Source: Candidatus Collierbacteria bacterium (lineage in GTDB: Bacteria > Patescibacteriota > Microgenomatia > UBA1400 > JACPES01). From it: a stretch of 64,000 nt of DNA. The position numbers and the translations under genes were made by a program. How positions within the stretch are numbered: the first letter of the stretch is position 1; each line of letters begins with the position of its first letter. Where the stretch lies: contig JACRNH010000014.1 in assembly GCA_016219325.1 (NCBI GenBank), forward strand, positions 132 through 64,131, read 5' to 3'. The notes beneath the pieces are model-generated. The model saw nothing but the letters and a program-made list of their open reading frames with translations, was not told the DNA's origin and ran no database searches. This document shows positions 1 to 64,000 of this stretch, piece by piece.

Positions 1-264
1 AAAGTATTTAACGGTGGAACAACCGGGCAACAAAACGCAGTTAAAAAAGTTTGGGGGAAACTGAAGGCATCACGGAAAAATCTGGATGATGCTAAGCAAG
101 CCGTTATTGACAGCGGGTCATTAAAATATTCCAATGATTTGGCTAGGAGATATGCCTCCAAAGCCGCCAAAACAGCCTCCAAACTACGAAGCCTGAATTT
201 AAACGCCGAATCAATAGACTATATTCAGGGGATTGCCGAATATATGGTCAACCGTAAAGTTTAA
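1..264 (+). CDS. 3' end of a CDS that starts upstream of the window; hypothetical protein
   Basis: Frame is open from position 1 to TAA at 262-264 with no stop codons. Not in the ORF track because it has no start codon. Confidence 0.3.
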   Translation, partial: KVFNGGTTGQQNAVKKVWGKLKASRKNLDDAKQAVIDSGSLKYSNDLARRYASKAAKTASKLRSLNLNAESIDYIQGIAEYMVNRKV

Positions 265-270
265 CCTCAA

Positions 271-1902
271 ATGGAAAATTGGAATTGGACAAAACTTCTT
301 TTAATTTTTAGTTTTCTAATCTTTTTAGGATCGCTGCTTTTACGCCAAGAAACGGCAATAACGCAGGATTTGGGAAGACATTTAAGATTGGGAGAAATGA
401 TTACCGCCGATGGAGAAGCCGGAAAGTGCGCTCTTTATTCAAATTGCCTGACGTACACTTATCCTGATTATCCGTTTATAAATCATCACTGGGGATCGGA
501 AGTAATTTTCTATCTTGTCCATAAATGGTCAGGCTTTTCCGGAATTATTGTTTTTAAAACAATTATTCTGGGATTGACGTTTATAGTTACACTTCTCCAT
601 TCGCTAGAACTCAATAAAGGCCCGGCCTTTTTAAAAAGGCCGGGCCTTTTATGGCTAGCAATTGCTGTTAGTCTTGTTTTTTTCTCCGTCCAAATGATGG
701 CGGACAGGCTAACTACCCGCCCGGAAATTTTTGGATATTTCTTGTTTTCTATCTTATTCTGGATGCTGAATTCATCGTTTCCAAAACGTCTTTTATCATT
801 GTTTCTTGTTTTCTGCTCATTGCTCATTATTCTGTGGGTGAATTTACACATTTCGTTTGTGTTTGGATTGATACTTATCTGGATTTGGGCAGGGAGCCAA
901 TTATTAGCGTCATTGCGAGGGAGCGACAGCGACCGCGGCAATCTCGGAGATCGCCACGCCCCGCCGCGTCGAACGCGGCTGGGGCTCGCGATGACGGCAA
1001 CGGCGGCGGCGTCTACTATGGCAACTATTTTCAATCCTTCCGGACTCCGCGGAACGCTGATGCCGCTATCAATACTCAAAGACTACGGCTACACCATTGT
1101 GGAAAATATGAATCCTTTTTTCTTGACAGCATTTAAACCACAACCAGAATACTGGATATACATTATATTGTTGATAACGACTATTTTCTTATTTCTTTTT
1201 TCCTCCGCCAAAAAAAATCCTTTTCACCTGCTAACCTTTTTAACTTTTAGCCTTTTCCCTCTTATTGCCGTCCGCCACCTGCCATTTTTTGCGCTTGTAA
1301 TTTCACCTATCTTGGCCCCGTTACTCTTTAGCGTCTTAAAAGGCCCGGCCTTGCTTAGCAAGGCCGGGCCTTATGATGCCCATATTCCGATACTAACTAT
1401 TGGCTTCTTATTATTGACAGCATTTACCAATCCCATTCCTCTTGCCTACGCCAAACTCCCGCCGATAAATCTATCCACAGATTCCCGCCACGATCAGGCC
1501 ATCGAGTTTGTTAAACAAAATAATTTTCAGGGACCGATGTGGAATAACTACGACATCGGCAGTTTCCTGGAATGGGCGATTCCGGAACACAAGACTTTCG
1601 TTGACGGAAGACCTGAAGCATTCCCTGTTGGGTTTTTCAAAAAGACGTATATTCCGATGCAGGAATCGCAGAAAAAGTGGGACGAGGTAACCGCGGCAAA
1701 CGATATCCAGTGGGTGTTTGCGGCTCTGACAGACGCCACTCCGTGGTTTACCAAATGGTGGCAGATGATCCAAAATCATCAGGGTTGGAAGATTGTATAC
1801 ATTGATAATTACAGCACAATTCTGATCCGGACCAACGGCAAAAACAATTTAATTGAACCACAGGGAAAAGCTCGATTATTAAAAACCCTCAATTCGGATT
1901 GA
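271..1902 (+). CDS. Polytopic integral membrane protein (hypothetical). Carries two in-frame 33-34-nt palindromic inserts and a GC-rich insert.
   Basis: 543-aa ORF with many hydrophobic helices. Hairpin inserts at 616-649 and 1340-1372 and a GC-rich patch at about 897-1020 all lie in frame. Confidence 0.6.
   Translation: MENWNWTKLLLIFSFLIFLGSLLLRQETAITQDLGRHLRLGEMITADGEAGKCALYSNCLTYTYPDYPFINHHWGSEVIFYLVHKWSGFSGIIVFKTIILGLTFIVTLLHSLELNKGPAFLKRPGLLWLAIAVSLVFFSVQMMADRLTTRPEIFGYFLFSILFWMLNSSFPKRLLSLFLVFCSLLIILWVNLHISFVFGLILIWIWAGSQLLASLRGSDSDRGNLGDRHAPPRRTRLGLAMTATAAASTMATIFNPSGLRGTLMPLSILKDYGYTIVENMNPFFLTAFKPQPEYWIYIILLITTIFLFLFSSAKKNPFHLLTFLTFSLFPLIAVRHLPFFALVISPILAPLLFSVLKGPALLSKAGPYDAHIPILTIGFLLLTAFTNPIPLAYAKLPPINLSTDSRHDQAIEFVKQNNFQGPMWNNYDIGSFLEWAIPEHKTFVDGRPEAFPVGFFKKTYIPMQESQKKWDEVTAANDIQWVFAALTDATPWFTKWWQMIQNHQGWKIVYIDNYSTILIRTNGKNNLIEPQGKARLLKTLNSD
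616..649. repeat. Intragenic palindromic element, copy 1 (AAAGGCCCGGCCTTT-ttaa-AAAGGCCGGGCCTTT)
   Basis: Perfect 15-bp inverted repeat with a 4-nt spacer. Translated in-frame as KGPAFLKRPGLL. Confidence 0.8.
1340..1372. repeat. Intragenic palindromic element, copy 2 (AAGGCCCGGCCTTGC-tta-GCAAGGCCGGGCCTT)
   Basis: Perfect 15-bp stem with a 3-nt loop. 33 nt, in-frame (KGPALLSKAGP). Confidence 0.8.
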
Positions 1903-1937
1903 CAACCGGTCGGGTTTCAGTTAACCTAGGTGATATT

Positions 1938-2651
1938 ATGCCGGAATCGTCCAACAATAAAAATATTTTAATCGCCCTCCTGGCTGTTGCTGCTTTTTTA
2001 ATCGGATCGCTGTTTACCGAAGTCCGTTATTTAAAAAAATCCGGAAACCAAAATTCTCAAGTTGCCAACACCATCCCGGTTGCTGCTGAAGACAACATTT
2101 CTCCCCAACCGCTTTCTGACTCCGATCATGTTTTAGGAGACCGGAATTCCAGACTGCTATTTATAGAATATTCTGACCTCGAATGCCCGTTTTGCAAACA
2201 ATTCCATCCGACTACCAAACAAATACTAGAGGAATATAAAAATAACCTAGCTCTTGTTTATAGACATTTTCCGCTAGATATTCATCCCAAGGCCAGGAAA
2301 GAAGCCGAGGCGACCGAATGCGCCCGGGATTTGGGCAGTCCTTCTGATTTTTGGAAATTTGTCGATAAAATTTTTGAAGTTACACCGTCCAACAACGGCT
2401 TAAATCCTGACGAACTACCGAAACTTGCTGTCCAAATCGGCCTGAATGAAAATAAATTTAAAGATTGTTTGGCAAGCGGAAAATTCACCCAAAAAATCGC
2501 TGATGATTACGATCAGGGAATTAAAGCCGGAGTTGGCGTCACCCCCAGCAGTGTAATTGTCGATACTAAAACCGGCAAAAGCAAAACCATAACCGGGGCT
2601 GTCCGCCCGGAACAAATTAAGTCCGTTATTGACGCCATGCTGAAGGAATAA
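1938..2651 (+). CDS. DsbA-family thiol:disulfide oxidoreductase (thioredoxin fold), membrane-anchored
   Basis: CPFC active-site motif (SDLECPFCKQFHP) and an N-terminal hydrophobic anchor. AGGTGA lies 8 nt upstream of ATG 1938. The ORF track starts at TTG 1899, overlapping the previous stop. Confidence 0.75.
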   Translation: MPESSNNKNILIALLAVAAFLIGSLFTEVRYLKKSGNQNSQVANTIPVAAEDNISPQPLSDSDHVLGDRNSRLLFIEYSDLECPFCKQFHPTTKQILEEYKNNLALVYRHFPLDIHPKARKEAEATECARDLGSPSDFWKFVDKIFEVTPSNNGLNPDELPKLAVQIGLNENKFKDCLASGKFTQKIADDYDQGIKAGVGVTPSSVIVDTKTGKSKTITGAVRPEQIKSVIDAMLKE

Positions 2652-3305
2652 ATGAATAGACTTCTGAAGACGATCGGTTTTATTCTTCTGCTTGTTGTAA
2701 TCTCCGCCGGCGGAATATTTATCCTGACCCGGAAACCGAAAGCGGTTGAAGGGATAGAAACATTTCCCAGTCAGGGCCGCAATCACGTCCCTGCCGGAAC
2801 TATCGGAGAATATAACAGCAATCCGCCTACTTCGGGACCGCACTACACCCAATGGGAAAAACCGGGAATATACAATAAGGTTCTTCCGGACGGAAACTTA
2901 ATTCACTCGTTGGAACACGGATATGTGATAATTTCGTACGATTGTACGAAATTATCAAACTCAAAACTCAAAACTCAAAGTTCAAAATTTTGGAAGGTTT
3001 TTGCGCATGAAACGGAAGAGATCCATGAAGAACCTCCGGCCACAGATAGCGCTGATGTCAAACCAGATAATATTTCCGGATGGAAAGATAGTCCTGATTG
3101 CCAAAAATTGGTTGATCAGATAAAACAAGTTACCAAGAAAACCGGCATGGACAGGCTGATCGTAGTTCCCAGGCCAAATCTTGATGTCCCAATAGCTATG
3201 ACGTCCTGGACAAAATTGTTGAAACTGAACGACGTCAACGAAGACAAAATTATTAATTTCGTTAAAGAATTCCGGAACAAAGGTCCTGAAAAAACCATGG
3301 AATGA
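2652..3305 (+). CDS. DUF3105 family protein, membrane-anchored
   Basis: PPTSGPH and HSLEHGYVIISY motifs with an N-terminal TM. Contains a heptamer tandem repeat at 2957-2988. Confidence 0.6.
   Translation: MNRLLKTIGFILLLVVISAGGIFILTRKPKAVEGIETFPSQGRNHVPAGTIGEYNSNPPTSGPHYTQWEKPGIYNKVLPDGNLIHSLEHGYVIISYDCTKLSNSKLKTQSSKFWKVFAHETEEIHEEPPATDSADVKPDNISGWKDSPDCQKLVDQIKQVTKKTGMDRLIVVPRPNLDVPIAMTSWTKLLKLNDVNEDKIINFVKEFRNKGPEKTME
2957..2988 (+). repeat. Heptanucleotide tandem repeat (AAACTCA x3 plus a variant) inside a CDS
   Basis: caaactcaaaactcaaaactcaaagttcaaaa, encoding SNSKLKTQSSKF. Confidence 0.75.
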
Positions 3306-3327
3306 CAGGCTTTTTTTCAGGGCGAAT

Positions 3328-3621
3328 TTATCCCAATTCTTTTTCCAGTTTGGAAATCTTAAGCATTCTAAGGATATTCCCGATTAAGACGAAAAGGGAG
3401 AATCCAACTCCGATTGCCAACAACACCAAAGGCAAGTTGGCCGGAATATTCGGCAGGAATTGGTAAAGGACCGGATAAAACATCAGGGCCATAAACACTA
3501 CAAGGATTACCAAAATTGCTTCCAAAGAATAAATAATCTTCTCTAGCCTCAACTGCTGAATCCTAAATTCAAGATTTGGTTTAACCTTAACCGCCGGAGT
3601 TGTAACTGTTTTTCTTGGCAC
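3328..3621 (-). CDS. Small membrane protein (hypothetical), last gene of the metal operon
   Basis: 97 aa with two hydrophobic helices, lying downstream of the ATPase on the same strand. Confidence 0.45.
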   Translation of the reverse strand: MPRKTVTTPAVKVKPNLEFRIQQLRLEKIIYSLEAILVILVVFMALMFYPVLYQFLPNIPANLPLVLLAIGVGFSLFVLIGNILRMLKISKLEKELG

Positions 3622-3671
3622 GAAAATTATTATATATCAAAAAAATCTGCATGCAATAGGAAAAATTAATT

Positions 3672-5771
3672 TTAGACCTCAAGCTTGACTTTTTTTAAGG
3701 CCATGGCGTTAATTACCACAATCACTGAAGACAGACTCATCAAAAACGCCCCTATTCCCGGTGTAAGTTGAAAGCCAAGCGGGATAAATAAGCCTGCAGC
3801 GGCCGGAATCGCCAAAACGTTATAGCCGGTAGCCCACAGTAAGTTTTCTATCATTTTCCGGTAGACTTTTCTGGAAAGGATAACCAGCCTGGCCACGTCC
3901 TCCGGATTGCTGCGGGTTAAAACTACGTCTCCTGATTCAACCGCGACGTCAGTCCCGGCCCCAATCGCCACTCCGGCATTGGCCTGTTTCAAGGCCGGGG
4001 CGTCATTAACGCCGTCTCCCACCATAATGACTATCTCGCCTTTATCCTGAAGGCTCTTAACATATTTATATTTATCGGCCGGTAAGACTTCAGCAAAAAC
4101 TGTATCCATCTCCAGCTCTTTACCCACGTCTTCTGCCACTTGGTGGTTATCTCCGGTAACCATGGCTGCTTTGACCCCTAATCGGTGCAAGCTTTTTATG
4201 GCAGATATTGATTCGGGCTTGATTTGATCGGACAAAGAGATTGTCCCCAAAATTTGTTTCCCGTCGGCAACAAATACTGTCGTTCCCCCACCGTCTTCTC
4301 CATTTACCGAAAGCCCTTTTTCTTTCATTAATCTGAAATTGCCAATCGTATATTTAATTTTCCCAACAGTGCCCTCTATTCCTTTCCCAGCCAAATTTTT
4401 AAAATTGACAACGGACTGAAGAGATACGCCTTTTTGTTTGGCATATTTGACGATTGACAGGCCGATAACGTGAGAGGAATGGACTTCTAGGGAGGCTGCT
4501 ATTTCAATTAAGGCCTGGCCTTGCAAAGCAAGGCCAGGCCTTTTAAGACTTACGATTTTAGTCACCCCGAACTCCCCCTTCGTCAATGTTCCGGTCTTGT
4601 CAAAAATCACATAAGTAGCTTTTTTAATTACCTCTAATTTTCCTAAATCTTTCAGAAAAACGCCGTTTTTAACGGCTAAAGTTGTGGCAATAGTTGAGAC
4701 AGTTGGGATAGCCAAGCCTAAAGCATGCGGACAGGCAATTACCAAAACCGTAATCGCCAAAGTCATGGCAAAAACAAACGGCTGTCCGGCTACCGCCGAC
4801 CAAAAGAACAAAGAAAATAATCCGACCGTCAAGGCGGTAAGGGTCAAAATTCCGGCGGCCTTGTCGGCGATCTTTTGGGCGGTAGGCTTGGTTTTTTGGG
4901 CTTGAGCGATAAGGTTTTTAATCTGGCCTATAGTTGAATTTTCTCCGACTTTATCCAACTTGACTTCCACCGAACCATCAAGACAAATAGCTCCGGCTAT
5001 CGCTCTATCGCCGGTTTTTTTGGATACCGGCCGTGATTCGCCGCTGATATGAGATTCATTAAAGTTGACCGCGCCCTTAATGATTATTCCGTCGGCCGGG
5101 ACTTTCTCCCCAGGCTTGACCAATACTACGTCCCCCTCTTTCAACTCTTCAATATCTATATCTTCTGTTAATTCTGAATTCTGAATTCTGAATTCTGAAT
5201 TAATTATGCGGTGGGCCTGTTTCGGCAACAACTTTGCCACTTCTTTCAGAGCATCGCCGGCTGCAGTAGAAGATTTAGCTTCTAAGAAATGGCCGAATAA
5301 CAACACCCAAATCAGAGTAGATATTTCCAGATAAAATTCGGTTTTAATCGCCGGAATAAATGTTGAAGCGGCGGAAAATAAGTACCCTGAACCGACGGCC
5401 AATGATACTAAAGTCATCATCCCGTATTTCTTAGCCATCCATTCATGGCGGGCATGCTGGAAGAAAATCAGGCTGAAGTAGAAAATGACGGTGGCAGCTG
5501 CAAATTCTAAATAGTTCCGACCGGCGAAATCCGGCATTCCCAGAAACCTAATACCCAGTTTGCTGGTTATCAACAACGGAACCAATAACAAAGTGACGAT
5601 TAAAAATCGTCTCAAAAAATCTCCGGCGGCTTGCGGCCCGGCCATCATGGCGGCGTGATCATGAGATTCATTAGCCTCATGCTGCGGAACTAAATCCATT
5701 CCCCCGCACTTGGGACATTTTCCGGGATGATCCTGTTTAATCTCGGGGTGCATGGGACATGTATAAATCAT
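3672..5771 (-). CDS. copB: Heavy-metal translocating P1B-type ATPase with CPH motif (CopB-like) and an N-terminal CPMHPE...CPKCGM metal-binding domain
   Basis: DKTGTLT, GDGVNDAPAL and CPH (VIACPHALGLAIP) motifs are present. The N-terminus reads TCPMHPEI...GKCPKCGM. Eight TM-like segments. Confidence 0.9.
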   Translation of the reverse strand: MIYTCPMHPEIKQDHPGKCPKCGGMDLVPQHEANESHDHAAMMAGPQAAGDFLRRFLIVTLLLVPLLITSKLGIRFLGMPDFAGRNYLEFAAATVIFYFSLIFFQHARHEWMAKKYGMMTLVSLAVGSGYLFSAASTFIPAIKTEFYLEISTLIWVLLFGHFLEAKSSTAAGDALKEVAKLLPKQAHRIINSEFRIQNSELTEDIDIEELKEGDVVLVKPGEKVPADGIIIKGAVNFNESHISGESRPVSKKTGDRAIAGAICLDGSVEVKLDKVGENSTIGQIKNLIAQAQKTKPTAQKIADKAAGILTLTALTVGLFSLFFWSAVAGQPFVFAMTLAITVLVIACPHALGLAIPTVSTIATTLAVKNGVFLKDLGKLEVIKKATYVIFDKTGTLTKGEFGVTKIVSLKRPGLALQGQALIEIAASLEVHSSHVIGLSIVKYAKQKGVSLQSVVNFKNLAGKGIEGTVGKIKYTIGNFRLMKEKGLSVNGEDGGGTTVFVADGKQILGTISLSDQIKPESISAIKSLHRLGVKAAMVTGDNHQVAEDVGKELEMDTVFAEVLPADKYKYVKSLQDKGEIVIMVGDGVNDAPALKQANAGVAIGAGTDVAVESGDVVLTRSNPEDVARLVILSRKVYRKMIENLLWATGYNVLAIPAAAGLFIPLGFQLTPGIGAFLMSLSSVIVVINAMALKKVKLEV
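4510..4542. repeat. Intragenic palindromic element, copy 3 (AAGGCCTGGCCTTGC-aaa-GCAAGGCCAGGCCTT) within copB
   Basis: Perfect 15-bp stem with a 3-nt loop. 33 nt, in frame (LKRPGLALQGQAL on the minus strand). Confidence 0.8.
5171..5203 (-). repeat. Heptanucleotide tandem repeat (GAATTCT x about 4.4) in-frame within copB
   Basis: attctgaattctgaattctgaattctgaatt on the plus strand; the gene strand encodes INSEFRIQNSE. Confidence 0.85.
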
Positions 5772-6610
5772 TTTTTCCCTATCTTAAATAGTTTGACAGC
5801 TAATAAAATCATTATAATCAGAAAGATAAAATTAAGACCGGGGATTTCTTCGGCAACAGCCGATACCCCGAAGGCCACGTTTTGAATTAATTTAGTGGAT
5901 TCTGATTGACCGGAATCCATTCCCAACAATCCCAGCCTTGTCATAGAAATAGTTGCCAAACCGGTGATTAAAAAAACCGCTGACGCGACTATATTAGACA
6001 CTAACAAATCATATTTCTTACCGAATATATTTATTTCCCCGATTGACTTTCTCATGAGAGGCCGGTCAAGAATATTACGGCTGTCAATAAATGCCGATGC
6101 CAAATAAAGCGGGGCGACCATTCCCAAAACATAAAATGTTCCGACTCCCAAAGACATTAAAATTGTCGGTGATAAAGTCGATAAAGCCATCACTCCGATC
6201 AGTACCGGCGCGCAACACGAGCTGGTAATACCGGAAAAAACTCCCAAGGTGAAGCTGGACCAGACATCAACTTTTCCGGTGTTTTTACGTTGTAAATTAA
6301 TCATCGGCAATTTAATCCCCAACAAAGCAAAGATTGCCAAAATTAATAAAAAAATTCCCCCGAGATAATAAGTTTGGTCATGGAGCCGGAAAAATAACAT
6401 TGATAAGGCTTTGGCTCCCAAAACTACCGGCAACATGATGGAAAAAATTCCCAAGGAATAAATAAATGTCATCAACAGGACCTGTTTTTTCTCTCGGAAA
6501 ATATTTCCGAAATACGACGGCAACAGATAGGTAATACAGCAAGGAGCAAAAAGGGCTACCGATCCGGCAATAAAAGCAGCCAAAAATGAAATTGAGGTAT
6601 ACGCGTCCAT
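5768..6610 (-). CDS. DsbD/CcdA-family integral membrane protein with doubled (vicinal) cysteines
   Basis: FAPCCITYLLP and SSCCAPVLIG sit in positions equivalent to the two conserved Cys of the DsbD transmembrane domain. 4-bp overlap with copB. Confidence 0.6.
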   Translation of the reverse strand: MDAYTSISFLAAFIAGSVALFAPCCITYLLPSYFGNIFREKKQVLLMTFIYSLGIFSIMLPVVLGAKALSMLFFRLHDQTYYLGGIFLLILAIFALLGIKLPMINLQRKNTGKVDVWSSFTLGVFSGITSSCCAPVLIGVMALSTLSPTILMSLGVGTFYVLGMVAPLYLASAFIDSRNILDRPLMRKSIGEINIFGKKYDLLVSNIVASAVFLITGLATISMTRLGLLGMDSGQSESTKLIQNVAFGVSAVAEEIPGLNFIFLIIMILLAVKLFKIGKK

Positions 6611-7576
6611 TTAAGCCCCACAGCTCCCGCCGCGGCTTTGAATCCCCGGGACTCCCTGAATGGCTTGGTTTATCCGGGCGGCGCCCTGGGCGGAAGAATA
6701 ATCTTTGGATAGGGCCACCCGGGGATCGACTTTATCCCAACTTATTCCCTGCTGTTTTTGGAAGTAAACCGCCATTTCAACATATGTATCGGGAAACCAG
6801 AAAGAATTGAGAGCCAGAATGTCTTTATAAATTTGTTTTTCCGAAAGCCCGGCGGAAACAGCAAGTTCAATATAGGCGAGGGCGGCCATGCCGTGGTTGC
6901 AGTCGGGAAAAGCGGTGGCGTTGCCGCAGCAGGGACGGTAAACATTTTCGGCAATTTTTTTGACCATTTCCTGCTGTTGCGGAGTCAAAGGAATAATCTC
7001 TTGACTGCTATAAAGCTCAACCGCGGTTTTTTTACCCAGAGTCCAGCCGCCGGTGGAAGCGAAATTGCCCAATTTGGAGCGGTCGGAAACCATCGGGCCC
7101 TCGTCGAGAACTTTACTTTTGTTGATTAAACCCAGAGCCCATAACAAATTGACTACCAGGCGGGAATTGTTTTCGTTGATAGCGATAGGTTTATTGGAAT
7201 TACCGTTAAGAATGTCAAGATCCGCCCGACCGTCGATATCTGATTTATGGATTTGTTTAAACTTTTCAGCATCAATGGCGCCGGAGTCGACCAGTTTTTT
7301 ACCGATATCTCCCCATTTTAGCGAAGTGACATATCCGCCGGAAGGCAATACTTGAGCGGTGGCTTCTTTGACCAAAAGTTCGGGATTCTTAATTTCCGTC
7401 AGTTGCCGCCGCAGCCGATTTACTTGGCGTCTCATGATCATTTGGTCGGTCAACGCTCCCAACGCTAAAGAATCAATCGTAAATATAATTACCAACCATA
7501 GAGGAACCAATTTCTTAAAAAACTTTATCAGGCGGCCTTGTTTTCTTTTAAATAAAATTTGTTTTAATGTTTTCAT
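6611..7576 (-). CDS. Exported or membrane-anchored Cys-rich protein (hypothetical)
   Basis: N-terminal TM segment, an RPCCGNATAFPDCNHG motif and a C-terminal GGSCGA. Confidence 0.5.
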   Translation of the reverse strand: MKTLKQILFKRKQGRLIKFFKKLVPLWLVIIFTIDSLALGALTDQMIMRRQVNRLRRQLTEIKNPELLVKEATAQVLPSGGYVTSLKWGDIGKKLVDSGAIDAEKFKQIHKSDIDGRADLDILNGNSNKPIAINENNSRLVVNLLWALGLINKSKVLDEGPMVSDRSKLGNFASTGGWTLGKKTAVELYSSQEIIPLTPQQQEMVKKIAENVYRPCCGNATAFPDCNHGMAALAYIELAVSAGLSEKQIYKDILALNSFWFPDTYVEMAVYFQKQQGISWDKVDPRVALSKDYSSAQGAARINQAIQGVPGIQSRGGSCGA

Positions 7577-8064
7577 TTCACAACACTTCCTTTCAGTGTA
7601 AATTCCAGTTTAGGATTATTTTTATCATTGGTTTCAACTTCAATTTGCCTAGTCATCGCGCCTACGCCGGAAGGTCCGTGAAAAGCCGGATCAAATACTA
7701 TTTTCAACTCTGCTTCTTTTCCGGCCGGCACTTCTCCGATCCAAGACGATTTTTGATGCATCCCGAAAAAGGGACTTCCCTTTCCATCGATTATGACTTG
7801 CGCCGTAGTACACATGCAAGAGGTGGAAACGCCGGAAAGTTTTAAGGGTCCAACACCAATATTTTTGATCAAAAACACTTTCTCCGCGTTTCCGCCATTG
7901 ATTTTAATTTCTCCCCAATCGTGATTAGTTTCCCCAACTTCAACCTTAGACTGATCAGATTTTTCCACCGCAACCCCAACCGGCTTTGACAACAACCACG
8001 CCCCCGTTCCCAAAATGGCAAAAGTGATTATCCCTATAACTATAAATACTGTTTTATGTTTCAT
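7573..8064 (-). CDS. DUF1573 domain protein
   Basis: N-terminal TM, HDWGEI, and the CMCTT motif typical of DUF1573. Confidence 0.6.
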   Translation of the reverse strand: MKHKTVFIVIGIITFAILGTGAWLLSKPVGVAVEKSDQSKVEVGETNHDWGEIKINGGNAEKVFLIKNIGVGPLKLSGVSTSCMCTTAQVIIDGKGSPFFGMHQKSSWIGEVPAGKEAELKIVFDPAFHGPSGVGAMTRQIEVETNDKNNPKLEFTLKGSVVK

Positions 8065-8537
8065 TATTTATGTTTATTTACAAATTTGTTCTCGCACCCT
8101 TCGGCGCAAAAATAATAGGTCTTGCCCTTTTGTTTTAAGGCCCTGCCGGCCGTCTTCGGCGACAACCTCATTCCGCAAACCGGATCCCGCACCAAGGGTA
8201 CCATATCTTTCATTTTTAATCTTAACTCCTCTGTCAGGTTTTCATTGCCGCGGTTTTGGCCGATCAACATTTCGCGGATAAGGTCGGACGATTTAACAAT
8301 ATTTTTATGCGACAATTTATAATAAATATTTGTGCCTTTTTTTCTGGTGGTAACCAAATGAAACTCCCTTAATACCATCAAATGCTGGCTTAAATTGGCC
8401 TGCGGCAAGCCCAGCATCTCCACCATCTGGCTAACGGACATTTCCTGATCCCTTAATAAATGAACTATTTCCAGCCGCTTGGGGTTGGATAAAGCGGCGT
8501 AAACATCGGCGTGGAGTTGAAAGATTTGAGAATACAT
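8064..8537 (-). CDS. ArsR/SmtB-family metalloregulator fused to a C-terminal YHS metal-binding domain
   Basis: ArsR HTH (KRLEIVHLL...LSQHL) followed by DPVCGM...YYFCAEGC, a YHS signature. Confidence 0.75.
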   Translation of the reverse strand: MYSQIFQLHADVYAALSNPKRLEIVHLLRDQEMSVSQMVEMLGLPQANLSQHLMVLREFHLVTTRKKGTNIYYKLSHKNIVKSSDLIREMLIGQNRGNENLTEELRLKMKDMVPLVRDPVCGMRLSPKTAGRALKQKGKTYYFCAEGCENKFVNKHK

Positions 8538-8622
8538 TCGATTTGTTGAATATTATGATAACCTCTCGGCTTAGTCAAGAAGCAAATAACGGCAGCCGGC
8601 ACGAGTCGTCCACCGATAGTTG

Positions 8623-8886
8623 CTACTTTTTTCCGCCGACTTTTTCCCAGGACCAGCCGAAAAGCCAGCCGTAAATCCAGCCGGCAATCACCAACGCAAT
8701 TCCGCCGGCGATAAAGCTGATAAAGGTGATGTTGATATCACTCACCGGCCAACGGCCGTGAGTCCACCAAGACAGAATTGTTCCGGAAAAACCGGGCAGC
8801 AGCCAGACAAAGGCAGTACAAGTTACCCAGACGACCGCGGCCCAAAGAGCAACCGTGTTGGCAATAACAAGTTTATTTGATTTCAT
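8623..8886 (-). CDS. Small membrane protein (hypothetical)
   Basis: 87 aa, hydrophobic, Trp-rich, inside the operon. Confidence 0.4.
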   Translation of the reverse strand: MKSNKLVIANTVALWAAVVWVTCTAFVWLLPGFSGTILSWWTHGRWPVSDINITFISFIAGGIALVIAGWIYGWLFGWSWEKVGGKK

Positions 8887-9332
8887 GATTGATCACCTTC
8901 TTTCAAGCGCGATAGCTGTCTCCATAAGTATACCGAGCCGACGATGTTGGAGGCAATCCCGATTGCCAATAGAGGAGCTTGGAAATTTACCAACCACAGG
9001 GACAAAGCCGATAGCCCTAAAATCGGAACGACGTCGGCGAGGTGATGGGCACAGCAGGCGATCATGGAGACGGTGGAGGTGGCGGAACCGGCGGCCATCA
9101 TGCCTTTACCGACAACTGATTTAGCTAGAGATTTTAAATAATAAAATAACCCTACTTGAACGCCAAAACCGGCAACCAACGGCAGCATTAAATACCAAAG
9201 TTGCCGAAACTGCCACCAGGCCGCGTCCCACGAACCGGCCAAAAGCCGCATGGTAAGGGAATAAAACAGAAATAAACCGGCGGCTGCCAGAAATCCAATT
9301 GAAAATGAAAAGAATTTCGGTTTGGTATTCAT
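8883..9332 (-). CDS. Membrane protein with a CCAHH motif (hypothetical)
   Basis: Four hydrophobic segments and an IACCAHHLAD motif. 4-bp overlaps with neighbouring genes. Confidence 0.45.
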   Translation of the reverse strand: MNTKPKFFSFSIGFLAAAGLFLFYSLTMRLLAGSWDAAWWQFRQLWYLMLPLVAGFGVQVGLFYYLKSLAKSVVGKGMMAAGSATSTVSMIACCAHHLADVVPILGLSALSLWLVNFQAPLLAIGIASNIVGSVYLWRQLSRLKEGDQS

Positions 9333-9775
9333 TTTAATTCGTCAAACATAAACTCTTGCCTGGCGACTTCGGGCGTTTCCAAGAAAATTATTTTGAGCGG
9401 CGCAGATACCCGGTTAAACTTGACTTCGGCAGAGCGGTGATGGTTGGCGCCTTCGGTTTTGACTGCGACAGGAGAAAACTTCCGGCCGGATGCCTCCAGG
9501 ATGACGGATTTTTGAAAGTCGATATCGTCCAAATCAACCGAGTGGGTATTTAAAGAAACTTCAAAGACAATCTTGTTTTCGTCGGATTTTCCGGCCAGAT
9601 AATTCACCTCGACAGAAACTTGTCCTGCCGGTTGTTGCGTTCCGCCGGTAACCGCTTCAGGTGGCGGAATTAGAGATTTTGACGTCGTCCTGGCGCTCGA
9701 AATTCTTTGCCAAACCAGTATCCCAATAACAGCGGTTACCAAACCTAATCCCAAACTAAAATTTCTATATTTCAT
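9329..9775 (-). CDS. Exported protein (hypothetical), first gene of the metal operon
   Basis: Start is probably the internal ATG at 9775 (MKYRNFSLGL... signal-like). The ORF track extends to 9826. Confidence 0.45.
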   Translation of the reverse strand: MKYRNFSLGLGLVTAVIGILVWQRISSARTTSKSLIPPPEAVTGGTQQPAGQVSVEVNYLAGKSDENKIVFEVSLNTHSVDLDDIDFQKSVILEASGRKFSPVAVKTEGANHHRSAEVKFNRVSAPLKIIFLETPEVARQEFMFDELK

Positions 9776-9819
9776 AATATTCGAATGTTTGAATATAATC
9801 TTATCGTCTGGCTTTCTGA

Positions 9820-10563
9820 TTGTCAACTTGTCTGTATAATCAATCTGTGAATTTATTCCTAATCCTTTCCGCTTTGCTGGCGGGATTCTTAATGTTTTTT
9901 GCCCCTTGCACCCTGCCGACTGTTCCGGGATTTTTAGGCTTCATCAGCGGGTCTTCAAAAAAGAATTCCTTAAAAAACGCCCTTTTCTATGTATTTGGGT
10001 TCATGTTGATATTTATTCTGCTTGGAGGGATCTTCGGCATTGGCGGTGCGGCATTGAGACAATATCGCTTAATTCTCCAAAAAATCGGCGGGCTGTTCAT
10101 CATCTTTTTTGGACTGATGACTACCGGATTTCTTCGTCATCCTATTTTTCAATGGTCCTTTAATATTCCTTTATCTAAACATCTAAAACCGGGAAAACCA
10201 GTTAGTTCTTTTCTCTTCGGAGCTGCTTACGGACTGGGCTGGACTCCCTGTATCGGTCCGGTTCTGGGCAGTATTTTGCTTTTGGCATCATCTTTTGAAA
10301 ACGCGACTCAAGGAATCATATTATTAATAATTTTCTCCCTCGGACTAGCAATTCCCTATCTGCTTGTAGCGTCAGGATTTTCTTCAATTGTGGATAATGC
10401 TAAAAAATTCCGCCCTGTTTTCAGGGGGATTGAAATAATCGGCGGAATTCTAATGATAATCATCGGCATATTATTGGTTACCAATAAGTTCGGCCTGATG
10501 GTATCAACAACTTTTAGACTGTTCGATTTTATTAATTACGATAGCTTATTAAAATATCTCTAA
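9820..10563 (+). CDS. ccdA: Cytochrome c-type biogenesis / thiol-disulfide transporter CcdA (DsbD family)
   Basis: FFAPCTLP and GWTPCIGPVLG motifs with six TM segments. The true start may be GTG 9867, because a TATAAT-like box at 9835-9840 lies inside the TTG-start ORF. Confidence 0.7.
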   Translation: MSTCLYNQSVNLFLILSALLAGFLMFFAPCTLPTVPGFLGFISGSSKKNSLKNALFYVFGFMLIFILLGGIFGIGGAALRQYRLILQKIGGLFIIFFGLMTTGFLRHPIFQWSFNIPLSKHLKPGKPVSSFLFGAAYGLGWTPCIGPVLGSILLLASSFENATQGIILLIIFSLGLAIPYLLVASGFSSIVDNAKKFRPVFRGIEIIGGILMIIIGILLVTNKFGLMVSTTFRLFDFINYDSLLKYL

Positions 10564-10564
10564 T

Positions 10565-12160
10565 ATGTTTCCATCCTCAAAAATCATCGCCGTATTGTCT
10601 TTTTCTATCTTTTTATCAGGAGTAATAAATATTACTTCAGCCATCTGGTCGCATGCTCCCGATAGGATTTCTTTATTAATCCAATATATCCCGCTGATTG
10701 TCAGCCATACCACCAGAAGCTTGACAATTGTTCTGGGAATTTTTCTGATATTCCTGTCACAGGGATTATTAAAGCGAAAATATCGCGCCTGGCTGTTTAG
10801 CATCGGACTGTTATCCATATCTTTACTCTTGCACGCGCTCAATGGATTAAACTGGGAAGAGGCTTTGATTCTGATTTTTCCTTTGGGAATCTTGATTTTT
10901 TACAAAGATTTATTTGTCGTCGAAAGTAACCGTGCGACAGCCAAGTCCAGAATAAAATATCTTCTGTTAGTATTGACGTTCCTGTCAACCTATTTATTTA
11001 TTGGCTTTCTGGTATTCAGAGACGAACTGATCTATCTCCCATCAGCTCAAGGGCTCGTTGAAAGTCTGGTTAATTTATCCACCGGCCTTGGAAACAGCTA
11101 CATATTCCCTATAACTGATCCTGCTGATTGGTTTTTAAATTCAATCAAATTTGTTGAATTATTTGCGGTTATATTCTCCGTCAGTTCAATATTTGCTCCG
11201 CTGACAGATAAATTACAACCCTCTGAAGATGAACAATTTTTAGCCCAGAATTTAGTCCGGCTTTATTCAGTAAATTCTGTTGCTTATTTCAGCTTATCCG
11301 GCGATAAAAAATATTTTTTCCATAACAATTGTTTTGCGGCATATAAAACCGCCGGCGACACGGCGGTAGTCCTGGGCGACATTATCGGTCCTGATTCTGA
11401 GATCCAGGAATCCTTAAATGCATTTATAAAATATGTTGCCATAAAAGGCTTAACTCCCGTTTTTTTTAATATTAATGAGTCAATGGCGCAGTTAATCCAA
11501 AATTACGGATGGAAAATTATGCCAATCGGATTGGAAGCAGTTCTAGATACTTCATTATTTGACATATCTCAGCCTGAACTAAAAAGCATCCGTTACAGCG
11601 TGAATAAAATAGAAAAATTGGACGCGGCGTATAAATGGTTTTCGGCCAAAGATCTTCCTTGGGAAGCCTTAAAAGACATTGAAAATTTATATCATGAATG
11701 GATTGGGAAAAAACACGCGCCAAAATTAAAGTTTTCCCAAAATTATTATCCCTTACCGGTTGATGAAAACGTAAAAATCCTTGCTGTCTATTCTCCGCAA
11801 GGGGTTCTGTGGGCGGCGTTAAGCTTTCTGCCTTACCAAAACGGAACAAGTTACTCTCTGGATTTAATGATCAGAAGCAAAAATACCCCATACGGAGCCA
11901 TAGCAGCCGGAATAGCTCAGTCAATTGACTTTATGAAAGAGCGCGGCGTCAAGCGGATAAATTTGGGACTGGCACCTTTAGCATCAATCGGAATGCCCAA
12001 GTTTTTGCTGCACAGATTGAATACTATATATAAATACCGTTCTTTATATGAGTTCAAAAAACAATTTAATCCTATTTGGAATAAAAAATATATCGCCCTG
12101 CCAAAATACACTGGTTTGCCAAAAGCCACATTGGCCATATTTCGGGTCCATTCCGCCTGA
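10565..12160 (+). CDS. MprF-like protein: N-terminal membrane domain plus a C-terminal DUF2156 aminoacyl-phosphatidylglycerol synthase-like domain
   Basis: Hydrophobic N-terminal half. The C-terminal half reads YFSLSGDKKYFF...AAYKTAGDTAVVLGDIIGP, DUF2156-like. Confidence 0.5.
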   Translation: MFPSSKIIAVLSFSIFLSGVINITSAIWSHAPDRISLLIQYIPLIVSHTTRSLTIVLGIFLIFLSQGLLKRKYRAWLFSIGLLSISLLLHALNGLNWEEALILIFPLGILIFYKDLFVVESNRATAKSRIKYLLLVLTFLSTYLFIGFLVFRDELIYLPSAQGLVESLVNLSTGLGNSYIFPITDPADWFLNSIKFVELFAVIFSVSSIFAPLTDKLQPSEDEQFLAQNLVRLYSVNSVAYFSLSGDKKYFFHNNCFAAYKTAGDTAVVLGDIIGPDSEIQESLNAFIKYVAIKGLTPVFFNINESMAQLIQNYGWKIMPIGLEAVLDTSLFDISQPELKSIRYSVNKIEKLDAAYKWFSAKDLPWEALKDIENLYHEWIGKKHAPKLKFSQNYYPLPVDENVKILAVYSPQGVLWAALSFLPYQNGTSYSLDLMIRSKNTPYGAIAAGIAQSIDFMKERGVKRINLGLAPLASIGMPKFLLHRLNTIYKYRSLYEFKKQFNPIWNKKYIALPKYTGLPKATLAIFRVHSA

Positions 12161-12194
12161 TTGTTTTTTCTTCTAAATTGTATTTAAATAATAA

Positions 12195-12488
12195 ATGACG
12201 GAAGGAGGTGAAACATTCATGAAAAAACTTGACGCGCATCAAACAGGGATGGCGCTGGGAGTATTAACCGGCCTTATCCATGCAGCGTGGTCTGCCCTGG
12301 TTTTCCTTGGCCTTTCTAAGCCGCTATTAGACTTTATCTACGGTATTCATTTTCTGTCAAATCCGTTTATCGTCGCCAAATTCAACTTTTCTAATGCTGT
12401 TATATTGGTGATCTTTACGACTGCAGTTGGATATATTTTTGGCGGATTATTCGCCTGGATTTGGAACTGGCTGCACGGAAGAAAATAA
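12195..12488 (+). CDS. Small membrane protein (hypothetical)
   Basis: 97 aa with three hydrophobic segments. GGAGGTG RBS upstream. Confidence 0.4.
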   Translation: MTEGGETFMKKLDAHQTGMALGVLTGLIHAAWSALVFLGLSKPLLDFIYGIHFLSNPFIVAKFNFSNAVILVIFTTAVGYIFGGLFAWIWNWLHGRK

Positions 12489-12490
12489 GG

Positions 12491-12766
12491 CTAATTTAAT
12501 TTCCAAATTGCCCAATTAAGGTATGTGGCAAAAGTTACCCAAACTAAATACGGTGCTAAAAGCCAGGCAGCGGAAGTAGATTTGCGGCGGAAATCTTTGA
12601 TCGTCAGAACGATAGACAACCACAAAACTACTATATTTAATAATCCTAACCTTGGGGATCTAAGCCCAAAAAAGGATAACGACCAATTAGCGTTTAGTAT
12701 CAGTTGAATCCAAAACCAGATCAGCCGGGCACGATGACTCCAGGCTAAATACAAGGAGATCCTCAT
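12491..12766 (-). CDS. TspO/MBR-family protein, short (C-terminal part only)
   Basis: The LLAPYLVWVTFATYLNWAIWKLN signature matches the TspO C-terminus, but the ORF is 91 aa against the usual ~155. Confidence 0.4.
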   Translation of the reverse strand: MRISLYLAWSHRARLIWFWIQLILNANWSLSFFGLRSPRLGLLNIVVLWLSIVLTIKDFRRKSTSAAWLLAPYLVWVTFATYLNWAIWKLN

Positions 12767-12827
12767 TATCTAACTAACCGGCTAGCTGAGGCCAGCTGGA
12801 AAACCAAACTGCTGGTAGAATATTTTT

Positions 12828-13367
12828 ATGGACATAATCTCAAGAAATATTCCTGACGAAATTTTAATTGACAAAGTTAAAGACGGCGATGTTGAAGCCT
12901 TTGAGATGTTGGTAAAAAGATACTCCGGAAAAATCCTAAGTTTTGTTTTTAAGATATTACATGACAGATATATAAGCGAAGAAGTTGTCCAGGATTCTTT
13001 CTTCTCTTTATATAAATCAATTAACCGGGTTGATACAAAAAGGAAATTCTCATCATACTTATATAAAATTGCCAAAAATAAAGCTATTGAGAAATTTAGA
13101 ACAAGGAAAAACCAACTGGCATTGAACGAAGAAATCGTCAGCGGAAACGATGATAATATTTATGAGAAAATCATTAAGTCTGAAAATAAGATCAGAATTA
13201 GAAAGGCCGTTGATGAATTAGAGAAAAAATACAGGGACCCAATCAGCCTTTATTTTTTTGAAAATCTATCATATGACCAAATTGCAGAAAAGCTTTCTAT
13301 TCCAGTTAATACCATAAGAACAAGATTAAAAAGAGGAAAAACGGCATTAAGAAAAAAACTAATATGA
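12828..13367 (+). CDS. ECF-subfamily RNA polymerase sigma-70 factor
   Basis: Sigma region 2 and region 4 (LSYDQIAEKLSIPVNTIRTRLKRGKTALRKKL) are both present. Confidence 0.8.
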   Translation: MDIISRNIPDEILIDKVKDGDVEAFEMLVKRYSGKILSFVFKILHDRYISEEVVQDSFFSLYKSINRVDTKRKFSSYLYKIAKNKAIEKFRTRKNQLALNEEIVSGNDDNIYEKIIKSENKIRIRKAVDELEKKYRDPISLYFFENLSYDQIAEKLSIPVNTIRTRLKRGKTALRKKLI

Positions 13368-13762
13368 AAAAAGACAATAGTCTGAACGATAAAATCATGG
13401 GGCGAGTGGTTAAATTTGAGAAGAAGAGAATCTATTTATATATTTGGGAAGCAGTTATTTCAATCATATTCTTCTCGTCTATCGCTATAATCTTATTCTC
13501 TTTAGCCAAGTTCGTTCTCGAAGAGTCTGAAACTCTGGAAATTATTTCTCTTTTTAAAGAAGACCGGGAAACTATCGGGGACCTTTGGCAAGAAATTTAT
13601 TTTATATTGAAAGAAGAAATCCCCTGGCACCTAATGTTCGGTTTTCTGGGATCTTTTACAATTACCATGGTCATAAGCATAATTTTTATTAAGAATTTTC
13701 ACCTGATAAAAAATCGTCTGAAAACAATCCGCCATTATTTGCGCAAACATATTCTCTCCTAA
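13364..13762 (+). CDS. Putative membrane anti-sigma factor
   Basis: 4-bp overlap with the ECF sigma gene. Small protein with one TM segment. Confidence 0.45.
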   Translation: MKKDNSLNDKIMGRVVKFEKKRIYLYIWEAVISIIFFSSIAIILFSLAKFVLEESETLEIISLFKEDRETIGDLWQEIYFILKEEIPWHLMFGFLGSFTITMVISIIFIKNFHLIKNRLKTIRHYLRKHILS

Positions 13763-13845
13763 CCAAAACTTTCGTAGGTGAAACTTTTCTCAAGTTCCTC
13801 TCGTATTAATAGATAGGCAGTAAAAAAGAAAGGGGGTGAAATAAA

Positions 13846-14511
13846 ATGAAATCATTAAATATTCTAAAAGGATTAGCTTTCGCGAGTATCATGGGAGTGA
13901 GCACCATTCTTCCCTTGATAACCCCGCAGGTAGTTTTGGCTCGTGATTCCAAATTGGCCATGTCCGGCGATTTGAAAAAACACATTGTCAAAACTATTAT
14001 CGGTAAAAGGTCAATTGTCCGCGGGGGGATAGTAACCGCTAAAAACGATTCCTCATTAACAGTGTCAAAAGACGACAAGTCCTATGATGTAGAAATTGAT
14101 TCCGATACTAAGCTAATGAGGCGATTCGGAGGAGAAAGTTCTTTAAGCGAACTCAATGTTAACGACAAAGTTAACGTTTCCGGCACTTGGGATAGCGACG
14201 ATAAAACCAAGGTTAAGGCTAAACTTATCCGGAATCTTTCCGTCATGAAGAGAAACGCTGTTTTGTCAGGAACCGTTCAGGAAGTTTCCGACAACGGATT
14301 CAAACTGGAAACAGCTAAGAGAGGAACCGAAGAGGTGTCCGTTTCTTCAGACACAAACTTTATCAACCAAAAAGGTGAAGGTATTTCTAAGTCTGATGTC
14401 CAAACCGGCCATAAAATAAGAGTGAAGGGGGTTTGGAATAAAGAAAACCATAAGGAAGATGAAGTCAGCCAAGTTAAAGATTTTAGCTTACCGGAAAAAT
14501 CCGGCAAATAA
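13846..14511 (+). CDS. Secreted repeat protein (hypothetical, DUF5666-like)
   Basis: AAAGGGGGTGA RBS, a signal peptide, and repeated VNVSGTWD / IRVKGVWN segments. Confidence 0.5.
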   Translation: MKSLNILKGLAFASIMGVSTILPLITPQVVLARDSKLAMSGDLKKHIVKTIIGKRSIVRGGIVTAKNDSSLTVSKDDKSYDVEIDSDTKLMRRFGGESSLSELNVNDKVNVSGTWDSDDKTKVKAKLIRNLSVMKRNAVLSGTVQEVSDNGFKLETAKRGTEEVSVSSDTNFINQKGEGISKSDVQTGHKIRVKGVWNKENHKEDEVSQVKDFSLPEKSGK

Positions 14512-14537
14512 TATCTTTAAGGCTAACATCAATTTAT

Positions 14538-14570
14538 CAACAAGGCCCTTTGGCAGAAGGGCCTTGGTTG
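14538..14570. terminator. Bidirectional intrinsic terminator hairpin between convergent genes
   Basis: caaggccctt-tggcag-aagggccttg, a 10-bp stem, sits between the + gene ending at 14511 and the - gene ending at 14578. Confidence 0.5.
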
Positions 14571-14577
14571 ATTAAGT

Positions 14578-16011
14578 TTATTCCGCAAACGTTCCGAATG
14601 AATTCTCAATTAAAGGACCGTAAACTGACCACTTGGAGGCCGGGGCCCGGCCGATCATCATAAATGCCCCCTGACCGTCAGGTCTAAACAATAATGACCA
14701 AAACTCTGTAACATTAATTTTATCTTTAGGCAAATAATGTTCAATTTCCATGGAAATCCGGCGGAACCCTTTCCACGAACTCTCTTTTGGCTCTTTGATA
14801 AACTTCAACTGTTGATAATCCTCCGATTTCGACAAATAATCTTTTATCGCAGTCGTATATACCTCTTCATTCTCTCCCAACGGATTCCATGAGTTTTTAT
14901 CTACAAAAAAGAAGGCCTCTTTCGGCTTCATAAATCCGACTTCTTCCTTATCTTTGGCGTCTTCAACTTTCCAGTCTTTCGGGTAGCGCATTAACCAACC
15001 GTAATTGCTAACGTATGGTTTGTCCGTCAACAATGACTGATCAAACGGCTGTCCTCTCTGGCCGGAACGGGTAACTTTGGCGCTAAACTGCAATTTTCCT
15101 CCAGCAGCCGCCAGAATCATCAGCCCAATTATCCCCGCCAGTAAAACAGTCCATATTTTCTTCTTTTTTCCGGCCGGCTTTTTGACAGGTTTGCCAACCT
15201 CTTTATTCTTAATTAAAAATGAGGCTACTGCAGCAATTAGCCCTGTCCCAAAAACCCAAATACCGATCTTCTGGCCTATATCTATCGCCCTTTCTAATAA
15301 AATTTTAATTATCGGAAACAAAAACGGGGGAATAAAATTAAATGAAGGCAATACCGCTGAAACCTGTCCAGGGGCTGATTTAACGGCCAGAGTCAATACT
15401 GCCCCAGACACAATCAACATAACACCGCTCCCCCGCAATTTTCCTTTCAGTGTTTTTCCCAACCAAAAATGCAGAACCAGCAACAATCCTGATAATGTCA
15501 ATGCCGCTCCCCAAACTATTGGCAAAAAAGAAATTATATTTTTTATCTGTAAAAAAGTTTTCTTTAATTCTGCTCCAGATTCCGGCTTCCCCGACATTTG
15601 GCCTAAAAGATTTGGCAAATCAGTTTTTTCAGATAATTGAGACAACGGCGGTTTTTGGAATAGCTGTTTCGGCAGACCAGATTTAGAAACCGGAGCATAA
15701 AAAAACAAATCTGTATCTTTCCCAACAAAAAAACCTTCCAGTCTGGTTAAATTGGTTTCAACAACGTCTTGGAAAAAATCCGGCGTTAAACCGTTAATCA
15801 TTTGAAGGGCCATAGTATTGCCCCCAGCCGACTTTTTAGACTCCAGACTGATTTGATTATAAATTTCAGTATTCTTGAGGGTCTCAATCCAAAAATCAGC
15901 CTTTAACAATCTAAACCTGATAATGGTTAACAGGGAAAACAATAAAAACAGAACAAAAAACAAATCTCCCGTTACCCACCTGAAAAAAAATCTAAAGAAA
16001 TTTTTCACCAA
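14578..16011 (-). CDS. Large membrane protein (hypothetical)
   Basis: 477 aa with multiple TM segments and a KKPAGKKKK linker. Confidence 0.55.
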   Translation of the reverse strand: MVKNFFRFFFRWVTGDLFFVLFLLFSLLTIIRFRLLKADFWIETLKNTEIYNQISLESKKSAGGNTMALQMINGLTPDFFQDVVETNLTRLEGFFVGKDTDLFFYAPVSKSGLPKQLFQKPPLSQLSEKTDLPNLLGQMSGKPESGAELKKTFLQIKNIISFLPIVWGAALTLSGLLLVLHFWLGKTLKGKLRGSGVMLIVSGAVLTLAVKSAPGQVSAVLPSFNFIPPFLFPIIKILLERAIDIGQKIGIWVFGTGLIAAVASFLIKNKEVGKPVKKPAGKKKKIWTVLLAGIIGLMILAAAGGKLQFSAKVTRSGQRGQPFDQSLLTDKPYVSNYGWLMRYPKDWKVEDAKDKEEVGFMKPKEAFFFVDKNSWNPLGENEEVYTTAIKDYLSKSEDYQQLKFIKEPKESSWKGFRRISMEIEHYLPKDKINVTEFWSLLFRPDGQGAFMMIGRAPASKWSVYGPLIENSFGTFAE

Positions 16012-16086
16012 TGTTAATTAAGCACTTTTAATCGCCCGCCGTCAAGACCAAAACGGAAACCTGCGCTTCTTTGTTATAGTACGGCT

Positions 16087-16830
16087 ATGGAAATAAAAAT
16101 ATTAAGTTTGAATATTGAAGGCGATAAACATCTGCCGCAGGTAATTAAATTAGTTAAACAGGAGAATCCGGACATTGTTTGTTTGCAGGAAGTATTTGAG
16201 GAAGATTTTCATTTATTGCACCGCCAATTTAATATGCATGGGATATTTATGCCCACGATCTGGATCGACTTTCCGGGGGTCCCGGGATTCAACAAAAGCG
16301 GCCCTTTTGGAGTAGTTTTGCTTAACAAGTTAGCTGGAGAATTCGGGGGAGACTATTATTTTAAGCGCCGGAAACCGGAGCTGCCACTGTATAAAGGCAA
16401 ACCAAATGCCGGAAACAGATGTTTAGTTTGGCAAAAAACCGACAACGGCCTGACTATTGCCACCACTCATTTTACCTGGTCAAAAAATGGACAGACCACG
16501 GAGAAACAAAAAAGAGAGTTGAGTAGATTAATTAAGTTATTAGCTAAATTAAAACCGGATGTTTTATGCGGCGATTTCAATGCTCCCCGCGATCAAGAGA
16601 TTTGGTCGGAAATTTCCAAAAAACTAACCGATAATATTCCATCTGAAGCCAAAACCACCCTAGACCAAAATCTCCATTATTCCCATGGAGCAAAACTTGT
16701 CGTAGACGGATTCTTTACCAATCCAAGAGGCAATTTGGCCATCAAGTCAATCCGGCTGATTGGCGGAGTCAGCGACCATTTGGCAATTTCTGTTATAATG
16801 CATAGTATACAAAACCCTTTTGATAGCTGA
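16087..16830 (+). CDS. Endonuclease/exonuclease/phosphatase (EEP) family protein
   Basis: LSLNIEG, VCLQEV, GDFNAPRD and SDHLAI motifs. Confidence 0.75.
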   Translation: MEIKILSLNIEGDKHLPQVIKLVKQENPDIVCLQEVFEEDFHLLHRQFNMHGIFMPTIWIDFPGVPGFNKSGPFGVVLLNKLAGEFGGDYYFKRRKPELPLYKGKPNAGNRCLVWQKTDNGLTIATTHFTWSKNGQTTEKQKRELSRLIKLLAKLKPDVLCGDFNAPRDQEIWSEISKKLTDNIPSEAKTTLDQNLHYSHGAKLVVDGFFTNPRGNLAIKSIRLIGGVSDHLAISVIMHSIQNPFDS

Positions 16831-16926
16831 TAGTTATCGTTTAACAACTCCTTAAACAATAGTTTATTAAGCGTAGTCTCAGTTTGTCAGGGTAATGATA
16901 ATAAATGAAAGGGGGTGACAAACTGA

Positions 16927-17286
16927 ATGGCTAAAAAACTATTTGTGGGCGGACTTTCGTGGGACACTACGGATGCGACGCTATCACAATTTTTCTCTCA
17001 AGCAGGCACTGTAATTTCTGCTGTCGTCATTGTTGACAAATTTACCGGCAAATCCAGAGGATTTGGATTTGTGGAAATGTCCGATGAAGACGCTGATAAA
17101 GCAAAACAAACCTTAAACGGCCAGACTCTAGACGGCAGAGCTATTGCCGTCAATGAAGCCAGACCTTTAGAACGACGCGATGATAATCGTCCCAGAGGCG
17201 GTGGATTCGATCGTGGAGGCAGCGGAGGAGGATTCGACAGAGGCAACAGCCGCCCAAGAAGCGGTGGTTTCCGACGCGGAAGATAA
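16927..17286 (+). CDS. RRM-domain RNA-binding protein with an RGG/GFDRG-rich C-terminal tail
   Basis: RNP2 (KLFVGGLSW) and RNP1 (RGFGFVEM) motifs. GGGGGTGA RBS. Confidence 0.85.
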   Translation: MAKKLFVGGLSWDTTDATLSQFFSQAGTVISAVVIVDKFTGKSRGFGFVEMSDEDADKAKQTLNGQTLDGRAIAVNEARPLERRDDNRPRGGGFDRGGSGGGFDRGNSRPRSGGFRRGR

Positions 17287-17381
17287 TTTAAAGGAAACTT
17301 TAGATTTAATAAAATCGCCGGCGGAAACGATCATGTTGACCGCCTATGCCGGCGTATTTTAGGATTTTCTAGTTGCTGATT

Positions 17382-17627
17382 TTATTTACGTTCCACCGAA
17401 ACCGTACATTCTGTAACCAGCGCGGCAATTGCTCCGACCGCGGCCAAAACCGGAGCCAATACCGCTCCGACTATCCCGATGGTTAACGGAATATTAATCA
17501 ACACATTCCCCTTCTTATCTTTAATGCTGATTTTTCTAACATTTCCTTCTTGAATTAATTTTTTAACTTGAGTCAAAAGATGCTCTCCTTTGACTTTAAA
17601 TGATTCTTCCTTTTTCTTTGTTGGCAT
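17382..17627 (-). CDS. DUF4342 domain protein
   Basis: Reads LIQEGNVRKISIKDKKGNVLINIPLTIGIVGAVLAPVLAAVGAIAALV. Confidence 0.5.
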   Translation of the reverse strand: MPTKKKEESFKVKGEHLLTQVKKLIQEGNVRKISIKDKKGNVLINIPLTIGIVGAVLAPVLAAVGAIAALVTECTVSVERK

Positions 17628-17644
17628 GATTTTTCACCTCCTTT

Positions 17645-18049
17645 TTAATCCCAAAGCAATATGTGTTTTAGGTCTTTAGCCTTTTTGTAATATTCTTTGT
17701 CGCAAGTGATAAATATTCCGTCTAAAAGAATAGCTGCGTAATGATAGGCGCAATCGTAAACGGTAGTTTTAGTCGCAAACGCCTGTTTCATGGCTTCTAA
17801 AACATGAGAAGATTTTATATCGAAAATAGCTATTGGCAGGCCGGACATTTTTTCAAATGCTAAGGTGGCCTGTTCTTGAATGCAGCCTAAAAATCTCAAT
17901 CCATTGGCAAATTCTAATTTGACTAAAGGAATGGACATTATCCTGGCTTTTTTATCAGCAAACAATTTTTCAAATCGCTTGCGGATTTCCGGCCTTTCTC
18001 CCATCAAAGACGAAATCAGAACCGAAGCGTCAATTATATAAGTTTTCAC
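17645..18049 (-). CDS. vapC: PIN-domain toxin (VapC family)
   Basis: N-terminal IIDASVLI motif, 134 aa, 4-bp overlap with the upstream antitoxin gene. Confidence 0.75.
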   Translation of the reverse strand: MKTYIIDASVLISSLMGERPEIRKRFEKLFADKKARIMSIPLVKLEFANGLRFLGCIQEQATLAFEKMSGLPIAIFDIKSSHVLEAMKQAFATKTTVYDCAYHYAAILLDGIFITCDKEYYKKAKDLKHILLWD

Positions 18050-18276
18050 AATCTACCCTTTTCTATCGCCGCGAGGATCGCAGCAGTATTTTTTCTGGGT
18101 AAATTATCTCCTGCTTCCAGGAATTGCGCCACCGGATCAGAAACAGACTTAGCAGAAGCCATCTTTTGCTCTACGGCCTCTGTTACAAATCTGCTAATCT
18201 GTCCCACCGGCACGATCCTGACCAAATTTTGGTAAGTATAATCCGGGAGACTAACAGTAATACGACTTGTATTCAT
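18046..18276 (-). CDS. vapB: Antitoxin (ribbon-helix-helix-like, VapB)
   Basis: 76 aa, RITVSLPDYTYQNL motif, coupled to the PIN gene. Confidence 0.6.
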   Translation of the reverse strand: MNTSRITVSLPDYTYQNLVRIVPVGQISRFVTEAVEQKMASAKSVSDPVAQFLEAGDNLPRKNTAAILAAIEKGRL

Positions 18277-18338
18277 ACTTGAAATATGATACTAGTTCAT
18301 AACTATTCTGTCAAGATATTGGTTTACTCGCCAAAACA

Positions 18339-18362
18339 CTTCAATTATTTAAATAATTGAAG
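18339..18362. promoter_or_regulatory. Perfect 24-bp palindrome upstream of vapBC (candidate operator)
   Basis: cttcaattattt|aaataattgaag, about 60 bp upstream of the vapB start. Confidence 0.4.
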
Positions 18363-18544
18363 TCTATTGATGTTTTTTCTTTATCTCCCACCAGTCTTTA
18401 ACGTCATTTATAAAATGGCGGGCGGCAACTTTTGCCTTGCTAAGATAAAAATAGTATAATGAATATCAAAAATAACATTTGTTAATACTTTCTTACGATC
18501 GTAAGGAAATAGTAACAAATCCAATAGTTTAAAATTGTCGGAAG

Positions 18545-19444
18545 ATGATATTCGATAGAAAAGTTTTTCGGGAAATAATCCAAAGGTTATTTCCTAATAT
18601 CAAAGACGGACAAATCCAAATATTTGACGACGGGTGGGACTATGTTGTATTTGTGATTGAAGGACAAAAGGCGGTCCGTTTCCCCAGGCGGCCGGATTAC
18701 GCCAAAAAACTTCCGGTTGAAGTTGCTTTCTTAAACCATTTTGGCGGTCAATTTCCAGTTTCTGTCCCAAAACTTACTCTGCATGCTGATAAAAAAACCT
18801 GTTTGCCCTACGTCACATACGATTTTATCCCCGGCGTCCAGTTTAAGAAAAACGTCAGTGATACTTTTTCTAAAGAAGAATTACGCTTAATCGCTAGCCG
18901 AATTGGCAATTTCTTGGAAAAGCTCCACTCATTGTCAGTTAACAAAGTAAAAAAATTAGGTGTCCGTCAGGTTGAATCTTTGAAAACGTGGAGAAATAAG
19001 TTTGAGAAAATAAAAACAAATGTCTTCCCCCATATTTCTAGACCGGAACAGAATTGGGCAACTTCAATATTCCAGAACTTTTTTACAATTGTTCAGGAAA
19101 GCCCTATCCCCTTAACCGTTATCCATTCTGACATCATGCCAGAACATATTATCGTTAATCCCAAAACACACACCCTTTCCGGCATTATTGATTTCGGAGA
19201 TATCGAAATCGGCGATCCGGCTTATGATTTTGCTTTTTTGGCTAAATATGGAAAAAACTTTCTGGAGTGGACATACGAAAACTATAAACAGCCAAGGGAC
19301 AATGCGTTTGAAATCAGGCGGCAATTTTATCTGGACCGCTTAGTATTGACCAATCTTGAACATTCTATTGAGATAAAAAATCAAACGATGATTAAGAGAC
19401 ATAAGGCTGAATTAGGCGCTTATATCTCACGAAACGAAGGTTAA
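18545..19444 (+). CDS. Aminoglycoside/choline-kinase-type phosphotransferase (APH family)
   Basis: HSDIMPEHIIVN (Brenner-type motif) and IIDFGDIEIGDPAYDFA. Confidence 0.7.
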   Translation: MIFDRKVFREIIQRLFPNIKDGQIQIFDDGWDYVVFVIEGQKAVRFPRRPDYAKKLPVEVAFLNHFGGQFPVSVPKLTLHADKKTCLPYVTYDFIPGVQFKKNVSDTFSKEELRLIASRIGNFLEKLHSLSVNKVKKLGVRQVESLKTWRNKFEKIKTNVFPHISRPEQNWATSIFQNFFTIVQESPIPLTVIHSDIMPEHIIVNPKTHTLSGIIDFGDIEIGDPAYDFAFLAKYGKNFLEWTYENYKQPRDNAFEIRRQFYLDRLVLTNLEHSIEIKNQTMIKRHKAELGAYISRNEG

Positions 19445-20626
19445 GGCGACACCGGTTTTTCCGGCCCGGCCGGTCCGGCCGATGCGGTGGATATAATCGT
19501 CATACGACTGCGGCTCGTCATAATTAATTACGTGAGTCACGTCATCAATATCGATTCCGCGGGCGGCCACGTCTGTTGCCAAAAGCGCCTGGACATAGCC
19601 TCTTTTAAAATCATCTAATGATCTTTGTCTGGCTCCGTGAGTTTTGTTGCCGTGAATTGAAGACACTCTTATTCCCCTATCGGATAATTGCTGTTCCAAT
19701 TTATTAATTCCATGTTTTGTTCTGCCAAAAACAATTACTTTCCCAAAATCCTGCTGTAATAGAAGTTTATGCAAAACATCAACCTTATTTTCTCCGGGAC
19801 GGACGTTGACCACGTCCTGATGAATATGATTGCTGGTTTCTTTGGTTTTGACGGTAAATTGAACCGGATCTGTCAAAAACTCACGCATGATCTGCTCGGC
19901 GTCGCGGTTCATGGTGGCGCTAAGAAATGCGGAATGGCGCCTGGTTGATAGTTTTGAAATTAAAAAGCGGATATCTTCTCTAAACCCAATATCCAGCATC
20001 CGGTCAACTTCATCCAAGACCACGTTGGTAAACATCGCCGGATTAAACGCCCTTCTATTTATCAAATCTTTAATTCTTCCCGGAGTCCCGATCACGAAAT
20101 GCGGATTGCGATGGAGAGTTTTGATTTGAGCGGAGATACTGGTGCCGCCAATGCATAAACAAGACCCAATCGGCAGGCCGGCCGAAAACATCCGCAGTTC
20201 AGTATTGATCTGCAGGGCTAATTCGTGGGTCGGAGCCAAAATAAGTACGCCTTGTTCCGGATCCAAAGCAACCTTATTAATGAAGGGAAGCAAAAAAACC
20301 GCGGTTTTGCCGGTGCCGGTATTGGCGATAGCCACTACGTCCCGCCCCTCTAACATAGCCGGAATCGCTTGATCCTGAATCGGAGTCGGAATATCATATT
20401 GATGGCGGCGGATATTCTCCATTAACTTCGGGTGCAAAGCGAAGTCGGCAAATTTGTGCGTAGCAACATACGGAACTTCCGCTTCCGGAGCAGCGGCCAT
20501 ATTTTTGTATAGCGATGGATTTAGCGAAGGCCTCCCGCTTCGACGCGAGGCGAGCCGCCCCCGGTTTCCGTTGAAACGGGGATGCCCACCGAAAGGACGG
20601 GCACGCCGTTGAAATTGGTATGACAT
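19427..20626 (-). CDS. DEAD-box ATP-dependent RNA helicase with an RG-rich N-terminal extension
   Basis: Q motif (TPIQDQAIP), AIANTGTGKT, DEVD, SAT and HRIGRTGRAG motifs. The first ~40 codons are GC-rich and encode an Arg/Gly-rich segment. Confidence 0.9.
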   Translation of the reverse strand: MSYQFQRRARPFGGHPRFNGNRGRLASRRSGRPSLNPSLYKNMAAAPEAEVPYVATHKFADFALHPKLMENIRRHQYDIPTPIQDQAIPAMLEGRDVVAIANTGTGKTAVFLLPFINKVALDPEQGVLILAPTHELALQINTELRMFSAGLPIGSCLCIGGTSISAQIKTLHRNPHFVIGTPGRIKDLINRRAFNPAMFTNVVLDEVDRMLDIGFREDIRFLISKLSTRRHSAFLSATMNRDAEQIMREFLTDPVQFTVKTKETSNHIHQDVVNVRPGENKVDVLHKLLLQQDFGKVIVFGRTKHGINKLEQQLSDRGIRVSSIHGNKTHGARQRSLDDFKRGYVQALLATDVAARGIDIDDVTHVINYDEPQSYDDYIHRIGRTGRAGKTGVALTFVS

Positions 20627-20701
20627 AAATTAGTATCGGAGAGAATCACATGGGGTGGAGTACACCTTTTCAAACCGAAGAACTATAGTATAGCACAATT
20701 T

Positions 20702-21316
20702 CTAACTTAAGTCTTTCTTCTTTTCCTCAAACTCTTTTTTCTCGATTTCTCCGCCGGCGTAACGCTGTTTCAAAATATCCAACGGAGTTTTGCCGTCTTT
20801 ACTATCCCCGGATCTAATTATGTATCGGATTAAAGCCGCCACTCCGAGAACAAACAAAGCCCAAAACAGAAGCATGGACACCCAGCTTAATCCAAAACCG
20901 CCCCAACCTCCATATCCCATCATATAATTTCCACCTCCCTTCGTCGCGACATTAGAACCGCAGCCGCTCAATCTTTTGCCCATTGCGGCGTGCATTTGCT
21001 CTTCGCCCTCTTTCCCCATCATTTGTTCCATCATTTTGTTCATGGATTCGTGAGAATCACCGGCCGTCTGCCCCATAAAATACTCACCCAGCAATTCAAA
21101 GCTGCTATCGGTCAGATCTTTACATTCAAGTTGTTTGGCCTGAAGTTTTTCCCAAATTGCCTTGCCTTCGATTTCTTCGGAAGCAGCGTATATCCTGCCG
21201 GCCCTAGCCGAAAAAACTAATAAAAATAAAATCAAAAGAAATGTCCGGAAAATTGATTTCAACTTGTACCCCTTCTTATTGTTTTTCATTTTAGCACTAT
21301 TGTTGATTTTTCCCAA
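20702..21316 (-). CDS. Membrane protein with a C-terminal SHOCT domain
   Basis: Signal/TM segment and a C-terminal LDILKQRYAGGEIEKKEFEEKKKDL. Confidence 0.5.
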   Translation of the reverse strand: MGKINNSAKMKNNKKGYKLKSIFRTFLLILFLLVFSARAGRIYAASEEIEGKAIWEKLQAKQLECKDLTDSSFELLGEYFMGQTAGDSHESMNKMMEQMMGKEGEEQMHAAMGKRLSGCGSNVATKGGGNYMMGYGGWGGFGLSWVSMLLFWALFVLGVAALIRYIIRSGDSKDGKTPLDILKQRYAGGEIEKKEFEEKKKDLS

Positions 21317-21326
21317 CTCGTTTGTT

Positions 21327-21379
21327 AGTCTATACTAGACTGATGATTAGACTAATCGCTGGACTAATTTTAGACTGAT
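21327..21379. promoter_or_regulatory. Operator-like repeat cluster upstream of the Fic gene
   Basis: Inverted repeat agtcta-tac-tagact (21327-21341) plus three direct (T/G)AGACT(A/G)AT repeats at about 21348, 21361 and 21371. Confidence 0.4.
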
Positions 21380-21383
21380 TCCT

Positions 21384-22592
21384 ATGACAAATACAACGAT
21401 TCAAAAACCATTTTTTCATCCGTTTTTATCCGCGTTTGCGCTGGCGCCGGAGACGGTGCCGTTTTCCGACAAAGAAATAGCCGAATTTGACCGGGAGTTA
21501 TCAGAATACGAACAAATATTTCTGAATCCGGATGTTGAAAAAAGCTTGATCAGCAAGAACGAACTGCTGGCTTCGTTTGCCATTTCTAAGGCCGAAAATT
21601 CACAGCTGACGCTGACAGAAGCACGAGATGTTTATGATCTGATGATTTCCGACCCTGATTATGATTTTATTAATGAAAAGCTCAAAACCCGAAAAAAACT
21701 GACTCAAAAAGATCACGATAAACTGGAATTTTTTAATATCGCGAAAACGTTTAGGGCTGTCAATCAGAAATCCCTGACGATAGCGGATCTGACTCCGCAT
21801 TTTTTGCGAAGCATCCACCAACAACTAACTCAAGGGCTTGACGTATTCGCGGATTCTCTCCCCGACTTTACCCCATATAAATCAGGCGAATGGAGAAACA
21901 ACGATCTGATTCGAGTCGGAAATTATGTTCCGGCGCCGCACGTCCAGATCGAAACGGGAGTAACGGAACTGTTGGGTTGGCTGAAAAAACATTTTACCGT
22001 TACCGGCGTTGCAATTTTCCATACCGCTTTATACGCCCTACACCCATTTAATAACGGAAATAAACGGGTCTGCCGAGTCCTGGAACACTTATTGCTACGC
22101 AGCCTGGGACTCAACACTAAAAACCTCTACAGCACATCATATTACTACCATAAACAAAAACCTCGGTACTATAAATATCTCCTTTACTCGCTGGAACGAA
22201 AGAACCTAGACCACTTTGTATCATTTGCACTGGAGGCCCTGGTCCTTTCAATCGTGTCAGTGGTAAAAACGAGTTTGGAAGTAAAGCGGAGCGAATTCTT
22301 AGATCGACAAAACTTAGAAGGGCTGATGAAAACGGCGCTACAACCTCTTGTCAAACATCAAGAGGTGCAATTCAAAAACCTTTTCCGTCACGCCCGAAAG
22401 AAAATGGCGCGGCAAACATTAGTGACATACCTTCAGAAAGCCACCGAACAAGACATGCTGGCGAAGCGAGAATCGGGACGGACCACCTTCTACGGCCTAA
22501 ACATTGACTTTCCCGAGGTAAATACGCTTAAGAAATGGCGCGATGTTATCGCGAAAAAATTGACATTCATTCCCGACGAGATTCGATTATAA
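21384..22592 (+). CDS. Fic/DOC family protein
   Basis: Fic core motif HPFNNGNKRVCR, a variant of HPFx[DE]GNGR. Confidence 0.7.
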   Translation: MTNTTIQKPFFHPFLSAFALAPETVPFSDKEIAEFDRELSEYEQIFLNPDVEKSLISKNELLASFAISKAENSQLTLTEARDVYDLMISDPDYDFINEKLKTRKKLTQKDHDKLEFFNIAKTFRAVNQKSLTIADLTPHFLRSIHQQLTQGLDVFADSLPDFTPYKSGEWRNNDLIRVGNYVPAPHVQIETGVTELLGWLKKHFTVTGVAIFHTALYALHPFNNGNKRVCRVLEHLLLRSLGLNTKNLYSTSYYYHKQKPRYYKYLLYSLERKNLDHFVSFALEALVLSIVSVVKTSLEVKRSEFLDRQNLEGLMKTALQPLVKHQEVQFKNLFRHARKKMARQTLVTYLQKATEQDMLAKRESGRTTFYGLNIDFPEVNTLKKWRDVIAKKLTFIPDEIRL

Positions 22593-22752
22593 GCAGCTAT
22601 TTTACCGACTAAGGCGTTGCACTTCTAATGCGAACTCATGATTCCTCTATGTTAAAATTAAATTTGATGGACAACACAGAAGCTGTTAGATATTGGCTAA
22701 AAATCGGGAAAGGGCTTTATGAAGGATTTGCTAAGAAATTGGAGGAAAATAT

Positions 22753-23079
22753 ATGAGCCGGCAAAACGCTTTACAATTAGCTTCGAAATTTATAAACATT
22801 GTCAAAAATGAAGGAATCCCGGTAAAGAAAGCTTTTTTATTCTGTTCGTGGGCCAAAGGAACTGCTGACGAAAACAGCGATATCGATGTTTGCGTAATAT
22901 CGCCGGTATTTGGAGCGGATTACACCGGCGAAATGGCCAAGCTGCTAACTATCGCCCAAAAAGTTGACAGCCGGATTGAATCTATCCCTTTTAATCCGGA
23001 AGATATGCTTGACCCCTATAGCTCTCTGGCTTCAGAAATAAAAGCAACGGGCGTAGCGATTCCTATGAGCATTAACTAA
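22753..23079 (+). CDS. Nucleotidyltransferase (MNT-type, Pol-beta superfamily), no HEPN partner seen
   Basis: GS-x-AKG...SDIDVCVIS motif. GGAGGA RBS. Confidence 0.7.
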   Translation: MSRQNALQLASKFINIVKNEGIPVKKAFLFCSWAKGTADENSDIDVCVISPVFGADYTGEMAKLLTIAQKVDSRIESIPFNPEDMLDPYSSLASEIKATGVAIPMSIN

Positions 23080-23420
23080 TGCCTGGTAATTGTAATTTTG
23101 GGGTTGTCTTTAATCAAATCCCAATCAATATATTTTAAAAGCTGATTGCTGTTGAATCCGCCGATAACTGTAATTATGGCTTTGACATTTTTATCCCCAA
23201 AAGCTTGGTGTAAATCTTCAATTCTGGATTGAATGCTGGTCGAGGCAAAATCGTCAATTTCCTCAACATGTTTTCCGAAGCTCAACTTTAATCCCAAATC
23301 CGCAAATCTTTTATCGGCAATCTCCCGGCTTCTTTTAGTGATAATCGAGAGCGATCTGGACGGAGCGATAATCCTAACTTCATCCCCGGCTTTTAGTTTT
23401 CGCGGATAAATCTTTTGCAT
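23076..23420 (-). pseudogene. LD-carboxypeptidase (peptidase S66, LdcA) N-terminal fragment, truncated
   Basis: LKAGDEVRIIAPS and VKAIITVIGGFNSNQLL match the S66 N-domain, but the ORF stops at 114 aa against the usual ~300. The C-terminal catalytic region is absent. Confidence 0.5.
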
Positions 23421-23431
23421 GAAAAATTTTT

Positions 23432-24670
23432 TTACATTAAATACACTTCCTCTTCTGAAATTAAATAAAACTTTTTTTTAAGATGCAGCGCCGATTCCTG
23501 GTATTTCTTCTCATCTGTATTCACCCCGGACTTTATTTCAAAAGCCGCTTTTTCTACCACAAAGTCCAATTCCCTATTGTTAATTCTATAATAATCCACT
23601 TTCCCATATTGTTCTAAAAGCCTCATAAAAACATAGTTTTCAAAATATCGGCCAAAAACCCTAGTATCGTTCAAATAAGAAGTATCAAATCCATTAAGGC
23701 AAAGCGCTAAATTTAAATTTAACCCGTAAATTTTTTTGGTACCAGATAGTTTTCTTCTCATGCTTTTAAAACCAGCGTTATAACAAACATTAAATAAGGC
23801 AATTTCTTCCAGAATTTTCACGTATTCCGCTATTTCCCGCCTATCAGCATCCAATGTTTTTGCCAAGTTATTCGCGCTGTATTCTTGCGCCAGATCAAAA
23901 AATAAAGTCTTAACTACGCTTAAAAACAACTGTCTGTTAATTTTTGCTGAAAAATATGGAATGTCAAAATTAATAATTTGATCGCTCAAGTCCAGAATAT
24001 ATTTACTAGGATTTAATTCCGGATTGGTAATTAATTCCGGGTATTGTCCATAAACCAAATATTTTTTAAACTCTGTCTTGTAAATAGGTAAATTAGATAT
24101 GAATTTCGCTCGATCCTCTGATGGCTCTTCAATATTTTTGAATCTCAAATACTCATGAAAATTTAAGGCCCCAAGCTTATATTTCGCTATCCTTCCTCCC
24201 AAACTTTCTTTTGACCTCTGACGATAAAATAAAGAGGTTGAACCGCTGACAACAAATTTAACGTCGTCCAAAAGATCGTAAGAATATTTAATTTGATCCT
24301 GCCAAAAATCAATGTATTGGATTTCGTCAAAGAAGACATATTTTTTTCCCTGACCCGCGTATTTTTTCAAAAACAAACCTAAAATCGCGTTAATTATATC
24401 TTTTTCGTTTAAACTTCCTGAAAACTGAAAATAACAGATGTTTTTTGATGGGACGCGCTTATTTCTGATGAGCCACGCCATCACTTGTTTCATCAGGAAT
24501 GTTTTTCCGTTTCTTCTGGGACCCGATAGAGTCACAATCAGTCTTTTTTTTCTTGTCTCTTGGCAAAAATTATCAAAAATATCCCGCCTAAAACCAATTG
24601 TTTCAATTTTACTTGAAATCCATTGCGGGTTTTGTTTAATCAATAATTCTTCAAGGTTGTACAAATTCAT
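23432..24670 (-). CDS. AAA+ ATPase of the AAA_14/DUF4143 family
   Basis: Walker A LSGPRRNGKTFL, then a DUF4143-like C-terminal half. Confidence 0.75.
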   Translation of the reverse strand: MNLYNLEELLIKQNPQWISSKIETIGFRRDIFDNFCQETRKKRLIVTLSGPRRNGKTFLMKQVMAWLIRNKRVPSKNICYFQFSGSLNEKDIINAILGLFLKKYAGQGKKYVFFDEIQYIDFWQDQIKYSYDLLDDVKFVVSGSTSLFYRQRSKESLGGRIAKYKLGALNFHEYLRFKNIEEPSEDRAKFISNLPIYKTEFKKYLVYGQYPELITNPELNPSKYILDLSDQIINFDIPYFSAKINRQLFLSVVKTLFFDLAQEYSANNLAKTLDADRREIAEYVKILEEIALFNVCYNAGFKSMRRKLSGTKKIYGLNLNLALCLNGFDTSYLNDTRVFGRYFENYVFMRLLEQYGKVDYYRINNRELDFVVEKAAFEIKSGVNTDEKKYQESALHLKKKFYLISEEEVYLM

Positions 24671-24762
24671 GACAGTTTTATGCTAATAGTTGTACATTAG
24701 TTTGTCAAGTATCTATTAACACTCGTATTAAATCGCGCAGAAAATCGCGTAAACAAATCATT

Positions 24763-25251
24763 CTAAGCCTCCTTTTTTGCTCTAATAATCTCCAGCACCG
24801 GCGTCAGGTGAAATTTAACCTGAATGTCCTTGTCCAGCCTTAACTTAATCATCGGAAAATCCGGTTGGCCGATGGCGCTGATGTCCCAAGAAATATTGAG
24901 GTATTTTTTCATAAACGATTCAAAATCGCCAATCACAAATTCAACATGTTCCAATGCTGATGGACAAACTTGGCCTTCTTTCGGGGCCACCAATTCAATT
25001 GCCATATTTGTGTACTGATGATAGTGGAACGGATTGTTAAGTTTGTAAATTCCAACTCTGCGTCCGCCGACAATTTTTTCTGAAACGAATTGGCCGAGTT
25101 TATCAAACTCTGCTTTTAGATTGTCATAATCTTCGTTGGATGAGGCCTGATAGCCGATATGATCCATGTTCAGGCCGGATACGTCAATCTTCAATTCGCC
25201 AAGCTTGTCCAAAACTCCTTTAATAAAAGTTTCGTAATTCTCTAAAATCAT
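24763..25251 (-). CDS. Hypothetical protein (VOC/YecM-like fold suggested)
   Basis: 162-aa ORF with His/Glu-rich segments. Weak resemblance only. Confidence 0.35.
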   Translation of the reverse strand: MILENYETFIKGVLDKLGELKIDVSGLNMDHIGYQASSNEDYDNLKAEFDKLGQFVSEKIVGGRRVGIYKLNNPFHYHQYTNMAIELVAPKEGQVCPSALEHVEFVIGDFESFMKKYLNISWDISAIGQPDFPMIKLRLDKDIQVKFHLTPVLEIIRAKKEA

Positions 25252-25436
25252 ATTTTTTATTGTTGAAATATCCTTCTATTGTTGTTTATTGCTTAATTTT
25301 ACCTTAAACTTTGACAGCATGTTTAATTATTCCATTGCCGACGAAGAACACTGGAATTATATAAAATGTTATATAACATTTTATATTTATCATCATAATA
25401 AAAAGGGGTTAATTTTTTCTTTTGACATGACATCAA

Positions 25437-26306
25437 TTATTTAGATGCCTTCATCTTAGCGTATGCCTCTGCCGGAGATAAACCGTTTAAACATTTATGG
25501 GGAAAATAATTCCATATATCCTGCATTATTTCCGGCTTCTCGTACAAAAACTTCTCGGATAACCCTTTCTTAGTTAAGCTCTTCCAGAAGTCTAATATAT
25601 TTACCCTGTTCTCTTGATAAATTTCACTTATCAAAGCGTCAAAAGTAAGGCTGAAACGATACTTCTCCGCGTTTTCTTCAAAAACCTGTTTGAGCTGTTT
25701 CCTTCTGTTTTTGATTTGTTTTTTAGTTACCGCTTCCGGAGGCGCCTGATTATTGTTATGCGCCATCAGCAACTCAACCGTATCTCTCGGTGAATAATTT
25801 GTAATCTTAAACCTCCTCATGTGTTTTTTAGATCTTTCGGTATACGTTATAGGAAAATAAACGGAATTTGCCCCAACCAAATACCAATTACCGTTAACTT
25901 TAGCGATTCTACCGGGAATTGACCCCTTATCTTTTAAGGTTATAGTGCCTGTTTTTTCCAATACTTTATAGATTTTTCCGGTATGAAGGTCTTCCAGAAT
26001 AAACCATTTCCCTTTATTGATCTCTTGGATTTCAAACATGCTGTAAAATTGAGATCGGGAGATTTGCTCAAATTGGCCAATCTTTTCAGCGTCAAAATTG
26101 TCAGGGTTCCGGAGAATATACTCAACCAAAAATGTGGTCCCGCCTTTTTGTTTATACTCAAAAGTCAACCATTCTAAAAATAGCTCTTCCCACTCTGTTC
26201 GCAATTGGTCTACAGGCAAATGCCCAAAAAACTCCCTATACGCTTTGTCGACCTCACCGGGCTTGGTCATCGAAAAATCTATCACTTTCCGTAACGGAAA
26301 CCTCAT
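25437..26306 (-). CDS. Hypothetical protein
   Basis: 289-aa ORF with coding-like composition. No recognised motif. Confidence 0.4.
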   Translation of the reverse strand: MRFPLRKVIDFSMTKPGEVDKAYREFFGHLPVDQLRTEWEELFLEWLTFEYKQKGGTTFLVEYILRNPDNFDAEKIGQFEQISRSQFYSMFEIQEINKGKWFILEDLHTGKIYKVLEKTGTITLKDKGSIPGRIAKVNGNWYLVGANSVYFPITYTERSKKHMRRFKITNYSPRDTVELLMAHNNNQAPPEAVTKKQIKNRRKQLKQVFEENAEKYRFSLTFDALISEIYQENRVNILDFWKSLTKKGLSEKFLYEKPEIMQDIWNYFPHKCLNGLSPAEAYAKMKASK

Positions 26307-26348
26307 ATTTGCTAGTCTAACATGCCAGCCCGTAGCTGTAAAAACAGA

Positions 26349-26966
26349 TCAGAAGCCTAAATTTTCTTCAACCAAAATCATGCGGACTTTCCGGCCCAAT
26401 TTCGGATTCTCGCCTTTAAAAACAACAATTTTATTCACGGCTGTCCCAACCCCGTACTTTTCCATCATATGTTTATCTTCCAGCGGGACAACGTAATCTT
26501 CCAAACGCTTCATGGCTTCAGCAAACGAGGAAACAATTTTTTTGGTGCTGACGACAAAGATTAAATTCGGCGAGGTAAAAACAATGTGCGGCAGCTGGCT
26601 GCCGGTATTTGAAGCAATGATAAATTCGCCATTTTCCGTCAAGGCATGAACGCTGCCTAAATAATAATCCGACAGAACCGCCTGTTTCCGCAAGGCGGAT
26701 TGTTTAACCTGATCTTTTTCCGCCACGATCCCCTCGTGTAAATTATTCCATCCATGCGTTCCGGATTTAAGATAATCCACAAACCCGATTTGCTCCAGAG
26801 TCACCGAGGCTCCATTCATAACCGAGGCCCCCTGAGGAATTAATGATTTGATTTTTTCTAAGGCTTCCGCCCCGTTTTTTACCACCGCCGCTTCAACATG
26901 CTTTTCCGCCAAAGCCATAACCGTCCGGTCAACAATTTCTTTTGATGCCAATAAAGTGTAATCCAT
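26349..26966 (-). CDS. LUD-domain (DUF162, lactate-utilisation B/C-like) protein
   Basis: LSDYYLGSVHALTENGEFIIASNTGSQL resembles the LUD-domain core. Confidence 0.55.
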   Translation of the reverse strand: MDYTLLASKEIVDRTVMALAEKHVEAAVVKNGAEALEKIKSLIPQGASVMNGASVTLEQIGFVDYLKSGTHGWNNLHEGIVAEKDQVKQSALRKQAVLSDYYLGSVHALTENGEFIIASNTGSQLPHIVFTSPNLIFVVSTKKIVSSFAEAMKRLEDYVVPLEDKHMMEKYGVGTAVNKIVVFKGENPKLGRKVRMILVEENLGF

Positions 26967-27055
26967 TTAATTTTAGTATGACTATAAAGCGGTCTGAAGT
27001 CAAATATTCCGGGGACTTTCACAAGGTGGCATAACGCCAGTATACCCTCTTGAAA

Positions 27056-27631
27056 TTAAATAGTAGACAGATAGTTTCTAAGTTTTTCCAAGGCAATTTT
27101 TCTTGATGAAATCGCATTTTTTTCTGACATTTCCAACTCCCCAAAAGTTTTATCGTTTCCATTTGGCACGAAAACAGAATCCCAGCCAAACCCTTTATCA
27201 CCTCTTGGCTCATCAGGGATAGATCCGTCTATTTTCCCGGAAACAATCTTCAGGTTTTTCCCGTCATAGTAGGCGATAGCCGACTCTGAATAAGCCGTCC
27301 TGTTAGTTTCAGCACGCATCATCTTACAGATTCCCTCGCACCCTACCGTATCTAGAAACCAACGCACCAAGGCTCCGAGCAATCCTTTCCATGCATTAAA
27401 ATACAACGATGTATCTTCTACTAAAATGGCATAACCCAGCGATTTATATGCTTCTTCGGCTTTGTTCTTAATTACTTCTTTCCCGTCAACTGTTTGTATT
27501 TCATCAAGATCGAGTTTTTTAAGTTCAACTTGGAATCCGTCTCCCAAGATGTCCTGGGCCTCTCTTACTTTTCCCTCGGTATTAGTAACAAAAATTATCT
27601 TTTTCATCCCTTTATGGTTTTTCTGCCGCAA
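27056..27631 (-). CDS. rdgB: Non-canonical purine NTP pyrophosphatase (Ham1/RdgB ITPase family)
   Basis: N-terminus KIIFVTNTEGKVREAQDIL and conserved ILVEDTSL / FGWDSVFVP segments. Confidence 0.75.
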   Translation of the reverse strand: MRQKNHKGMKKIIFVTNTEGKVREAQDILGDGFQVELKKLDLDEIQTVDGKEVIKNKAEEAYKSLGYAILVEDTSLYFNAWKGLLGALVRWFLDTVGCEGICKMMRAETNRTAYSESAIAYYDGKNLKIVSGKIDGSIPDEPRGDKGFGWDSVFVPNGNDKTFGELEMSEKNAISSRKIALEKLRNYLSTI

Positions 27632-28370
27632 TGACCACCCTATGTCTTGGGAATCTAATTCCCTTTTCCGTTTGGAAATTTACCACATATTCTCTTAGAG
27701 ATTGTTTGTCTTTTTCAGAGTCAAAGTCTTCAAATATCGGCACGCCTTGTAAAAATAGATCCAGGTCATCGTGCGATGCGTAATATTCGTCATAGATATA
27801 GTCTTGGGAAAAGACAATTTCAAAACCCACCCTTTTCAGTTCTTGTTTATCCTTTACTAATCTTGAGGTATTCCATTGGCCAAAATCCTGACCCCGGCCA
27901 AATATTTCTTTGATTCCCTGACAATCTTTTTCGCCAATATCTATCCCGATAAAGTAACCGCCTGATTTTAATAATCTGTGAAACTCGGCAAAAGGCGTCG
28001 GACCGCGGCGGCTATAAATTACATCAAAAGATTTAGCCGGAAACGATGTTTTAGCGGCATTTTGAAGTTTAAAAATAACATTTTTGACGCGTAAGACACT
28101 TCTTTTATGCCCGGCAATTTTTAATAATTCTTTAGATGTGTCAATTCCGGTGATGCTTAAAAAGTATTTGGCTATTTGGAAAGCAAACTTTCCGTCGCCG
28201 CAGCCGGCGTCGAGGGCAATTTTGTTTTTATTTGCCAATCCAAGCAGTTTTTTCTTAAAAATTTTCTCGGGGTCTCCGTCCGGATATTCGGTAAGATGCT
28301 TTACATGGCCTTTGCCGAAGGCATATCCGCCGAATTTTTTAGCGACTTTATCGTAGAAATTAGATGTCAT
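27612..28370 (-). CDS. Class I SAM-dependent methyltransferase
   Basis: Motif I ALDAGCGDGKF. 20-bp overlap with the ITPase gene. Confidence 0.75.
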   Translation of the reverse strand: MTSNFYDKVAKKFGGYAFGKGHVKHLTEYPDGDPEKIFKKKLLGLANKNKIALDAGCGDGKFAFQIAKYFLSITGIDTSKELLKIAGHKRSVLRVKNVIFKLQNAAKTSFPAKSFDVIYSRRGPTPFAEFHRLLKSGGYFIGIDIGEKDCQGIKEIFGRGQDFGQWNTSRLVKDKQELKRVGFEIVFSQDYIYDEYYASHDDLDLFLQGVPIFEDFDSEKDKQSLREYVVNFQTEKGIRFPRHRVVIAAEKP

Positions 28371-28376
28371 AACAGT

Positions 28377-29024
28377 TTACGGACAGGCTTTGGCTTTGGC
28401 AAAGCCGGCTGTTTGGGCTTGTTTTTCGGAACAAAACCATTGATCGCCGCGAAAAAGATCGACGGAAATATTATCGTATCTGACTCCGCAGCTAGGAAGA
28501 TAATATATTTTGTCGCCGGTAGCATCATTTATATTTGCCTTAACCCGGCATTTTCCGTCCGGAGGGATAGTTTGAGAGCATTTTTGGCTGTAAATTCCGA
28601 TTTTATTTTTCCTGGCATTCTCTCCGCTTTCCCTCATGGCCTTCGCGTCCAAAGAGTCGGAACTATCGTAGGCTGCCCAACCGGAAGCGATCATCAGGTT
28701 ATTGACCGAAGCTCCGTCAAGATAAACATCCGAAACCAGCCTTTTGAAAGTGTCGTTGGCCGTAGAAGAAATTTTAACTTTTTTATTTAATATTAATTTT
28801 TCCAATTCATCTTTGGCTTCCTGCGATCCGCAGAGTCCCATTTCCGGAGCGTCTATTCCCAGAATTCTGACTTTTGCTCCAGTATTAGTTACAAAAGTAT
28901 CTCCGTCGGTCACTTCGGTTACCGTATAAAAATCTTTGTTTCTGGTTTTTATTTTGTCCGCGGTAAGGTAAATGTTGAAGAAGACAGAGAGAACAATAAA
29001 AAGAATTCCAAAAATCTTTTTCAC
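28377..29024 (-). CDS. Secreted thermonuclease (SNase-like) with a Cys-rich C-terminal tail
   Basis: Signal/TM segment, VTDGDTF...RILGIDAPE SNase motif, and a C-terminal CGVRY...CSEKQAQTAGFAKAKACP. Confidence 0.7.
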   Translation of the reverse strand: MKKIFGILFIVLSVFFNIYLTADKIKTRNKDFYTVTEVTDGDTFVTNTGAKVRILGIDAPEMGLCGSQEAKDELEKLILNKKVKISSTANDTFKRLVSDVYLDGASVNNLMIASGWAAYDSSDSLDAKAMRESGENARKNKIGIYSQKCSQTIPPDGKCRVKANINDATGDKIYYLPSCGVRYDNISVDLFRGDQWFCSEKQAQTAGFAKAKACP

Positions 29025-29055
29025 AAGTTAAATGTAGCATAAAAGGAAACTAGAT

Positions 29056-29595
29056 TTAAACCTCTAACCAACCGCGGAAACCGCGGCCGGCATAATAAGA
29101 GTCTGCACCGTTGTGATAGATAAAAACATGATCGTAACGGCGGTCGGCAAAGACGGCTCCCCCGAGTTTTCTGATTTCAGCCGGCGTTTTTATCCAACTT
29201 GAAGTTTTCGTATCAAAAGCGCCAAGTATCTGCAACTCCTGATATTGTTCTTCCGTTAAAAGTTCGATTCCCATGGCGTTTGCCATTTCAACGGCGCTAC
29301 TTTTCGGCTTATATTCTTTCCTTGACTCCAGCGCTTCGCGGTCATAACAAACGCTTCTCCGGCCTTTGGGGCTTTCCGCGCTGCAATCATAAAAAATGTA
29401 TTCACCCGTATTTTTATTCAACCCAACAACATCCGGCTCACCGTCGGTTCTTTCCATTTCCGAAAGCGACCATAATTTTTGGGGATTTTCTTCCAGCCGT
29501 TTTTGGACCTTAATCCATTCAAGGCCTTTATGGCGGTTCATGTTTTTCTCAAACCGGGGTTTCAATACCTTAAACAATTTTTCCTTATCGTTCAT
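29056..29595 (-). CDS. Hypothetical protein (DUF4256-like)
   Basis: MERTDGEPDVVG...YIFYDCSAESPKGRRSVCYD segment. Confidence 0.4.
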   Translation of the reverse strand: MNDKEKLFKVLKPRFEKNMNRHKGLEWIKVQKRLEENPQKLWSLSEMERTDGEPDVVGLNKNTGEYIFYDCSAESPKGRRSVCYDREALESRKEYKPKSSAVEMANAMGIELLTEEQYQELQILGAFDTKTSSWIKTPAEIRKLGGAVFADRRYDHVFIYHNGADSYYAGRGFRGWLEV

Positions 29596-29645
29596 GCTTT
29601 TATTTTAACAGTCTCCTTTTTTGTCTTTTGGAAAAAATTAAAAAC

Positions 29646-29672
29646 TTCTCTACCGCGCCGCTATCCGCGCCA
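29646..29672. repeat. GC-rich tandem motif (tctctaCCGCGCC gctatCCGCGCCa), copy A
   Basis: Lies in the promoter region of the 29056-29595 gene. Near-identical to the core of copy B at 31141-31178. Confidence 0.6.
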
Positions 29673-29680
29673 AATACCAA

Positions 29681-31117
29681 TTATGCCGTGGTCTTGGTAA
29701 AAAAATATAGCCAGGCGGGAATTACAGTTACCTGAATACCTTCCTGCTCTAATTGCTCCTCATGATCAAAAGTGAGAATGATTCCGCTCGATAAACCGAA
29801 TTTTAGACAAGCCTGCACCAACCCTTTCATTTCTCGCTCTTTTGTTTTAGGATCCACAAAATCAGCAGCCACCTGAATCGCCGCAGCAACTTTTCCTTTT
29901 TCAATTACTACAAAATCGCATTCGCTGCCATTTTGCTGATAAGCTATTTGCTTGCCTTGTTTTAAAAGTTCCAAGGCCACAGTAGTTTCCAGCAATCTAC
30001 CTTTGTCCTGACTCAACTTATAATCCAAAGCCGCTCCCATCCCTTGGTCAATTACATAGCATTTTTTCAAGGAACCTTCAGCTTTAACCACTGAATGTGA
30101 ATATTTATTAATAAGTCGATTTAGGTAGATTGCCTCCGCATACTCTTGATATAAATATAATGTATCTTTGCCTACCTGATATCCTTGGGACTTTAGCTCG
30201 TTATAAATTTTGTTGACGCTAAATTCTCCCGCCGACGCGCCGACTATCCGCTTACAAAAATACTTAAGCGTCGAACTATTAGTAATTTTATAACGTTCAA
30301 TTAAATCCCTCAGGACCATGACATTAAAGTATTCCTGTAATATCTTGTCTTTCAATTCACCTTCTTGCTTAACCAACTCGGGGAACCCACCCTGATGCAT
30401 GAAGTGTTCAAAAAGGCTAACGAGAGTGGCCCTATCAGCGCTGCTGTGAAAATTTAACTTTGGAGACAAAACGCCAACATATTCGGCAAACGATAAGGGG
30501 TAAATTTCAAAAGTAATCGTTCTCCCCCGTAAAGCAGTAGCAATTTCCTTTGACAACAATTTGGCATTAGAACCGGTAATAAAAACATGCCGGCTAATCG
30601 AAGCATAAATCCTGCTAACGAACTTCTCCCAGCCGTAAACTTCCTGAACTTCATCAAAAAAGAAATAACAATCTGACAATTTCTGATTCGGATACAATTC
30701 TTGATATGCCTGAAGAATTAAATCTAATTCTTTGCTTGATAGATGCAGCCGCTCGTCTTCAAAATTAAAATAGAGAATCTTCTCGCCTGATACGCCCCTT
30801 GCCTTCAGCTGATTGATCAAATGGAATAAATGATAGGTCTTGCCGCTTCGCCTCACTCCGGCCAAAGTTATAATCTTGCCGCTATCTGCCGGTATTTTAA
30901 GCGCCCTCTCCCATACCTCCGGAATTACTCTCCTTTGACCGTCAATGATGATTGTTTTTATTAAGTCTTTCCCTGTCATAAGGAAAGAATACATCAAATA
31001 TTTCCTTCTGTCAAGGAAATATTTGAAACCGTCAGGCACAGCACTGGCAATTTCAGGCCATGAGCTCAATTCCAGGCACAAATCCGGCTTATTCCAGACA
31101 GGGTCGAGGAATAACAC
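29681..31117 (-). CDS. AAA+ ATPase of the AAA_14/DUF4143 family (paralog of the 23432-24670 gene)
   Basis: Walker A GVRRSGKTYHL with a DUF4143-like C-terminal half. Confidence 0.75.
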   Translation of the reverse strand: MLFLDPVWNKPDLCLELSSWPEIASAVPDGFKYFLDRRKYLMYSFLMTGKDLIKTIIIDGQRRVIPEVWERALKIPADSGKIITLAGVRRSGKTYHLFHLINQLKARGVSGEKILYFNFEDERLHLSSKELDLILQAYQELYPNQKLSDCYFFFDEVQEVYGWEKFVSRIYASISRHVFITGSNAKLLSKEIATALRGRTITFEIYPLSFAEYVGVLSPKLNFHSSADRATLVSLFEHFMHQGGFPELVKQEGELKDKILQEYFNVMVLRDLIERYKITNSSTLKYFCKRIVGASAGEFSVNKIYNELKSQGYQVGKDTLYLYQEYAEAIYLNRLINKYSHSVVKAEGSLKKCYVIDQGMGAALDYKLSQDKGRLLETTVALELLKQGKQIAYQQNGSECDFVVIEKGKVAAAIQVAADFVDPKTKEREMKGLVQACLKFGLSSGIILTFDHEEQLEQEGIQVTVIPAWLYFFTKTTA

Positions 31118-31140
31118 TGATTCTGAGGAAAATTGAAAAT

Positions 31141-31178
31141 GTCTCTACCGCGCCATATTCGCGCCACTATCCGCGCCA
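31141..31178. repeat. GC-rich tandem motif (tctctaCCGCGCC atattCGCGCC actatCCGCGCCa), copy B
   Basis: Three 11-12-bp units immediately upstream of the ATPase start. Same orientation as copy A. Confidence 0.6.
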
Positions 31179-31432
31179 GGTTTGATTAGATTAAGAAATA
31201 ACTGGCTCCCTAAATCTTGTTCTAATATAAAAGGCATAAATATACAAGCAATACTCGCTTCTTTTCAAAATGTTGCCTATATAGGTGTTCTTAAGCAGCG
31301 ATGGGAAGAAATCAAAAAACTACAAAACCCAATTCAATTAGCTGTTGTTCCTAACCTGAAGTAAGCCCGCTTTCTTTAATCCTTGTATAATCTTCTTAAT
31401 CTTGTTATGACTGCCCGTAATTAAGTTCGGAT

Positions 31433-32248
31433 GTGAGAATTATGAAAAATATGAATCTACCAGCCTATCCTAAAAGAAAGATGAAGGGCAATATTGGGGA
31501 AGCTTTGGCTCAATATGTTTTATCAAAGTTTTGTCTTGTCCATAAAATCGACGGAAGCAACGATATCGGTAACGATTTAATATGCGAGCTTATCAGAGAT
31601 GAATCGCCTACTAATTTGCTTTTTTATGTCCAAGTAAAATACTCAAACAAGAACCCGCAGATAAGAAAAGAAACGCTCGAATACTGGAAAGATTCTCCAG
31701 TTCCCGTATATCTGTTTTGGATTAAAGATAAAAACCCCACCCCTATTTACTCTTCTGATAATTTTTCCGAACTTGAAAAATATTATAAAAGATATACTCC
31801 CATATTGCACAATCCACAGAAGCACTCTAGCGAAAAATTCAAATTATACGAAGAGCTCCAATTCAAAAGAGATCTTATCATTGACTATTCAAGAACACAA
31901 TTTTTCAAGGGTTATGCACCTATTATCGAGCCAAGAGATTTTCTGAACATGAACGAAAAGATGAAGCTAGAATTCAGACAATATGTCTTTTATATTAAAG
32001 ATGTCATTCCAGAATACTCAAAACAAATACTTTCACAAAGCTGGCTTCATATTTTCACCTCTGCTGTTTTGTTGTTCCTAAGGGGCGATATTCAAAGTCT
32101 TCAGCAAGCGAAGGGATCTATCGCAATGGCTAAGAAATACCTAAAATATGCTGATGAGAAAAAAGTGTTTATATTTGAAGAAACTTTAAATGTTTATGAA
32201 AGCAAAATAAACGAGGCAATTCAAGTATTGAACGCAAATAAAAAGTAG
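31433..32248 (+). CDS. Hypothetical protein, DUF4365-like (possible PD-(D/E)xK nuclease fold) N-terminus
   Basis: GNIGEALAQYVL...DGSNDIGNDLICEL...YVQVKYS pattern. Confidence 0.4.
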   Translation: MRIMKNMNLPAYPKRKMKGNIGEALAQYVLSKFCLVHKIDGSNDIGNDLICELIRDESPTNLLFYVQVKYSNKNPQIRKETLEYWKDSPVPVYLFWIKDKNPTPIYSSDNFSELEKYYKRYTPILHNPQKHSSEKFKLYEELQFKRDLIIDYSRTQFFKGYAPIIEPRDFLNMNEKMKLEFRQYVFYIKDVIPEYSKQILSQSWLHIFTSAVLLFLRGDIQSLQQAKGSIAMAKKYLKYADEKKVFIFEETLNVYESKINEAIQVLNANKK

Positions 32249-32273
32249 TTCATTAGTTTTTGTTACAAATCCA

Positions 32274-32489
32274 TCATCTAAAGAATTCAGGAATTTCAAC
32301 CTTTAATGCCTTTGCAATCTTGTATAGCACGTAAACACTAGGAGAATAGCGGGCATTCTCCAAATGCCCCACATACGTCCTGTAAAGCCCTGCACGGTCT
32401 GCTAGCTCTTCTTGGGAGACATTCCTCTTCTTCCTCCACTTTTTGATTCTTTTACCGACTTCAACTGTAAGCTCTCTTTTGGATAACAT
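32274..32489 (-). CDS. XRE-family helix-turn-helix transcriptional regulator
   Basis: VSQEELADRAGLYRTYVGHLENARYSPSVYVLYKIAKAL. Confidence 0.7.
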   Translation of the reverse strand: MLSKRELTVEVGKRIKKWRKKRNVSQEELADRAGLYRTYVGHLENARYSPSVYVLYKIAKALKVEIPEFFR

Positions 32490-32564
32490 CCTATCTAAAT
32501 TCTCTCTGATTATCAGAAAACGACAACGCGGTAAACATAGACTTTATAAGGAAAATCGTTTATA

Positions 32565-33419
32565 ATGAGGCTAATCAAGTTATGGATAAAATCGATGAAA
32601 AACAAACTTCCTCAGGTAAAATTTATGCCTGCCTTCCTTGTTTTTTTAGTAATCGTTACTCTTATCTGTGCAAACGAAATAATCAAATTCAATCAATTCA
32701 ATAATTATCTTAAACAAGCCGTGGTTTTATCCGCTTATGGAAAATCCCAAGAAGCCCAAGAGAGCTTACGGTTAGCAAAAGAGAGGATAAATACCACTAT
32801 TCTTGTTAAGATCATCAAAAATTGGGAAATTGACCGGACAGAAAAGCAAATCAATGAAATTGGACAATTAGTAGACGAAAAAGTGAGAAGGGTGATTAAT
32901 GAGGAAATGACAACTTCCTCGTCAACATCTACTCCAACTCCCGCGCCCATACAACAAAAACTTTCAACTTTAATTCCGGATCCAACGCGTCCACCAGAAG
33001 ATAAATCCTCTTACGGATATGATTCCTATTACCCGATAATACTGTCTTTTTCCGATAATAAGGGCGGGCTAATCAAATACTCGCAATACAATCAGTATCC
33101 ATATGGCTCGCAAAATACAGGCATCACTCTAAAGACTGGCGATTCCATAACTTGGAAGGCTGAAGCAAGCGACCCAAAAGGCAGACAAATTTCATACAAT
33201 CTAAACTCAAATTCACAACGGTTTAACGATATTTATGGACGAGGAGAATATAAAACTACGAGTCAGTTTGACTATGCGATTACAGAAGAAGATATAAAAA
33301 GTGCAGGAGATACCTTGCGGATGGTTTTATACATTAGGTCTGAAAAGGATAACTACAGAACGGGTGGCGGCGGAAATGATGATTCAACTTATCTTGACTA
33401 TAAACTCCAACCTAATTAA
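32565..33419 (+). CDS. Secreted or membrane-anchored protein with a Ser/Thr/Pro linker (hypothetical)
   Basis: N-terminal TM, an SSSTSTPTPAP linker, and a Tyr/Gly-rich C-terminus. Confidence 0.45.
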   Translation: MRLIKLWIKSMKNKLPQVKFMPAFLVFLVIVTLICANEIIKFNQFNNYLKQAVVLSAYGKSQEAQESLRLAKERINTTILVKIIKNWEIDRTEKQINEIGQLVDEKVRRVINEEMTTSSSTSTPTPAPIQQKLSTLIPDPTRPPEDKSSYGYDSYYPIILSFSDNKGGLIKYSQYNQYPYGSQNTGITLKTGDSITWKAEASDPKGRQISYNLNSNSQRFNDIYGRGEYKTTSQFDYAITEEDIKSAGDTLRMVLYIRSEKDNYRTGGGGNDDSTYLDYKLQPN

Positions 33420-33424
33420 AAAAT

Positions 33425-33853
33425 ATGGAAAACAAAACAAATTGGTCTTTAATTAAGCAAATACCTTTGTGGGGATGGGGGTTAATTCTGATTCTGTCTA
33501 TTGGTTTTTTATCATCTCTTTCAATCCCCAACAGAGAAACAAAAAACAATAGTAACTCCAATGTAGTCAAGGAGGTCAACAAGCAAACTCAGGCCAAAGT
33601 TAACTTCACTGGCACTCAATTTGTGATAACCAATGCTAATGATTTTGACTGGGAAGAAGTCGAAATCATCATTAATGAAAAATATCGGTACAAAACTGGT
33701 CTAATGAAATCTGGCTCAACCTACGAAATCGGAGCGAGACAATTTACCGATGGCAAAAATGTTCGATTTAATCCTTTCGAGATAAAGCCAGCAGAGATAA
33801 GGATTTGGGTTAAAGAGCCATGGAGTGATGATTGGTACGGAGAACTGAAGTAA
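33425..33853 (+). CDS. Membrane-anchored protein (hypothetical)
   Basis: 142 aa with a single N-terminal TM segment. Confidence 0.4.
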   Translation: MENKTNWSLIKQIPLWGWGLILILSIGFLSSLSIPNRETKNNSNSNVVKEVNKQTQAKVNFTGTQFVITNANDFDWEEVEIIINEKYRYKTGLMKSGSTYEIGARQFTDGKNVRFNPFEIKPAEIRIWVKEPWSDDWYGELK

Positions 33854-33860
33854 GTTGCAA

Positions 33861-36800
33861 CTATTTTTTCTTGTTCAATGCTTCCAACCGAATACCAATC
33901 TGTTTAGTCACATTTTCTTTAACTTTGGCAAAGACTGGTTTAGATAAGATTTGAGGCAATCTCCTCTCTAGTTTTATCAATTCTTCTTTTGTTGCTGATT
34001 TAATGGCAATAGACCATAAAGCACCGAAGTCGGTAGCCGTTTCTAATATTGGCTGAACTGGTGTTTTTGCTGCAATCGCTCTCGAAACTAAATCTGCAAA
34101 AATATTGCTGATATAGTCTATCCAGTAAATTTTATCTTCAGTTATAAGACCAGGTCTCCACATCTTTGAGATGAACTGGAGAAACACGGCACTAAAACTC
34201 CTCAGGTCGGAACCAGGCAGAAAGATTTGATTTATCAAATGATAGCTTCTTGCACGAAACTTAAAATCATCCTCTGCGACTATTACATAGAGGTCATCAC
34301 CACTGAAACTTACAAAGGTGTAAAAACATTCCGCGAGTTTACCAATTGCTTTTGAATACATTGTTGGGTCTAACAATCCCTGCTCTCGAATTTTTTGGAT
34401 AATTAACCAAGTATTCAATGGGGTTATAGCCTCTGATTTAAGAAGCCTATATAACCTAAAATCATCTGTGACCATGATCGTCCCCCTCTTTTTAGCGAGG
34501 TTCATCGAATCAATGAGCCAGCTTTCAAAAAGGTCATTTGTCTTTTGCCCTTTCAATTTACCTTTTGGAACGTGCTTTATGATTTTTATAGCAGTGCTAC
34601 TTCTAAGAAAGTTCCACAACCTCCTAAGACTTTCATTTTCTTCTTGCAAAAGCTCATCTTGAATTTTTTGAAAAAGCGAAAAGGAAATCTCCATCTGTGG
34701 GCATATTTTCTCGGTATCATTAAGAAGATTTAACTTTGACAGTGTGAGTAAGGATAGGTAATCAAATACAAAGACCTTATCTTTTGAATAGTTATCTTCT
34801 AGTTCTTTTCTAAACTCAACCGATGGCAGGGTGTACTCAAACGGCATTTCTGGATCTCTGCCAGACCATACGGTTATATACGGCTTCTTAAAAGTATTCT
34901 GCAGGAAGTAGGAGGGAATAGGCTGTTGTACGTATATTTGCTTAATTCTATTCGTCCACTCTCTCCTATCTTGAATCATTTTGATAATTTTTCCCTTATC
35001 CTTTCTATAGTCTATCTTTTGGATAGATTTTAGTTCTGGAAATTTTTCATCGAAAGCTAGCGCTCCCTCTAACAATCTGTCTCCACCTTCCTCGGAGGCA
35101 TACCTTAACATAACTGCCCCATAATGAGATAAAACCATTTGTACAGCAGGACCTTTTGGCAGTTGCTCAGCAAACCCCCTTGCTTTTGAGGCGGCTAATA
35201 TTGCCTTGTTTTTATCTCCTAGTAATACTTCGACAAGGCTTACGTCCAACCAGTACTGAAAATCATGTTTGTTTGTGGCTTCCTCCTCAATTTTTTGAAA
35301 TAGACCCCGAGCTATTTCTGGACAGCCATTATAAAGAAATGCTCGAGCGATTCTTATGGTTTCTTTATAGGAAATTTTGTCAAAATCAGGTAAAGATTGT
35401 AGTAGTGATAACGAAACTTCAAAGTCCCTCTTTCTAAATGCCTCAACTGCTTTCAGGAATTTGTCTCCTAGAGTGGATTCATTGGGTATATCACTAATCG
35501 GTAAAGCCATTCTCTTAAGCTTTTGCTCTCCCAACCATGTCCTAACTACATTTTGAAAGTAAAAAACTTCGTCATAGAACAGTGTTAGCTCCTTCTCTCT
35601 AGCCACAGACATCGCTTCATCAAAGTCTGCCTTCGCTTGGTTTAAATGCGTCTTTTTTTGAAACTCTGGGGCAATGTCTGAATAGCCAACGGAGTACGGT
35701 ACGGCATCTTTCTCAAGAGCTATAGCAAGCATGACGCGTCCTCTTAACAATAGACTTTCAACATCGTGCTTAAGCTTACAAGAAATATCTGCAAACTTAA
35801 AAGCATTATCTAACTGCCCAGCTTCTAGGTAAAAATGCCCTACAGTAAGCGATAAGACGTCATCGGAAGTAAACAGCTGCGAATATTGAACGCCTTTTTC
35901 TATGAAACCAATTACACCAGACACTCCTTCTTTAACTCTGACTAGTTTCAAATACACTTGTAATATCGCGGGGTCCTGATCCCTTCTTGTTTCTACCATC
36001 AGTGGTTGAAGTATCTGTTGTGCTTTATCTAGTTCACTTTTAGCTTCTTGTTCTTGTAGCTTTTGGCTTTTGTTTATGTGAACCGTAGCCAAGTTTTTGA
36101 CAGCAATTATGAAATCTGTATTTGCCTTAACTGCTTTCCTGAAGTACTCAATAGCTTCATCTAATTCATCTTCAATGCTGCAAGCAACTCCTATGTTGTT
36201 GTAGACTTTCGCTAATTCATTCCCAAAGTCAGGTTTATCTTCAATCTTCCCAAGAATTTTGAACAATAGTGTTTTGGCTTCTCCAATACTGCCCCTATCG
36301 AGCAAGTCTTTTGCTATTTTAATCTCTTCGTCTATAACTGATCTCTCTATGCCTTTGCCACTTAGGGCAATTGAGGTGGGTTTTTGTTCGTTTTGAGGAG
36401 TGTAAATCGACAACACATCTTTTTTCTGTTCTAACTGCTTTGCTTTCTTTACATCCTTATCTGTTGGTATTCTTTTTTGTCTTCTCGGTGTCGTTTTCAC
36501 AGAGAAAATCTTTTGTTCCTCTTTTCCTTCAAGACCCTTCTTTATCACTTGCTCTTTCCAAACCCCTAATATTCTTTTTCTCTCTGTAAGAGAAAGTTTG
36601 ATAGTCTCCCCATAAATATCTTTATAAATCTTAGGAAAACAGCCTATGAGGTCTTTAATCTGTTGTCTTACGGTCCAAAGGACAATTCTAAACGGATAAC
36701 TATGCTTCTGGAGGGAACCATCTACTACTTCTCTAAATTCGTTGTCAACAAAGCCGAATGGAGCAAATATACACCAACAATCACTGGGGGTACTGGAAGA

Positions 36801-37085
36801 GTAAAACTGACTAAGTTTGGTGTGTGTTTCGGTTTTTGGGATTAGTGTTTCCTTGCGACTCTCACAACCGTGACTTTTTGACTCTATTGCCCAGGCAAAC
36901 TCAATCTCTTTATCGTCAATTTTTGCAGACCACTTAGATATGTGATCCTTGCCAAATTGCAATCCACCACTTTGTGGATTTAATTCTAAAGGTAGGAATT
37001 TCCATTCTTTCAGAAGACAAGTTAAAAATTCGTGCAGTATTTTTTCATACTTGTCGCCCTTAGGCTTAGAGCCCTGTATTTTCAT
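33861..37085 (-). CDS. Large TPR-repeat protein (1074 aa), hypothetical
   Basis: TPR-like helical repeats in the central region, e.g. VYNNIGVACSIEDELDEAIEYFRKAVKANTDF. The N-terminal ~200 aa and the C-terminal third are unassigned. Confidence 0.65.
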   Translation of the reverse strand: MKIQGSKPKGDKYEKILHEFLTCLLKEWKFLPLELNPQSGGLQFGKDHISKWSAKIDDKEIEFAWAIESKSHGCESRKETLIPKTETHTKLSQFYSSSTPSDCWCIFAPFGFVDNEFREVVDGSLQKHSYPFRIVLWTVRQQIKDLIGCFPKIYKDIYGETIKLSLTERKRILGVWKEQVIKKGLEGKEEQKIFSVKTTPRRQKRIPTDKDVKKAKQLEQKKDVLSIYTPQNEQKPTSIALSGKGIERSVIDEEIKIAKDLLDRGSIGEAKTLLFKILGKIEDKPDFGNELAKVYNNIGVACSIEDELDEAIEYFRKAVKANTDFIIAVKNLATVHINKSQKLQEQEAKSELDKAQQILQPLMVETRRDQDPAILQVYLKLVRVKEGVSGVIGFIEKGVQYSQLFTSDDVLSLTVGHFYLEAGQLDNAFKFADISCKLKHDVESLLLRGRVMLAIALEKDAVPYSVGYSDIAPEFQKKTHLNQAKADFDEAMSVAREKELTLFYDEVFYFQNVVRTWLGEQKLKRMALPISDIPNESTLGDKFLKAVEAFRKRDFEVSLSLLQSLPDFDKISYKETIRIARAFLYNGCPEIARGLFQKIEEEATNKHDFQYWLDVSLVEVLLGDKNKAILAASKARGFAEQLPKGPAVQMVLSHYGAVMLRYASEEGGDRLLEGALAFDEKFPELKSIQKIDYRKDKGKIIKMIQDRREWTNRIKQIYVQQPIPSYFLQNTFKKPYITVWSGRDPEMPFEYTLPSVEFRKELEDNYSKDKVFVFDYLSLLTLSKLNLLNDTEKICPQMEISFSLFQKIQDELLQEENESLRRLWNFLRSSTAIKIIKHVPKGKLKGQKTNDLFESWLIDSMNLAKKRGTIMVTDDFRLYRLLKSEAITPLNTWLIIQKIREQGLLDPTMYSKAIGKLAECFYTFVSFSGDDLYVIVAEDDFKFRARSYHLINQIFLPGSDLRSFSAVFLQFISKMWRPGLITEDKIYWIDYISNIFADLVSRAIAAKTPVQPILETATDFGALWSIAIKSATKEELIKLERRLPQILSKPVFAKVKENVTKQIGIRLEALNKKK

Positions 37086-37107
37086 AGTTATATTGTATCG
37101 AAGCAGC

Positions 37108-37326
37108 TCATCCGTTTATGAGTTTTTGAATATCTTCCAAACGGTAGCGTCTGTCTCCTGTAACATTGGGATTACTCCTTTTAGGGTGTGCCCTCGAACC
37201 AATCCTTATAGCCACCAATCGACTTTCTTTATCCCACCTTCTCAGCGTGGCGGGGTGGACGCTCAAAAGTTTGGCGGCTTCTTTAATTTTTAACAATCTT
37301 GAAATTTTTGTTTTTGTTTCGTCCAT
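37108..37326 (-). CDS. Excisionase/AlpA-like (HTH_17) DNA-binding protein
   Basis: LLKIKEAAKLLSVHPATLRRW...RYRLEDI. Confidence 0.6.
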   Translation of the reverse strand: MDETKTKISRLLKIKEAAKLLSVHPATLRRWDKESRLVAIRIGSRAHPKRSNPNVTGDRRYRLEDIQKLING

Positions 37327-37404
37327 AGTCGACTCGTTTCTTTAGCTTAATTATGTTAAATTATACATTAGCACTGGTTAATTATAAAGACAATCAAGAT
37401 AAAT

Positions 37405-38157
37405 ATGAGTTTTGAACCCATAAGCATAAAGATTGATGACTTAAAACTATTTGCAGACGTAGCTTTTGCAATTGATAGTCCATTTTTCATCAACGAAGCT
37501 GTCAAACTCAGAAAACAATACGGTATCACTGAACCCCTTGGGGGGAGTTCTTATCAAACTTGGGCTGTCGAACACTTAAGCGAGAAGGGTATTAAAATTC
37601 TCTTTAAACAAGTATCTGAAATTCGAGCCCGCATGATACTGACCGCTAATTATCAAGAAGTTTTCGAAAAAGCTGTTTTTGGTTGTGATATTGAAAATGG
37701 AGATTACGAAACAACTATGCTTATCAACTTTCAAAAACTACCCAACTATTTGAGCTATAAGCTACCAATATCTGAAATGTATGCAATTCTTCTTTCACCC
37801 CAAACAAGATATGACGATGTTAAAAACACATTTGCCAGATATGAAAAGCTCATGGCTTCGTTTAGAGAAAAAATAGATACCGTTAACTTGTTTGATAATT
37901 ATAATCAAAGTAAAAGCAACATCAAAACTGTTAGGAAATGGTACTGGATTAGGTACGGGGATGTAGTTTCGAATCGGTCGGAAAAACCAAAAACCTACCC
38001 TGAAATATTAAAGGAGTGGGGGCGTAAATGTCCAAAATGTGAAGAGGGTCATGCGACTGCTGGAGAAAATGCAAGATGCCCCTATTGTCGTATTACAGAC
38101 CAAAATATCCTAGAAAAACTTGTTCCCGAGTATAGAAAAAGGTTAAGACAGCCCTGA
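37405..38157 (+). CDS. Hypothetical protein with a C-terminal Cys4 zinc ribbon
   Basis: CPKCEEGH...CPYCRI motif. Confidence 0.45.
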   Translation: MSFEPISIKIDDLKLFADVAFAIDSPFFINEAVKLRKQYGITEPLGGSSYQTWAVEHLSEKGIKILFKQVSEIRARMILTANYQEVFEKAVFGCDIENGDYETTMLINFQKLPNYLSYKLPISEMYAILLSPQTRYDDVKNTFARYEKLMASFREKIDTVNLFDNYNQSKSNIKTVRKWYWIRYGDVVSNRSEKPKTYPEILKEWGRKCPKCEEGHATAGENARCPYCRITDQNILEKLVPEYRKRLRQP

Positions 38158-38379
38158 CGGTTTTCCTCATCAAATCTTCCGTGACTCTCTTTCTTTAATT
38201 TGTAACCATATGGTTAGACAGATAATTTTGTCTGACTGATATGGGTAATCAAAAAATTAATCAATCTAAAAAGGAAGGCGAGCCTACGCTTGAGGGCATC
38301 GTGGAAGCGTGGGTTAAGTTGTGCCTTTTCCATATCAAAAAAACCAAAGAATTGGTTAATCAATATAAAGATAAAAAAT

Positions 38380-38655
38380 ATGAAAGCAAAACAATATAAC
38401 AAACCAGTATTTTCGACAGACAACTTTGCTTTGGCGGTTTTCCTTAAAACCAAATCGTGCAGGTACCTGCACATTTCAAAAGACAATCCTCGACACGCAA
38501 CATTCCATTTTGAAGATAGCTCCGAAAGAGAAAGGCTAACCGCTGGGTTTTGGCAAGGTACAGCGTTAGTCGAACCCCGTGCTTTTTATAACAACCAGAG
38601 AGAGTTTAAGACATTACTTTACGACAGCAGCTATCCAACCAAAATGACAACCTAA
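38380..38655 (+). CDS. DUF5659-like small protein (phage-associated)
   Basis: Start is probably ATG 38380 (MKAKQYNKPVFSTDNFALAVFLKT...). The ORF track starts at 38290. Confidence 0.4.
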   Translation: MKAKQYNKPVFSTDNFALAVFLKTKSCRYLHISKDNPRHATFHFEDSSERERLTAGFWQGTALVEPRAFYNNQREFKTLLYDSSYPTKMTT

Positions 38656-38683
38656 CTTACTTTGAAAATTTATCAAAATAAAT

Positions 38684-39088
38684 ATGACTGAATTACTAGA
38701 GTTAGCAACCATAAAAATAGATTTAAAAATGCAGGGTAATTTTTTAGCTAAAGTAACACTAAATTGGCGAGATGAGTTTGAAGTACGTTTTTTTCGAATT
38801 CTTCGCTCAAGCACGGGTAAGGCGTGGCTTCAGCCACCCTGCCTGGAAAAATTTGGGTGGGCGAAATGTTTTGGCGTACTTGATCGTGATAACTGGAAAG
38901 AGTTTATGAGCAGGGTAATCGTTCAATTCAAAGAAGAATTAAAGGAAAAGGTTAAAGAAGGCACCTATTCGCCAGCGGTTTTAAGGAAGATAGAAGAAGC
39001 AGAAGACGAAAGCATCGATCTCAATGATATTCCCGATGATCTGGGAGGGGTAAATATTAAACCTATACGCACTTATGAGAACAAATAG
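38684..39088 (+). CDS. Hypothetical protein
   Basis: 134-aa ORF within the element, with an acidic C-terminus. Confidence 0.4.
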   Translation: MTELLELATIKIDLKMQGNFLAKVTLNWRDEFEVRFFRILRSSTGKAWLQPPCLEKFGWAKCFGVLDRDNWKEFMSRVIVQFKEELKEKVKEGTYSPAVLRKIEEAEDESIDLNDIPDDLGGVNIKPIRTYENK

Positions 39089-39178
39089 TAACTATATAGT
39101 TACAAGTGACTATATGTAACTATAAAAGAGGATGGATAACGAAAGGATTGTGCATTGATTGTGCATTGATTGTGCATC
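39088..39178. promoter_or_regulatory. Repeat-rich region upstream of serine recombinase 1
   Basis: Perfect 16-bp palindrome GTAACTATATAGTTAC at 39088-39103, an extra GTAACTATA copy at 39116-39124, and three 11-bp tandem repeats GATTGTGCATT at 39146-39178. Confidence 0.5.
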
Positions 39179-39260
39179 AAAAACTGAATAGAAACACAAT
39201 TTGCTTAATTAAATATAATTAGTTATAATTAAGTTTAATTAACTAATTTTAAGAAACAAA

Positions 39261-40850
39261 ATGAAAAATTGTTTCATCTATATAAGGGTTTCGACCGATA
39301 CGCAGGCAACTGAGGGTTACTCTTTGGACAACCAAAAAAGAGCTTGCAAAGAGTACGCAGTAAACAAGGAGTATCACCCAAAAGAGGTATTTGTTGACGA
39401 TGGAAAATCTGGGAGAACCGCCAATAGGCCTGAATTTCAGGAAATGTTGAAGAAATTGAAGGATAAACAGGCAGAGTGTGTCATCATCTACAAAATTGAC
39501 CGTTTTGCCCGTAATGTAACTGATTTTTCAAGGGTGAGAAAAGAATTCATTGAGGCGGGCATTGATTTTCTTTCAGTTATGGAGGGCGACCTAACCAATG
39601 GATCAAGCCTTATCTCGAACATCTTCGCCTCGGTCGCAGAATGGGAATCGGAAGTTAATAGTACCAGAACAATAGATGCTCTGGAACAAAAATTTCGAGG
39701 CGGTTGGCAGCCCACCCCACCGCCGATAGGTTATATGACAGTCGGAGAAAAGAATGAGAGAAAATCGTGCGAGCCAGACCCCTATACCGCTCCCATAATC
39801 AAAGAATTGTTTGAGCTCTACGCAACTGGCAACTACTCCCTATTGGAACTACAAGACTGGTTAAGTCAAAAAGATATTGTTTCAAAAAGCGGGACCATCA
39901 TTGGTCACTCAGTAATCAACAACATCTTGAGGAACCCTTTCTACTACGGTCTTATCCGTTGGCACGGAGTGTCAAAAATAGGTAAGCAGAAACCTATCCT
40001 CAAAAAGGATCTCTTTGACACCTGCCAATATGTTCTAGCTAAGCATCGAAGTTTTTTAATCAGGAAAAGGAAACACGATTTTCTGTTGCGGGGTTTTATA
40101 TTCTGTGACAATTGCGAACAACGATATACCGCCGAGTGGCATTATGATGCCCACAAGCTAAAAAACAGAGGTGGCAAAATTGGCTATTACCACTGTCAGA
40201 AAAGGGATAGGAATGGTTGTTCCGCTCCATATGTGGAAATTGAAGATTTACAGAAGCAAGTTGAAGATCAATTTAAGAAAATGCAGTTCTCGCAAAAGTT
40301 TATCGAGATGGTAGTCGTTAAGACTAAAGAGGCAATGACTGAAGGACGAAGTTATCTTAATAATCAACGAATGCAATTAGTGAACCGTAAGACATCGCTT
40401 GAAACAAAGCGAAACAAGCTTGAAGATTCGCTTCTTAACGAAGCTGTTGATAAAGATACCTACAAGAGGCTCCACGTCAAGATCCAAGACAAAATATACG
40501 CAATTAATGACAGGATTGAAGAACTTGAAGATAAGGCTAATATCGATACCAATCTAATTGAGGAAGTGCTGTCCTTTACAAGGGATATTTACAATACATA
40601 CAAGCAGTCACCCGCATTTCTTAAACGCCACTATTTACGGTTCTTCTTTGAGAAGCTGTATGTCAATAATTGTAAGATTTCTAAAATTGAACCGACCCCG
40701 ATTTTCGCGATACTACGGGAAAATCAAGAGGTTATAATAACGGATAATCAGCTCAAGAAATGGAATGAGTTTAGGACTCTAAGCCTTCTGGGTGAAGAAA
40801 TAGAATATTCAGAAATCATCATGGAACAAACAAGGGAGTTGCTTTCCTGA
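39261..40850 (+). CDS. Large serine recombinase (resolvase/invertase catalytic domain plus recombinase and zinc-ribbon domains)
   Basis: YIRVSTDTQ catalytic Ser motif with the conserved DRFAR motif, a Cys cluster (CDNCEQRY...CQKRD..GC) and a coiled-coil C-terminus. Confidence 0.9.
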   Translation: MKNCFIYIRVSTDTQATEGYSLDNQKRACKEYAVNKEYHPKEVFVDDGKSGRTANRPEFQEMLKKLKDKQAECVIIYKIDRFARNVTDFSRVRKEFIEAGIDFLSVMEGDLTNGSSLISNIFASVAEWESEVNSTRTIDALEQKFRGGWQPTPPPIGYMTVGEKNERKSCEPDPYTAPIIKELFELYATGNYSLLELQDWLSQKDIVSKSGTIIGHSVINNILRNPFYYGLIRWHGVSKIGKQKPILKKDLFDTCQYVLAKHRSFLIRKRKHDFLLRGFIFCDNCEQRYTAEWHYDAHKLKNRGGKIGYYHCQKRDRNGCSAPYVEIEDLQKQVEDQFKKMQFSQKFIEMVVVKTKEAMTEGRSYLNNQRMQLVNRKTSLETKRNKLEDSLLNEAVDKDTYKRLHVKIQDKIYAINDRIEELEDKANIDTNLIEEVLSFTRDIYNTYKQSPAFLKRHYLRFFFEKLYVNNCKISKIEPTPIFAILRENQEVIITDNQLKKWNEFRTLSLLGEEIEYSEIIMEQTRELLS

Positions 40851-40853
40851 TGA

Positions 40854-41600
40854 TTATTTAGAAACTTCTATAAAGCAATTTGTATCTAACTTACATCTAT
40901 ATCGGATTTCCATTTTTAGTATCTGATTGGGCAATTTGGTTGTAGAAACGAATCCTCCAATAAAATATTGACGTTTTTTATTTGTCTTATAAGAAAGGTC
41001 TTTGTCTAGAAATTCTTCAGTAATATTTACTTCTTTTTTCTTTGGTTCTAATGGAAATGGCAACTGTCCTAATGGTAATTTGGTCATGTCATATAAAAAT
41101 TCTGAAGCAGAGCTAGAAACTAGACTTTCAGAATTTACTAGGTGTCCCTGTTTGCTATGGCCATTAACAATGAAAAAATAAACAGACTCATTTTTGACAT
41201 CTATGGCACCCGTCTTTATATAAAGATATGCTTCAGACAGATCCCCTTGGATATTGATTTCTACGCTATTTCGCTCTAAATAATCTCTTAATCAGTCGGG
41301 GTTTGTAATAAAAGCTGGAGTCATCAACGGTTTGTCTTCGCTAGAGATTGTTGCGACCTTAAATCGTGATGTCTGGATTAAGAGGTCTACTTGTTCTCCC
41401 TTTTTCTTCTCTATACCTTCTGTCGTAACATCGGGGACCACCACCCCTTCTTCTTTTTCTTTAGGAGTAATCCTGGAGATCGCAACAGGAAAAATCGTTG
41501 TAAATACCGATGCCAAAAATACGAGAAGAATACCCGTTAGAATTAGATCCCATTGGATTTTGCCATTTCCGCTAACTTGATTTACTGTCATTTTCAACAA
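40854..41600 (-). pseudogene. Membrane-anchored protein gene interrupted by a single in-frame TGA
   Basis: ORFs 41292-41600 and 40854-41087 are in the same frame. The 204 nt between them has no stop codons, and the only interruption is the TGA at 41292-41294. Confidence 0.4.
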
Positions 41601-41949
41601 TTGATTTTATCTTAGCAGGACTTAATATTAGCAGAAATAATGAAATGTATCCATAAGTTAATGTCCATGCGGATAATGATTCCTTATTGAGGTATGGGAA
41701 TAGTCTCCTATAAAATAAGACGCCGATAACCCCAAAAGCTACTTCCGGCATTCCCTGTCTGTATATATTGCCAACAGTGTTTCAATAATTAACTTCAATG
41801 AAGTCCGTAAACCTAGCTCCGATAAGAAACAATATAAATCCTGAAAAGATTACTATATAGAGCTGAGAGTAAGACACAAAAGCTTTTGGGTTTCCCCAAA
41901 GTGAAGCTTTTCCGATAGCTCTTATAAAATTAGTCTTCATCAAGTTTAA

Positions 41950-42528
41950 TTATTCTTCCTTTATTTCGTCTAATTTTTCTCCAATTTCGTAGATAAAATA
42001 TAATAGTGCTTCAATGAATTTTAGAATTCCTGTCGCCTCTTCTTGTTCTCCAATTTTAATTTCATGGTTTTTCTCGTTCCCTATATTTTTCAAGTATTCT
42101 AACAATCTCCCTGCATTAGGTGGAATGTAGTTGGACGAGGCAAGATGTTTTATGTAATCTTTGAATGACTCTCCTTCTTTTGCTTGAGCAACATCAACAG
42201 CAATATGCATGATTAGTTTACGACCGAGCAATATAGCTGCTGTGTAACAATCGTTTTTCATTGACTCTCTTATTTCGTAATAAATCCTTTCTATGCCTAT
42301 TGGTAAATTTAGAATCGTTTTTCCCAGCATCGGACCAGGATACTGCATCTGGCTATAGAAGAAAGTAGGCCTTCCACAGTTGGTACAAATATAAATCCTG
42401 GCGCTGAAATTTTTATGAAAATATCCTTTATCTGATCCAACTTTATCCCCACAGAATCCGCAGACATAACTTTGAGGATTTAACTGCAAAAGCCCCTGCC
42501 AATCTGGCCAGCCGATATTGAACTCCAT
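41950..42528 (-). CDS. DUF4145-like protein with an N-terminal Cys4 zinc finger
   Basis: CGFCGDKV...CTNCGRP, then a helical C-terminal domain. Confidence 0.45.
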   Translation of the reverse strand: MEFNIGWPDWQGLLQLNPQSYVCGFCGDKVGSDKGYFHKNFSARIYICTNCGRPTFFYSQMQYPGPMLGKTILNLPIGIERIYYEIRESMKNDCYTAAILLGRKLIMHIAVDVAQAKEGESFKDYIKHLASSNYIPPNAGRLLEYLKNIGNEKNHEIKIGEQEEATGILKFIEALLYFIYEIGEKLDEIKEE

Positions 42529-42601
42529 AACTTGGCTATTATCTCACAAATTCTGATAATCTCATCACTGTAATTTTCAATTTTTGTGGTCTAAACTAAG
42601 G

Positions 42602-42835
42602 TTACAGAAAATCTCGTAGTTTTACTTTCAATACTTTTGCTATTTTATAGAGGCCGCGTAACGAAATATTGCTTTCACCCCTCTCAATCCGTCCGTAGGT
42701 GGTCCAGTGGATACCAAGTCTATCAGCAATTTCCTCTTGGGTTAGGCCTTTTACTTTTCTAACCCTTTTCATCCTTCTGCCAACTAGATTGGAAATTTTA
42801 TAGCGCTTCATGCTATCTTTGAACATAGACAGCAT
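42602..42835 (-). CDS. XRE-family HTH transcriptional regulator
   Basis: LTQEEIADRLGIHWTTYGRIERGESNISLRGLYKIAKVL. Confidence 0.7.
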   Translation of the reverse strand: MLSMFKDSMKRYKISNLVGRRMKRVRKVKGLTQEEIADRLGIHWTTYGRIERGESNISLRGLYKIAKVLKVKLRDFL

Positions 42836-42917
42836 TTTGCAATTACTCCATAGCGTCTGACGCTTTATTTGGCTTGACTTTAGATTGAAAATTTGTTAGT
42901 CTCCTCTCCGAGATGAT

Positions 42918-43448
42918 ATGGAACTAAAAAAATATATGAAAATCTTAAAAATTGGCTGTATTTCTTTCTTTGTAATCGCATTGATAACAGTTATTCTTTC
43001 GTTTAACTATGGGAAGTATGAAAACGAACCAAAGAGAGAAACCAAACAGACTCAAGCTGTTGACGCTCAAGTCGTAATCCCCACGACCGCCTTTCCGATT
43101 TATGAAAAACTAAGCCATGAGAAATCAGAAACTACCGAAAACTTTTCTTTTCTAGTTAAAGTTGAAGATAAATCAGCCAAGAATTTAAAGCGATTGGCAC
43201 TAGAAATCAAGAGTAAAGAATGTAAAATGTCCTGTAATATCAGCTTGTTTGATGATAGACGAGCGGCGGAACTTGACGGTGAGTACAAGAGACTGAATAC
43301 CATAGAAGAACAAAACGGTTGGAAGGAGAGAAACTATATTTATGTGGCCGATCACTTAGCAGGATTTCTGGAATTTAGTAGCGAAACATTTTCTTACTAT
43401 CCGTATAGAGACTGGTATTACGAAGAGTTGAAAGCAAAACAACAATGA
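42918..43448 (+). CDS. Membrane-anchored or secreted hypothetical protein
   Basis: N-terminal TM, 176 aa. Confidence 0.4.
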   Translation: MELKKYMKILKIGCISFFVIALITVILSFNYGKYENEPKRETKQTQAVDAQVVIPTTAFPIYEKLSHEKSETTENFSFLVKVEDKSAKNLKRLALEIKSKECKMSCNISLFDDRRAAELDGEYKRLNTIEEQNGWKERNYIYVADHLAGFLEFSSETFSYYPYRDWYYEELKAKQQ

Positions 43449-43804
43449 AAAAAAACATTATTGTAGGTATTCTGATTGCCGCTATTAGCGGAGTTATTGC
43501 TTCGCTAACCACACTGAAGATTAGCGGTGTCAAATGGCAGAAAGAACAGCAGGCAAATCTTGATTCCTCGGCGTTGCCTATTATTGCGTCGGAAGGCGGT
43601 ATTGATGATAGCCAGGAAATCTCTACTAATCTAGTTCAGACTCGGTACGTTACTGGACCAGGAAGCGACGGTTACTGGGCGTTGTATTGCCTCTATCCCA
43701 AAGACGAATTTGGATTTTCTACCCGGTGGGCGGTACTTAAGGCAAAAGGCGAAGGGTGTCCGGCAGATTACACCTCTGTTCAACTTTGGGGAAAGAAGAA
43801 TTAA
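43445..43804 (+). CDS. Secreted hypothetical protein
   Basis: Signal-like N-terminus and a 4-bp overlap with the upstream gene. Confidence 0.4.
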   Translation: MKKNIIVGILIAAISGVIASLTTLKISGVKWQKEQQANLDSSALPIIASEGGIDDSQEISTNLVQTRYVTGPGSDGYWALYCLYPKDEFGFSTRWAVLKAKGEGCPADYTSVQLWGKKN

Positions 43805-43812
43805 ACGCTTGT

Positions 43813-44259
43813 CTAAATGTTTGTTTGGCAACTTTGTATTTTTTGGTGAATAGTCCGAACTATATTCTTGAAGGAAAGCGAGTTGTCAGTAGTCGGTGTG
43901 TTATTCAGCAACAATCCATTGGCTATCTTTCGGTCAAAGCAGTTGAGCTGTGAGGCGAAAACTACTTGTAGGGCCATTAGACGATGTCTGGGGTTCAATC
44001 TTTCATTATTAGCAATTTCTGCTCCGATTCGGCTGACCCAGTTCGCTACATCTTCAAGTACTGCCATTTCTTCTGTAATAAAACGGTCTTTAAATCTGTT
44101 TAATCGCTCGCCCCTTACCTTCCTTAGGCGTTTAGCGATGAAATTCTTGTCATGATTTAAAAGTTGAGCCAGCGATCTGACTGACGCCTTAGGATTCTGC
44201 ATGAGGCATTGTTGAATTTGGGAATCTATCTCGCGGATGTAAACAGAACTTAACTTCAT
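43813..44259 (-). CDS. Hypothetical protein (possible DNA-binding)
   Basis: 148-aa ORF. The overlapping + strand ORF was rejected. Confidence 0.35.
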   Translation of the reverse strand: MKLSSVYIREIDSQIQQCLMQNPKASVRSLAQLLNHDKNFIAKRLRKVRGERLNRFKDRFITEEMAVLEDVANWVSRIGAEIANNERLNPRHRLMALQVVFASQLNCFDRKIANGLLLNNTPTTDNSLSFKNIVRTIHQKIQSCQTNI

Positions 44260-44300
44260 GTATGTTATTGTACGTTAATAATCAAAATATCTAAATCAAT

Positions 44301-44918
44301 ATGGCGTTTGATCAAATAAAAATCAAAATCTCTAATAAGCGAAGATTTGAGTCAGTATCAACTCTGGTTGATAGAACAGACTTTGAAGAATTGGTTGTTT
44401 TTTTACGGAACAAGATTGGCCTTACTAACAAACTTATTCCATATGAACACTTTGATCAATTCTATAAATCACTTGATTACCACCTTAATTCAGAAGAACT
44501 TTCAGAATATAACCAAATGATTGATGAAATGGAACTCCTAGAAAATAGGAATCAAAAAACACCTGAGGAAGCAAAAACCTACTCCATTTTACGGCAAGAA
44601 ATTAGGAGATGGCAAAATCCCAAGCATAACTTTCTTACCCGCTTAGACAAATACCTATCTGATCACAAAATTGCTTCTGGATATAAAACAGTAGTAATAA
44701 AAGCGATTGTCTGTGGGGAAATTAAAGAAAACGACTTCACACTGAGTGTGGTTTCTAAAGGACTTAGAAATATAGACCGAGATAGAAGATGGTACTGGGT
44801 AAACCGCCGATTGTCTGGGGCAAAGAGGATGGGGTACATGAAAATTGCAAAAAGGCATAAAGAATATCTAAGAACAGTTGAAAACGCCATAAAGACCTAC
44901 GCATCAAGATTAACTTAA
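44301..44918 (+). CDS. Hypothetical protein
   Basis: 205-aa ORF, basic C-terminus. Confidence 0.4.
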   Translation: MAFDQIKIKISNKRRFESVSTLVDRTDFEELVVFLRNKIGLTNKLIPYEHFDQFYKSLDYHLNSEELSEYNQMIDEMELLENRNQKTPEEAKTYSILRQEIRRWQNPKHNFLTRLDKYLSDHKIASGYKTVVIKAIVCGEIKENDFTLSVVSKGLRNIDRDRRWYWVNRRLSGAKRMGYMKIAKRHKEYLRTVENAIKTYASRLT

Positions 44919-44987
44919 CCTCTAGGGGTATCTAAAGTAAGGTTGGGAAATTTTAAAATTGTTTTTCATCGGGGAAAATAACCCCAA

Positions 44988-45239
44988 ATGGAAAATAAGA
45001 ATCATCTATATAAATCAGATTCGCTTCATTTAGCAGCATTTCTCATAGCTAAAGGGTGTGAGTTGGCAGAGGTTGAAAGACTCTCTGATGACAGTAGAAA
45101 GCTGTTATTTTGTTTTCCCGATACTAACAAGCTTCAGAATTTATTAAGTGAATTTTTCGCCCTCCGAGCTAAAGTTAGGCCTCAAGACTTTGCTAATGCC
45201 CAAAGGACATTGAAGACAATTATTTTTGCTCAAAAATAA
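44988..45239 (+). CDS. Hypothetical small protein
   Basis: 83-aa ORF. Confidence 0.3.
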   Translation: MENKNHLYKSDSLHLAAFLIAKGCELAEVERLSDDSRKLLFCFPDTNKLQNLLSEFFALRAKVRPQDFANAQRTLKTIIFAQK

Positions 45240-45799
45240 TTGGGGCGAAATGATAAATAAACAGCTAATTAAGGAACTAAAAACGATATTGAATGACGAG
45301 TTCGGGATCAATGAAAAGGATGGTGTTGTTGCTGAAGTAGCTAACTATCTCATCAATATGTTTGAAGTTCTAATTGAAGTAAAAACTGAGATAAAAACCA
45401 AGAATAACCCCGCTTTCTGTTCCGGCGCGATACTTAATGTGTGTATTGCTCAAACACTGTAGGCAAGATGAATATTGCTATCCTGGCCAAAGAACCATTG
45501 CCGATACTCTTGGTTATAGTCCTAGATACATCAGGAATCTTGTTTCAGAGCTGGAAAGCCAACATCTGGTTTCTAAAAAACGGAGAGGCTTTAATAAAAC
45601 AAATACCTATAGAGTAATCAAAGACTTGACACTTGATGGGAACTCTACTTCCCCTCACTTAAGAACTAAGTATCCGCTCAATCAAGGAAACCAGTTTCCG
45701 ACTAATATAAATTATAGAATAGGAAAAAGTAATATAAAAGGAATGAAATCTTTAAGAGAAGCATTAATCAAAATCGGGGTTAAACAAAAAATTGACTAG
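45226..45799 (+). CDS. HTH_36-type helix-turn-helix protein (phage replication/initiator-like), possibly frameshifted between ORFs 45226-45462 and 45437-45799
   Basis: The second ORF carries CYPGQRTIADTLGYSPRYIRNLVSELESQHLV. The first ends with NPAFCSGAILNVCIAQTL. They overlap out of frame. Confidence 0.4.
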
Positions 45800-45823
45800 C
45801 CGTGTTTAGCGAAAAACCAATAT

Positions 45824-47467
45824 TTGTTACTATGCGAGCCTAAGGATAAACAATATATGAAGGCTGTACTACTTTGCAGGGTATCAAGTAAGGAACAAGG
45901 AGAGTCTGGTTACTCACTTCCGGCACAGGAAAAACTCCTCAGTAGTTATACGACCGGAAAAGGCTTCAAAATAGCCAGGGTGTTTTCTATATCAGAATCA
46001 GCAAGCGGCAAGAAACAAAGGGAAGTATTTAACTCAATGATAGCCTACGTAAAAGAAAACGACATTAAGGTTATTATCATTGAGAAGGCAGATAGGTTTA
46101 CCAGAAATTTCAAGGACTCAGTTGCTTTGTATGAGTGGTTAAATGAAGATGAAGAAAGACAACTCCACTCAGTAAAAGATTCTCTTATCCTTCATAAAAA
46201 TTCACGGTCTCAGGAAAAACTAAACTGGGACATCAGAATCGTTTTTGCTAAGAACTACATAGATAACCTATCCGAAGAGGTTAAGAAGGGCCAAAAAGAG
46301 AAATTATCTCAAGGGTGGCTACCAACGAAACCACCACTGGGATATAAGACGGTCGGGGTTCAAGGCCATAAGATTCACATTATTGACGAAGAAATTGCTC
46401 CCTTGGTCAAGAAAATGTTTGAGCTATATGCTACCGGCGACTACTCTATTAAACGGTTGGTTAAAGTGATGAATGCCAATGGCCTAAGAAACAAGCTAGG
46501 AAGGAAATTAGTCGGCAGCAGAATTCATCAACTCCTGACCGATCCTTTCTATGTTGGGAAAAACCGTTGGCTAGGGAATTTATATGATGGGAAGCAGGAT
46601 ACTTTTATCAGCAGAGAAATATTTGATAGGGTCCAACAGCTTCTAAAAAGCAAATCGGCACCAAGAGTTCGTATCCATGATTTCTTATTCCGAGGCCTTT
46701 GCCGATGCGCTCGCTGTGAAGGAATGATTACATGGGAGACCCACAAAGGCATCATCTACGGCCATTGCAATATTTACTATCACCAATGTACGGCTCGCAA
46801 ATGGGCAACAGAGGCAATTGTTGAATCACAATTAACTGATGTATTTGAGAAACTACAGATCCGCAACCAGCGGCTTTTGGAATGGGTTAGAAAAGCACTT
46901 AAGGAGAGCCATCAGGATGAAGTCGTCTATAGAACATCATCTTTGAATGAGCTTAACGAGTATCAAAAACAGATTAGGCGGCGGCTGGATCGCTTGTATG
47001 ACGATAAGATTGACGGCAAGATCACGGAAGAATTTTATCAGCGAAAATATCGCCAATATTCAGATGAGCTGGATGATGCAAGCCGAAAAATCAAAGGCCA
47101 TGATGTGGCTAACCTCAAATACATGGAGTTAGGAATCAATCTTTTTGAATTATCGCAACAAGCCAAGGATATTTATCTTAATGCGGGTATTGAGCGAAAG
47201 CGAAAGCTGCTCCGCCTTTTCTTCAGCCGATTAATGCTTGATGAGAAAAAGCTAACCTATAACTTCACCAAGCCCTATGAAATTCTTTCCCAAGCCGTAG
47301 ATGTTACCAATAGTTCTAAACTGGTAAAAGTTGAAGAAAAGTCGGACAGAATTATAGAACATAAAATAATGATTGATGATTCAGAACAAATAGGTGATTT
47401 ACAACATCTTCGTTCTATCGTGCTCCCCCGGCTGGACTCGAACCAGCGACATCCTCGTTACAGGTAA
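45824..47467 (+). CDS. Large serine recombinase 2. The annotated 3' end runs antisense across the tRNA-Asn 3' exon.
   Basis: LLCRVSSKEQ catalytic Ser motif, a recombinase domain and Cys clusters. The last ~15 codons (PRLDSNQRHPRYR) are the antisense translation of the tRNA exon. Confidence 0.85.
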   Translation: MLLCEPKDKQYMKAVLLCRVSSKEQGESGYSLPAQEKLLSSYTTGKGFKIARVFSISESASGKKQREVFNSMIAYVKENDIKVIIIEKADRFTRNFKDSVALYEWLNEDEERQLHSVKDSLILHKNSRSQEKLNWDIRIVFAKNYIDNLSEEVKKGQKEKLSQGWLPTKPPLGYKTVGVQGHKIHIIDEEIAPLVKKMFELYATGDYSIKRLVKVMNANGLRNKLGRKLVGSRIHQLLTDPFYVGKNRWLGNLYDGKQDTFISREIFDRVQQLLKSKSAPRVRIHDFLFRGLCRCARCEGMITWETHKGIIYGHCNIYYHQCTARKWATEAIVESQLTDVFEKLQIRNQRLLEWVRKALKESHQDEVVYRTSSLNELNEYQKQIRRRLDRLYDDKIDGKITEEFYQRKYRQYSDELDDASRKIKGHDVANLKYMELGINLFELSQQAKDIYLNAGIERKRKLLRLFFSRLMLDEKKLTYNFTKPYEILSQAVDVTNSSKLVKVEEKSDRIIEHKIMIDDSEQIGDLQHLRSIVLPRLDSNQRHPRYR

Positions 47468-47980
47468 TCCACTACTTTCGTAGAAGCTTGGACTATATCT
47501 TTGCCATGCTCAAATGAGTTTAGGCACTTTGGTATTTAGTCTCTACGGCGTCCCGCAAAAAATGTGGGTTCCCACGGTGTTACCGCTTAAATCGTAAAAG
47601 GCTTCACCGTTATCCCAAAGAGTTCATCCCTAAGTTTCCTTAGGAAGCTGCGTTTTGCCTGCGTGTATCTCTCTATGGCAATTTGCGCATACCAAAACGC
47701 ACTTGTCTATTTCTTTCTTAATCTTTTCCCATGATCGCGTAAGGCCGCGAACCGAAAGCCCAAAATCTTTTTGTTTCGGATCTCTATGGTGAAAATCAAG
47801 GGCATCTTGACAGCGCTGATATCCACAAATGACGCATTTCCCGCCTTTGTATTCACGAGCCATTTCTCGAAGGCGTTTTCGCCTTTCTGAAACAGCTCTC
47901 TTTAAATACTCGGAACGGTCGGCATAAGTCCTTGTATCTGGCATATACATCTGAGTATACCAAACTTATGACTTAATTCC
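47461..47980 (-). ncRNA. Group I intron in the tRNA-Asn anticodon loop
   Basis: The 5' exon ends in U and the intron ends in G. The 3' portion on the gene strand carries AGACUAAAU and AGAUAUAGUCC, matching the J6/7-P7 and P7' core strings of group I introns. The ORF lies in the 5' part. Confidence 0.65.
47630..47950 (-). CDS. HNH homing endonuclease encoded within the group I intron
   Basis: CVICGY...DFHHRDPKQKD...CANCHREIH, an HNH motif with Zn-binding cysteines. Confidence 0.7.
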   Translation of the reverse strand: MYMPDTRTYADRSEYLKRAVSERRKRLREMAREYKGGKCVICGYQRCQDALDFHHRDPKQKDFGLSVRGLTRSWEKIKKEIDKCVLVCANCHREIHAGKTQLPKET

Positions 47981-48095
47981 ACAGCGAGGCGCTCTACCAA
48001 CTGAGCTACAGGGGAATGTCAATGTACAAGTCAGATTATATCAGGCAATAAATCCTGTCCGCCTGAATTTTTAATCAGAATGTTACAATTTTACG

Positions 48096-48728
48096 ATGTC
48101 GCAAACATTGCTTTTGACTTCAGCCGGAATGCGGATACAGGATGAAATTTTAAAACTTCTGCCAAAACCTCCGGCAGAAATTAAACTTGCCCACATAATT
48201 ACGGCTTCAAATGAAGTTAACCCGCACCCTTGGAGAGATAACGACAAAAAAGCCATGCTTAAATTAGGAATTCAGGTTGAAGATATTGACGTTAAGGGAA
48301 AAACCGAAAATGAGTTAAGACGAATCTTGAAAAATAAAAATGTAATTTATGTTCAAGGTGGAAGCCCATATTATCTTTTAAGATATGTTATTGAAAGCGG
48401 ATTTGACAAAGTGGCAAAAGATTTAATAGACAAAGGAGCAATATATATCGGGGCCAGCGCCGGCTCGTATATAACCTGTCCGACAATTGAACAGGCCTTA
48501 TGGAAAAAACCGAACAGAAATACGTACGGTCTGGCAGACAACGGACCAGCGATGGATCTCGTCCCATTTTTAATCGTCGCCCACTATGAACCAAAATTCG
48601 CAGAAAGTGTGATCGCCGGAATCAACAAAACCAAATATCCGGTTAAAGTGCTGACAGATGATCAGGCGATTTTAGTGAAAGATGGGATAATGAAGCTTAT
48701 GGAGATAAAACATGTCCGAAGAAAGTAA
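48096..48728 (+). CDS. Peptidase S51 (dipeptidase E/cyanophycinase-like) family protein
   Basis: VIYVQGGSPYYLL and IYIGASAGSYI (Ser nucleophile motif). Confidence 0.6.
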   Translation: MSQTLLLTSAGMRIQDEILKLLPKPPAEIKLAHIITASNEVNPHPWRDNDKKAMLKLGIQVEDIDVKGKTENELRRILKNKNVIYVQGGSPYYLLRYVIESGFDKVAKDLIDKGAIYIGASAGSYITCPTIEQALWKKPNRNTYGLADNGPAMDLVPFLIVAHYEPKFAESVIAGINKTKYPVKVLTDDQAILVKDGIMKLMEIKHVRRK

Positions 48729-49371
48729 AATAGGAAAGCTAGCAGATCAATTGTCAGAATCAAGAGGCATTGACCAAAATAAAATTCTGTCAATTTTATA
48801 CACCAGAATTGCCACCGGCATTGAGCTAAAAGATAAACTAACTGCCGACGAAAAATTGCGTTTTGACCCAAACGAAACTTGGAATGTAGCAAACAAACAT
48901 TTGCTTGAAATTGCAAAGGCTGATCCCCAAAAAGCACTTAAACTAGCATTGTCATTTATCAATCTTCCAGAAAGCCGGGACCCAAAACAAGAAGCAGTAA
49001 ATGAATGGGTGCGGACAAGCGGATTATCAATGCTTGGATTTGATCAATTGAAAGAAACACTTTCTGGCTTTTTGATCAACGACTCTCCAGAATCGGAATT
49101 ACTAATAAATAAATTAAAATCTCTCATGGAAATAGATTTATCCGACATTACTAGTTCCAGTCGTTTTGGCGAGAACCCGAAAGGGTTTTCTGCCATTCAA
49201 TCAGCTTATATCTGCCTAGGACTGAAAAATGAAACCGGGGATTCAGCGGATAAATTATATCTCCAAGCAAAAGAAAGAACGTCAAAACCGGATTTTGAAA
49301 CTGCCTATCGACTGCTAATAGTTTCCTCTCCAGATTGCGCTTATTTAATGTCCAGAATCGATAGGTCATAA
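48712..49371 (+). CDS. Hypothetical protein
   Basis: 219-aa ORF that overlaps the upstream gene's end. Confidence 0.4.
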   Translation: MSEESKIGKLADQLSESRGIDQNKILSILYTRIATGIELKDKLTADEKLRFDPNETWNVANKHLLEIAKADPQKALKLALSFINLPESRDPKQEAVNEWVRTSGLSMLGFDQLKETLSGFLINDSPESELLINKLKSLMEIDLSDITSSSRFGENPKGFSAIQSAYICLGLKNETGDSADKLYLQAKERTSKPDFETAYRLLIVSSPDCAYLMSRIDRS

Positions 49372-49434
49372 AGATTTATTAAATTCCCAAAAGTCACATA
49401 AAACCTTGTATAATTATTAAGCTAGAATAAAAAT

Positions 49435-49668
49435 ATGTCAGAAAATGGAGGAGAAACACCAAGAGGTTGGCGAGCTTATTTCCCAAGCTTATTCAGACAT
49501 GGCAGACAAAAAGTAGATCTGACTAATGTTACTATAGGGAAACTACAGGATGCACGTGATAAAAGAGGAATTGTAATTGACGATATAACGTCCACGGGAA
49601 TCAATGCGACCGCCACAGTTAACAAAGAAGTTGTCCAAGGCGACGGACCGCTTGTTCCTCCCTCTTGA
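49435..49668 (+). CDS. Hypothetical small protein
   Basis: 77-aa ORF. Confidence 0.3.
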   Translation: MSENGGETPRGWRAYFPSLFRHGRQKVDLTNVTIGKLQDARDKRGIVIDDITSTGINATATVNKEVVQGDGPLVPPS

Positions 49669-49776
49669 CGCGGACTGGAAAAAACTTCATGATTATTGCT
49701 AATGTGTTAATTAAAAATTTTCCTGCGAAGCAGGATCTGGCTCTGCCAGAAAAATTACAATTTATTCTTAAGGGGG

Positions 49777-49992
49777 GTGAGATCATTGAAAAAATCAAAA
49801 TCAGTCAAATCGGTTAAATCCGCTGCCAAAGAGCCATTTTACTCTTGCTGTACCAGCACCGTCGGAGTCGTCCACCTTATTGCCGGCATCGGCCTTGGAA
49901 TGTTATTGGCCGGATATTTGGATATTGCCAACTTAACATTATGGGGATGGGCTTTCACAGCCGCGGGCGCGATAATGCATTTTATGAAATGA
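49777..49992 (+). CDS. Small membrane protein, translationally coupled to the downstream gene
   Basis: GGGGGTGA RBS and two hydrophobic helices. Its TGA stop (49990-49992) overlaps the ATG (49989-49991) of the next gene. Confidence 0.45.
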   Translation: MRSLKKSKSVKSVKSAAKEPFYSCCTSTVGVVHLIAGIGLGMLLAGYLDIANLTLWGWAFTAAGAIMHFMK

Positions 49993-50690
49993 AAGAAGCC
50001 TTACGCCAATATTTTATCGCCGGATCGATTTCTGTAACCATAACGGGGGGGTTAATTCTATACCTGACTGCCAGGCGCGGTTATTTTGATTTGTCGATTA
50101 TTAACAAAAGTTTGGCCAGCGGTTCGCTGGTACTATTGGGGATAGTGCTTTTACTGGGCCCATTGTCACGGTTTTACAGCCGGTTTGACAACTGGATAAA
50201 TTACCGCAAGGAACTGGGGATTTTGGCTTTTTTAACCGGAGCGGTCCACGTTTATTTATCAATGTTTCCTCTGGCCCGCCGCGGCCCGTTCGGACTGTAC
50301 CAATCAAGGCCATTAGTCGCCTATTCCGGCCTGCTGGGACTTGTAATCATGGCATATCTATTTATTATTTCATTTGAAAAACTCAAGGAAAAAATCGGCA
50401 TGGCTAAATGGTGGAAAATGCAATATTGGGGGGCTAGAATTACCGTCTTGGCAATTTTTATCCATATGGCGGTATTTAAATATCCGGAATGGAACGCGTG
50501 GCTTGGCGGCGAAGCCGGGAAGCTGGCGCGGCCGGGATGGCCGCCGGCAAGTTTATTGGTAGCTATATTTATATCCTTCGTCCTTTTGACCAGATTAAGC
50601 GAATTGTTTGGCGCCAAAGCTGCCAGATTCTTAACTCCGGTTTGGCTGGGGACCGCCATTGTTACTTCTTTCCTATTGTTTAACTTGTAG
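49989..50690 (+). CDS. Ferric-reductase-like (MsrQ/YedZ-type) transmembrane protein
   Basis: Six TM segments with conserved His (GAVHVYLSMF, IFIHMAVF). Start ATG 49989 is chosen over the ORF-track start at 49845. Confidence 0.45.
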   Translation: MKEALRQYFIAGSISVTITGGLILYLTARRGYFDLSIINKSLASGSLVLLGIVLLLGPLSRFYSRFDNWINYRKELGILAFLTGAVHVYLSMFPLARRGPFGLYQSRPLVAYSGLLGLVIMAYLFIISFEKLKEKIGMAKWWKMQYWGARITVLAIFIHMAVFKYPEWNAWLGGEAGKLARPGWPPASLLVAIFISFVLLTRLSELFGAKAARFLTPVWLGTAIVTSFLLFNL

Positions 50691-50702
50691 TATCATCGGC
50701 TA

Positions 50703-52850
50703 ATGAATTGGCCAAAAATTGCCGGTGTCAGCTTCCTGATTTTATTTTCAGAGCTTTTGGTTATCAGGCTTTTGGGGACAGAAATCAGAATCTTTGCTTA
50801 CCTAGGAAATCTAACGCTTCTTATGATTTTCCTGGGATCCGGGATCGGAATGTACATTAAAAAAACCCTTCCCTTGTCATGGACCGCTACCGCTTTTTTC
50901 TTGCTGGCGGCTTTAGTTTCAACTTCATATATTTTGCGGACCCCCAGATTTGACGTTAAATTATTTTCCGGAATTTCGGAGTTATTGGCCCCATTGTCCG
51001 AATCGTATGTTTGGCAGTCCTTAAATACATTCAGTAAAACCGGAGCGGTTTTAGGATTAGGGCTGACTTTGGGAATATTGGGATTAACCGCTTTTGGATT
51101 CATGCCGTTGGGAAACTTATTGGGGAAATTATTGGCAAAAGATCCGCATCCGCTGCGGGCGTATTCAATTAATATCGCCGCCTCGCTATCGGGAATGTGG
51201 GCTTTGCAAATATTTTCACTGGGGCAGCTACCGCTGCTATTGGGGCTGACCCTAGTAATTTGGACGCTATTATTTTTGGAAGATAATCCGACTGCCAGAG
51301 CCGTTATTATGGCCGTGGCCGTTGCCACTATTGCCTTAACAATTCCTAAAACAGCCAATCAGCCATACGAAGGCCCGACGACTTTTTGGTCACCGTACCA
51401 AAAATTGACTTTGTCCCTAATCAATAAAACTAAAATCCAACAACCGCCGGGATATTATCTGGAAGTAAATAACGTCGGCTACATGGGCCTTCTTAATTTA
51501 GGCCCCGATCATCAGGCCACTGTTTCGGCCTGGGCCAAAAACAACGATGTTCTATTCCAAGACCAATACTTAATTCCCTACCGGTTTAAGCCTGATCCGG
51601 AGAACGTTCTGATTATCGGGGCCGGCGGCGGCAATGACGCTTACGGGGCGATCAGGGGCGGAGCCAAAAATGTGGACGCTGTGGAAATCGATCCGGTAAT
51701 AGTTAAAATCGGCAAAAAATATCATCCCAATCTTCCGTACCAAAATTCAAGAATTAATTTAGTTACCGCTGACGGCCGGGCGTTTATGGAAAAAACCAAG
51801 AAGCGCTACGATTTAATCGTCATGGGTCTGGCTGATTCTCATACTTTAAGTTCATCCCTGACCAATCTCCGGCTGGACCACTATTTATATACCAAGGAAA
51901 GTTTGGAGAAGGCCAAGCAACTGCTTAAACCCGACGGGATTTTAGTCTTAAGTTTTGAAGTTCCCCGCCGGTGGATCGGGCAAAGACTGTCCAAAACTGT
52001 TGCCGAAGTTTTTGGGGTTACTCCGCTGACTTTTGAAGTCAGAAGCGATGGGGCTTTCGGCTGGGGCGGATATTTCTTCGTGGCTTCCAAAGACCCCGAC
52101 CTGCTCCCGCGCATTCTTAACCAGAATCCTGATTTTGCCAACTTCATCAAAGAACACGAAAGAACTTTCCCCCCATTAACCATTAACTCATCAACTATTA
52201 ACTCATTGTCTGACGATTGGCCGTATTTATATCTAGACTCTCCCCGTTTACCGGTCCTTCATCTGATTATCGCCGGAATTGCCGCGATCGGACTTTTTTT
52301 AGGGAGGAAGATTATCTTTAAGGACACGAAATTTAACTGGCCGATGTTTTGGTGGGGAGCCGGATTTATGTTATTTGAATTTCAGAACATTACTAAATTC
52401 AGCCTGTTGTTCGGGTTGACATGGCAAACTAATATTATCGTGATTTCCGCGGCATTGATTATGATTCTAGGAGCAAATTGGTTGGTGGAAAGAAAAATGA
52501 TTTCTTCAGGGCTTATGTTTGTCGGACTGATGGCAACGCTGCTCATTCAGGCCGTTATCCCGATTAAATTATTTAATACCCTGCCGGATCTTCATAAGAT
52601 ATTGATTGCCGGGACAATTCTCAATCTCCCCTTTTTCTTCGGCGGAGCGGTTTTTTCCGGGTGGTTCAAAAACGCCAAAGACAAAAAGGCGGCTTTTGCC
52701 GGAAATTTATTGGGCAGCGCCGCCGGTGGTTTAATGGAAATGTTTTCATTTCTTTTAGGAATAAAGGCGATTATTTTTATGGCCGCGGCAATTTATGGAT
52801 TGGGATGGATAGCGGCTTCCGGGAAATTTGCTAAGATAATTAAACGATGA
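50703..52850 (+). CDS. Membrane-fused spermidine-synthase-like (polyamine aminopropyltransferase fold) protein
   Basis: TM-rich N- and C-terminal regions around LIIGAGGGNDAYGAI...NVDAVEIDPVIVK...YDLIVMGLADS. Confidence 0.7.
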   Translation: MNWPKIAGVSFLILFSELLVIRLLGTEIRIFAYLGNLTLLMIFLGSGIGMYIKKTLPLSWTATAFFLLAALVSTSYILRTPRFDVKLFSGISELLAPLSESYVWQSLNTFSKTGAVLGLGLTLGILGLTAFGFMPLGNLLGKLLAKDPHPLRAYSINIAASLSGMWALQIFSLGQLPLLLGLTLVIWTLLFLEDNPTARAVIMAVAVATIALTIPKTANQPYEGPTTFWSPYQKLTLSLINKTKIQQPPGYYLEVNNVGYMGLLNLGPDHQATVSAWAKNNDVLFQDQYLIPYRFKPDPENVLIIGAGGGNDAYGAIRGGAKNVDAVEIDPVIVKIGKKYHPNLPYQNSRINLVTADGRAFMEKTKKRYDLIVMGLADSHTLSSSLTNLRLDHYLYTKESLEKAKQLLKPDGILVLSFEVPRRWIGQRLSKTVAEVFGVTPLTFEVRSDGAFGWGGYFFVASKDPDLLPRILNQNPDFANFIKEHERTFPPLTINSSTINSLSDDWPYLYLDSPRLPVLHLIIAGIAAIGLFLGRKIIFKDTKFNWPMFWWGAGFMLFEFQNITKFSLLFGLTWQTNIIVISAALIMILGANWLVERKMISSGLMFVGLMATLLIQAVIPIKLFNTLPDLHKILIAGTILNLPFFFGGAVFSGWFKNAKDKKAAFAGNLLGSAAGGLMEMFSFLLGIKAIIFMAAAIYGLGWIAASGKFAKIIKR

Positions 52851-53278
52851 GTATTAGAAATCAAATTCAATCGCAAATTATAACCAGCATGAAAAGCCAT
52901 GATCAAAAAAGGCTGGATGCTTTCCGGTTTTTATTTTCACAAATCAGATATAGGGAAATTGACGCCAAAAGAGAACTAACCGACGAAGAAACAGTTAAAC
53001 TTTTGCAGGGGGAAGCCAAAAAACGCCGGGAGGTAATCACGGCCTACAAACAAGGCGGACGGCAGGATTTGGCAGATAAAGAACAATATGAGTTATCCGT
53101 AATTGAAGAATTTTTGCCAAAACAATTAACCGACGAAGAAATCAAAGCAATCATTACTGAAGTAAAAGCCGCTAACTCCAACGGAGATTTTGGAGCTTTG
53201 ATGAAAACCGTGATGGTGAAAGTTGCGGGAAGGGCGGAAGGGGCAAAAGTGGCGGGGATGATAAAACAAAAAGGTTAA
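52847..53278 (+). CDS. GatB/YqeY domain protein
   Basis: C-terminal GDFGALMKTVMVKVAGRAEGAKVAGMIKQ. 4-bp overlap with the upstream gene. Confidence 0.75.
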   Translation: MSIRNQIQSQIITSMKSHDQKRLDAFRFLFSQIRYREIDAKRELTDEETVKLLQGEAKKRREVITAYKQGGRQDLADKEQYELSVIEEFLPKQLTDEEIKAIITEVKAANSNGDFGALMKTVMVKVAGRAEGAKVAGMIKQKG

Positions 53279-53345
53279 AATGGTTTAAATGGTTAGAAAG
53301 TTAAAATGACTCAAAGGGTCAATACATTAATGTTAAATTCGAAAC

Positions 53346-54083
53346 TTACTTATAAGTTTGTGTGGTAAAAGTTGGCAAACCTGGTTCATTGCTTACATAA
53401 GGACTCTTTGGAACCCTATTGAACAAACGCTCTAATGTTGTAGGCGGGCGATGTTGCTGCCAAAAGGCGCGAAGAAAACTGATGTCATCCCACGATTTTT
53501 GAAGATCCGCAGGAAAAGAAGCTTCTTTTCGCAGAATAACACAAAGGCAATGTCCTATAAAATCAGATCCTATATAATCCCTATTCGCCATCATAGAGAA
53601 ACCCTGCTCCATAATCCAAGAATAGCCATTTATATCTCTAGCCTTCGTCCATTCTTCGTTCCATGTCTCCCTCCCCCATTGATCAACAGCTTGTCTAACT
53701 TCTATTGGGATCTCAAAAGATGGCAATTTAGAAAATTGTGTTTGTTGCGAATCGGTACACATTTCAATTAAAGAAGTGGCGGCGCGGAGCAACCCGAGCC
53801 GCTCTTGAGAAACAACTGTTAAATCATTTTTTGTCTTCTTCGTTAAAGTTATAAGTTGTTGTAGAGAGTCTAAGATAATTCTGCCTTTTTGTTCTTGTGT
53901 CAATCTATTTCTAGAATCGTCTAACCCGTTAATAAGGGCATATAAACCGTTTCCGCAATAGGCAGCACCTAAAATAAAATTGCTCAATTCTGTTTGAGGG
54001 GCTATTCTTGCAAACCGTTCCTTCGCCAAAGGAATTTCATAAAGATTAATTTGTTGAGATTGTTCAAGTTCTTTCAATTCCAT
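53346..54083 (-). CDS. Hypothetical protein
   Basis: 245-aa ORF. Confidence 0.4.
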   Translation of the reverse strand: MELKELEQSQQINLYEIPLAKERFARIAPQTELSNFILGAAYCGNGLYALINGLDDSRNRLTQEQKGRIILDSLQQLITLTKKTKNDLTVVSQERLGLLRAATSLIEMCTDSQQTQFSKLPSFEIPIEVRQAVDQWGRETWNEEWTKARDINGYSWIMEQGFSMMANRDYIGSDFIGHCLCVILRKEASFPADLQKSWDDISFLRAFWQQHRPPTTLERLFNRVPKSPYVSNEPGLPTFTTQTYK

Positions 54084-54279
54084 TTATCTTTTTCCTTTGA
54101 GCGCTTCATGGCGGACCAAGAGGAAAGCACCGATTCCTGACAGAATTGATAAAACCGCCATAATCCATAATGTTGGCATAGTTATCCACCTCTTTTCATA
54201 AACAGATAAATGATAAATATTAACAAGGCGCTGGCAAAACCGCCGACAATAAAACCAATCATTAACTGTTCAAATGTAA

Positions 54280-54489
54280 TCATCTCGCGCCTTTCAAAAT
54301 AAATGTTCCAGTTCCCAAAAATACCAGACTCCAACCTATCCCCCATAAAAACGAAAACATCGTTTGGGCGACTGTCTTAATATTGCCGAAAAATATTCCA
54401 ATTACTCCGGCAACGAACCAAGCGGCGCCAATTTGAGAAAAATAATCGGCAATCAATTTTCGCTGCTCGGCAGAAAACCTCTTCATCAA
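54280..54489 (-). CDS. Small membrane protein (hypothetical)
   Basis: 69 aa with two hydrophobic helices. Confidence 0.35.
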   Translation of the reverse strand: MMKRFSAEQRKLIADYFSQIGAAWFVAGVIGIFFGNIKTVAQTMFSFLWGIGWSLVFLGTGTFILKGAR

Positions 54490-54504
54490 AACAATATATC
54501 ACAA

Positions 54505-55623
54505 CTACCCCAAATAATCCTGTAATTTTTTTCTCTTGCTCGGGTGTTTTAATTTTCGCAATGCCTTAGCCTCTATTTGCCTGATTCTTTCTCTGGTTAC
54601 CCCGAATTCCCGGCCGACTTCTTCCAGGGTCAACGGCCGTTGGCCGTCGAGGCCAAAACGCAGCCTTAAGACTTTGTTTTCCCTTTCCGACAACATTCCC
54701 AACACTTCTTCCACGTTTTCTTTTAACAATTGCTTGCTGGTAGCGTCATACGGAGAAAGTTGCGATTCGTCCGGAATAAAATCTCCCAAAAAGCTGTCTT
54801 CTTCATCGCCAATCGGAGTTTCCAGAGAGGTGGTTTTTTGGGCGATTTTCAAAACCTCGCGGACTTTGATCGCGGTCATTTCTTCCATTTCTGCCGCGAC
54901 TTCTTCCGGCTCGGGCTCCCGGCCTAATTTTTGTAAAAGCTGGCGGCTGGTGCGGATGACTTTATTAATCGTTTCCACCATATGGACTGGAATCCTGATG
55001 GTCCGGGCCTGATCGGCAATCGCCCGGGTAATTGCCTGCCTGATCCACCAAGTGGCATAGGTGGAAAACTTATAGCCCTTTTTCCAATCGTATTTCTCCA
55101 CCGCCCGGATCAAACCCTTATTGCCTTCCTGAATCAAATCCAAAAATGACAAGCCGCGGCCGATGTATTTTTTGGCAATGGAGACCACCAGCCGCAAATT
55201 GGCTTTAGTCAGCATGGCTTTGGCCTTCAGATCGCCCTTTTCATATCTCTGGGCCAGATCAATTTCCTGCTCTCTGATCAAAAGCGGAATCCGGCCGATT
55301 TCCTTTAAATACATCCTAACCGGATCGGAACTACCTAATTTGCTGATCTCTTCAAACGATTCCAATTCTTTGGTCAAATCGGTGGAAGCGCTTTTCTCCA
55401 GAGCCCTTTGATCTTCGGCGAAGGTATCAAAGACGTCAATTTTCTCTTGAAATAGCTTGCCGAAAAAAGCGTCCAGATCGTCCAAATGCTTCTCCGCTTC
55501 CGGCAAAATTTCCATGATCTGATCAACGGTAACGAAGCCATCACTTTTACCCTGTTTCCTTAACCGCAGCATGGCTCTTTTCTGTTCCGGAGCCAGAGGC
55601 AGATTCTTTTTAGTCTTCGCCAT
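54505..55623 (-). CDS. rpoD: RNA polymerase primary sigma factor (sigma-70)
   Basis: Regions 1.2 to 4 present, including [18 protein letters not shown]...[20 protein letters not shown] and region 4 [27 protein letters not shown]. Confidence 0.92.
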
Positions 55624-55713
55624 GATACTGATTATAACAAGAAAGCGAAACCCATGACCATAAGGTCATGGATGAAGCGCTTAAAATCCCGCCGTAGGCG
55701 CACAAGGCGTTTA

Positions 55714-55747
55714 AAAATCAGACAAACATATGAATGTCTGATTTTTA
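55714..55747 (-). terminator. Hairpin plus U-tract between dnaG and rpoD (attenuator or terminator)
   Basis: aaaatcagaca-aacatatgaa-tgtctgatttt, an 11-bp stem followed by T-runs. A second hairpin catgacc-ataag-ggtcatg lies at 55652-55672. Confidence 0.45.
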
Positions 55748-55749
55748 TA

Positions 55750-57546
55750 TCAGTCTTTTCGCACCAATTGTTTTAAACGGGCTGCCAGGTGGGACAAGGC
55801 CTGTGGCGGAAGCTTCCCGTCTTTGAGCTGGTTCCTGACCAATTCAGCCTCCAGATCGCGTAAAATCAAGCCTAATTCGCTTTTGGCTTCTTCCGAATCT
55901 TCGCCTTTTAACGGCTGAATTGCGGCCTCATCAAACAGCCCGATTAGTTCTGGCGGCAGCGATTGCCGGAAAATTTTAAAATCTCCGTTTTGAAGTTTAA
56001 TAAACTCTTTCAACAGCTCCATCAGTTTCCTCCGGCCAACCGGCTTCACCCAGTTTAAATCAAAATTCTCCGGCAATGGAAGCTTAAACTGAATTAATAG
56101 CCCCAATAAATAATGGCTCAAAATTTCCGCTCTGCTCATGGCGCTTTCATTACCAGCAGGAGCAACTAAGGATGGAGAAACGTGATTTTGTTTCCAGGCT
56201 GACATTTGGCGCCTGACGGCTTCATCCCTGACTCCCAATCTTTTCGCCAGAATACTCACCCAATGATCCTGTTCAATCGCGTTGCTTATTTCGGACAGCA
56301 ACGGCACCAAAACATCTCCTGCCTGACGTTTGGCCTCGGCTGTATCTTTTCCGAATTTTTCCAAAGTACTTTCGATAATCACCCCATAGGCATTTTTAGA
56401 CTTTTCAACCGATTCTCTCCATTTAGAAGGAGATGATTTGGCCAGTTCATCAGGGTCTTTTTCACTTTCCGGCAAAACTACCGCCCGCGAAGACAAGCTA
56501 TGATGCTCTAAAATCGGCAAGCTGCGGATTAGAGCTTCCTGGCCGGCTGAATCGGAGTCCAGGCAAACAACAACTTTTCTGCCGTAACGGCGGACCAATT
56601 TCACCTGGCCCGAAGTCAATGCCGTCCCTTTCACCGCAACTACATTTTTGATTCCGGCCTGCCAGGAGCTGATACAGTCAAATTCCCCTTCCACTAAAAC
56701 AGCCTCGCCTTTTTTGCGGATATCCTCATGATTTTCAAAAATTCCGAACAGATTTTTTGATTTGCGATAAACCGCGGTTTCCGGTGAATTAATATATTTG
56801 GCTTCTTTAATTTCCGGATCGAGCAAACGGCCGGCAAATCCTAAGATTTGCCCGCGGACGTCCCGCAAAGGAAACATCACCCGGCCGCGGAAACGGTCAT
56901 AGTAAGAATTCTGAATTCTGAATTCTGAATTCTGAATGGCGGAAGATCTGGCTTGTTTGTTTTTATTCAGTATTCGGTATTCAGTATTCGGTATTCTTTT
57001 TATTGCCAAGCCAGATTGCTCAATGTGTTCCGGCAGATAACCCTTTTTGGTTAAAAACTTAAACAGATTATCCCATTGGTTTGGAGAATAACCAATACAA
57101 AACGTCTCAATCGCAGATTTGGTGATATAGCGTGATTTTAAATATTCCCGGGCTTTTCCCCCGGCTTTATGTTTAGTTAAAATATAATGATAGAACTCCG
57201 CCGCCAAATGATTAATTTCAAAAATCTGTTTTTCAATTTGCTGCAACCGGTCGTCAACCGCCCGCCTTTCCAATTTAACTCCGGTTTTTTCGGCTAAAAA
57301 TTCCAGCGCTTCGACGAAGGTCATGCCGTCGTGCTTTTCCAAAAAAGTAAACACGTCGCCAGCCGCGCCGCAGCCGAAGCACTTAAAAATTCCCATTTCC
57401 GGGGAAACGGTAAAGCTGGGGGTTTTTTCAGAATGGAACGGACATAGGCCTAAAAATCGCCGGCCGCGCTGTTTCAAGGCAACTTTTTCGCCGATTATTT
57501 GCGCAATATCTACCCGGGATTTTATCTCCGCTACCTGATCGGACAT
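55750..57546 (-). CDS. dnaG: DNA primase DnaG with a repeat-encoded insertion in the linker
   Basis: Zinc-ribbon CPFHSEKTPSF...CFGCG and TOPRIM VLVEGEFDCIS motifs. Two heptamer arrays at 56907-56996 encode NTEYRIL...NSEFRIQNS. Confidence 0.9.
   Translation of the reverse strand: MSDQVAEIKSRVDIAQIIGEKVALKQRGRRFLGLCPFHSEKTPSFTVSPEMGIFKCFGCGAAGDVFTFLEKHDGMTFVEALEFLAEKTGVKLERRAVDDRLQQIEKQIFEINHLAAEFYHYILTKHKAGGKAREYLKSRYITKSAIETFCIGYSPNQWDNLFKFLTKKGYLPEHIEQSGLAIKRIPNTEYRILNKNKQARSSAIQNSEFRIQNSYYDRFRGRVMFPLRDVRGQILGFAGRLLDPEIKEAKYINSPETAVYRKSKNLFGIFENHEDIRKKGEAVLVEGEFDCISSWQAGIKNVVAVKGTALTSGQVKLVRRYGRKVVVCLDSDSAGQEALIRSLPILEHHSLSSRAVVLPESEKDPDELAKSSPSKWRESVEKSKNAYGVIIESTLEKFGKDTAEAKRQAGDVLVPLLSEISNAIEQDHWVSILAKRLGVRDEAVRRQMSAWKQNHVSPSLVAPAGNESAMSRAEILSHYLLGLLIQFKLPLPENFDLNWVKPVGRRKLMELLKEFIKLQNGDFKIFRQSLPPELIGLFDEAAIQPLKGEDSEEAKSELGLILRDLEAELVRNQLKDGKLPPQALSHLAARLKQLVRKD
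56907..56937 (-). repeat. Heptanucleotide tandem repeat (GAATTCT x about 4.4) in-frame within dnaG
   Basis: gaattctgaattctgaattctgaattctgaat, identical to the array in copB. Confidence 0.85.
56965..56996 (-). repeat. Heptanucleotide tandem repeat (ATTC[A/G]GT x about 4.5) in-frame within dnaG
   Basis: attcagtattcggtattcagtattcggtattc. The gene strand encodes NTEYRILN. Confidence 0.8.
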
Positions 57547-57596
57547 CTTGACAGAATAATAACACTATCGTAAAATAATGACAAGGAGATAAAATA

Positions 57597-57902
57597 ATGA
57601 ATTACATCGCTTCCATTACCAGCCAGGGTCAAATTACAATCCCGAAACCGCTAAGGGATCAATTTGGTATTCTGGGCCAAGCCAAAGCGCATCTGGTTAA
57701 AAAGGGCGACAAAATTGAGCTAAAGCTCTATACGCCACATGATCTTGAATTTTGGTATGGAGCGCTAAAAAACAATCCTATAGTGAAAGCAAATAAAGGT
57801 AAACCGCTACAGCAAATTATTGAAGAAGAAAGCGCGGCTTTTGAAAAAGCTATCGCTGATAATGTGGCCGAAGAAATGGGATTGCCGCCGCTAAAAGAAT
57901 AA
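57597..57902 (+). CDS. vapB: AbrB/SpoVT-domain antitoxin (VapB/MazE-like)
   Basis: ITSQGQITIPKPLRDQFGI motif. Immediately upstream of the PIN gene. Confidence 0.7.
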   Translation: MNYIASITSQGQITIPKPLRDQFGILGQAKAHLVKKGDKIELKLYTPHDLEFWYGALKNNPIVKANKGKPLQQIIEEESAAFEKAIADNVAEEMGLPPLKE

Positions 57903-57903
57903 C

Positions 57904-58308
57904 ATGGAGAATTATCAGCTTGATACTAATGCTTTACTCCGATATCTAGCTCATGATATCCCCAGTAAATATCAAAAGGTCCGCTACCTATTCAACAAAG
58001 CGAAGAACGGGCAGGTAACGTTGAATATCTGCGAGCCTGTTTTTATTGAAACTGCGGTAATGTTAAAACAATATTTCAAGTTCCCAAAAGATAAGGTTGT
58101 TGACTTCCTGCATGATTTGCTTAACGCTTCTTATTTAAATATAGAAAATTCTTCCCGGCTGGCTCCGGCAATTGATATTTACTCGCAGAATTCCATCGAT
58201 TTAGTTGATGCGATTGTCCTAGTCCGCGCTTACATTAATAATCAACAAATTTTTACTTTTGACTCCAAATTATCATTATTGGCTTCGTCACGGGAAAAAG
58301 CAAATTAA
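57904..58308 (+). CDS. vapC: PIN-domain toxin (VapC family)
   Basis: 134 aa with QLDTNALL at the N-terminus and conserved acidic residues. Confidence 0.7.
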   Translation: MENYQLDTNALLRYLAHDIPSKYQKVRYLFNKAKNGQVTLNICEPVFIETAVMLKQYFKFPKDKVVDFLHDLLNASYLNIENSSRLAPAIDIYSQNSIDLVDAIVLVRAYINNQQIFTFDSKLSLLASSREKAN

Positions 58309-58329
58309 GGGTATAATTTTACTTTATTA

Positions 58330-58415
58330 GGAGGAGTGTGCCGAATGGTAAGGCACCGCTCTCGAAAAGCGGCGGGCGCAAGCCCTTGCAGGTTCGATTC
58401 CTGTCTCCTCCGCCA
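58330..58415 (+). tRNA. tRNA-Ser(CGA), class II with a long variable arm
   Basis: GGAGGAG/CTCCTCC acceptor stem, 3-bp D-stem, CUCGAAA anticodon loop, GGGC-GCAA-GCCC variable arm, TTCGATT T-loop, and an encoded CCA. Confidence 0.85.
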
Positions 58416-58484
58416 ATTGGAAAATGTCTTTGTTGGCTCGCCCGCTAAGAGGCGTTCCGATGAAAGATTTAGTAAAATAATTTT

Positions 58485-58811
58485 ATGAAACTCGGTATCA
58501 TCTTACAATCCAACAAACCGGAGCACGCGTGGAATACATTCCGCCTGGGAATTACTGCGCTTAAAGCGGGTTATCAAGTAGAAATCTTTTTAATGAACGA
58601 AGGTTCGGAACTTGATGCCATTTCCGACAGCAAAGATTTTGATATCTCTGTAAGAGTGGCGGAATTCAAAGAATTGAGGGGTGAAATTTACGCTTGCGGA
58701 ACCTGTCTTAAAGTGCGCGGTAAAGAAGAAAGTAAAATTTGCCCCATTGCCACCATGTCCGATTTATTAAAAATGGTAGAAGAGTCGGATAAAGTTTTAG
58801 TCTTTGGCTAA
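58485..58811 (+). CDS. DsrE/DsrF-like (YchN) family protein
   Basis: 108 aa with DsrE-like layout: MKLGIIL...EIFLMNEG...ACGTCLK. Confidence 0.55.
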   Translation: MKLGIILQSNKPEHAWNTFRLGITALKAGYQVEIFLMNEGSELDAISDSKDFDISVRVAEFKELRGEIYACGTCLKVRGKEESKICPIATMSDLLKMVEESDKVLVFG

Positions 58812-59043
58812 TATGAAACTAAAAAGAGTAGTATTAACAATTGTTAGTATTATTACAGTACTTCTTGGTTTATTGTGGTTTTTGCAAGGCTCTGACATTG
58901 TTCATCTACAACCCATATTGTGCTTTGCAGACTGCGAGCCCATAACTGGAAAGTCGCCATTATGGCAAGTAATAGGAGCGAGTGTCTTTATAGTAGGACT
59001 TGTCATTTTTATTAAAAGTGTAAGAGGAAGAAATAAACCTTAA
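58804..59043 (+). CDS. Small membrane protein (hypothetical)
   Basis: 79 aa with two TM segments, overlapping the upstream gene's end. Confidence 0.4.
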   Translation: MANMKLKRVVLTIVSIITVLLGLLWFLQGSDIVHLQPILCFADCEPITGKSPLWQVIGASVFIVGLVIFIKSVRGRNKP

Positions 59044-59126
59044 AAAATAATTTGTCGCCAAAGCATTGGTGTTTAGATAGAAAAATTGGTAAAATAAAAC
59101 TATTAACAAGGCAATAAATAATCTCT

Positions 59127-59600
59127 ATGAAAAAAACAAAGTATATCGTTGATTTTCAAAATGTATCTACTGTTGGTTTAGAGTCTTCACCTGTAGCAGA
59201 AGCACTTGCTGGTTTACGTGCAAATGAAGCCCGTTACTTTATGAATAAATACAAGCATGAGTTTACGGTTGTACCAGCTAGCGAAAGCCAGGAGACCCTT
59301 GATTATGTGAACCGAATTTTGAAAGAAGACCGTGATATCGAGTTTGCGGCCAAACCTTTAGAAACGTCGCGTTTTCAAGTGGAAAATATTAAATTTGCCT
59401 ACGTGTTTTATGAGGATGGGCTTGCGGTTAACGTAATGTATACGGTTGATGACCCTAAGAAGCGAGCCGTTGGTTTTAAGCTTTCTGAAGGGATGGAGGT
59501 ACCAAAGGAGTTAGAAGAGAAGTTTAAGTTTGCTAGGCAGAAGTCTAAACTAGCTGGGACAATCCGGGGCTCGTTTTTTGTAATTAAAGGGAAATATTAA
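59127..59600 (+). CDS. Hypothetical protein
   Basis: 157-aa ORF. Confidence 0.4.
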   Translation: MKKTKYIVDFQNVSTVGLESSPVAEALAGLRANEARYFMNKYKHEFTVVPASESQETLDYVNRILKEDRDIEFAAKPLETSRFQVENIKFAYVFYEDGLAVNVMYTVDDPKKRAVGFKLSEGMEVPKELEEKFKFARQKSKLAGTIRGSFFVIKGKY

Positions 59601-59811
59601 AGGGCCTCGACTAAATTTGTGTATTGTCGCAAAGCAACAAGAGAACGTTGGAAATTTGCCGCCAAAGAAAAATTTGTGGTTCGACAGACTCACCATTCTG
59701 AGCCCAGCCAGTTCCGTTCGGATCCATTCGGCAAGCTCAGGACAAGTATTTTCAAACAGACACCGCCAGCGCCTTATGACGCCTACATTTGAAGATTTGT
59801 TGAAATAAATT

Positions 59812-60573
59812 ATGAACATCATAAAAAAGAAAATACCATCTACCAAGGGCAATCTTGCGGCTGCGATCCATCGTTCCGAAAAGAAAACGGATAAGCTCGC
59901 CATTCTTTGCCCCGGCTATCTTGACTCGAAAGACTACGAACATTTAGTCGGCTTGGCAGAAGCATTGAGTGAACGAGGGTACACTGTCGTCAGGTTTGAG
60001 CCGACGGGAACATGGGAAAGCGAGGGCGATATTTCCGATTACACCACCTCGCAATATCTTGAGGACATCAAAAGTGTTCTTAAATATATGATAAATCAAG
60101 GGGGCTACAAACAAATTCTACTTGGCGGACATAGCCGAGGCGGACAAGTTTCAATTCTATACGCCGCGCGAGATTCCAGAGTTTCTGTTGTTTTGGGAAT
60201 TATGCCGTCGTCCGGACCCATAACAGGCCAACGGCGCGAAGAGTGGGAAAAAGCCGGCGTAAGCGTTTCTCAAAGAGATTTACCAAACGATAAAGAAAAA
60301 AAGAAAGAATTCCGCGTCCCGTTTCAGCATGTTTTAGATAGAGACCAATATGATGTCGTCGGAGATGCAAAGAAAATTAAAGCTCCTATAATTTTAATTG
60401 CAGGAGAAATAGATGTCCTTGTCCCGCCAAATGAAGTAAAGGAAATCTTCGATAACGCCAATAAGCCGAAAAAATTTATTATTATCCCGGACATCGGGCA
60501 TGATTATCGAAATAAAGATAACGAAATTTCCCTAGTAAACAAAATAATATTAAAAGAACTAAATTCAATTTGA
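59812..60573 (+). CDS. Alpha/beta hydrolase (esterase/lipase-like)
   Basis: Nucleophile elbow GGHSRGG, plus downstream Asp and His (GHDY) residues. Confidence 0.7.
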   Translation: MNIIKKKIPSTKGNLAAAIHRSEKKTDKLAILCPGYLDSKDYEHLVGLAEALSERGYTVVRFEPTGTWESEGDISDYTTSQYLEDIKSVLKYMINQGGYKQILLGGHSRGGQVSILYAARDSRVSVVLGIMPSSGPITGQRREEWEKAGVSVSQRDLPNDKEKKKEFRVPFQHVLDRDQYDVVGDAKKIKAPIILIAGEIDVLVPPNEVKEIFDNANKPKKFIIIPDIGHDYRNKDNEISLVNKIILKELNSI

Positions 60574-60667
60574 TTAATCTAAAATATGATTCACAACAAT
60601 ATCGAAATTAAGATTCAGGTCAAAAAGGCACTGCTCGTTTATATCTTAAGAAAACTATAATTAAATC

Positions 60668-60736
60668 ATGAAATGGAAGGTGGTCGAATATGAAACTGGA
60701 AGAGGAGAAAGGCCAATCAAGGGTATTTATCTTTGA
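60668..60736 (+). pseudogene. Remnant (first ~22 codons) of a HigB/RelE-type (Gp49-like) toxin gene
   Basis: MKWKVVEYETGRGERPIKGIYL then a stop. It lies directly upstream of a HigA-like XRE gene. Confidence 0.4.
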
Positions 60737-60790
60737 CATAATATAACGTCTATGTTATATTCTACTTGTTAGGCCTAAAGATAATGCCAA

Positions 60791-61072
60791 ATGCTTATGA
60801 AAAACTGGAAACAATTAAAATCAGAGCTTTTGCAAAACAAATCCGTCAAAAAAGAATATGATCGGTTAACTCCCCGGTATAAGGCGATTTCCGCGCTTAT
60901 TTCCGCTCGGATTAAACAGGGAATTACTCAAAAAGAATTGGCCCGGAAAACCGAAACAAAACAATCAGCGATTGCCCGCTTTGAAGCCGGAAATGTTAAT
61001 CCCTCGCTTGGATTCTTGGAAAAAATAGCTGGCGTGATGGGATACGGGATAAATATCAGCCTATCAAAATAA
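60791..61072 (+). CDS. XRE-family HTH protein (HigA-like antitoxin)
   Basis: GITQKELARKTETKQSAIARFEAGNVNPSLGFLEKIA. Confidence 0.65.
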   Translation: MLMKNWKQLKSELLQNKSVKKEYDRLTPRYKAISALISARIKQGITQKELARKTETKQSAIARFEAGNVNPSLGFLEKIAGVMGYGINISLSK

Positions 61073-61074
61073 GC

Positions 61075-61531
61075 ATGATTACGCCTTCAAAAGATTGGAT
61101 AAGTCCTAAAATTGAAATCAGGAAAACTTCCGGCAAAGGAAAAGGGATGTTTGCCCTCGAAAAAATCACCTCTGGCGAGCCATTGATTACTTTTGGCGGA
61201 GAATATACCGATGCGAAAGGAGCGGAAAAAGCCAGGGCCGGCGGCAAACTCATAATGCAATGGGACGATAACTGACCCGAATGCCTGGATGAAAGACGCA
61301 TTTACCATAACCGCCATGAGAGATATTAAAATCGGCGAAGAGATAACTGCCGATTACGCGATCTGGGAAGCGGACGAAAATTATATTTCAAAATGGGAAT
61401 GTAATTGCGGATCAGCTTTCTGTCGTCAGAGAGTAACGGGGAAAGATTGGCGACTGCCGGAACTGCAAGCGCGATATAAAAATCATTTCAGTCCATTGAT
61501 AAATAAAAGGATTAATAAGTTAAATTATTGA
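61075..61531 (+). pseudogene. SET-domain protein gene split by a frameshift (ORFs 61075-61275 and 61289-61531)
   Basis: The N-terminal part (GKGMFALEKI...FGGEY) and C-terminal part (ITADY...WECNCGSAFCR, post-SET Cys cluster) are in different frames. Confidence 0.5.
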
Positions 61532-62139
61532 CATATGCTGATTTGGGAGAGACTGGAAAGTACTTCTTCTTTAGATGTTTCAAATCCCGGCATCCAATCT
61601 ACAGGTTCTATATAATTTATATCTTGGTGAAAATCCAGTTGTCCGCGAAAAAGTTTGTCGCTAAATTCCCCCTCGCCATAAAATTCATGGGCGCGATCTA
61701 TCACCGCTTGCATCGAATGGTGTTTGAAAATAAAATATAGATCAACATAATCTTTCCATTTGGCTCGACGCCCGAGGGCAAAAGCTTTCATGGCGGCAAT
61801 AGATAAATCATCGGGCATGGTGACAATGGCTTCGAATTTTTCGTTGTGGGTGACCGGATATTCATATTGATAGAAAGTCATTTTAATATGATCGGCAACA
61901 AGCGTGAGCTGATTTAGTCCGTCAATGTGAATTTGATTAATACTGTGATTTTTGCGAATTGTCCGAATAATCGGTTGTGTTTCAAATGATTTGGGGGTAA
62001 ATAGATCAAAGTCCAGTGATCGACGATGACCATATTGCAGGGCAAGAGCCGTACCTCCAACAAGGTAATAATCGGTAGAAAATTGTTTTATAAGCGGAAG
62101 CATCGCAGTTTGTTCCGCGCTAAGGATATTTTTATGCAT
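61525..62139 (-). CDS. AbiEii/AbiGii-family nucleotidyltransferase toxin (DUF1814)
   Basis: LVGGTALALQYGHRRSLDFDLF motif. Confidence 0.65.
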   Translation of the reverse strand: MHKNILSAEQTAMLPLIKQFSTDYYLVGGTALALQYGHRRSLDFDLFTPKSFETQPIIRTIRKNHSINQIHIDGLNQLTLVADHIKMTFYQYEYPVTHNEKFEAIVTMPDDLSIAAMKAFALGRRAKWKDYVDLYFIFKHHSMQAVIDRAHEFYGEGEFSDKLFRGQLDFHQDINYIEPVDWMPGFETSKEEVLSSLSQISICQ

Positions 62140-62482
62140 AATGATAGAAGTAATGGCGGAAATAATTTCGATATATTGGCAAAAGATTGTTTCTAGGCAT
62201 ATTATCCAGTTTTACAAAAATCCGGGCAAGATTTCGCACACCTAGGATTTCTTTTAATTGTAAAAACTCTTGCCATGTGCCATAGTTAATAATAGCCTCG
62301 GCAATGGACTCTATTGACAATTGGTCGTATGATTTGGTGTACCAGATAAGGGATGGATTTTGGCGGATAAGGTTTTGAGCGGAAGCAAGTTGCCGGTTTC
62401 CCATGAACAAATTATAACAAAACAATGTCCCATAAACACACTTTAACCAAAGGCAGAGCGGTATTTTTAGAATATTACTCAA
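62132..62482 (-). CDS. Putative AbiEi-like antitoxin partner (hypothetical)
   Basis: Upstream of the AbiEii gene with an 8-bp overlap. The assignment rests on position alone. Confidence 0.35.
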   Translation of the reverse strand: MSNILKIPLCLWLKCVYGTLFCYNLFMGNRQLASAQNLIRQNPSLIWYTKSYDQLSIESIAEAIINYGTWQEFLQLKEILGVRNLARIFVKLDNMPRNNLLPIYRNYFRHYFYHYA

Positions 62483-63369
62483 AGCTCTTGCCTCAATTTT
62501 CCGTTCCGGAATTAACCGCCCATCTTAATACCAGAAACACGCCGATACTATTGATTTCTAAAGTTTTCGAGGCAAAATTAATGAAGCTCTGGCAGGAAAA
62601 CAGCCTGACATGGGCTCCTTTACGATGGTTTCCGTTTGCGCTGCAATGGCCGCCGGAAATTCCGGTCGGGGAAACTTTGCCGGGATTTACCGAAGGCTGG
62701 ATTTATCCAATGAATAAATCCTCCCTTCTGCCTGTTCTATTGGTAAATCCGCGGATAGGCGAGAATATTTTAGACGCGGCGGCGGCTCCGGGCGGAAAAA
62801 CTTTGGCAATCGCCAATCAAATAGATCTAAATAAAACTCTGTTGATCGCCAATGATTCGTCATTTCCCAGATTTAAGCGGCTAAGAACAGCTCTTAAATT
62901 TTTTGGGTACCCGGATATCCCGACTTGGAGATTTCCGGCCCAGACAATCGTTCGTAATTCCGAATATACTTTTGACAAAATTTTATTGGACGCTCCCTGC
63001 AGCAGCGAAAAACACGTTTTTAATTCCAAGAAACATCTTAAGATTTGGTCTCCCAACAGAATTAAAAAATTGTCCGAATTGCAATTATCATTAATAGAGT
63101 CTCTTTTGCCGTTGCTTAGATCGGGCGGAACTTTGATTTACAGCACCTGCGCTTTAACCCCGGAAGAAAATGAAGGAATTGTCGCAAAAGTATTGGAAAA
63201 GCATCCATTGGAAATTGCCTTGAAAAATCCGCCTGACGGGCTGCCGGTTTCCGGATCCGGCCTATCCGGTTTTGGCCTGACCGATTCCCAATCCGGCCAA
63301 GTTCTTAGGATCAATAATAATGATTTTGGTTTTGACCCGATGTTTGTAGCCGGATTGAGAAAAGTTTAG
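62425..63369 (+). CDS. RsmB/RsmF (NOP2/Sun) family rRNA cytosine-C5 methyltransferase, catalytic domain only
   Basis: LDAAAAPGGKT, LLDAPCSSEK (motif IV PC) and IYSTCALTPEENE (motif VI TC). The true start may lie downstream of 62425, which overlaps the divergent gene. Confidence 0.8.
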   Translation: MSHKHTLTKGRAVFLEYYSKLLPQFSVPELTAHLNTRNTPILLISKVFEAKLMKLWQENSLTWAPLRWFPFALQWPPEIPVGETLPGFTEGWIYPMNKSSLLPVLLVNPRIGENILDAAAAPGGKTLAIANQIDLNKTLLIANDSSFPRFKRLRTALKFFGYPDIPTWRFPAQTIVRNSEYTFDKILLDAPCSSEKHVFNSKKHLKIWSPNRIKKLSELQLSLIESLLPLLRSGGTLIYSTCALTPEENEGIVAKVLEKHPLEIALKNPPDGLPVSGSGLSGFGLTDSQSGQVLRINNNDFGFDPMFVAGLRKV

Positions 63370-63432
63370 AGTTGATGCAAATTTATGAACGATAACAAGA
63401 AATAAAATACTGAAAGTAGTATATTAACAACA

Positions 63433-63657
63433 ATGAATCCTTTCGCTGAAACCCAACCAGCATCGCCTCTCCAAAAAGTTGATTGGGCGGATCGGCTTGC
63501 TCACCTTGTCTTTACTGGAATTTGGATTAAGGATCCAAAAATTCTTTTATCGTCAATGAGATTGGCCGGATTAAGCGGAAGAGGAACAAATCTTATGGTT
63601 AATGCTTATTTTTCTCCAGAGATTTTTGACATTCAACCAGACGACCTTGCTAAATAA
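63433..63657 (+). CDS. Hypothetical small protein
   Basis: 74-aa ORF. Confidence 0.3.
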   Translation: MNPFAETQPASPLQKVDWADRLAHLVFTGIWIKDPKILLSSMRLAGLSGRGTNLMVNAYFSPEIFDIQPDDLAK

Positions 63658-63683
63658 TTTTTACTTCTGTTAGAATGGAATTG

Positions 63684-64000
63684 TGAGTGATAATCCTGCG
63701 CCAAAACAACCGGAAATTGACTTCGGAAATCCGATGGAAGAAGAAAAAGTTCTGATCGGATGGAAAGCCCCGGAAAGACTGCATAAAACCCACGGCAAAG
63801 AATTCTTTACTACGATCGGGGCTTTCGTATTTTTACTTTCCATAATTGCCCTATTTTTTAAAGAAGTATTATTGATGATTACAATTTGGGCATTTGCGTT
63901 TGTAGCAATCGCCATGTCTAAAACCCAGCCTGAAATTATCGATTACGCCATCACTACACGCGGACTGAAGGTTGACAAAAACAAATACCGGTTTAGCGAA
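63684..64000 (+). CDS. Membrane protein, 5' part (runs off the window end)
   Basis: GTG start at 63684. The frame stays open to the window end and includes a TM segment (IGAFVFLLSIIALFF). The antisense ORF 63670-63915 was rejected. Confidence 0.35.

Follow-up and report, generated by a model that had tools for sequence, protein, structure and literature searches.

A probable dispersed palindromic element of 30-36 nt within genes of Candidatus Collierbacteria and other Patescibacteria

Three GC-rich hairpins lie within two genes of a 64-kb window (the whole stretch of Candidatus Collierbacteria DNA that was analyzed). We conclude that they probably represent a dispersed, non-autonomous palindromic element that occurs in Collierbacteria and other Patescibacteria, resembles the REP and RPE repeats and is kept as a hairpin. 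Conservation is stronger in the hairpin than in the gene that hosts it, a point that an earlier reading of this DNA had missed. The positions and composition of the hairpins, their host genes and one further palindromic insert are given in Table 1.

Table 1. Hairpins, host genes and a further palindromic insert in the window
Feature	Position	Strand	Host or product	Composition
Host gene 1	271..1902	+	543-aa polytopic membrane protein (NCBI HZB78_03310, Candidatus Collierbacteria)	
Hairpin copy 1	616..649		ORF 271-1902 (+)	arms AAGGCCCGGCCTT and AAGGCCGGGCCTT, spacer TTTAAA, palindromic core TTTTTAAAAA
Separate palindromic insert, other family	908..996 (~89 nt)		same membrane-protein gene, in-frame	very GC-rich; terminal inverted repeat CGTCATTGCGAG / CTCGCGATGACG
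Hairpin copy 2	1340..1372		ORF 271-1902 (+)	arms AAGGCCCGGCCTT and AAGGCCGGGCCTT, spacer GCTTAGC
Host gene 2	3672..5771	-	699-aa copper-translocating P-type ATPase, CopA/CopB type (TIGR01511, 6.7e-159)	
Hairpin copy 3	4510..4542		ORF 3672-5771 (-)	arms AAGGCCTGGCCTT and AAGGCCAGGCCTT, spacer GCAAAGC

Copy 1 (AAAGGCCCGGCCTTTTTAAAAAGGCCGGGCCTTT) forms 17 pairs and is a perfect palindrome with, on paper, zero unpaired bases at its center. It is translated in-frame as KGPAFLKRPGLL (also given as NKGPAFLKRPGLL), corresponding to residues 116-127 of the host protein. Copy 2 (AAGGCCCGGCCTTGCTTAGCAAGGCCGGGCCTT), with 16 pairs and a 1-nt center, is read as KGPALLSKAGPY (also given as LKGPALLSKAGPY; residues 357-368), and copy 3, with 15 pairs and a 3-nt loop, is read on the minus strand of the copper ATPase gene as (K)RPGLALQGQAL (also given as KRPGLALQGQAL). 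The original prediction described perfect hairpins with 15-bp stems in the membrane-protein gene; they are perfect and in place, but the stems are slightly longer. The third copy that it announced in the copper ATPase gene was found there. The stems are GC-rich islands, as had been noted (53-69% GC vs ∼43% for the surrounding region), and their predicted RNA folding energies range from -29 to -38 kcal/mol, with z = -5 to -8 (-29.4 kcal/mol and z -5.1 for copy 1; -38.1 kcal/mol and z -8.3 for copy 2). Predicted tryptic peptides across the inserts include RPGLLWLAIAVSLVFFSVQMMADR, and GPALLSK followed by AGPYDAHIPILTIGF.

When the 13-nt arm AAGGCCSGGCCTT was searched in the window with ≤1 mismatch, 6 matches were observed against 0.10 expected from shuffles, and none of 100 shuffles reached 6. 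Degenerate arms did not exceed chance in the window, since with ≤2 mismatches 13 matches (the 6 true arms included) were obtained vs. 7.5 expected. The only other GC-rich perfect hairpin of ≥9 pairs in the 64 kb is located at 14541-14566 (CAAGGCCCTT...AAGGGCCTTG), between convergent genes. It had been proposed to share the AAGGCC core with the intragenic copies, and it does; this hexamer, however, is the sole common sequence, and we rejected the hairpin as a member of the family.

The family unit, 30-36 nt long, is composed of two 13-nt arms, AAGGCCNGGCCTT, inverted around a spacer of 6-10 nt, the second arm being AAGGCCN'GGCCTT; arms and spacer together measure 32-36 nt. Each arm is itself palindromic around N, the spacer is mostly self-complementary, and a rarer variant of the arm is AAGGTCNGACCTT. 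A search of 596 Gb of GTDB genomes with the two-arm pattern revealed 65 stretches, 36 of them in Patescibacteria MAGs; by our own estimate, ∼0.02 matches are expected at random. The Collierbacteria MAG JACPES01 carries 15 copies, 14 of which are within long ORFs (RNR, GatB, FolD and others), and one Daviesbacteria MAG carries 5. At least 120 loci were obtained from a metagenome scan, with groundwater accounting for most of the matches listed; the pattern search of viral contigs gave no match. The host genes fall into at least 68 homology clusters, so the confinement to a single gene that would have spoken against the original prediction is not seen. Hosts include an RluA-type pseudouridine synthase, the Cu-ATPase, a NUDIX protein, the RNR large subunit, YfhO, GatB, GT4, GT2, FolD, FemAB, ArgRS, PheRS-beta, SufS (with two copies) and SufC; RNR, GatB, FolD, ArgRS, PheRS-beta and SufS/C are among those identified with Pfam. 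The contig L154 was left out as a eukaryote-like satellite. The main set comprises 184 distinct copies from low-GC loci, many of them phylogenetically related; because they were found with an exact-arm pattern, decayed copies are under-counted and the invariance of the arms across the family is partly a product of the search. A known structured RNA family was rejected, since in Rfam 15 no significant overlap with the hairpins was observed at E ≤ 1 (a tRNA at 58330-58412 was the sole match at gathering threshold).

Long ORFs, called by a heuristic rather than a gene finder, contain 142 of the 184 copies (77%), compared with 77.4% of random windows, and the remaining 23% are intergenic; copies land in genes and in intergenic DNA in proportion to the share of the genome that each occupies. 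All three reading frames are in use; pooled over the arms, they count 131, 97 and 56. Units with an identical 34-nt sequence yield KGPALPRQGRAL in one host gene but xRPGLAAARPGL in others, and copies that share the non-palindromic spacer CGRNTACAA form a sub-family that is also found in three frames. There is, therefore, no 'element peptide'. GGCCNGGCC contains zero stop codons in six frames, and every frame yields a Gly/Pro/Ala/Arg/Leu-rich peptide (KG[PLQR]A[LF], RPGL or KA[RGW]P). The intact reading frames suggest that the hairpins are translated. We also found 17 identical units in non-homologous hosts, but these were given less weight because palindromic spacers permit few variants (256 for 8 nt); shared non-palindromic spacers are better evidence.

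The protein encoded by host gene 1 has no Pfam or NCBIfam match. Its AlphaFold model (pTM 0.80) shows a GT-C glycosyltransferase fold, with Foldseek matches to DPY19, STT3, AglB, PglB and ArnT (E down to 8.5e-8). In this model, pLDDT falls below 50 at residues 117-122 in copy 1, between helices 74-111 and 126-144, and at residues 362-369 in copy 2. The insert encoded by copy 3 maps to the loop that opens the N domain of the solved CopA structure (7r0g, 'PLNG-----DERE'). As modeled, then, the inserts occupy low-confidence inter-helix or inter-domain loops. The separate insert of ∼89 nt in the membrane-protein gene behaves like the hairpin family, though it belongs to another one. It lies in the loop at residues ∼213-247, with pLDDT <50 at 220-233, and has homologues at the same site in L005 and L015 and at other loci in L116 and L158; its peptide is also present at loop site 1 of the protein P0009. 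All orthologues of the membrane gene with ≥60% identity have three loop sites that are each filled with a palindromic insert of one kind or another.

Comparison of orthologues revealed that the element is inserted as a unit of precise length. In the ATPase orthologues L003 and L006, which share 82-87% amino-acid identity with the window protein, the site is empty exactly at the window hairpin, while the same site carries 33 nt in the window, L181 and L015, a 36-nt variant in L001 and a heptamer array in L002. The loci L140 and L121 (85% nt identity) align without gaps once GGCC...GGCC (30 nt) is taken out from between GATAA and TTTTT. The net gain per insertion is precisely 30, 33 or 36 nt, and no target-site duplication was detected in the comparisons of empty and filled orthologues, the clean pair L140/L121 included. 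Distant homologues of the membrane protein (∼33% identity) lack the inserts, which, together with the empty ATPase sites, bears out the expectation that they are lineage-specific. The proposal of in-frame palindromic insertion into ORFs in the manner of RPEs is supported: neither restriction to one gene nor the same peptide without palindromic DNA in distant relatives was found.

The flanks have a symmetric AT-rich consensus, with A at ∼60% at outward positions 4 and 6 vs. a background of 28%. As the symmetry of mixed-strand flanks is partly automatic, the profile was recomputed for the sense strand and for each frame separately. The pattern is frame-independent and does not occur beside non-family CCTT, and an empty site already shows it. 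The claim of a target preference rests mainly on this profile, because one clean empty/filled pair is available at the nucleotide level. Pairing stops at AAGG..CCTT in 115 of 142 copies.

Complementarity between N and N' holds for 171 of the 184 copies. The counts of the N pair are U-A 38, C-G 32, A-U 23, G-C 6 and other 12, and its covariation score is 0.236, compared with 0.074 in shuffles (0 of 500 reach it). When diverged orthologues were paired, about half of the pairs differed at N, and N' had changed accordingly in 100 of 102; arm identity between such pairs was dropped as evidence, for both members had to match the arm pattern. The site of copy 1 (loop site 1) carries the element in five orthologues whose synonymous sites are saturated, and the hairpin is almost unchanged: 2 of 32 non-N positions vary vs. 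49% gene-wide (P = 2e-7), and 1 of 11 third codon positions varies vs. 77% gene-wide (P = 4e-6). Within the element, differences are confined to N/N' and one loop base. Changes at N are always compensated by N', and the residue encoded at N is P, Q or L. At the site of copy 2, orthologues have variants with different but self-complementary spacers, or another palindrome family. Because the N residue varies, N' compensates and the arms are nearly invariant, the constraint acts on the nucleic-acid hairpin and not on the peptide.

The same data bear on what maintains the hairpin. It could be a domesticated cis-element, a sequence-specific stem that selection preserves for the sake of a host function. 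In mRNA, the stem might act in pausing, processing or stability, or be recognized by a dimeric dsRNA-binding enzyme such as RNase III; in single-stranded or cruciform DNA, it might be bound by a dimeric protein. We regard this reading as rather unlikely, although still the most credible of the alternatives; it overlaps with the dispersed-element explanation, as it concerns maintenance and not origin. Conservation far above that of host synonymous sites with a varying N residue, the co-variation of N and N', the filling of all three loop sites in the membrane gene orthologues and a window without decayed copies are consistent with it, as is the GGTC/GACC variant, whose four coordinated changes preserve both intra-arm symmetry and inter-arm complementarity and would fit a dimer on a palindromic duplex. 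Yet close orthologues have the sites empty or filled with unrelated inserts (the heptamer array or other palindrome families), therefore no particular site needs the hairpin. Furthermore, the hosts are unrelated housekeeping genes without common regulation, placement is random with respect to the coding fraction, and no Rfam family matches. Sense-strand stem mismatches (GT 3 vs. AC/CA 5) are too few to be informative and have no G-U bias, so nothing favors mRNA over DNA. Selection of the inserts as peptides, with a functional motif such as KGPAL...KAGPY, is hardly credible. Gly/Pro-rich, loop-like peptides do recur in many proteins, but one DNA sequence gives unrelated peptides in three frames, 23% of the copies are intergenic, and third codon positions are fixed while the amino acid encoded at N is not; the frame data and this last pattern rule out a peptide-level motif. 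The hairpins had also been likened to terminators, and intragenic intrinsic (Rho-independent) terminators or attenuators would truncate transcription. Their stems are very stable and GC-rich, TTTT follows copy 1, and the intergenic members L033, L094, L127, L143 and L165 of related genomes, flanked by A-runs and T-runs, resemble bidirectional terminators. However, none of the three window copies, all mid-ORF and without a T-tract, was called by a consensus scan (≥5 T in 8 bases), and this interpretation was rejected. Copies also lie mid-gene in the essential RNR, GatB and ArgRS genes with conserved same-frame sequence downstream, and terminators would be enriched downstream of genes, whereas the intragenic share equals the random expectation. 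A role in termination is accordingly very improbable.

As to origin, the palindromes could have been made locally during replication or repair, by fold-back priming, repair of hairpin-capped breaks or template switching at quasi-palindromes. Their perfection and the absence of target duplication would agree with this, as would spacers that differ among orthologues yet remain self-complementary, and loop triplets that are flipped between orthologues (GCAAAGC vs. GCTTTGC). Template switching is well established as a route by which quasi-palindromes become perfect (work by Ripley and Lovett), and such switching may well help to maintain the pairing of the hairpin. As an origin, local generation is largely refuted, and we give it little chance: a single 13-mer arm is present at more than 100 unrelated sites with no relation to the flanking host sequence, non-palindromic spacers are common to several sites, and the flank consensus is already found in an empty site. 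An assembly or sequencing artefact is next to impossible as the source of the hairpins. Chimeric reads can in principle create palindromes, and nothing specific points to them here, but the same elements were found at the same sites in independent JGI, ENA and NCBI assemblies from different sampling places.

The preferred explanation, a dispersed hairpin element, was compared with known repeats. According to the summaries of Ogata et al. (2000) given in PMC10969869 and PMC3733652, RPEs are dispersed palindromic repeats located in-frame in ORFs of a reduced-genome bacterium. RPEs measure ∼100-150 bp, each family having one conserved peptide in one frame (PMC10969869), and end in the tag CGTC (PMC3733652). 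Like RPEs, the present element is in-frame in unrelated metabolic and housekeeping genes, would be translated as fold-compatible extra loops, and varies in presence or absence between related genomes. The original comparison with RPEs holds, then, for in-frame palindromic insertion, but the element is far smaller (30-36 nt), is a perfect hairpin read in three frames in another phylum, has no RPE/REP tag, and its copies stay near-identical at orthologous sites. Of 181 copies, 4 had CGTC no more than 8 nt from an end (4.3 expected), while GTAG and CTAC were seen in 3 and 1 (3.1 and 3.8 expected), so that both the RPE and the REP tag are absent.

REPs and REPINs (with RAYT; PMC3733652, PMC3116915, bioRxiv 10.1101/2021.07.10.451892) are likewise GC-rich stem-loops of 20-40 nt, a REPIN being two inverted units around a spacer, as here. 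Neither they nor the present units have a target duplication, REP sub-families also show compensatory stem changes, and REPINs persist vertically over long times. REPs, however, have a GTAG/CGTC tag, usually a bulge or mismatch, and are mostly extragenic, 3' of ORFs, although occasional intragenic copies have been reported (PMC3733652), whereas the present units are tagless, perfect palindromes that are intragenic at the random rate. A published survey identified GTAG repeats in Proteobacteria, Cyanobacteria, Chloroflexi and the PVC superphylum, a list that includes no CPR lineage (PMC3733652). In-frame bacterial MITEs are represented by the Coxiella QMITE (PMC5896051) and intragenic ERIC/RU (PMC2759123; reviewed in PMC10969869). 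They are also non-autonomous repeats that lie within ORFs as translational fusions, but MITEs have 50-500 bp, terminal inverted repeats and duplications, and the present unit is one palindrome of 30-36 nt without duplication. The GC clusters of yeast mitochondria are mobile GC-rich palindromes, found in var1 among other places. Palindromes are also present in Volvox mitochondria (PMC2670323) and in mitochondrial coding sequences of Nematomorpha (PMC6649704). These organelle palindromes share with our element the spread of short GC-rich hairpins, sometimes translated, in AT-rich compact genomes; they differ in their sequences and their organellar setting, and those of Nematomorpha reach 284 bp and are gene-specific, not dispersed. 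A literature search found no description of elements such as those reported here.

In the mechanism that we favor, the unit inserts precisely, between AT-rich flanks, in genes and in intergenic DNA. Copies would be tolerated if they add a whole number of codons and land in surface or inter-helix loops, where they would be read as a loop of 10-12 residues. After insertion, the perfect hairpin is maintained while the synonymous sites of the host saturate. By analogy with REP/REPIN and RAYT, and with HUH enzymes of the IS200/IS605 type, insertion could be catalyzed in trans by a hairpin-recognizing enzyme. A tblastn search of 1.34 Mb with an IS200 TnpA query, which is a weak test, gave no match better than E = 0.7. 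Long-term conservation would then reflect continued recognition by the candidate enzyme, or a role of the hairpin at the host level; strong conservation at orthologous sites is unexpected for inert selfish DNA, and the hairpin may have a host function. A bolder version, which we put forward tentatively and consider less likely to be wholly right than not, is that these are the smallest known mobile elements that colonize coding sequence (30-36 nt, without coding capacity of their own). They would be REPIN-like, vertically persistent replicators of CPR bacteria, with a perfect hairpin recognized by a putative enzyme or host factor. GGCCNGGCC would have been selected as stop-free and loop-coding in six frames, letting a gene-dense genome of ∼1 Mb hold repeats in essential genes, and the near-invariance of the hairpin at orthologous sites would denote active maintenance or a host function rather than tolerance alone.

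The genomes of CPR bacteria (Patescibacteria) are tiny and gene-dense and are usually called repeat-poor. These results suggest that selfish or structural DNA can persist in genomes nearly devoid of intergenic space if it is indifferent to reading frame and encodes loops. The inserts lengthen and diversify CPR proteins at loops, and they can mislead alignment, orthology assignment and structure prediction; such strong hairpins may also affect sequencing and assembly. Since other palindrome families and heptamer arrays are found in the same loops, the in-frame insertion of repeats may be a general way in which protein length evolves in this lineage. Conservation at the nucleotide level, together with compensatory change, points to a hairpin-recognizing activity in bacteria that are not yet culturable alone, and the 26-base pattern provides a handle for tracing that activity by phylogenetic profiling.

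Three copies of a hairpin unit, each made of two 13-nt inverted arms around a spacer with one free central base per arm (N in the left, N′ in the right), were located in the window (see the table). The original prediction had described two perfect hairpins in one membrane-protein gene and a third copy in a copper ATPase gene, and both statements were confirmed. The 13-nt arm occurs six times in the window versus 0.1 expected; an arm search at two mismatches gave no additional matches beyond chance, and a perfect-hairpin scan of the 64 kb revealed no other GC-rich perfect hairpin besides the stem-loop at 14541-14566. The window hairpins have a predicted RNA stability of -29 to -38 kcal/mol (z = -5 to -8).

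Hairpins, other inserts and their host genes (window positions)
Feature	Position	Strand or context	Details
Membrane protein, 543 aa	ORF 271-1902	+	Identical to NCBI HZB78_03310, Candidatus Collierbacteria MAG
Hairpin copy 1, AAAGGCCCGGCCTTTTTAAAAAGGCCGGGCCTTT	616-649	in ORF 271-1902 (+)	Perfect palindrome, 17 pairs; reads NKGPAFLKRPGLL
Composite palindrome, 89 nt, very GC-rich	908-996	membrane gene, loop site 2	Arms CGTCATTGCGAG / CTCGCGATGACG; reads SLRGSDSDRGNLGDRHAPPRRTRLGLAMT
Hairpin copy 2, AAGGCCCGGCCTTGCTTAGCAAGGCCGGGCCTT	1340-1372	in ORF 271-1902 (+)	Perfect palindrome, 16 pairs; reads LKGPALLSKAGPY
Copper P-type ATPase	ORF 3672-5771	-	TIGR01511, E = 6.7e-159
Hairpin copy 3, AAGGCCTGGCCTTGCAAAGCAAGGCCAGGCCTT	4510-4542	in ORF 3672-5771 (-), copper P-type ATPase
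Heptamer array GAATTCT/AATTCTG x4.6	5170-5201	in Cu-ATPase	100% matches
Stem-loop CAAGGCCCTTTGGCAGAAGGGCCTTG	14541-14566	between + strand gene (stop ~14510) and convergent ORF 14578-16011
Heptamer array GAATTCT/AATTCTG x4.6	56906-56937	in ORF 55750-57546	100% matches
Heptamer arrays TATTCAG x4.7 and AAACTCA x4.4	56964-56996, 2957-2987	in-frame

All three copies lie within the first 4.6 kb (1-4600 vs 4600-64000), a metal/redox gene neighbourhood that contains the Cu-ATPase; DsbA-like, DUF3105 and Suf genes are found nearby in the syntenic loci. Clustering is also seen elsewhere, with six hairpins in 21.5 kb of L002 (L numbers denote loci from other genomes or metagenomes) and three pairs <4.2 kb apart in the Collierbacteria MAG JACPES01; it could be due to local hopping or to regional tolerance.

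The hairpins belong to a family of 30-36-nt palindromes present in many unrelated genes. The pattern AAGGCCNGGCCTT-N(0-10)-AAGGCCNGGCCTT, which detects only copies with intact arms, was found in 65 stretches of 596 Gb (one genome per GTDB species), with ~0.02 expected in random sequence by our own estimate. Patescibacteria MAGs were the source of 36 of the 65, with 15 copies in JACPES01 and five in a Daviesbacteria MAG. Metagenomes contributed at least 120 pattern loci, mainly from a few groundwater data sets; a few aquifers dominate this sample. Viral contigs gave no match to the pattern. Fourteen of the 15 JACPES01 copies are within long ORFs, and the hosts recognized with Pfam in this MAG are an RluA-type pseudouridine synthase, the Cu-ATPase, a NUDIX hydrolase, the ribonucleotide reductase large subunit, YfhO, GatB, GT4, GT2, FolD and FemAB; hosts in other genomes include ArgRS, PheRS-beta, SufS (two copies) and SufC. 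This diversity of hosts bears out the predicted dispersed element, as opposed to copies in one gene only. Outside the CPR, five spacer-less copies (26 nt), mostly intergenic, were observed in the Bdellovibrionales MAG CAZFIH01 (L017, L021, L044, L059), and three copies in long ORFs of CAYSOR01, a low-GC MAG labelled Gammaproteobacteria (L007, L048, L053), one of which has its spacer in common with a Gottesmanbacteria copy (KARPWGTLRPGL). Mislabelled bins or horizontal spread may account for these copies.

For the census we retained 184 distinct copies, many of them related by descent, from loci with a GC content <50%, after removal of duplicates and of contig L154 (Ga0194118_10043387). This contig carries TTTAGGG telomere-like repeats and a 16/37/53-nt GGCCTTGGGAACACAA array; it is a satellite contig, probably eukaryotic, with a chance match to the pattern, and it was left out of all counts. 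By an ORF heuristic, 142 of the 184 copies (77%) lie in long open frames, compared with 77.4% of random 34-nt windows from the same loci. Placement is random relative to coding sequence, with neither preference for nor avoidance of genes.

The units are free of stops and are read in all frames. The pooled arm frames (131, 97 and 56) revealed that all three are in use, so the same DNA is read as KG[PLQR]A[LF], xRPGL or KA[RGW]P. The identical 34-mer AAGGCCCGGCCTTGCCGCGGCAAGGCCGGGCCTT is read as KGPALPRQGRAL in one ORF and as [ILK]RPGLAAARPGL in four others, and 17 identical units were found in non-homologous ORFs. Since palindromic spacers allow few variants, stronger evidence comes from a sub-family whose spacer, CGRNTACAA, is non-palindromic and which was found in three different frames. 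The core GGCCNGGCC is stop-free in every frame; one frame of the spacer TTTTTAAAAA contains TAA, and only the other two are used by coding copies with this spacer.

The units map to protein loops. The 543-aa membrane protein, whose NCBI source lineage is the Microgenomates group of Patescibacteria, had no match in Pfam or NCBIfam. Its AlphaFold model (20 homologues, pTM 0.80) has a GT-C glycosyltransferase fold that matches DPY19, STT3, AglB, PglB and ArnT, and the three internal segments of lowest confidence, all inter-helix, coincide with the three inserts: residues 117-122 (hairpin 1, loop site 1), 220-233 (the 89-nt insert, loop site 2) and 362-369 (hairpin 2, loop site 3). The ATPase insert aligns with a short loop where the N-domain of the solved CopA (7r0g) begins.

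The inserts were predicted to be lineage-specific, and comparison of orthologues upheld this. When the membrane protein was aligned with 15 close (48-73% identity) and four distant (~33%) homologues, the distant ones lacked all three segments; at these three loop sites the close ones have segments that vary. Six syntenic loci (L001-L006) carry ATPase orthologues 81-87% identical to the window protein. In L003 and L006 the hairpin site is empty (...SSK|ILQIAASLE), relative to which the window protein has a net gain of 10 residues; in L001 a 36-nt palindrome inserted at AA|A accounts exactly for the 12 additional residues; and in L002 a tandem heptamer, ACCATCA x4.7 (~16330-16365 in L002), stands there instead. 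A larger locus sample yielded further empty-site orthologues. In the one clean empty/filled pair at the nucleotide level, L140 and L121 (85% identity over 112 nt), the alignment is gap-free once a 30-nt GGCC...GGCC is taken out of ...GGTTATGATAA|TTTTTAAA... in L140. No target-site duplication was detected at the hairpin insertions compared, including this pair; the insertions are precise and without duplication.

Other insert families occupy the same places. At loop site 3, a third hairpin family (AAGTTTCGC...GCGAAACTT) is found in L006 (~1080-1125), L099 and L015 where the window has the AAGGCC hairpin. Relatives of the 89-nt palindrome occupy the same site in L005 and L015; L116 and L158 carry them at other loci, and P0009, a homologue of the membrane protein, in a different loop. 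The internal sub-hairpin of this palindrome shows compensated differences between orthologues. At loop site 2 L099 has yet another palindromic insert. In all membrane-gene orthologues with ≥60% identity, each of the three sites is occupied by a palindromic insert of one kind or another. Perfect heptamer arrays of ~32 nt, about as long as the hairpin, are a second kind of in-frame insert. Overall, loop inserts are conserved or replaced wholesale, with few decayed intermediates.

What is conserved in the units is the hairpin, through compensatory changes. Of the 184 copies, 171 have complementary N and N′, 11 have identical ones and two fall in neither class; among 111 distinct units the pair is U-A in 38, C-G in 32, A-U in 23, G-C in six and unpaired in 12. 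The N/N′ covariation score was 0.236 versus 0.074 in shuffles (0/500 reached 0.236), and it collapsed on sliding the partner column. No internal stem mismatch was present in 126 of the 142 coding copies. The unbiased test is provided by loop site 1 of the membrane gene, whose orthologues were retrieved through protein similarity, independently of the pattern. Five of them (69-74% nucleotide and 52-57% third-position identity) share one unit at the identical nucleotide position, with N = C, C, A, T, A and N′ = G, G, T, A, T; apart from these, the differences are confined to one loop base and one flanking T. Thus, 2 of 32 non-N positions are variable versus 49% gene-wide (P = 2e-7), and 1 of 11 third codon positions versus 77% (P = 4e-6). 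Since the residue encoded at N varies (P, Q or L), it is not the peptide that is constrained. In a wider sample of diverged orthologue pairs with the unit in both members, about half have a different N, and N′ changes along with it in 100 of 102; arm identity in these pairs was not used as evidence, because it is biased by how the copies were found. The distant orthologues L002 and L005 have a variant arm, AAGGTCNGACCTT, that keeps both within-arm symmetry and between-arm pairing, and their hairpins differ by two further compensated pairs. Spacers change fast between orthologues and retain self-complementarity, and their loop triplets can flip (GCAAAGC vs GCTTTGC). Sense-strand stem mismatches showed no excess of G-U (three, vs five A-C), so they do not tell an RNA role from a DNA role.

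Pairing ends at AAGG...CCTT in 115 of the 142 copies. At 110 representative sites, the sense-strand flanks are enriched upstream in T (76% at -6, 75% at -4) and A (60% at -1) and downstream in A (62% at +4, 59% at +6), and by eye such flanks recur at listed sites of all three reading frames. An outward profile of 176 distinct flank pairs (copies in L007-L191) gave A ~60% at positions 4 and 6 versus 28% background, with the symmetric AT-rich consensus D-W-N-A-R-A-Y-T; the A-rich pattern is absent beside non-family CCTT. The clean empty site L121 (5508-5619) already has this consensus; with this single clean pair, the flanks point to a target preference, roughly RTYTNWW-AA|TT-WWNARAY, and not to additional element sequence. 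The data suggest a palindromic target with insertion between AA and TT.

The intragenic hairpins had been likened to terminators. All three window copies fail the terminator consensus because they lack a T-tract, and this reading was rejected for them. Five intergenic family members (L033 5710-5742, L094 839-871, L127 6459-6491, L143 9295-9327, L165 6674-6706) have an upstream A-run and a downstream TTTT(G)A, often followed by TTTGAT, and look like bidirectional intrinsic terminators. The stem-loop at 14541-14566 had been linked to the hairpins by its AAGGCC core, and this is its only likeness to them; its sequence is otherwise different and lies outside the family, and it is plausibly a bidirectional terminator. 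The hairpins had no match in Rfam; the sole match in the window at the gathering threshold is a tRNA gene (58330-58412). The elements are present in independent assemblies from different sources and are therefore not artefacts.

In-frame palindromic repeats are already known, namely RPEs, intragenic REPs, Coxiella QMITEs and intragenic ERIC (PMC10969869, PMC3733652, PMC5896051, PMC2759123). The proposed resemblance to RPEs holds in that both are in-frame palindromic repeats; however, the hairpin unit is three to five times smaller than an RPE. Unlike the known repeats, it is a perfect, tagless palindrome (the REP/RPE tags GTAG and CGTC are absent at family copies), is read in every frame, lies within genes as often as expected at random rather than mainly outside them, and occurs in CPR bacteria. 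Full-text literature searches turned up no account of such elements in CPR genomes.

Intact frames and conserved flanking residues suggest that the units are translated through. By analogy with RAYT, which mobilises REP/REPIN by hairpin recognition (PMC3733652, PMC3116915), they might be mobilised in trans by a hairpin-recognising enzyme; in a weak test, a probe with an approximate IS200 TnpA sequence matched no transposase in 1.34 Mb of locus sequence. Selection, arm-to-arm correction or a combination of the two would maintain perfect pairing. The main unexplained point is the strong hairpin conservation, which would agree with vertical persistence of the REPIN type, described as long (bioRxiv 10.1101/2021.07.10.451892), and which a host function fits equally well.

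Follow-up and report, generated by a model that had tools for sequence, protein, structure and literature searches.

A heptanucleotide tandem array in the DUF3105 gene of a Candidatus Collierbacteria genome and its counterparts in the Microgenomates

The DUF3105 gene and the heptamer arrays of the window

Within the window, meaning the whole 64,000-nucleotide stretch of Candidatus Collierbacteria DNA that was analysed, the DUF3105 gene (Table 1) was located in a region (1899–8537) with the gene order DsbA-like thioredoxin, DUF3105, a 97-aa membrane ORF and a CopB-type P-type ATPase; the syntenic locus L087 additionally has an ArsR/YHS-domain protein. The DUF3105 protein is 100% identical to a Candidatus Collierbacteria protein at NCBI, with an N-terminal helix at residues 2–25 and with H45, H64, H85, H89, C98 and C150 as invariant residues. 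The neighbourhood and the invariant His and Cys residues suggest an extracytoplasmic metal or redox role. The Pfam match of this protein is broken into two stretches, which flank the region of a tandem array.

The initial annotation had described this array as three in-frame copies of AAACTCA and a variant within a DUF3105 gene, a description borne out by TRF, the exact run, the ORF and Pfam, with the quoted string starting at 2956. TRF reported a period of 7, 4.4 copies and 87% matches to the consensus AAACTCA at 2957–2987 of the forward strand, and the exactly periodic part extends over 23 nt (2957–2979). The array translates in frame to S102–K112, SNSKLKTQSSK(F), the same peptide that had been read there before. 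The window has three runs of 20 nt or more with an exact period of 7, as against 0.0 per shuffle in 200 dinucleotide-preserving shuffles, while the expected number of occurrences of the 21-mer of the array, allowing up to three mismatches, was 0.02. A chance origin is therefore excluded. By definition the array is a long SSR (LSSR), namely a head-to-tail unit of 5–11 nt with a length above chance, having 4.4 copies and runs beyond those of the shuffles. The array was also present in an independent Logan assembly, in a contig (L001) with the same sequence as the window. A known structured RNA family was rejected as an identity for the array on the basis of an Rfam scan of the whole window, in which no covariance match at gathering score was obtained at or near it, the sole match being a tRNA at 58330–58412.

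The array lies in a variable loop between C98 and C150. In the alignments, the spacing of these two residues was C-x(4-8)-C in non-CPR or short orthologs and 30–60 residues in the Microgenomates, the first 11–13 residues of the Microgenomates insert being heptamer-derived and followed by a conserved (V/A)(Y/F)AHE motif. An AlphaFold2 model obtained with 112 sequences had a mean pLDDT of 87, with values of 49–59 and no secondary structure at residues ~101–140. From this low pLDDT and lack of secondary structure, the array-encoded segment is predicted to be part of a disordered, structurally permissive loop. A Foldseek search of the model against the PDB gave no significant match, with a weak thioredoxin-like resemblance at E above 0.1.

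The arrays that had previously been noted in copB and dnaG are real and perfect, each of 32 nt with AATTCAG as a different unit, and a second array (GAATACY) was detected in dnaG. AATTCAG is on the coding strand in both genes, and the arrays have an identical core of 31 nt, 51 kb apart, which was found in none of 99 other loci. These 31 identical bases would branch a k=31 assembly graph, and Logan contig L001 terminates within the copB array (positions 4550–4577 of L001). At this site, ordinary P-type ATPases are ~8 residues shorter than the CopB of the window. The CopB proteins of Collierbacteria relatives, with 76–87% identity, were found to have different units at this one site: AATTCAG in the window, ACAGAGA in L087 (37 nt, perfect) and AAGGAYG in L002 and L088, the last of which also occurs in the DnaG of L099. 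The two dnaG arrays together make up an insert of ~25 aa, which was seen in the window and a few close relatives only; most Microgenomates DnaG orthologs are without it. Elsewhere in the window, an intergenic perfect 11-mer array (GATTGTGCATT x2.9), also of 32 nt, was observed at 39146–39177 and is followed by an AT-rich 10-mer array (39206–39242) just upstream of an ORF starting at 39261.

Table 1. Coordinates of features in the window, and heptamer units at the DUF3105 array site in the window and in close orthologs
Feature	Position	Strand	Content	Basis or remark
GC-rich palindromes	616-649, 1340-1372, 4510-4542		perfect, ~33 nt, two copies of AAGGCCNGGCCTT each	
DUF3105 gene	2652..3305	+	217 aa	Pfam DUF3105, E 4e-27
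Hairpin	2926..2957	+	perfect, 14 bp, TGATAATTTCGTAC gatt GTACGAAATTATCA	adjoins DUF3105 array
Variable loop C98-C150	2946..3098	+	both cysteines invariant	alignments, AlphaFold2
DUF3105 array units	2957-2977 / 2978-2984 / partial	+	AAACTCA x3 / AAGTTCA / AAA(TTTT)	TRF, exact run
copB array	5170..5201	-	(AATTCAG)x4.6, perfect, 32 nt	encodes NSEFRIQNSEL
Weaker degenerate array	52173..52207	+	CCATTAA-like, 75% matches	715-aa spermine-synthase-domain ORF
dnaG array	56906..56937	-	AATTCAG x4.6, perfect, 32 nt	TRF
Second dnaG array	56964..56996	-	two-variant (GAATACC GAATACT) = GAATACY	TRF
DUF3105 site, window			AAACTCA	
DUF3105 site, L082			(AAACTCG AAATCCG)x2	
DUF3105 site, L083			TAATTTT	
DUF3105 site, L084			TCAAAAC	21 nt (3 units) longer
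DUF3105 site, L085			AAAACAG	
DUF3105 site, L086			CCTTCGG	
DUF3105 site, L002			GGCCTTT/AGCCCTT	

Array sites in orthologs and tandem repeats in the lineage

An ortholog comparison, as had been proposed for DUF3105, revealed differing residues and different heptamer arrays at the same site. Close orthologs (65–80% protein identity) were compared at the DNA level and have different units at the same codon positions and with the same length, L084 being longer (Table 1). Among distant orthologs, AAATTCA, AATTTCG (perfect, 33 nt), AAATTTC, CCATTTT, AGTCGTC, CAGGGTA and others were present, and in 23 of the 46 insert-bearing orthologs period-7 autocorrelation exceeded the 99th percentile of the background. 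Related units were often found in related orthologs (window, L082 and L084; L086 and L002), which fits descent with modification. In a tree constructed from the conserved parts of DUF3105, the same families of units also turn up in branches far from one another. The peptides encoded at the site are chemically unrelated (KLKTQNS, LIFNFKF, PFGLRPS and ETMSKKQ, for example), and the whole array segment was rarely lost (P0018 and P0020).

The reading frame was intact across the array in 77 of 78 testable DUF3105 orthologs. In L077 (4796–4830), 23 nt are missing relative to L101 (1254–1320) between flanks that are 100% identical, and the frame is shifted. The deletion is located inside a 9-mer array, (RRGTAYCAC)x4.4, of the DUF3105 gene of L077 and is not a multiple of the unit; it may reflect either true variation or faulty assembly. 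No unit-multiple length polymorphism was detected in near-identical strains, L077 and L101 being the only such pair, and a metagenome scan for strain variants of the DUF3105 gene of the window gave one close relative, L088. It was also observed that two short GC hairpins, TCCCGCAGAGCGGGA and TCCCGCTTCGCGGGA, replace the heptamer array in L087 (1964–2040) and L088 (512–590), with a total length about that of the array replaced.

The persistence of array sites was determined systematically by taking each good coding array, finding its orthologs among the loci and measuring the aligned DNA. For 64 array sites, period-7 autocorrelation was above the 95th percentile of the background at 50% of 1092 orthologous sites and above the 99th at 36%, and the array region showed no net difference in length in 313 of ~730 alignments at 45% identity or more. 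Both counts are non-independent, with several sites in one ortholog family, but the behaviour is a general one. The DUF3105 array site is shown to be old and common to orthologs, with a unit sequence that changes and a position and approximate length that are kept. Lineage-specific array insertions were also seen (L011 at 8147 and L017 at 13070), and a search of ortholog length differences for a ±7 aa signature gave no more than weak bumps at 6–9 aa. Within a genome, the units of different loci resemble one another more closely than do units from different genomes: identical pairs within a record numbered four (0.93 expected, P 0.017) and pairs with at most one mismatch 18 (8.4 expected, P ~0.002), some of these within-record pairs being neighbouring arrays. 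No enrichment was found once the units had been letter-shuffled, preserving their composition. The copB and dnaG arrays of the window are the clearest case of such sharing.

Three loci in 64 kb had been taken as a sign of a general property of the genome and not of a single accident, and this was upheld by a census of the window and 80 other loci (1.18 Mb). These loci came from a scan of species-representative genomes with the DUF3105 alignment and are mostly Microgenomates/Patescibacteria MAGs, with a few Chloroflexi. Exact runs (20 nt or longer, with 2.5 copies or more) of period 7 numbered 38, in comparison with ten of period 8, three of period 9, one of period 11 and three of period 14, and there were none of periods 2–6, 10 or 12 in the 1.18 Mb. 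At a TRF score of at least 40, 105 arrays of period 7 and 51 of period 14 were detected, the latter being two-variant heptamers, together with 22, 20 and 30 arrays of periods 8, 9 and 12, respectively. The heptamer arrays total ~154, with a length mode of 31–33 nt (4.4–4.7 copies) and a few near 53 nt, and a two-variant ABAB pattern was present in a third of arrays. Their density in CPR loci is ~1.3 per 10 kb (~130 per Mb), and none were found in 63 kb of Chloroflexi/Spirochaete loci carrying DUF3105. The census supports the conclusion that period 7 dominates the tandem repeats and that this is a property of the Microgenomates lineage, beyond the genome of the window.

The units are diverse and A-rich on the coding strand, with 61 different units among the 76 CDS arrays, and this lack of a single recurring motif argues against a sequence-specific element. 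A wider scan had been expected to show enrichment within CDSs; the excess of period 7 was confirmed in the 1.18 Mb, but not the enrichment, as 76 of 103 period-7 arrays (74%) lie within stop-free spans of at least 120 codons while long ORFs account for 88% of the DNA. The density of arrays is thus ~2.6 times higher in the remaining DNA than in long ORFs, a difference expected under purifying selection. The orientation that avoids stop codons is present as had been stated; however, it is no separate property, since survival inside an intact ORF requires a stop-free frame and the orientation is therefore a filter. Of the 27 arrays that lie outside long ORFs, 14 have a unit with stops on both strands, a classification that is partly circular, and some arrays there have stops in all six frames. 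Among arrays that cannot be coding, six of nine are 27–33 nt long, the numbers being small.

Two intergenic cases were recorded in the census. A perfect array of TTACTGA x15 (107 nt) is present at 12463–12569 of L036. Heptamer arrays with different units occupy one shared intergenic position in L035 (10461–10493), L044 (4566–4662) and L047 (2686–2787), with DUF3105 on one side and on the other a conserved gene of 108 aa that starts with MAD, so that orthologous persistence holds for non-coding arrays too.

Viral contigs were scanned with AATTCAG, AAACTCA and a composition-matched control heptamer, and each was found arrayed in 6–15 contigs of very different G+C content, many of the arrays being ~32–35 nt in length. 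Two AATTCAG arrays apiece were found in contigs L104 and L106. The formation of ~32-nt arrays by the control heptamer in unrelated viral contigs indicates a generic repeat class, and AATTCAG was accordingly rejected as a special widespread element, the numbers for AAACTCA and the control being similar. In one viral contig of 62% G+C (L102, 5255–8696), eight related 8-mer arrays (CAATCACC / GGTGATTG / ATTGAGCG) of ~4.5 copies each lie within 3.5 kb. The 4.5-copy architecture thus extends beyond CPR and to periods other than 7.

Origin and maintenance of the arrays

Heptanucleotide repeats have been reported to be the most abundant class of long SSRs in most prokaryotic genomes, and it was proposed that slippage is favoured because the stretch with which the polymerase interacts is ~7 nt long (Mrazek, Guo & Shah, 2007, as cited in PMC4679880 and PMC4692102). 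As they are described there, prokaryotic LSSRs are like the Microgenomates arrays in their tandem 7-nt units, the excess of period 7, the diversity of units and the slippage origin proposed. Unlike LSSRs in these accounts, 74% of the Microgenomates arrays are in frame in conserved genes, some of them essential, and the arrays, at ~4.5 copies, keep their position and length across distant genomes while the unit changes. A literature search found no paper that describes such arrays in CPR bacteria or the Microgenomates as LSSR-rich.

The array is probably a heptanucleotide LSSR in a permissive loop, kept periodic by misalignment and in frame by selection, with the peptide as a by-product. Recurring strand misalignment in replication or repair would keep the array periodic, and a point change in one unit would spread to the other units or be lost from them, amounting to concerted evolution. 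Outcomes with a frameshift or stop would be discarded by purifying selection, and the survivors would have ~1+3k copies (the 31–33 nt mode, or the few arrays of ~53 nt) and a stop-free orientation. With every unit translated in each of the three frames, a single base change would, once homogenised, alter three residues, making this segment of the loop hypervariable between species. No specific protein, RNA or regulatory function need be assumed. By itself, the DUF3105 array is ordinary for the Microgenomates lineage.

Some observations are left over by the LSSR explanation, namely the length-preserving homogenisation, the 4.5-copy mode and the likeness of units within a genome, which are unexplained by it. 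A slip of one unit puts the gene out of frame, and yet essential genes such as dnaG retain perfect arrays whose length is conserved; homogenisation must therefore be length-preserving, for example through paired events or conversion-like misalignment. The ABAB pattern hints at two-unit steps. The 31–33 nt mode may also apply to non-coding arrays, on small numbers, and selection for frame alone would not explain it there. The recurrence of the same unit families in distant DUF3105 branches also speaks against the LSSR explanation, as does the finding that L077 and L101 differ by a length that is no unit multiple.

If ordinary misalignment is the cause, the arrays provide a natural system, in tiny genomes, in which to measure length-preserving homogenisation and the cost of frameshift-prone repeats, and they would account for some of the hypervariable segments and lineage-specific loop insertions by which CPR alignment and annotation are made difficult. 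Practically, the arrays break k-mer assemblies, as in L001, and create spurious low-complexity peptides in protein databases. Purging of non-triplet microsatellites from coding DNA is to be expected; here an entire CPR class has retained non-triplet arrays at fixed sites of essential genes, the periodicity being perfect while the units change. Such lineage-wide, position-conserved, unit-variable arrays in coding DNA are worth following.

Heptamer repeats are also described as families of a single motif, such as the STRR of cyanobacteria (Calothrix) and GGGAATC/GGGGAYT in Xanthomonas and Nostoc (PMC4692102), and the TAACTGA repeats of Beggiatoaceae, cyanobacteria and Bacteroidetes (PMC4679880). 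These families resemble the Microgenomates arrays in being tandem heptamers with few copies per set and many sets per genome, and in varying in length and sequence between related species at the same (in their case intergenic) positions. They consist of one or a few fixed motifs and lie mostly between genes, in many cases immediately before a start codon, whereas the Microgenomates arrays have dozens of unrelated units and are mostly inside ORFs. Membership in a single-motif family was rejected for the arrays given the 61 units in 76 CDS arrays and the 76 of 103 arrays in long stop-free spans; the intergenic L036 array does resemble the TAACTGA type. The protein tandem repeats of Borgs (PMC9879509) are likewise fast-evolving, perfect in-ORF repeats in disordered segments. 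Their units are multiples of three with a variable copy number, whereas in the Microgenomates the unit is 7 nt, the copy number is nearly fixed and the unit varies; with its 7-nt unit, the DUF3105 array was not assigned to this triplet-unit (aaTR) type.

A tentative and rather doubtful alternative is that the conserved proteins of the Microgenomates contain hundreds of heptamer cassettes of fixed site and fixed length, and that it is not ordinary slippage but a length-preserving process, for example ectopic conversion or templated resynthesis, that rewrites their units concertedly and partly genome-wide. With similarly low probability, a dispersing or templated process would write or rewrite the arrays as cassettes, with genome-specific units and re-used sites. 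Candidates for it are ectopic conversion from one array to another, a mobile element of very small size, and a template-dependent polymerase that fills a tract of ~32 nt by copying a short template repeatedly. The identical AATTCAG core, which copB and dnaG share over a distance of 51 kb and which the 99 other loci lack, is consistent with this, as are the within-record likeness of units (P 0.017 and P 0.002), which goes beyond composition, the swapping of unrelated units at one site with a length of ~32 nt unchanged, and the paired AATTCAG arrays of L104 and L106. AAGGAYG in the CopB of L002 and L088 and the DnaG of L099 would also point in this direction if these loci came from one genome. 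Some of the within-record pairs are neighbouring arrays. Rewriting as cassettes is opposed by the diversity of units (61 in 76 CDS arrays), by the related units of related orthologs, which fit descent, and by the similar abundance of control heptamer arrays in viral contigs. As regards a mobile element, only the AATTCAG array is duplicated, and neither terminal inverted repeats nor target duplications nor shared flanks were seen at its copies in copB and dnaG; the likeness of units within a genome is nevertheless enriched. The analysis yielded no enzyme or template as a candidate. Length-preserving cassette rewriting, if true, would be a mode of coding-sequence hypervariation not described before.

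Selection at the level of the protein, in which a flexible linker of fixed length or a peptide with a period of seven residues is maintained and the DNA periodicity is incidental, is improbable. It would agree with the conservation of site and length across deep divergence, with the predicted disorder of the loop and with the rare loss of the whole segment (P0018 and P0020). However, no peptide property needs a 7-nt period in the DNA, the peptides at one site are chemically unrelated, and arrays of the same type are present outside long ORFs, some with stops in six frames.

Contingency loci such as the tetra- and heptanucleotide SSRs of Haemophilus influenzae (PMC2651432, PMC8262952) share with the arrays non-triplet units that shift the frame. 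Phase variation, by which gain or loss of one unit would switch the gene off or on, is very unlikely for the Microgenomates arrays. A change of one unit does shift the frame, 7 not being divisible by three, and L077 is frameshifted inside its array while the 100% identical strain L101 is intact. The L077 deletion of 23 nt is, however, not a multiple of the unit, the frame is preserved in all but one of the 78 testable DUF3105 orthologs, and the arrays, unlike those of contingency loci, have a low copy number (~4.5) and lie mid-gene in essential or housekeeping genes (dnaG, copB), their orthologs being almost always in frame. Membership among contingency loci was rejected on these grounds, no unit-multiple variants having been seen and the arrays lying in dnaG, copB, DUF3105 and many conserved housekeeping proteins, whereas contingency loci are placed in or upstream of surface, restriction-modification or other dispensable adaptive genes. 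Chance, or an assembly or sequencing artefact, has practically no probability even though L001 ends inside the copB array and such repeats disturb k-mer assembly, since shuffles give no such runs, the array is in the independent L001 assembly and arrays occur at the same sites, always in frame, in dozens of independent assemblies.

Hairpins and palindromes

The hairpin at 2926–2957 adjoins the DUF3105 array, its left arm encoding the conserved VIISY and its right arm, the reverse complement of the left, encoding CTKLS. Its predicted RNA fold has an energy of −20.7 kcal/mol (z −4.2). Hairpins in the same register with a changed sequence were found in L087, L082, L030, L020 and L004, and covariation was weak but above controls, with 60% of cells paired as against 55.8% when shuffled and 31–48% when slid. 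This hairpin may be a trace of foldback template switching. Array-adjacent hairpins were rejected as a general rule, as the excess of stems of at least 9 bp (3.9% vs 0.7%) is modest and largely due to the DUF3105 site itself.

Rickettsia palindromic elements and the small dispersed repeats of Nostoc are in-frame insertions of tens of nucleotides in conserved proteins, usually in loops, and are defined palindromic sequences copied around the genome. The Microgenomates heptamer arrays differ from these in having no common sequence or termini, and the three GC-rich palindromes of the window (Table 1) fit this description better than the arrays do. All three are in frame in ORFs, two of them in a 543-aa membrane protein and one in copB, where the palindrome is an insertion of 30 nt (10 aa) that is absent in the 86%-identical ortholog of L087. 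From their sequences, these palindromes look like a small family of in-frame palindromic insertions distinct from the heptamer arrays, and the AAGGCCNGGCCTT motif was also found in L002, L087 and L088.

Follow-up and report, generated by a model that had tools for sequence, protein, structure and literature searches.

A probably copper-responsive gene cluster of Candidatus Collierbacteria with a candidate thiol relay beside a CopB-type ATPase

We analysed a 64-kb window (the whole stretch of 64,000 nucleotides) from a contig of Candidatus Collierbacteria, a CPR bacterium, in which ORF calling gave nine minus-strand genes (9826–3328) that set a P1B-type ATPase among several Cys-motif proteins (Table 1). 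We read the locus, giving this about an even chance, as a copper-responsive envelope regulon in which a non-thioredoxin envelope thiol-reducing relay would work beside CopB, analogous to Scs or to the CcdA–CcmG–CcmH pathway. If true, CPR bacteria in their hundreds would pair a copper-export pump with three Cys-rich envelope proteins of uncharacterized families, acting as a re-purposed electron relay that protects or services the cell surface under copper stress. A literature search found no paper on the cluster.

Table 1. Positions of the genes and putative control sites in the window
Feature	Position	Strand	Evidence or characteristics
DsbA-like thioredoxin-fold protein, convergent	1899-2651	+	flank of g9 side
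DUF3105 protein, convergent	2652-3305	+	after DsbA-like gene
g9, small two-TM protein	3328..3621	-	ORF calling
g8, P1B-type ATPase, CopB type	3672..5771	-	CPH motif, MSLSS, N-terminal HMBD zinc-ribbon metal-binding domain
g7, CcdA/DsbD-family permease, 280 aa	5768..6610	-	profile search
g6, PCC321, 321 aa, N-terminally anchored, extracytoplasmic	6611..7576	-	new family
g5, DUF1573 Ig-like protein, N-terminally anchored	7573..8064	-	Pfam; invariant C83-x-C85, H129
g4, ArsR/SmtB HTH with C-terminal YHS	8064..8537	-	Pfam/NCBIfam
Operator 2	8534..8553		ATATTCAACAAATCGAATGT; overlaps arsR-YHS start codon
Promoter-like site, unit 2 (g4-g9)	8550..8578	-	TTGACT-17-TAATAT; within the g3/g4 gap
g3, DUF5676 two-TM protein	8623..8886	-	Pfam/NCBIfam; invariant C23, H43
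g2, four-helix membrane protein, 149 aa	8883..9332	-	invariant M..ACCAHH (IACCAHH here)
g1, exported or anchored protein, 148 aa	9329..9775	-	ORF-called as 165 aa from TTG 9826
Operator 1	9777..9796		perfect palindrome ATATTCAAACATTCGAATAT; directly before ATG 9775
Promoter-like site, unit 1 (g1-g3)	9798..9826	-	TTGACA-17-TAAGAT; inside ORF-called 5' extension of g1
Canonical CcdA, divergent	9820..10563	+	single-Cys PC / PC.GP motifs

Transcription units and gene calls

The initial annotation had described a nine-gene coupled operon in which all genes abut or overlap by 4 bp. Such overlaps were found at g1/g2, g2/g3, g5/g6 and g7/g8, with a 1-bp overlap at g4/g5 and direct abutment at g6/g7, but the description fails at g3/g4 and g8/g9, which are separated by 85 bp (8623/8537) and 50 bp (3672/3621) respectively. 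A promoter-like site lies ahead of both g1–g3 and g4–g9, and the two groups share one palindromic operator (consensus ATATTC-N8-GAAT[A/G]T), indicating two transcription units of three and six genes within one ArsR–YHS regulon rather than a single operon. With full palindromic half-sites, the operator had two matches in the window, both at unit starts, and the same motif precedes ArsR–YHS genes at other loci. Since the unit 1 promoter-like site and operator lie ahead of an internal ATG, this codon (9775) is probably the true start of g1. A plus-strand promoter-like site (9771–9799) faces the divergent ccdA and carries operator 1 in its spacer; this overlap suggests that ccdA may be co-regulated.

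No Pfam family matched g1, which contains the motifs NTHSxDL and HH(R) and is always paired with g2, or g2 itself. Membership of g9 in the system is doubtful, as it was kept only in the closest Collierbacteria relative (one of the 80 loci fetched).

Conservation and the probable copper link

The family defined by PCC321 spans 419 species genomes of GTDB and 596 clusters when grouped at 50% identity. Neighbourhoods were counted in 79 loci, over which the order DUF1573/PCC321/permease (the triad) is conserved: DUF1573 lies directly before PCC321 in 63/79 and the permease directly after it in 51/79, and the string regulator–DUF1573–PCC321 occurs in 44/79. The usual arrangement is a Cu(I)-type CsoR or an ArsR–YHS, then the triad, then CopA or CopB, often with cupredoxins. 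Only the triad, the regulator and the P1B ATPase make up the widely conserved core; g1 and g2 were each found in nine of the 79 loci and DUF5676 in 37. The DsbA, DUF3105 and canonical CcdA proposed to flank the operon are all in place. Elsewhere DsbA is near the triad in 25/79 loci and DUF3105 in 7/79, and in three loci DUF3105 replaces DUF1573 directly upstream of PCC321.

All of the Cys motifs quoted in the initial annotation were recovered (APCC/SSCC, RPCCGN...DCNHG, IACCAHH, the DUF1573 CMC and the ATPase CPH). The CC, Cys and His motifs are 99–100% conserved in 70–87 orthologs (12 for the IACCAHH protein). Co-occurrence of the families elsewhere and conservation of the CC motifs, whose lack the initial annotation would have counted against its reading, were both observed. 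Taken together, motif conservation and the recurring gene order indicate that the locus is more than a chance assembly.

The proposed ArsR regulator with a fused YHS domain was confirmed by Pfam and NCBIfam. Its ArsR core contains no cysteine, and in its YHS domain C121, M123, C144 and C148 are invariant among orthologs, with D118 at least 90% conserved. Copper sensing by YHS modules, through one aspartate and three cysteine residues, has experimental support (PMC4626032), and g4 is probably a copper-sensing autoregulator. CsoR is present in 45/79 loci and ArsR–YHS in 16/79. A Cu(I)-type Cys...His...Cys signature was found in 40/40 of the CsoRs read, namely those sitting just upstream of the triad out of the 45 loci. 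Most of their genes are preceded by the palindrome ATATCCCC-N4-GGGGGATAT adjoining TTGACA (the CsoR box), and the 16 ArsR–YHS loci carry an ATATTC-N8-GAATAT operator. CopA or CopB was found in 56/79 loci and Cupredoxin_1 proteins in 39/79, with DUF305 or Met-rich proteins at some. The g8 product scored 530 bits against the NCBIfam model for Cu-type P1B ATPases (TIGR01511; cutoff 397). The cluster is metal-linked, with copper as the most probable metal.

Might the genes instead be accessories of mercury resistance, or handle sulfur or persulfide? Inside one cluster (L017), a small ArsR adjoins a MerA-like oxidoreductase whose C terminus carries CC, a homologous pair occurs at another (L025), and rhodanese is fused to DUF1573 in nine loci and to PCC321 in P0363. 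CsoR-family regulators also include persulfide sensors. Members of this family can control sulfur oxidation (PMC10318464). We consider this reading very improbable, since MerA-like genes occur in 2/79 loci only and none in the window, no MerR, MerT or MerP family was matched in Pfam or NCBIfam, the CsoRs combine the Cu(I) signature C-H-C with CsoR-type boxes, and the ATPases are copper types.

The triad: electrons or metal

No Pfam or NCBIfam model matched g7, including when the cutoffs were relaxed to E<10 for Pfam and E<1 for NCBIfam, and its earlier description as a DsbD-like CC permease was borne out by profile search only. The g7 profile aligned with the solved CcdA structure of T. thermophilus (5VKV; E=4.9e-16, both catalytic cysteine residues aligned) and with the window's own CcdA (hhalign probability 95.9), and the whole CcdA electron-transporter core is retained in the alignment. 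Each catalytic cysteine is doubled, giving APCC and SSCC, a further TM lies at the C-terminal end, and H77 (predicted to lie outside), M47 and M164 are family-specific invariants absent from T. thermophilus CcdA. We know of no canonical CcdA/DsbD with vicinal CC at both catalytic positions, and electron transfer by these proteins needs no such doubling.

PCC321 has an invariant RPCC.N.....DCNHG motif and a near-invariant cysteine in a flexible tail, GGSCGA, at the C terminus. The resemblance of its C-terminal domain to CcmH is weak but consistent: the top PDB match in Foldseek was CcmH 2kw0 (prob 0.80, TMt 0.65), and hhalign gave E=0.018 against CcmH, 0.0013 with a more diverse profile, and 0.0086 against a natural CcmH–DUF1573 fusion protein. 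All four tests point to the same region of PCC321, each below conventional significance. A domain of CcmH-like, thiol-oxidoreductase type describes PCC321 better than generic metal binding does. The fusion protein, which physically ties DUF1573 to a CcmH-type domain, adjoins a PCC321 homologue (L085). Permease-less relatives have other conduits for electrons as neighbours (Ferric_reduct TM with NAD_binding at L084; Fer4_5 at L081 and L085). Selenocysteine forms of DUF1573 occur at its CxC motif (UGC).

In the thiol relay that we favour, a rise in copper would be sensed by ArsR–YHS through its YHS domain, and the regulator would leave two identical operators, releasing both transcription units. 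CopB would export cytoplasmic Cu(I), and a three-protein thiol relay would work on the membrane's outer side. In it, the permease would move reducing equivalents, presumably from thioredoxin, out of the cytoplasm and across the membrane to DUF1573, an anchored Ig-fold protein with a CxC motif that takes the place of CcmG and would hand them on to the anchored CcmH-like PCC321. The reduced cysteine residues with their invariant His partners could re-reduce envelope proteins carrying copper-misoxidized cysteines and, alternatively or in addition, bind and buffer the Cu(I) that CopB has exported; unit 1 would be an accessory metal-handling membrane module. The gene content, the conserved motifs and gene order, the regulator and operator sites, the homology of the permease to CcdA and the domain fusions are observed; that copper induces the units, which way the electrons run, in what sequence the partners act and on which substrates, we infer. 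Against the relay, the operon encodes no thioredoxin-fold partner; every CcdA/DsbD pathway known to us uses one. The doubled catalytic cysteines, the sub-significant CcmH similarity and Woesebacteria, in which DUF1573 and PCC321 are kept without the permease, were also counted against it. The initial annotation had proposed a relay for Cu or another thiophilic metal with redox components; the metal link and the DsbD/CcdA-family permease stand, and the word relay goes beyond them, as the cysteines may carry electrons, metal or both.

The main rival, which we rank as possible but clearly less probable, is a Mer-like conduit in which the CcdA fold is re-purposed from disulfide to thiolate-bound metal ion. 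Cu(I), or else Ag(I) or Hg(II), would bind directly to the vicinal cysteines of g7 and g2 and move from ligand to ligand across the membrane or along it, with DUF1573 and PCC321 as extracytoplasmic metallochaperones. Vicinal CC pairs in membrane helices are a hallmark of Hg(II) transporters, and in the permease they arise by symmetrical doubling and are nearly invariant. Cytoplasmic C-terminal CC tails in three permease orthologs, together with the invariant His and Met residues, fit metal binding better than redox. Some g2 homologues are fused to metal-binding domains, either HMA (GMTCGxC) or YHS plus HMBD. PCC321 offers CC+C+H and DUF1573 CxC+H, sets that we take to resemble the Cu(I) sites of Cox17 (CC pair) and Sco (2Cys+His), and the cluster lies under copper sensors beside copper ATPases. 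However, the complete electron-transporter core of the permease, the CcmH–DUF1573 and rhodanese fusions and the neighbouring electron conduits point to redox; a toxic-metal importer needs a cytoplasmic detoxifier such as MerA, of which the window has none, and a second exporter beside CopB would be redundant. We know of no metal transporter in the DsbD family.

The relay might also serve metalation rather than stress defence, as in TlpA/Sco-like copper-protein assembly, by keeping the ligand cysteines of secreted cupredoxin-type proteins reduced and loading them with copper from the P1B ATPase. In the Ccm system, a Cys pair is normally reduced by CcmH-type proteins shortly before the protein that bears it receives its cofactor. 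Cupredoxin_1 genes precede CopA in the 39 loci that have them, and at L084 and L085 long PCC321 forms stand beside small cupredoxins with a CuA motif (C-x3-C-x3-H-x2-M) and a COX2+cytochrome c protein. We judge assembly unlikely, since neither the window nor the other ArsR–YHS/CopB-type loci contain a cupredoxin, CPR cupredoxins have a single Cys and not the CuA motif, and derepression via CsoR or ArsR is typical of detoxification.

Comparison with known systems

Scs (PMC10907172) and dsbDEG of P. aeruginosa (bioRxiv 10.1101/2020.08.17.255257) are copper-induced DsbD-type reductive systems. In these, as in our reading of the present locus, the reducing power for copper-protective envelope Cys proteins would come from a DsbD-family membrane protein, copper induction being our inference here. 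ScsB and DsbD have periplasmic domains, whereas the permease is a minimal CcdA-type core with doubled cysteines and an extra TM; its partners are Ig-fold CxC and CcmH-like proteins, not the thioredoxin-fold ScsC/ScsD or DsbE/DsbG. The regulators also differ (ArsR–YHS or CsoR), the system is genetically fused to a CopA/CopB operon, and the host is a CPR bacterium, from a group that by most descriptions has no outer membrane.

Cytochrome c maturation (CcdA/DsbD, CcmG/ResA, CcmH, apocytochrome c) likewise runs from a CcdA-type transporter to membrane-anchored extracytoplasmic Cys proteins, the last with a CcmH-like helical domain whose Cys motif lies between helices 1 and 2. However, the window has no ccmF/E or heme-handling genes, and cytochromes are, to our knowledge, generally missing from CPR bacteria. 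RPCC...DCNH replaces LRCxxC as the motif, PCC321 carries a further domain at its N terminus and a Cys-bearing tail at its C terminus, DUF1573 fills the CcmG position, and the system is under copper regulators.

Mer systems (MerT/MerC/MerF with MerP) share vicinal Cys-Cys in membrane helices, an exported Cys protein and HMA fusion or association, but no sequence or fold relationship was detectable; neither MerA nor MerR is present, the permease is homologous to CcdA, and the regulators and ATPases are copper types. As in cop operons (CsoR/CopY–CopZ–CopA/CopB), a copper-type P1B ATPase is placed under a metal-responsive repressor, with CsoR boxes in most related loci. We agree with the initial annotation that this is not a textbook cop or mer operon: CopZ is absent, the window's regulator is an ArsR–YHS fusion, and three to six extra Cys-motif envelope proteins of uncharacterized families stand between regulator and pump.

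Gene arrangement and putative transcriptional control

Nine minus-strand genes (g1-g9) were found as ORFs across positions 9826-3328, and the flanking DsbA, DUF3105 and canonical CcdA genes named in the initial annotation were confirmed. The 321-aa product of g6 shares 100% identity with a hypothetical protein from a Candidatus Collierbacteria bacterium, which places the window in a CPR (Microgenomates) genome. That annotation had also described all nine genes as abutting or overlapping; this held at the other junctions but not at g3/g4 and g8/g9, which are separated by gaps of 85 and 50 bp respectively. The families of g3, g4, g5 and g8 were confirmed by Pfam and NCBIfam, and single-sequence searches with g1, g2, g6, g7 and g9 gave no match at E<10 (Pfam) or E<1 (NCBIfam). 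Profile searches had been proposed for the DUF1573 and DsbD families: DUF1573 (PF07610) was recognised in g5 (46.1 bits against a cutoff of 26.1), but g7 fell below the DsbD models of Pfam. The translation of g8 scored 530 bits against TIGR01511 (cutoff 397), with E1-E2_ATPase, Hydrolase and HMBD domains, and contains ACPHALG (CPH) and MSLSS, as expected of a CopB-like P1B copper-ATPase.

Coordinates of the genes, putative control sites and neighbouring features in the window
Feature	Position	Strand	Description
g1	9826-9329 (as ORF-called)	minus	Exported protein
g2	9332-8883	minus	Membrane protein, IACCAHH
g3	8886-8623	minus	DUF5676
g4	8537-8064	minus	ArsR HTH + YHS
g5	8064-7573	minus	DUF1573, CMC
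g6	7576-6611	minus	PCC321, 321 aa, RPCCGN...DCNHG...GGSCGA
g7	6610-5768	minus	Permease, APCC/SSCC
g8	5771-3672	minus	CPH-type P1B ATPase, N-terminal HMBD
g9	3621-3328	minus	Small two-TM protein
Operator 1	9777-9796		Perfect palindrome
Operator 2	8534-8553		Inverted repeat ATATTCAACAAATCGAATGT
Promoter-like site, g1	9826-9798	minus	TTGACA-17-TAAGAT
Promoter-like site, g4	8578-8550	minus	TTGACT-17-TAATAT
Promoter-like site, ccdA	9771-9799	plus	Faces divergent canonical ccdA
DsbA	1899-2651	opposite to g1-g9	Thioredoxin fold
DUF3105	2652-3305		Flanking gene
Two-TM protein	12195-12488	plus	97 aa
TspO/MBR ORF	12491-12766	minus	91 aa
Genes beyond ccdA	10565-12160, 12828-13762	plus	MprF-like protein (LPG_synthase_C domain), ECF sigma factor, putative anti-sigma membrane protein

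The g3/g4 gap contains a promoter-like site followed by an inverted repeat (operator 2) that overlaps the arsR-YHS start codon. At least six other loci have the pattern ATATTC-N8-GAATAT ahead of an ArsR-YHS gene; in the 64-kb window it had three matches with one mismatch allowed, two of which had both palindromic half-sites. A perfect palindrome (operator 1) lies directly after a second promoter-like site and directly before an ATG at position 9775. From the palindrome, the promoter-like sites and this ATG we conclude that g1 probably starts at 9775, giving a product of 148 aa, that the locus would comprise two transcription units (g1-g3 and g4-g9) and that ArsR-YHS would control both as a single regulon. 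Across the region, promoter-like and terminator-like sites were no more numerous than expected from shuffling, and only the two promoter-like sites coinciding with operators were used for the unit assignment. The divergent canonical ccdA may be co-regulated with the cluster, since the promoter-like site facing it overlaps the operator 1 palindrome.

The winged-helix part of g4 is of the ArsR/SmtB type (HTH_5, E=1.7e-13; NF033788, 85.3 against a cutoff of 55). With no Cys in residues 1-110, neither metal site of the ArsR core (alpha3 CxC or alpha5 His/Asp) was found, and the conserved candidate ligands D118, C121, M123, C144 and C148 are all within the YHS domain. The YHS domain of a mycobacterial adenylyl cyclase is a copper-specific sensor module, probably acting via one Asp and three Cys (PMC4626032). 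In other genomes, 40 CsoR proteins are encoded directly upstream of the triad formed by DUF1573 (g5), PCC321 (g6) and the permease (g7), and 40/40 contain Cys...His...Cys (YCID...NHLKTC). Such a pattern is typical of a CsoR that senses Cu(I). Upstream of most of these csoR genes lies a GC-rich palindrome, ATATCCCC-N4-GGGGGATAT, beside TTGACA, which is the known CsoR operator type (B. subtilis, Listeria and Streptomyces CsoR boxes). In two loci from other genomes, the stretch from the CsoR box to the start codon of csoR contains short tandem repeats (four copies of AAGTTC in L002, ~9090-9130, and four of TTTCTAA in L029, ~9175-9210).

Recurrence of the triad in other genomes

A pattern scan in which each GTDB species was represented by one genome detected relatives of g6 in 419 genomes. 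We fetched 80 loci, of which 79 were classified by tblastn and ORF-level classification, with genes in the compared loci called by a simple longest-ORF heuristic. Judging by labels and gene content, the fetched loci are from CPR-type genomes. Many MAGs with a typical CPR locus (L012, L013, L015, L016, L020 and others; binchicken co-assemblies) are labelled 'uncultured Gammaproteobacteria', 'Pseudomonadales' or 'Brocadiaceae', probably a labelling artefact of the public record.

The order of the triad recurred, with DUF1573 immediately 5' of PCC321 in 63/79 loci and the permease immediately 3' of it in 51/79; the string regulator-DUF1573-PCC321 was seen in 44/79. Two arrangements were found, [CsoR or ArsR-YHS]-DUF1573-PCC321-permease-(Met-rich)-DUF5676-(IACCAHH protein-g1-like)-cupredoxin-CopA-cupredoxin-CopA and ArsR-YHS-DUF1573-PCC321-(rhodanese-DUF1573)-permease-CopB. 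CsoR was present in 45 of the 79 loci, ArsR-YHS in 16, a P1B ATPase in 56, DUF5676 in 37, DsbA in 25, and the IACCAHH protein and the g1-like protein in nine each; g9, which is outside the families classified, was matched by tblastn in only 1/80 fetched loci. Two unrelated copper-type repressors and two copper-ATPase subclasses flank the same triad, and this regulator and ATPase context is the strongest evidence that it serves copper homeostasis. Cupredoxin_1 proteins were encoded in 39/79 loci; that the triad is a cupredoxin-maturation pathway nevertheless seems improbable to us.

The vicinal cysteines singled out in the initial annotation, and further Cys and His residues with them, were essentially invariant among orthologs in the permease (C24, C25, C132 and C133, with H77), PCC321 (C216, C217, C226, H228 and C319) and g2 (C93, C94 and H96). 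The same was true of C83, C85 (both in 87/87 sequences) and H129 of DUF1573, selenocysteine forms of which are known with UGC at the CxC position, and of C23 and H43 of DUF5676.

CcdA homology and probable CcmH likeness within the triad

The best-supported reading, which we hold with middling confidence, is that the cluster encodes a thiol relay of the envelope, induced by copper and organised like the reductive branch of cytochrome c maturation. The CcdA-type permease g7 would act on DUF1573, in the position of CcmG, and DUF1573 on the CcmH-like PCC321; working beside the Cu(I) exporter, the relay would re-reduce envelope cysteines oxidised by copper, retain the Cu(I) that is exported, or do both. 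A functional precedent exists in Scs and DsbDEG, two systems that copper induces (PMC10907172; bioRxiv 10.1101/2020.08.17.255257).

A profile of 29 g7 sequences matched T. thermophilus CcdA (PDB 5VKV) with E=4.9e-16 over residues 7-221, the full six-TM core; hhalign with the window's own CcdA gave a probability of 95.9, and C24 and C132, the first Cys of each pair, aligned with the catalytic Cys of CcdA (PC and C.GP contexts). On the basis of these comparisons g7 is best regarded as a true CcdA-family protein, its single sequence scoring below the Pfam DsbD_TM/DsbD_2 gathering score. P23, P31 and P135 are invariant, as is the Cys directly after each catalytic Cys (C25 and C133), which is absent from CcdA. 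The protein has a seventh hydrophobic segment and a predicted N-out/C-in topology (positive-inside rule) with H77 outside, and three permease orthologs end in a predicted cytoplasmic CC tail. Lys-rich tails with an extra Cys-Cys (..SCCKDKK, ..PPCCQK) were observed at L073:3633-4517, L058:5164-6042 and L054:2415-3293.

The PCC321 family comprises 596 clusters at 50% identity. The signature R-P-C-C-x-N-x5-D-C-N-H-G was invariant in 83 diverse representatives, at least 90% of which also had the C-terminal Cys. The AlphaFold model (pLDDT 78.9) starts with an N-terminal anchor helix and a mixed domain; its C-terminal domain is helical and its tail disordered. When this model was compared with PDB folds, the E. 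coli CcmH N-terminal domain matched best (prob 0.80, TMt 0.65, E=1.4), and hhalign with CcmH in the same region gave E=0.018, which a more diverse profile improved to 0.0013 over 63 columns. The gene after that of a long PCC321 homolog in L085 encodes a protein to which Pfam assigns a CcmH domain (E=3.3e-9) and a DUF1573 domain (E=1.5e-12); this fusion (L085:1987-2814) has the Cys loop RCPCCENN..ECTC, aligns with PCC321 at E=0.0086 and appears to be an intermediate sequence joining PCC321 and CcmH. The C-terminal domain of PCC321 is therefore probably CcmH-like, each single test being sub-threshold. The CcmH-defining LRCxxC motif is absent from PCC321, which has RPCC.N.....DCNHG instead, and 0/20 members scanned one by one matched any Pfam family, PF03918 included. 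Searches of PDB sequences with the PCC321 profile, DUF1573 and g1 gave chance-level matches only. A kinship of PCC321 with a Cys-rich 202-aa neighbour family was rejected (E=0.19). The L085 fusion has as neighbours two more DUF1573 genes, a PCYCGC-family protein, CuA-motif cupredoxins, a Fer4_5 membrane protein and a rhodanese.

Long PCC321 forms have an N-terminal four-TM domain with a GCPxCG motif, and one member (P0363) is fused to a rhodanese domain. The permease is absent from six Woesebacteria-type loci (L057, L062, L069, L077, L079 and L080); loci of this type have a 174-aa membrane protein between DUF1573 and PCC321 (e.g. L080:9009-9533) whose predicted mature N-terminus, after a signal sequence, is HCPLCVAGAG. 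Fer4_5 membrane proteins were found in L081 and L085, and a Ferric_reduct membrane protein in L084. From these neighbours and the permease, it follows that a membrane protein that conducts electrons or bears a Cys motif is a regular companion of PCC321. At L084:4488-10948, a CPH-type P-ATPase, a long PCC321 form (four-TM domain, GCPVCG), a CuA-motif cupredoxin CSVPCGAGHVGM, a rhodanese, the Ferric_reduct protein and an NAD-binding protein stand in one row, an arrangement that looks like a different route for supplying electrons to the extracytoplasmic module. A comparable CPLC protein occurs in L082, without significant pairwise homology to the 174-aa protein; pairwise BLASTP comparing 'CPxC' membrane proteins with one another (HCPLC174, TM171, the 159-aa protein of L082 and the long-PCC321 N-terminal domain) gave E=1.4 and 0.12, a motif-level resemblance only. 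In L060, L061 and L063 (DsbA-DUF3105-PCC321), DUF3105 replaces DUF1573 directly upstream of PCC321, which suggests that the DUF3105 gene flanking the window cluster is functionally related.

Possible metal carriage and comparison with known systems

For g2, 116 homologs were detected and four helices predicted (model pLDDT 85.8). Foldseek found no meaningful PDB fold match, so that a MerF/MerT-like fold was neither shown nor excluded. Some homologs have an N-terminal HMA (GMTCGxC) domain or YHS+HMBD domains, and these fusions directly point to metal handling. The gene is adjacent to that of a g1-like protein (motifs NTHSxDL, HH) also in Chloroflexota-type and high-GC contigs; the pair has DUF5676, DUF1573, a CcdA-like protein with a single Cys and a CPLC membrane protein as neighbours in L082, and ccm genes in L081.

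These fusions bear on the main rival reading, in which the metal itself would travel on the vicinal Cys pairs, as it does in MerT/MerC/MerF. The doubling of both permease catalytic Cys, the permease-specific His and Met residues and the CC tails of its orthologs point the same way, but the CcdA core is intact, there are redox-type fusions and a cytoplasmic detoxifier is lacking, all of which argue against it, and we consider it rather doubtful. The triad could also be an unrecognised, thioredoxin-fold-free extracytoplasmic cysteine relay (a CcdA-fold permease with four thiols in two Cys-Cys pairs at its catalytic site, an Ig-fold CxC protein and a CcmH-derived protein) carrying thiolate-bound Cu(I), with or instead of electrons, though we think this less likely than not. 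The electron-relay and metal-carrying readings are not mutually exclusive; Sco proteins are thiol oxidoreductases and copper chaperones at once.

A mercury or sulfur function is highly improbable. A mer operon was rejected for the window, where no MerA, MerR or MerT was found; no MerA-like sequence was present in the 64 kb, and the cluster proteins matched no Mer family in Pfam or NCBIfam. At L017:14797-16652, and also in L025, a MerA-like pyridine-nucleotide-disulfide oxidoreductase ending in ...KLSCCI comes directly after a small ArsR-type regulator; in L017 the two genes have a cupredoxin-CopA pair on either side, within a Daviesbacteria cop cluster. No ccm gene (ccmF, heme lyase) was among the ORFs listed for positions 1-14000, and a cytochrome c maturation reading was rejected on this result and on the copper regulators. 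An Scs operon combines a ScsB-type DsbD with the thioredoxin-fold ScsC/ScsD, and neither unit encodes a thioredoxin-fold protein, the sole one nearby being DsbA. The cluster is outside Scs, Ccm, mer and classical cop, lacking at least one defining feature of each, which bears out the initial view that it is not a textbook cop or mer operon. Scs and CcdA-CcmG-CcmH are the closest in proposed working; unlike them, this cluster has non-thioredoxin partners, a CC-type CcdA and ArsR-YHS or CsoR control.

To our knowledge, copper-induced envelope thiol systems of the Scs and DsbDEG type are known only in Gram-negative model bacteria and use thioredoxin-fold proteins, and we found no description of this cluster in the literature on DUF1573, DUF5676 and CPR with CopA. 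If the thiol-relay reading holds, such a system would extend to the Candidate Phyla Radiation, in at least 419 species genomes, and testable roles would be gained for families without any (DUF1573, DUF5676, PCC321, the IACCAHH membrane proteins and the exported g1-like proteins paired with them). How the DsbD fold adapts, possibly to metal transport, could be learned from this CcdA variant and its vicinal Cys pairs. Were Cu(I) the cargo, the permease would be the first metal-translocating DsbD-family member, and CPR bacteria, which as far as we know are without cytochromes, would have kept and re-tooled the thiol-reduction machinery of cytochrome c for copper handling. With two defined regulator-operator pairs, one for ArsR-YHS and one for CsoR, the hypothesis is directly testable in a heterologous host despite the organisms being uncultured.

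Several other genes in the window were noted. The 97-aa two-TM protein had no Pfam match and lacks the conserved Cys of DUF5676; its C-terminal helix GYIFGGLFAWIWNW resembles that of g3, GWIYGWLFGWSW. The TspO/MBR ORF covers positions 50-144 of the 145-position profile and is either N-terminally truncated or mis-called at its start. Beyond the divergent CcdA lie an MprF-like protein, an ECF sigma factor and a putative anti-sigma membrane protein.
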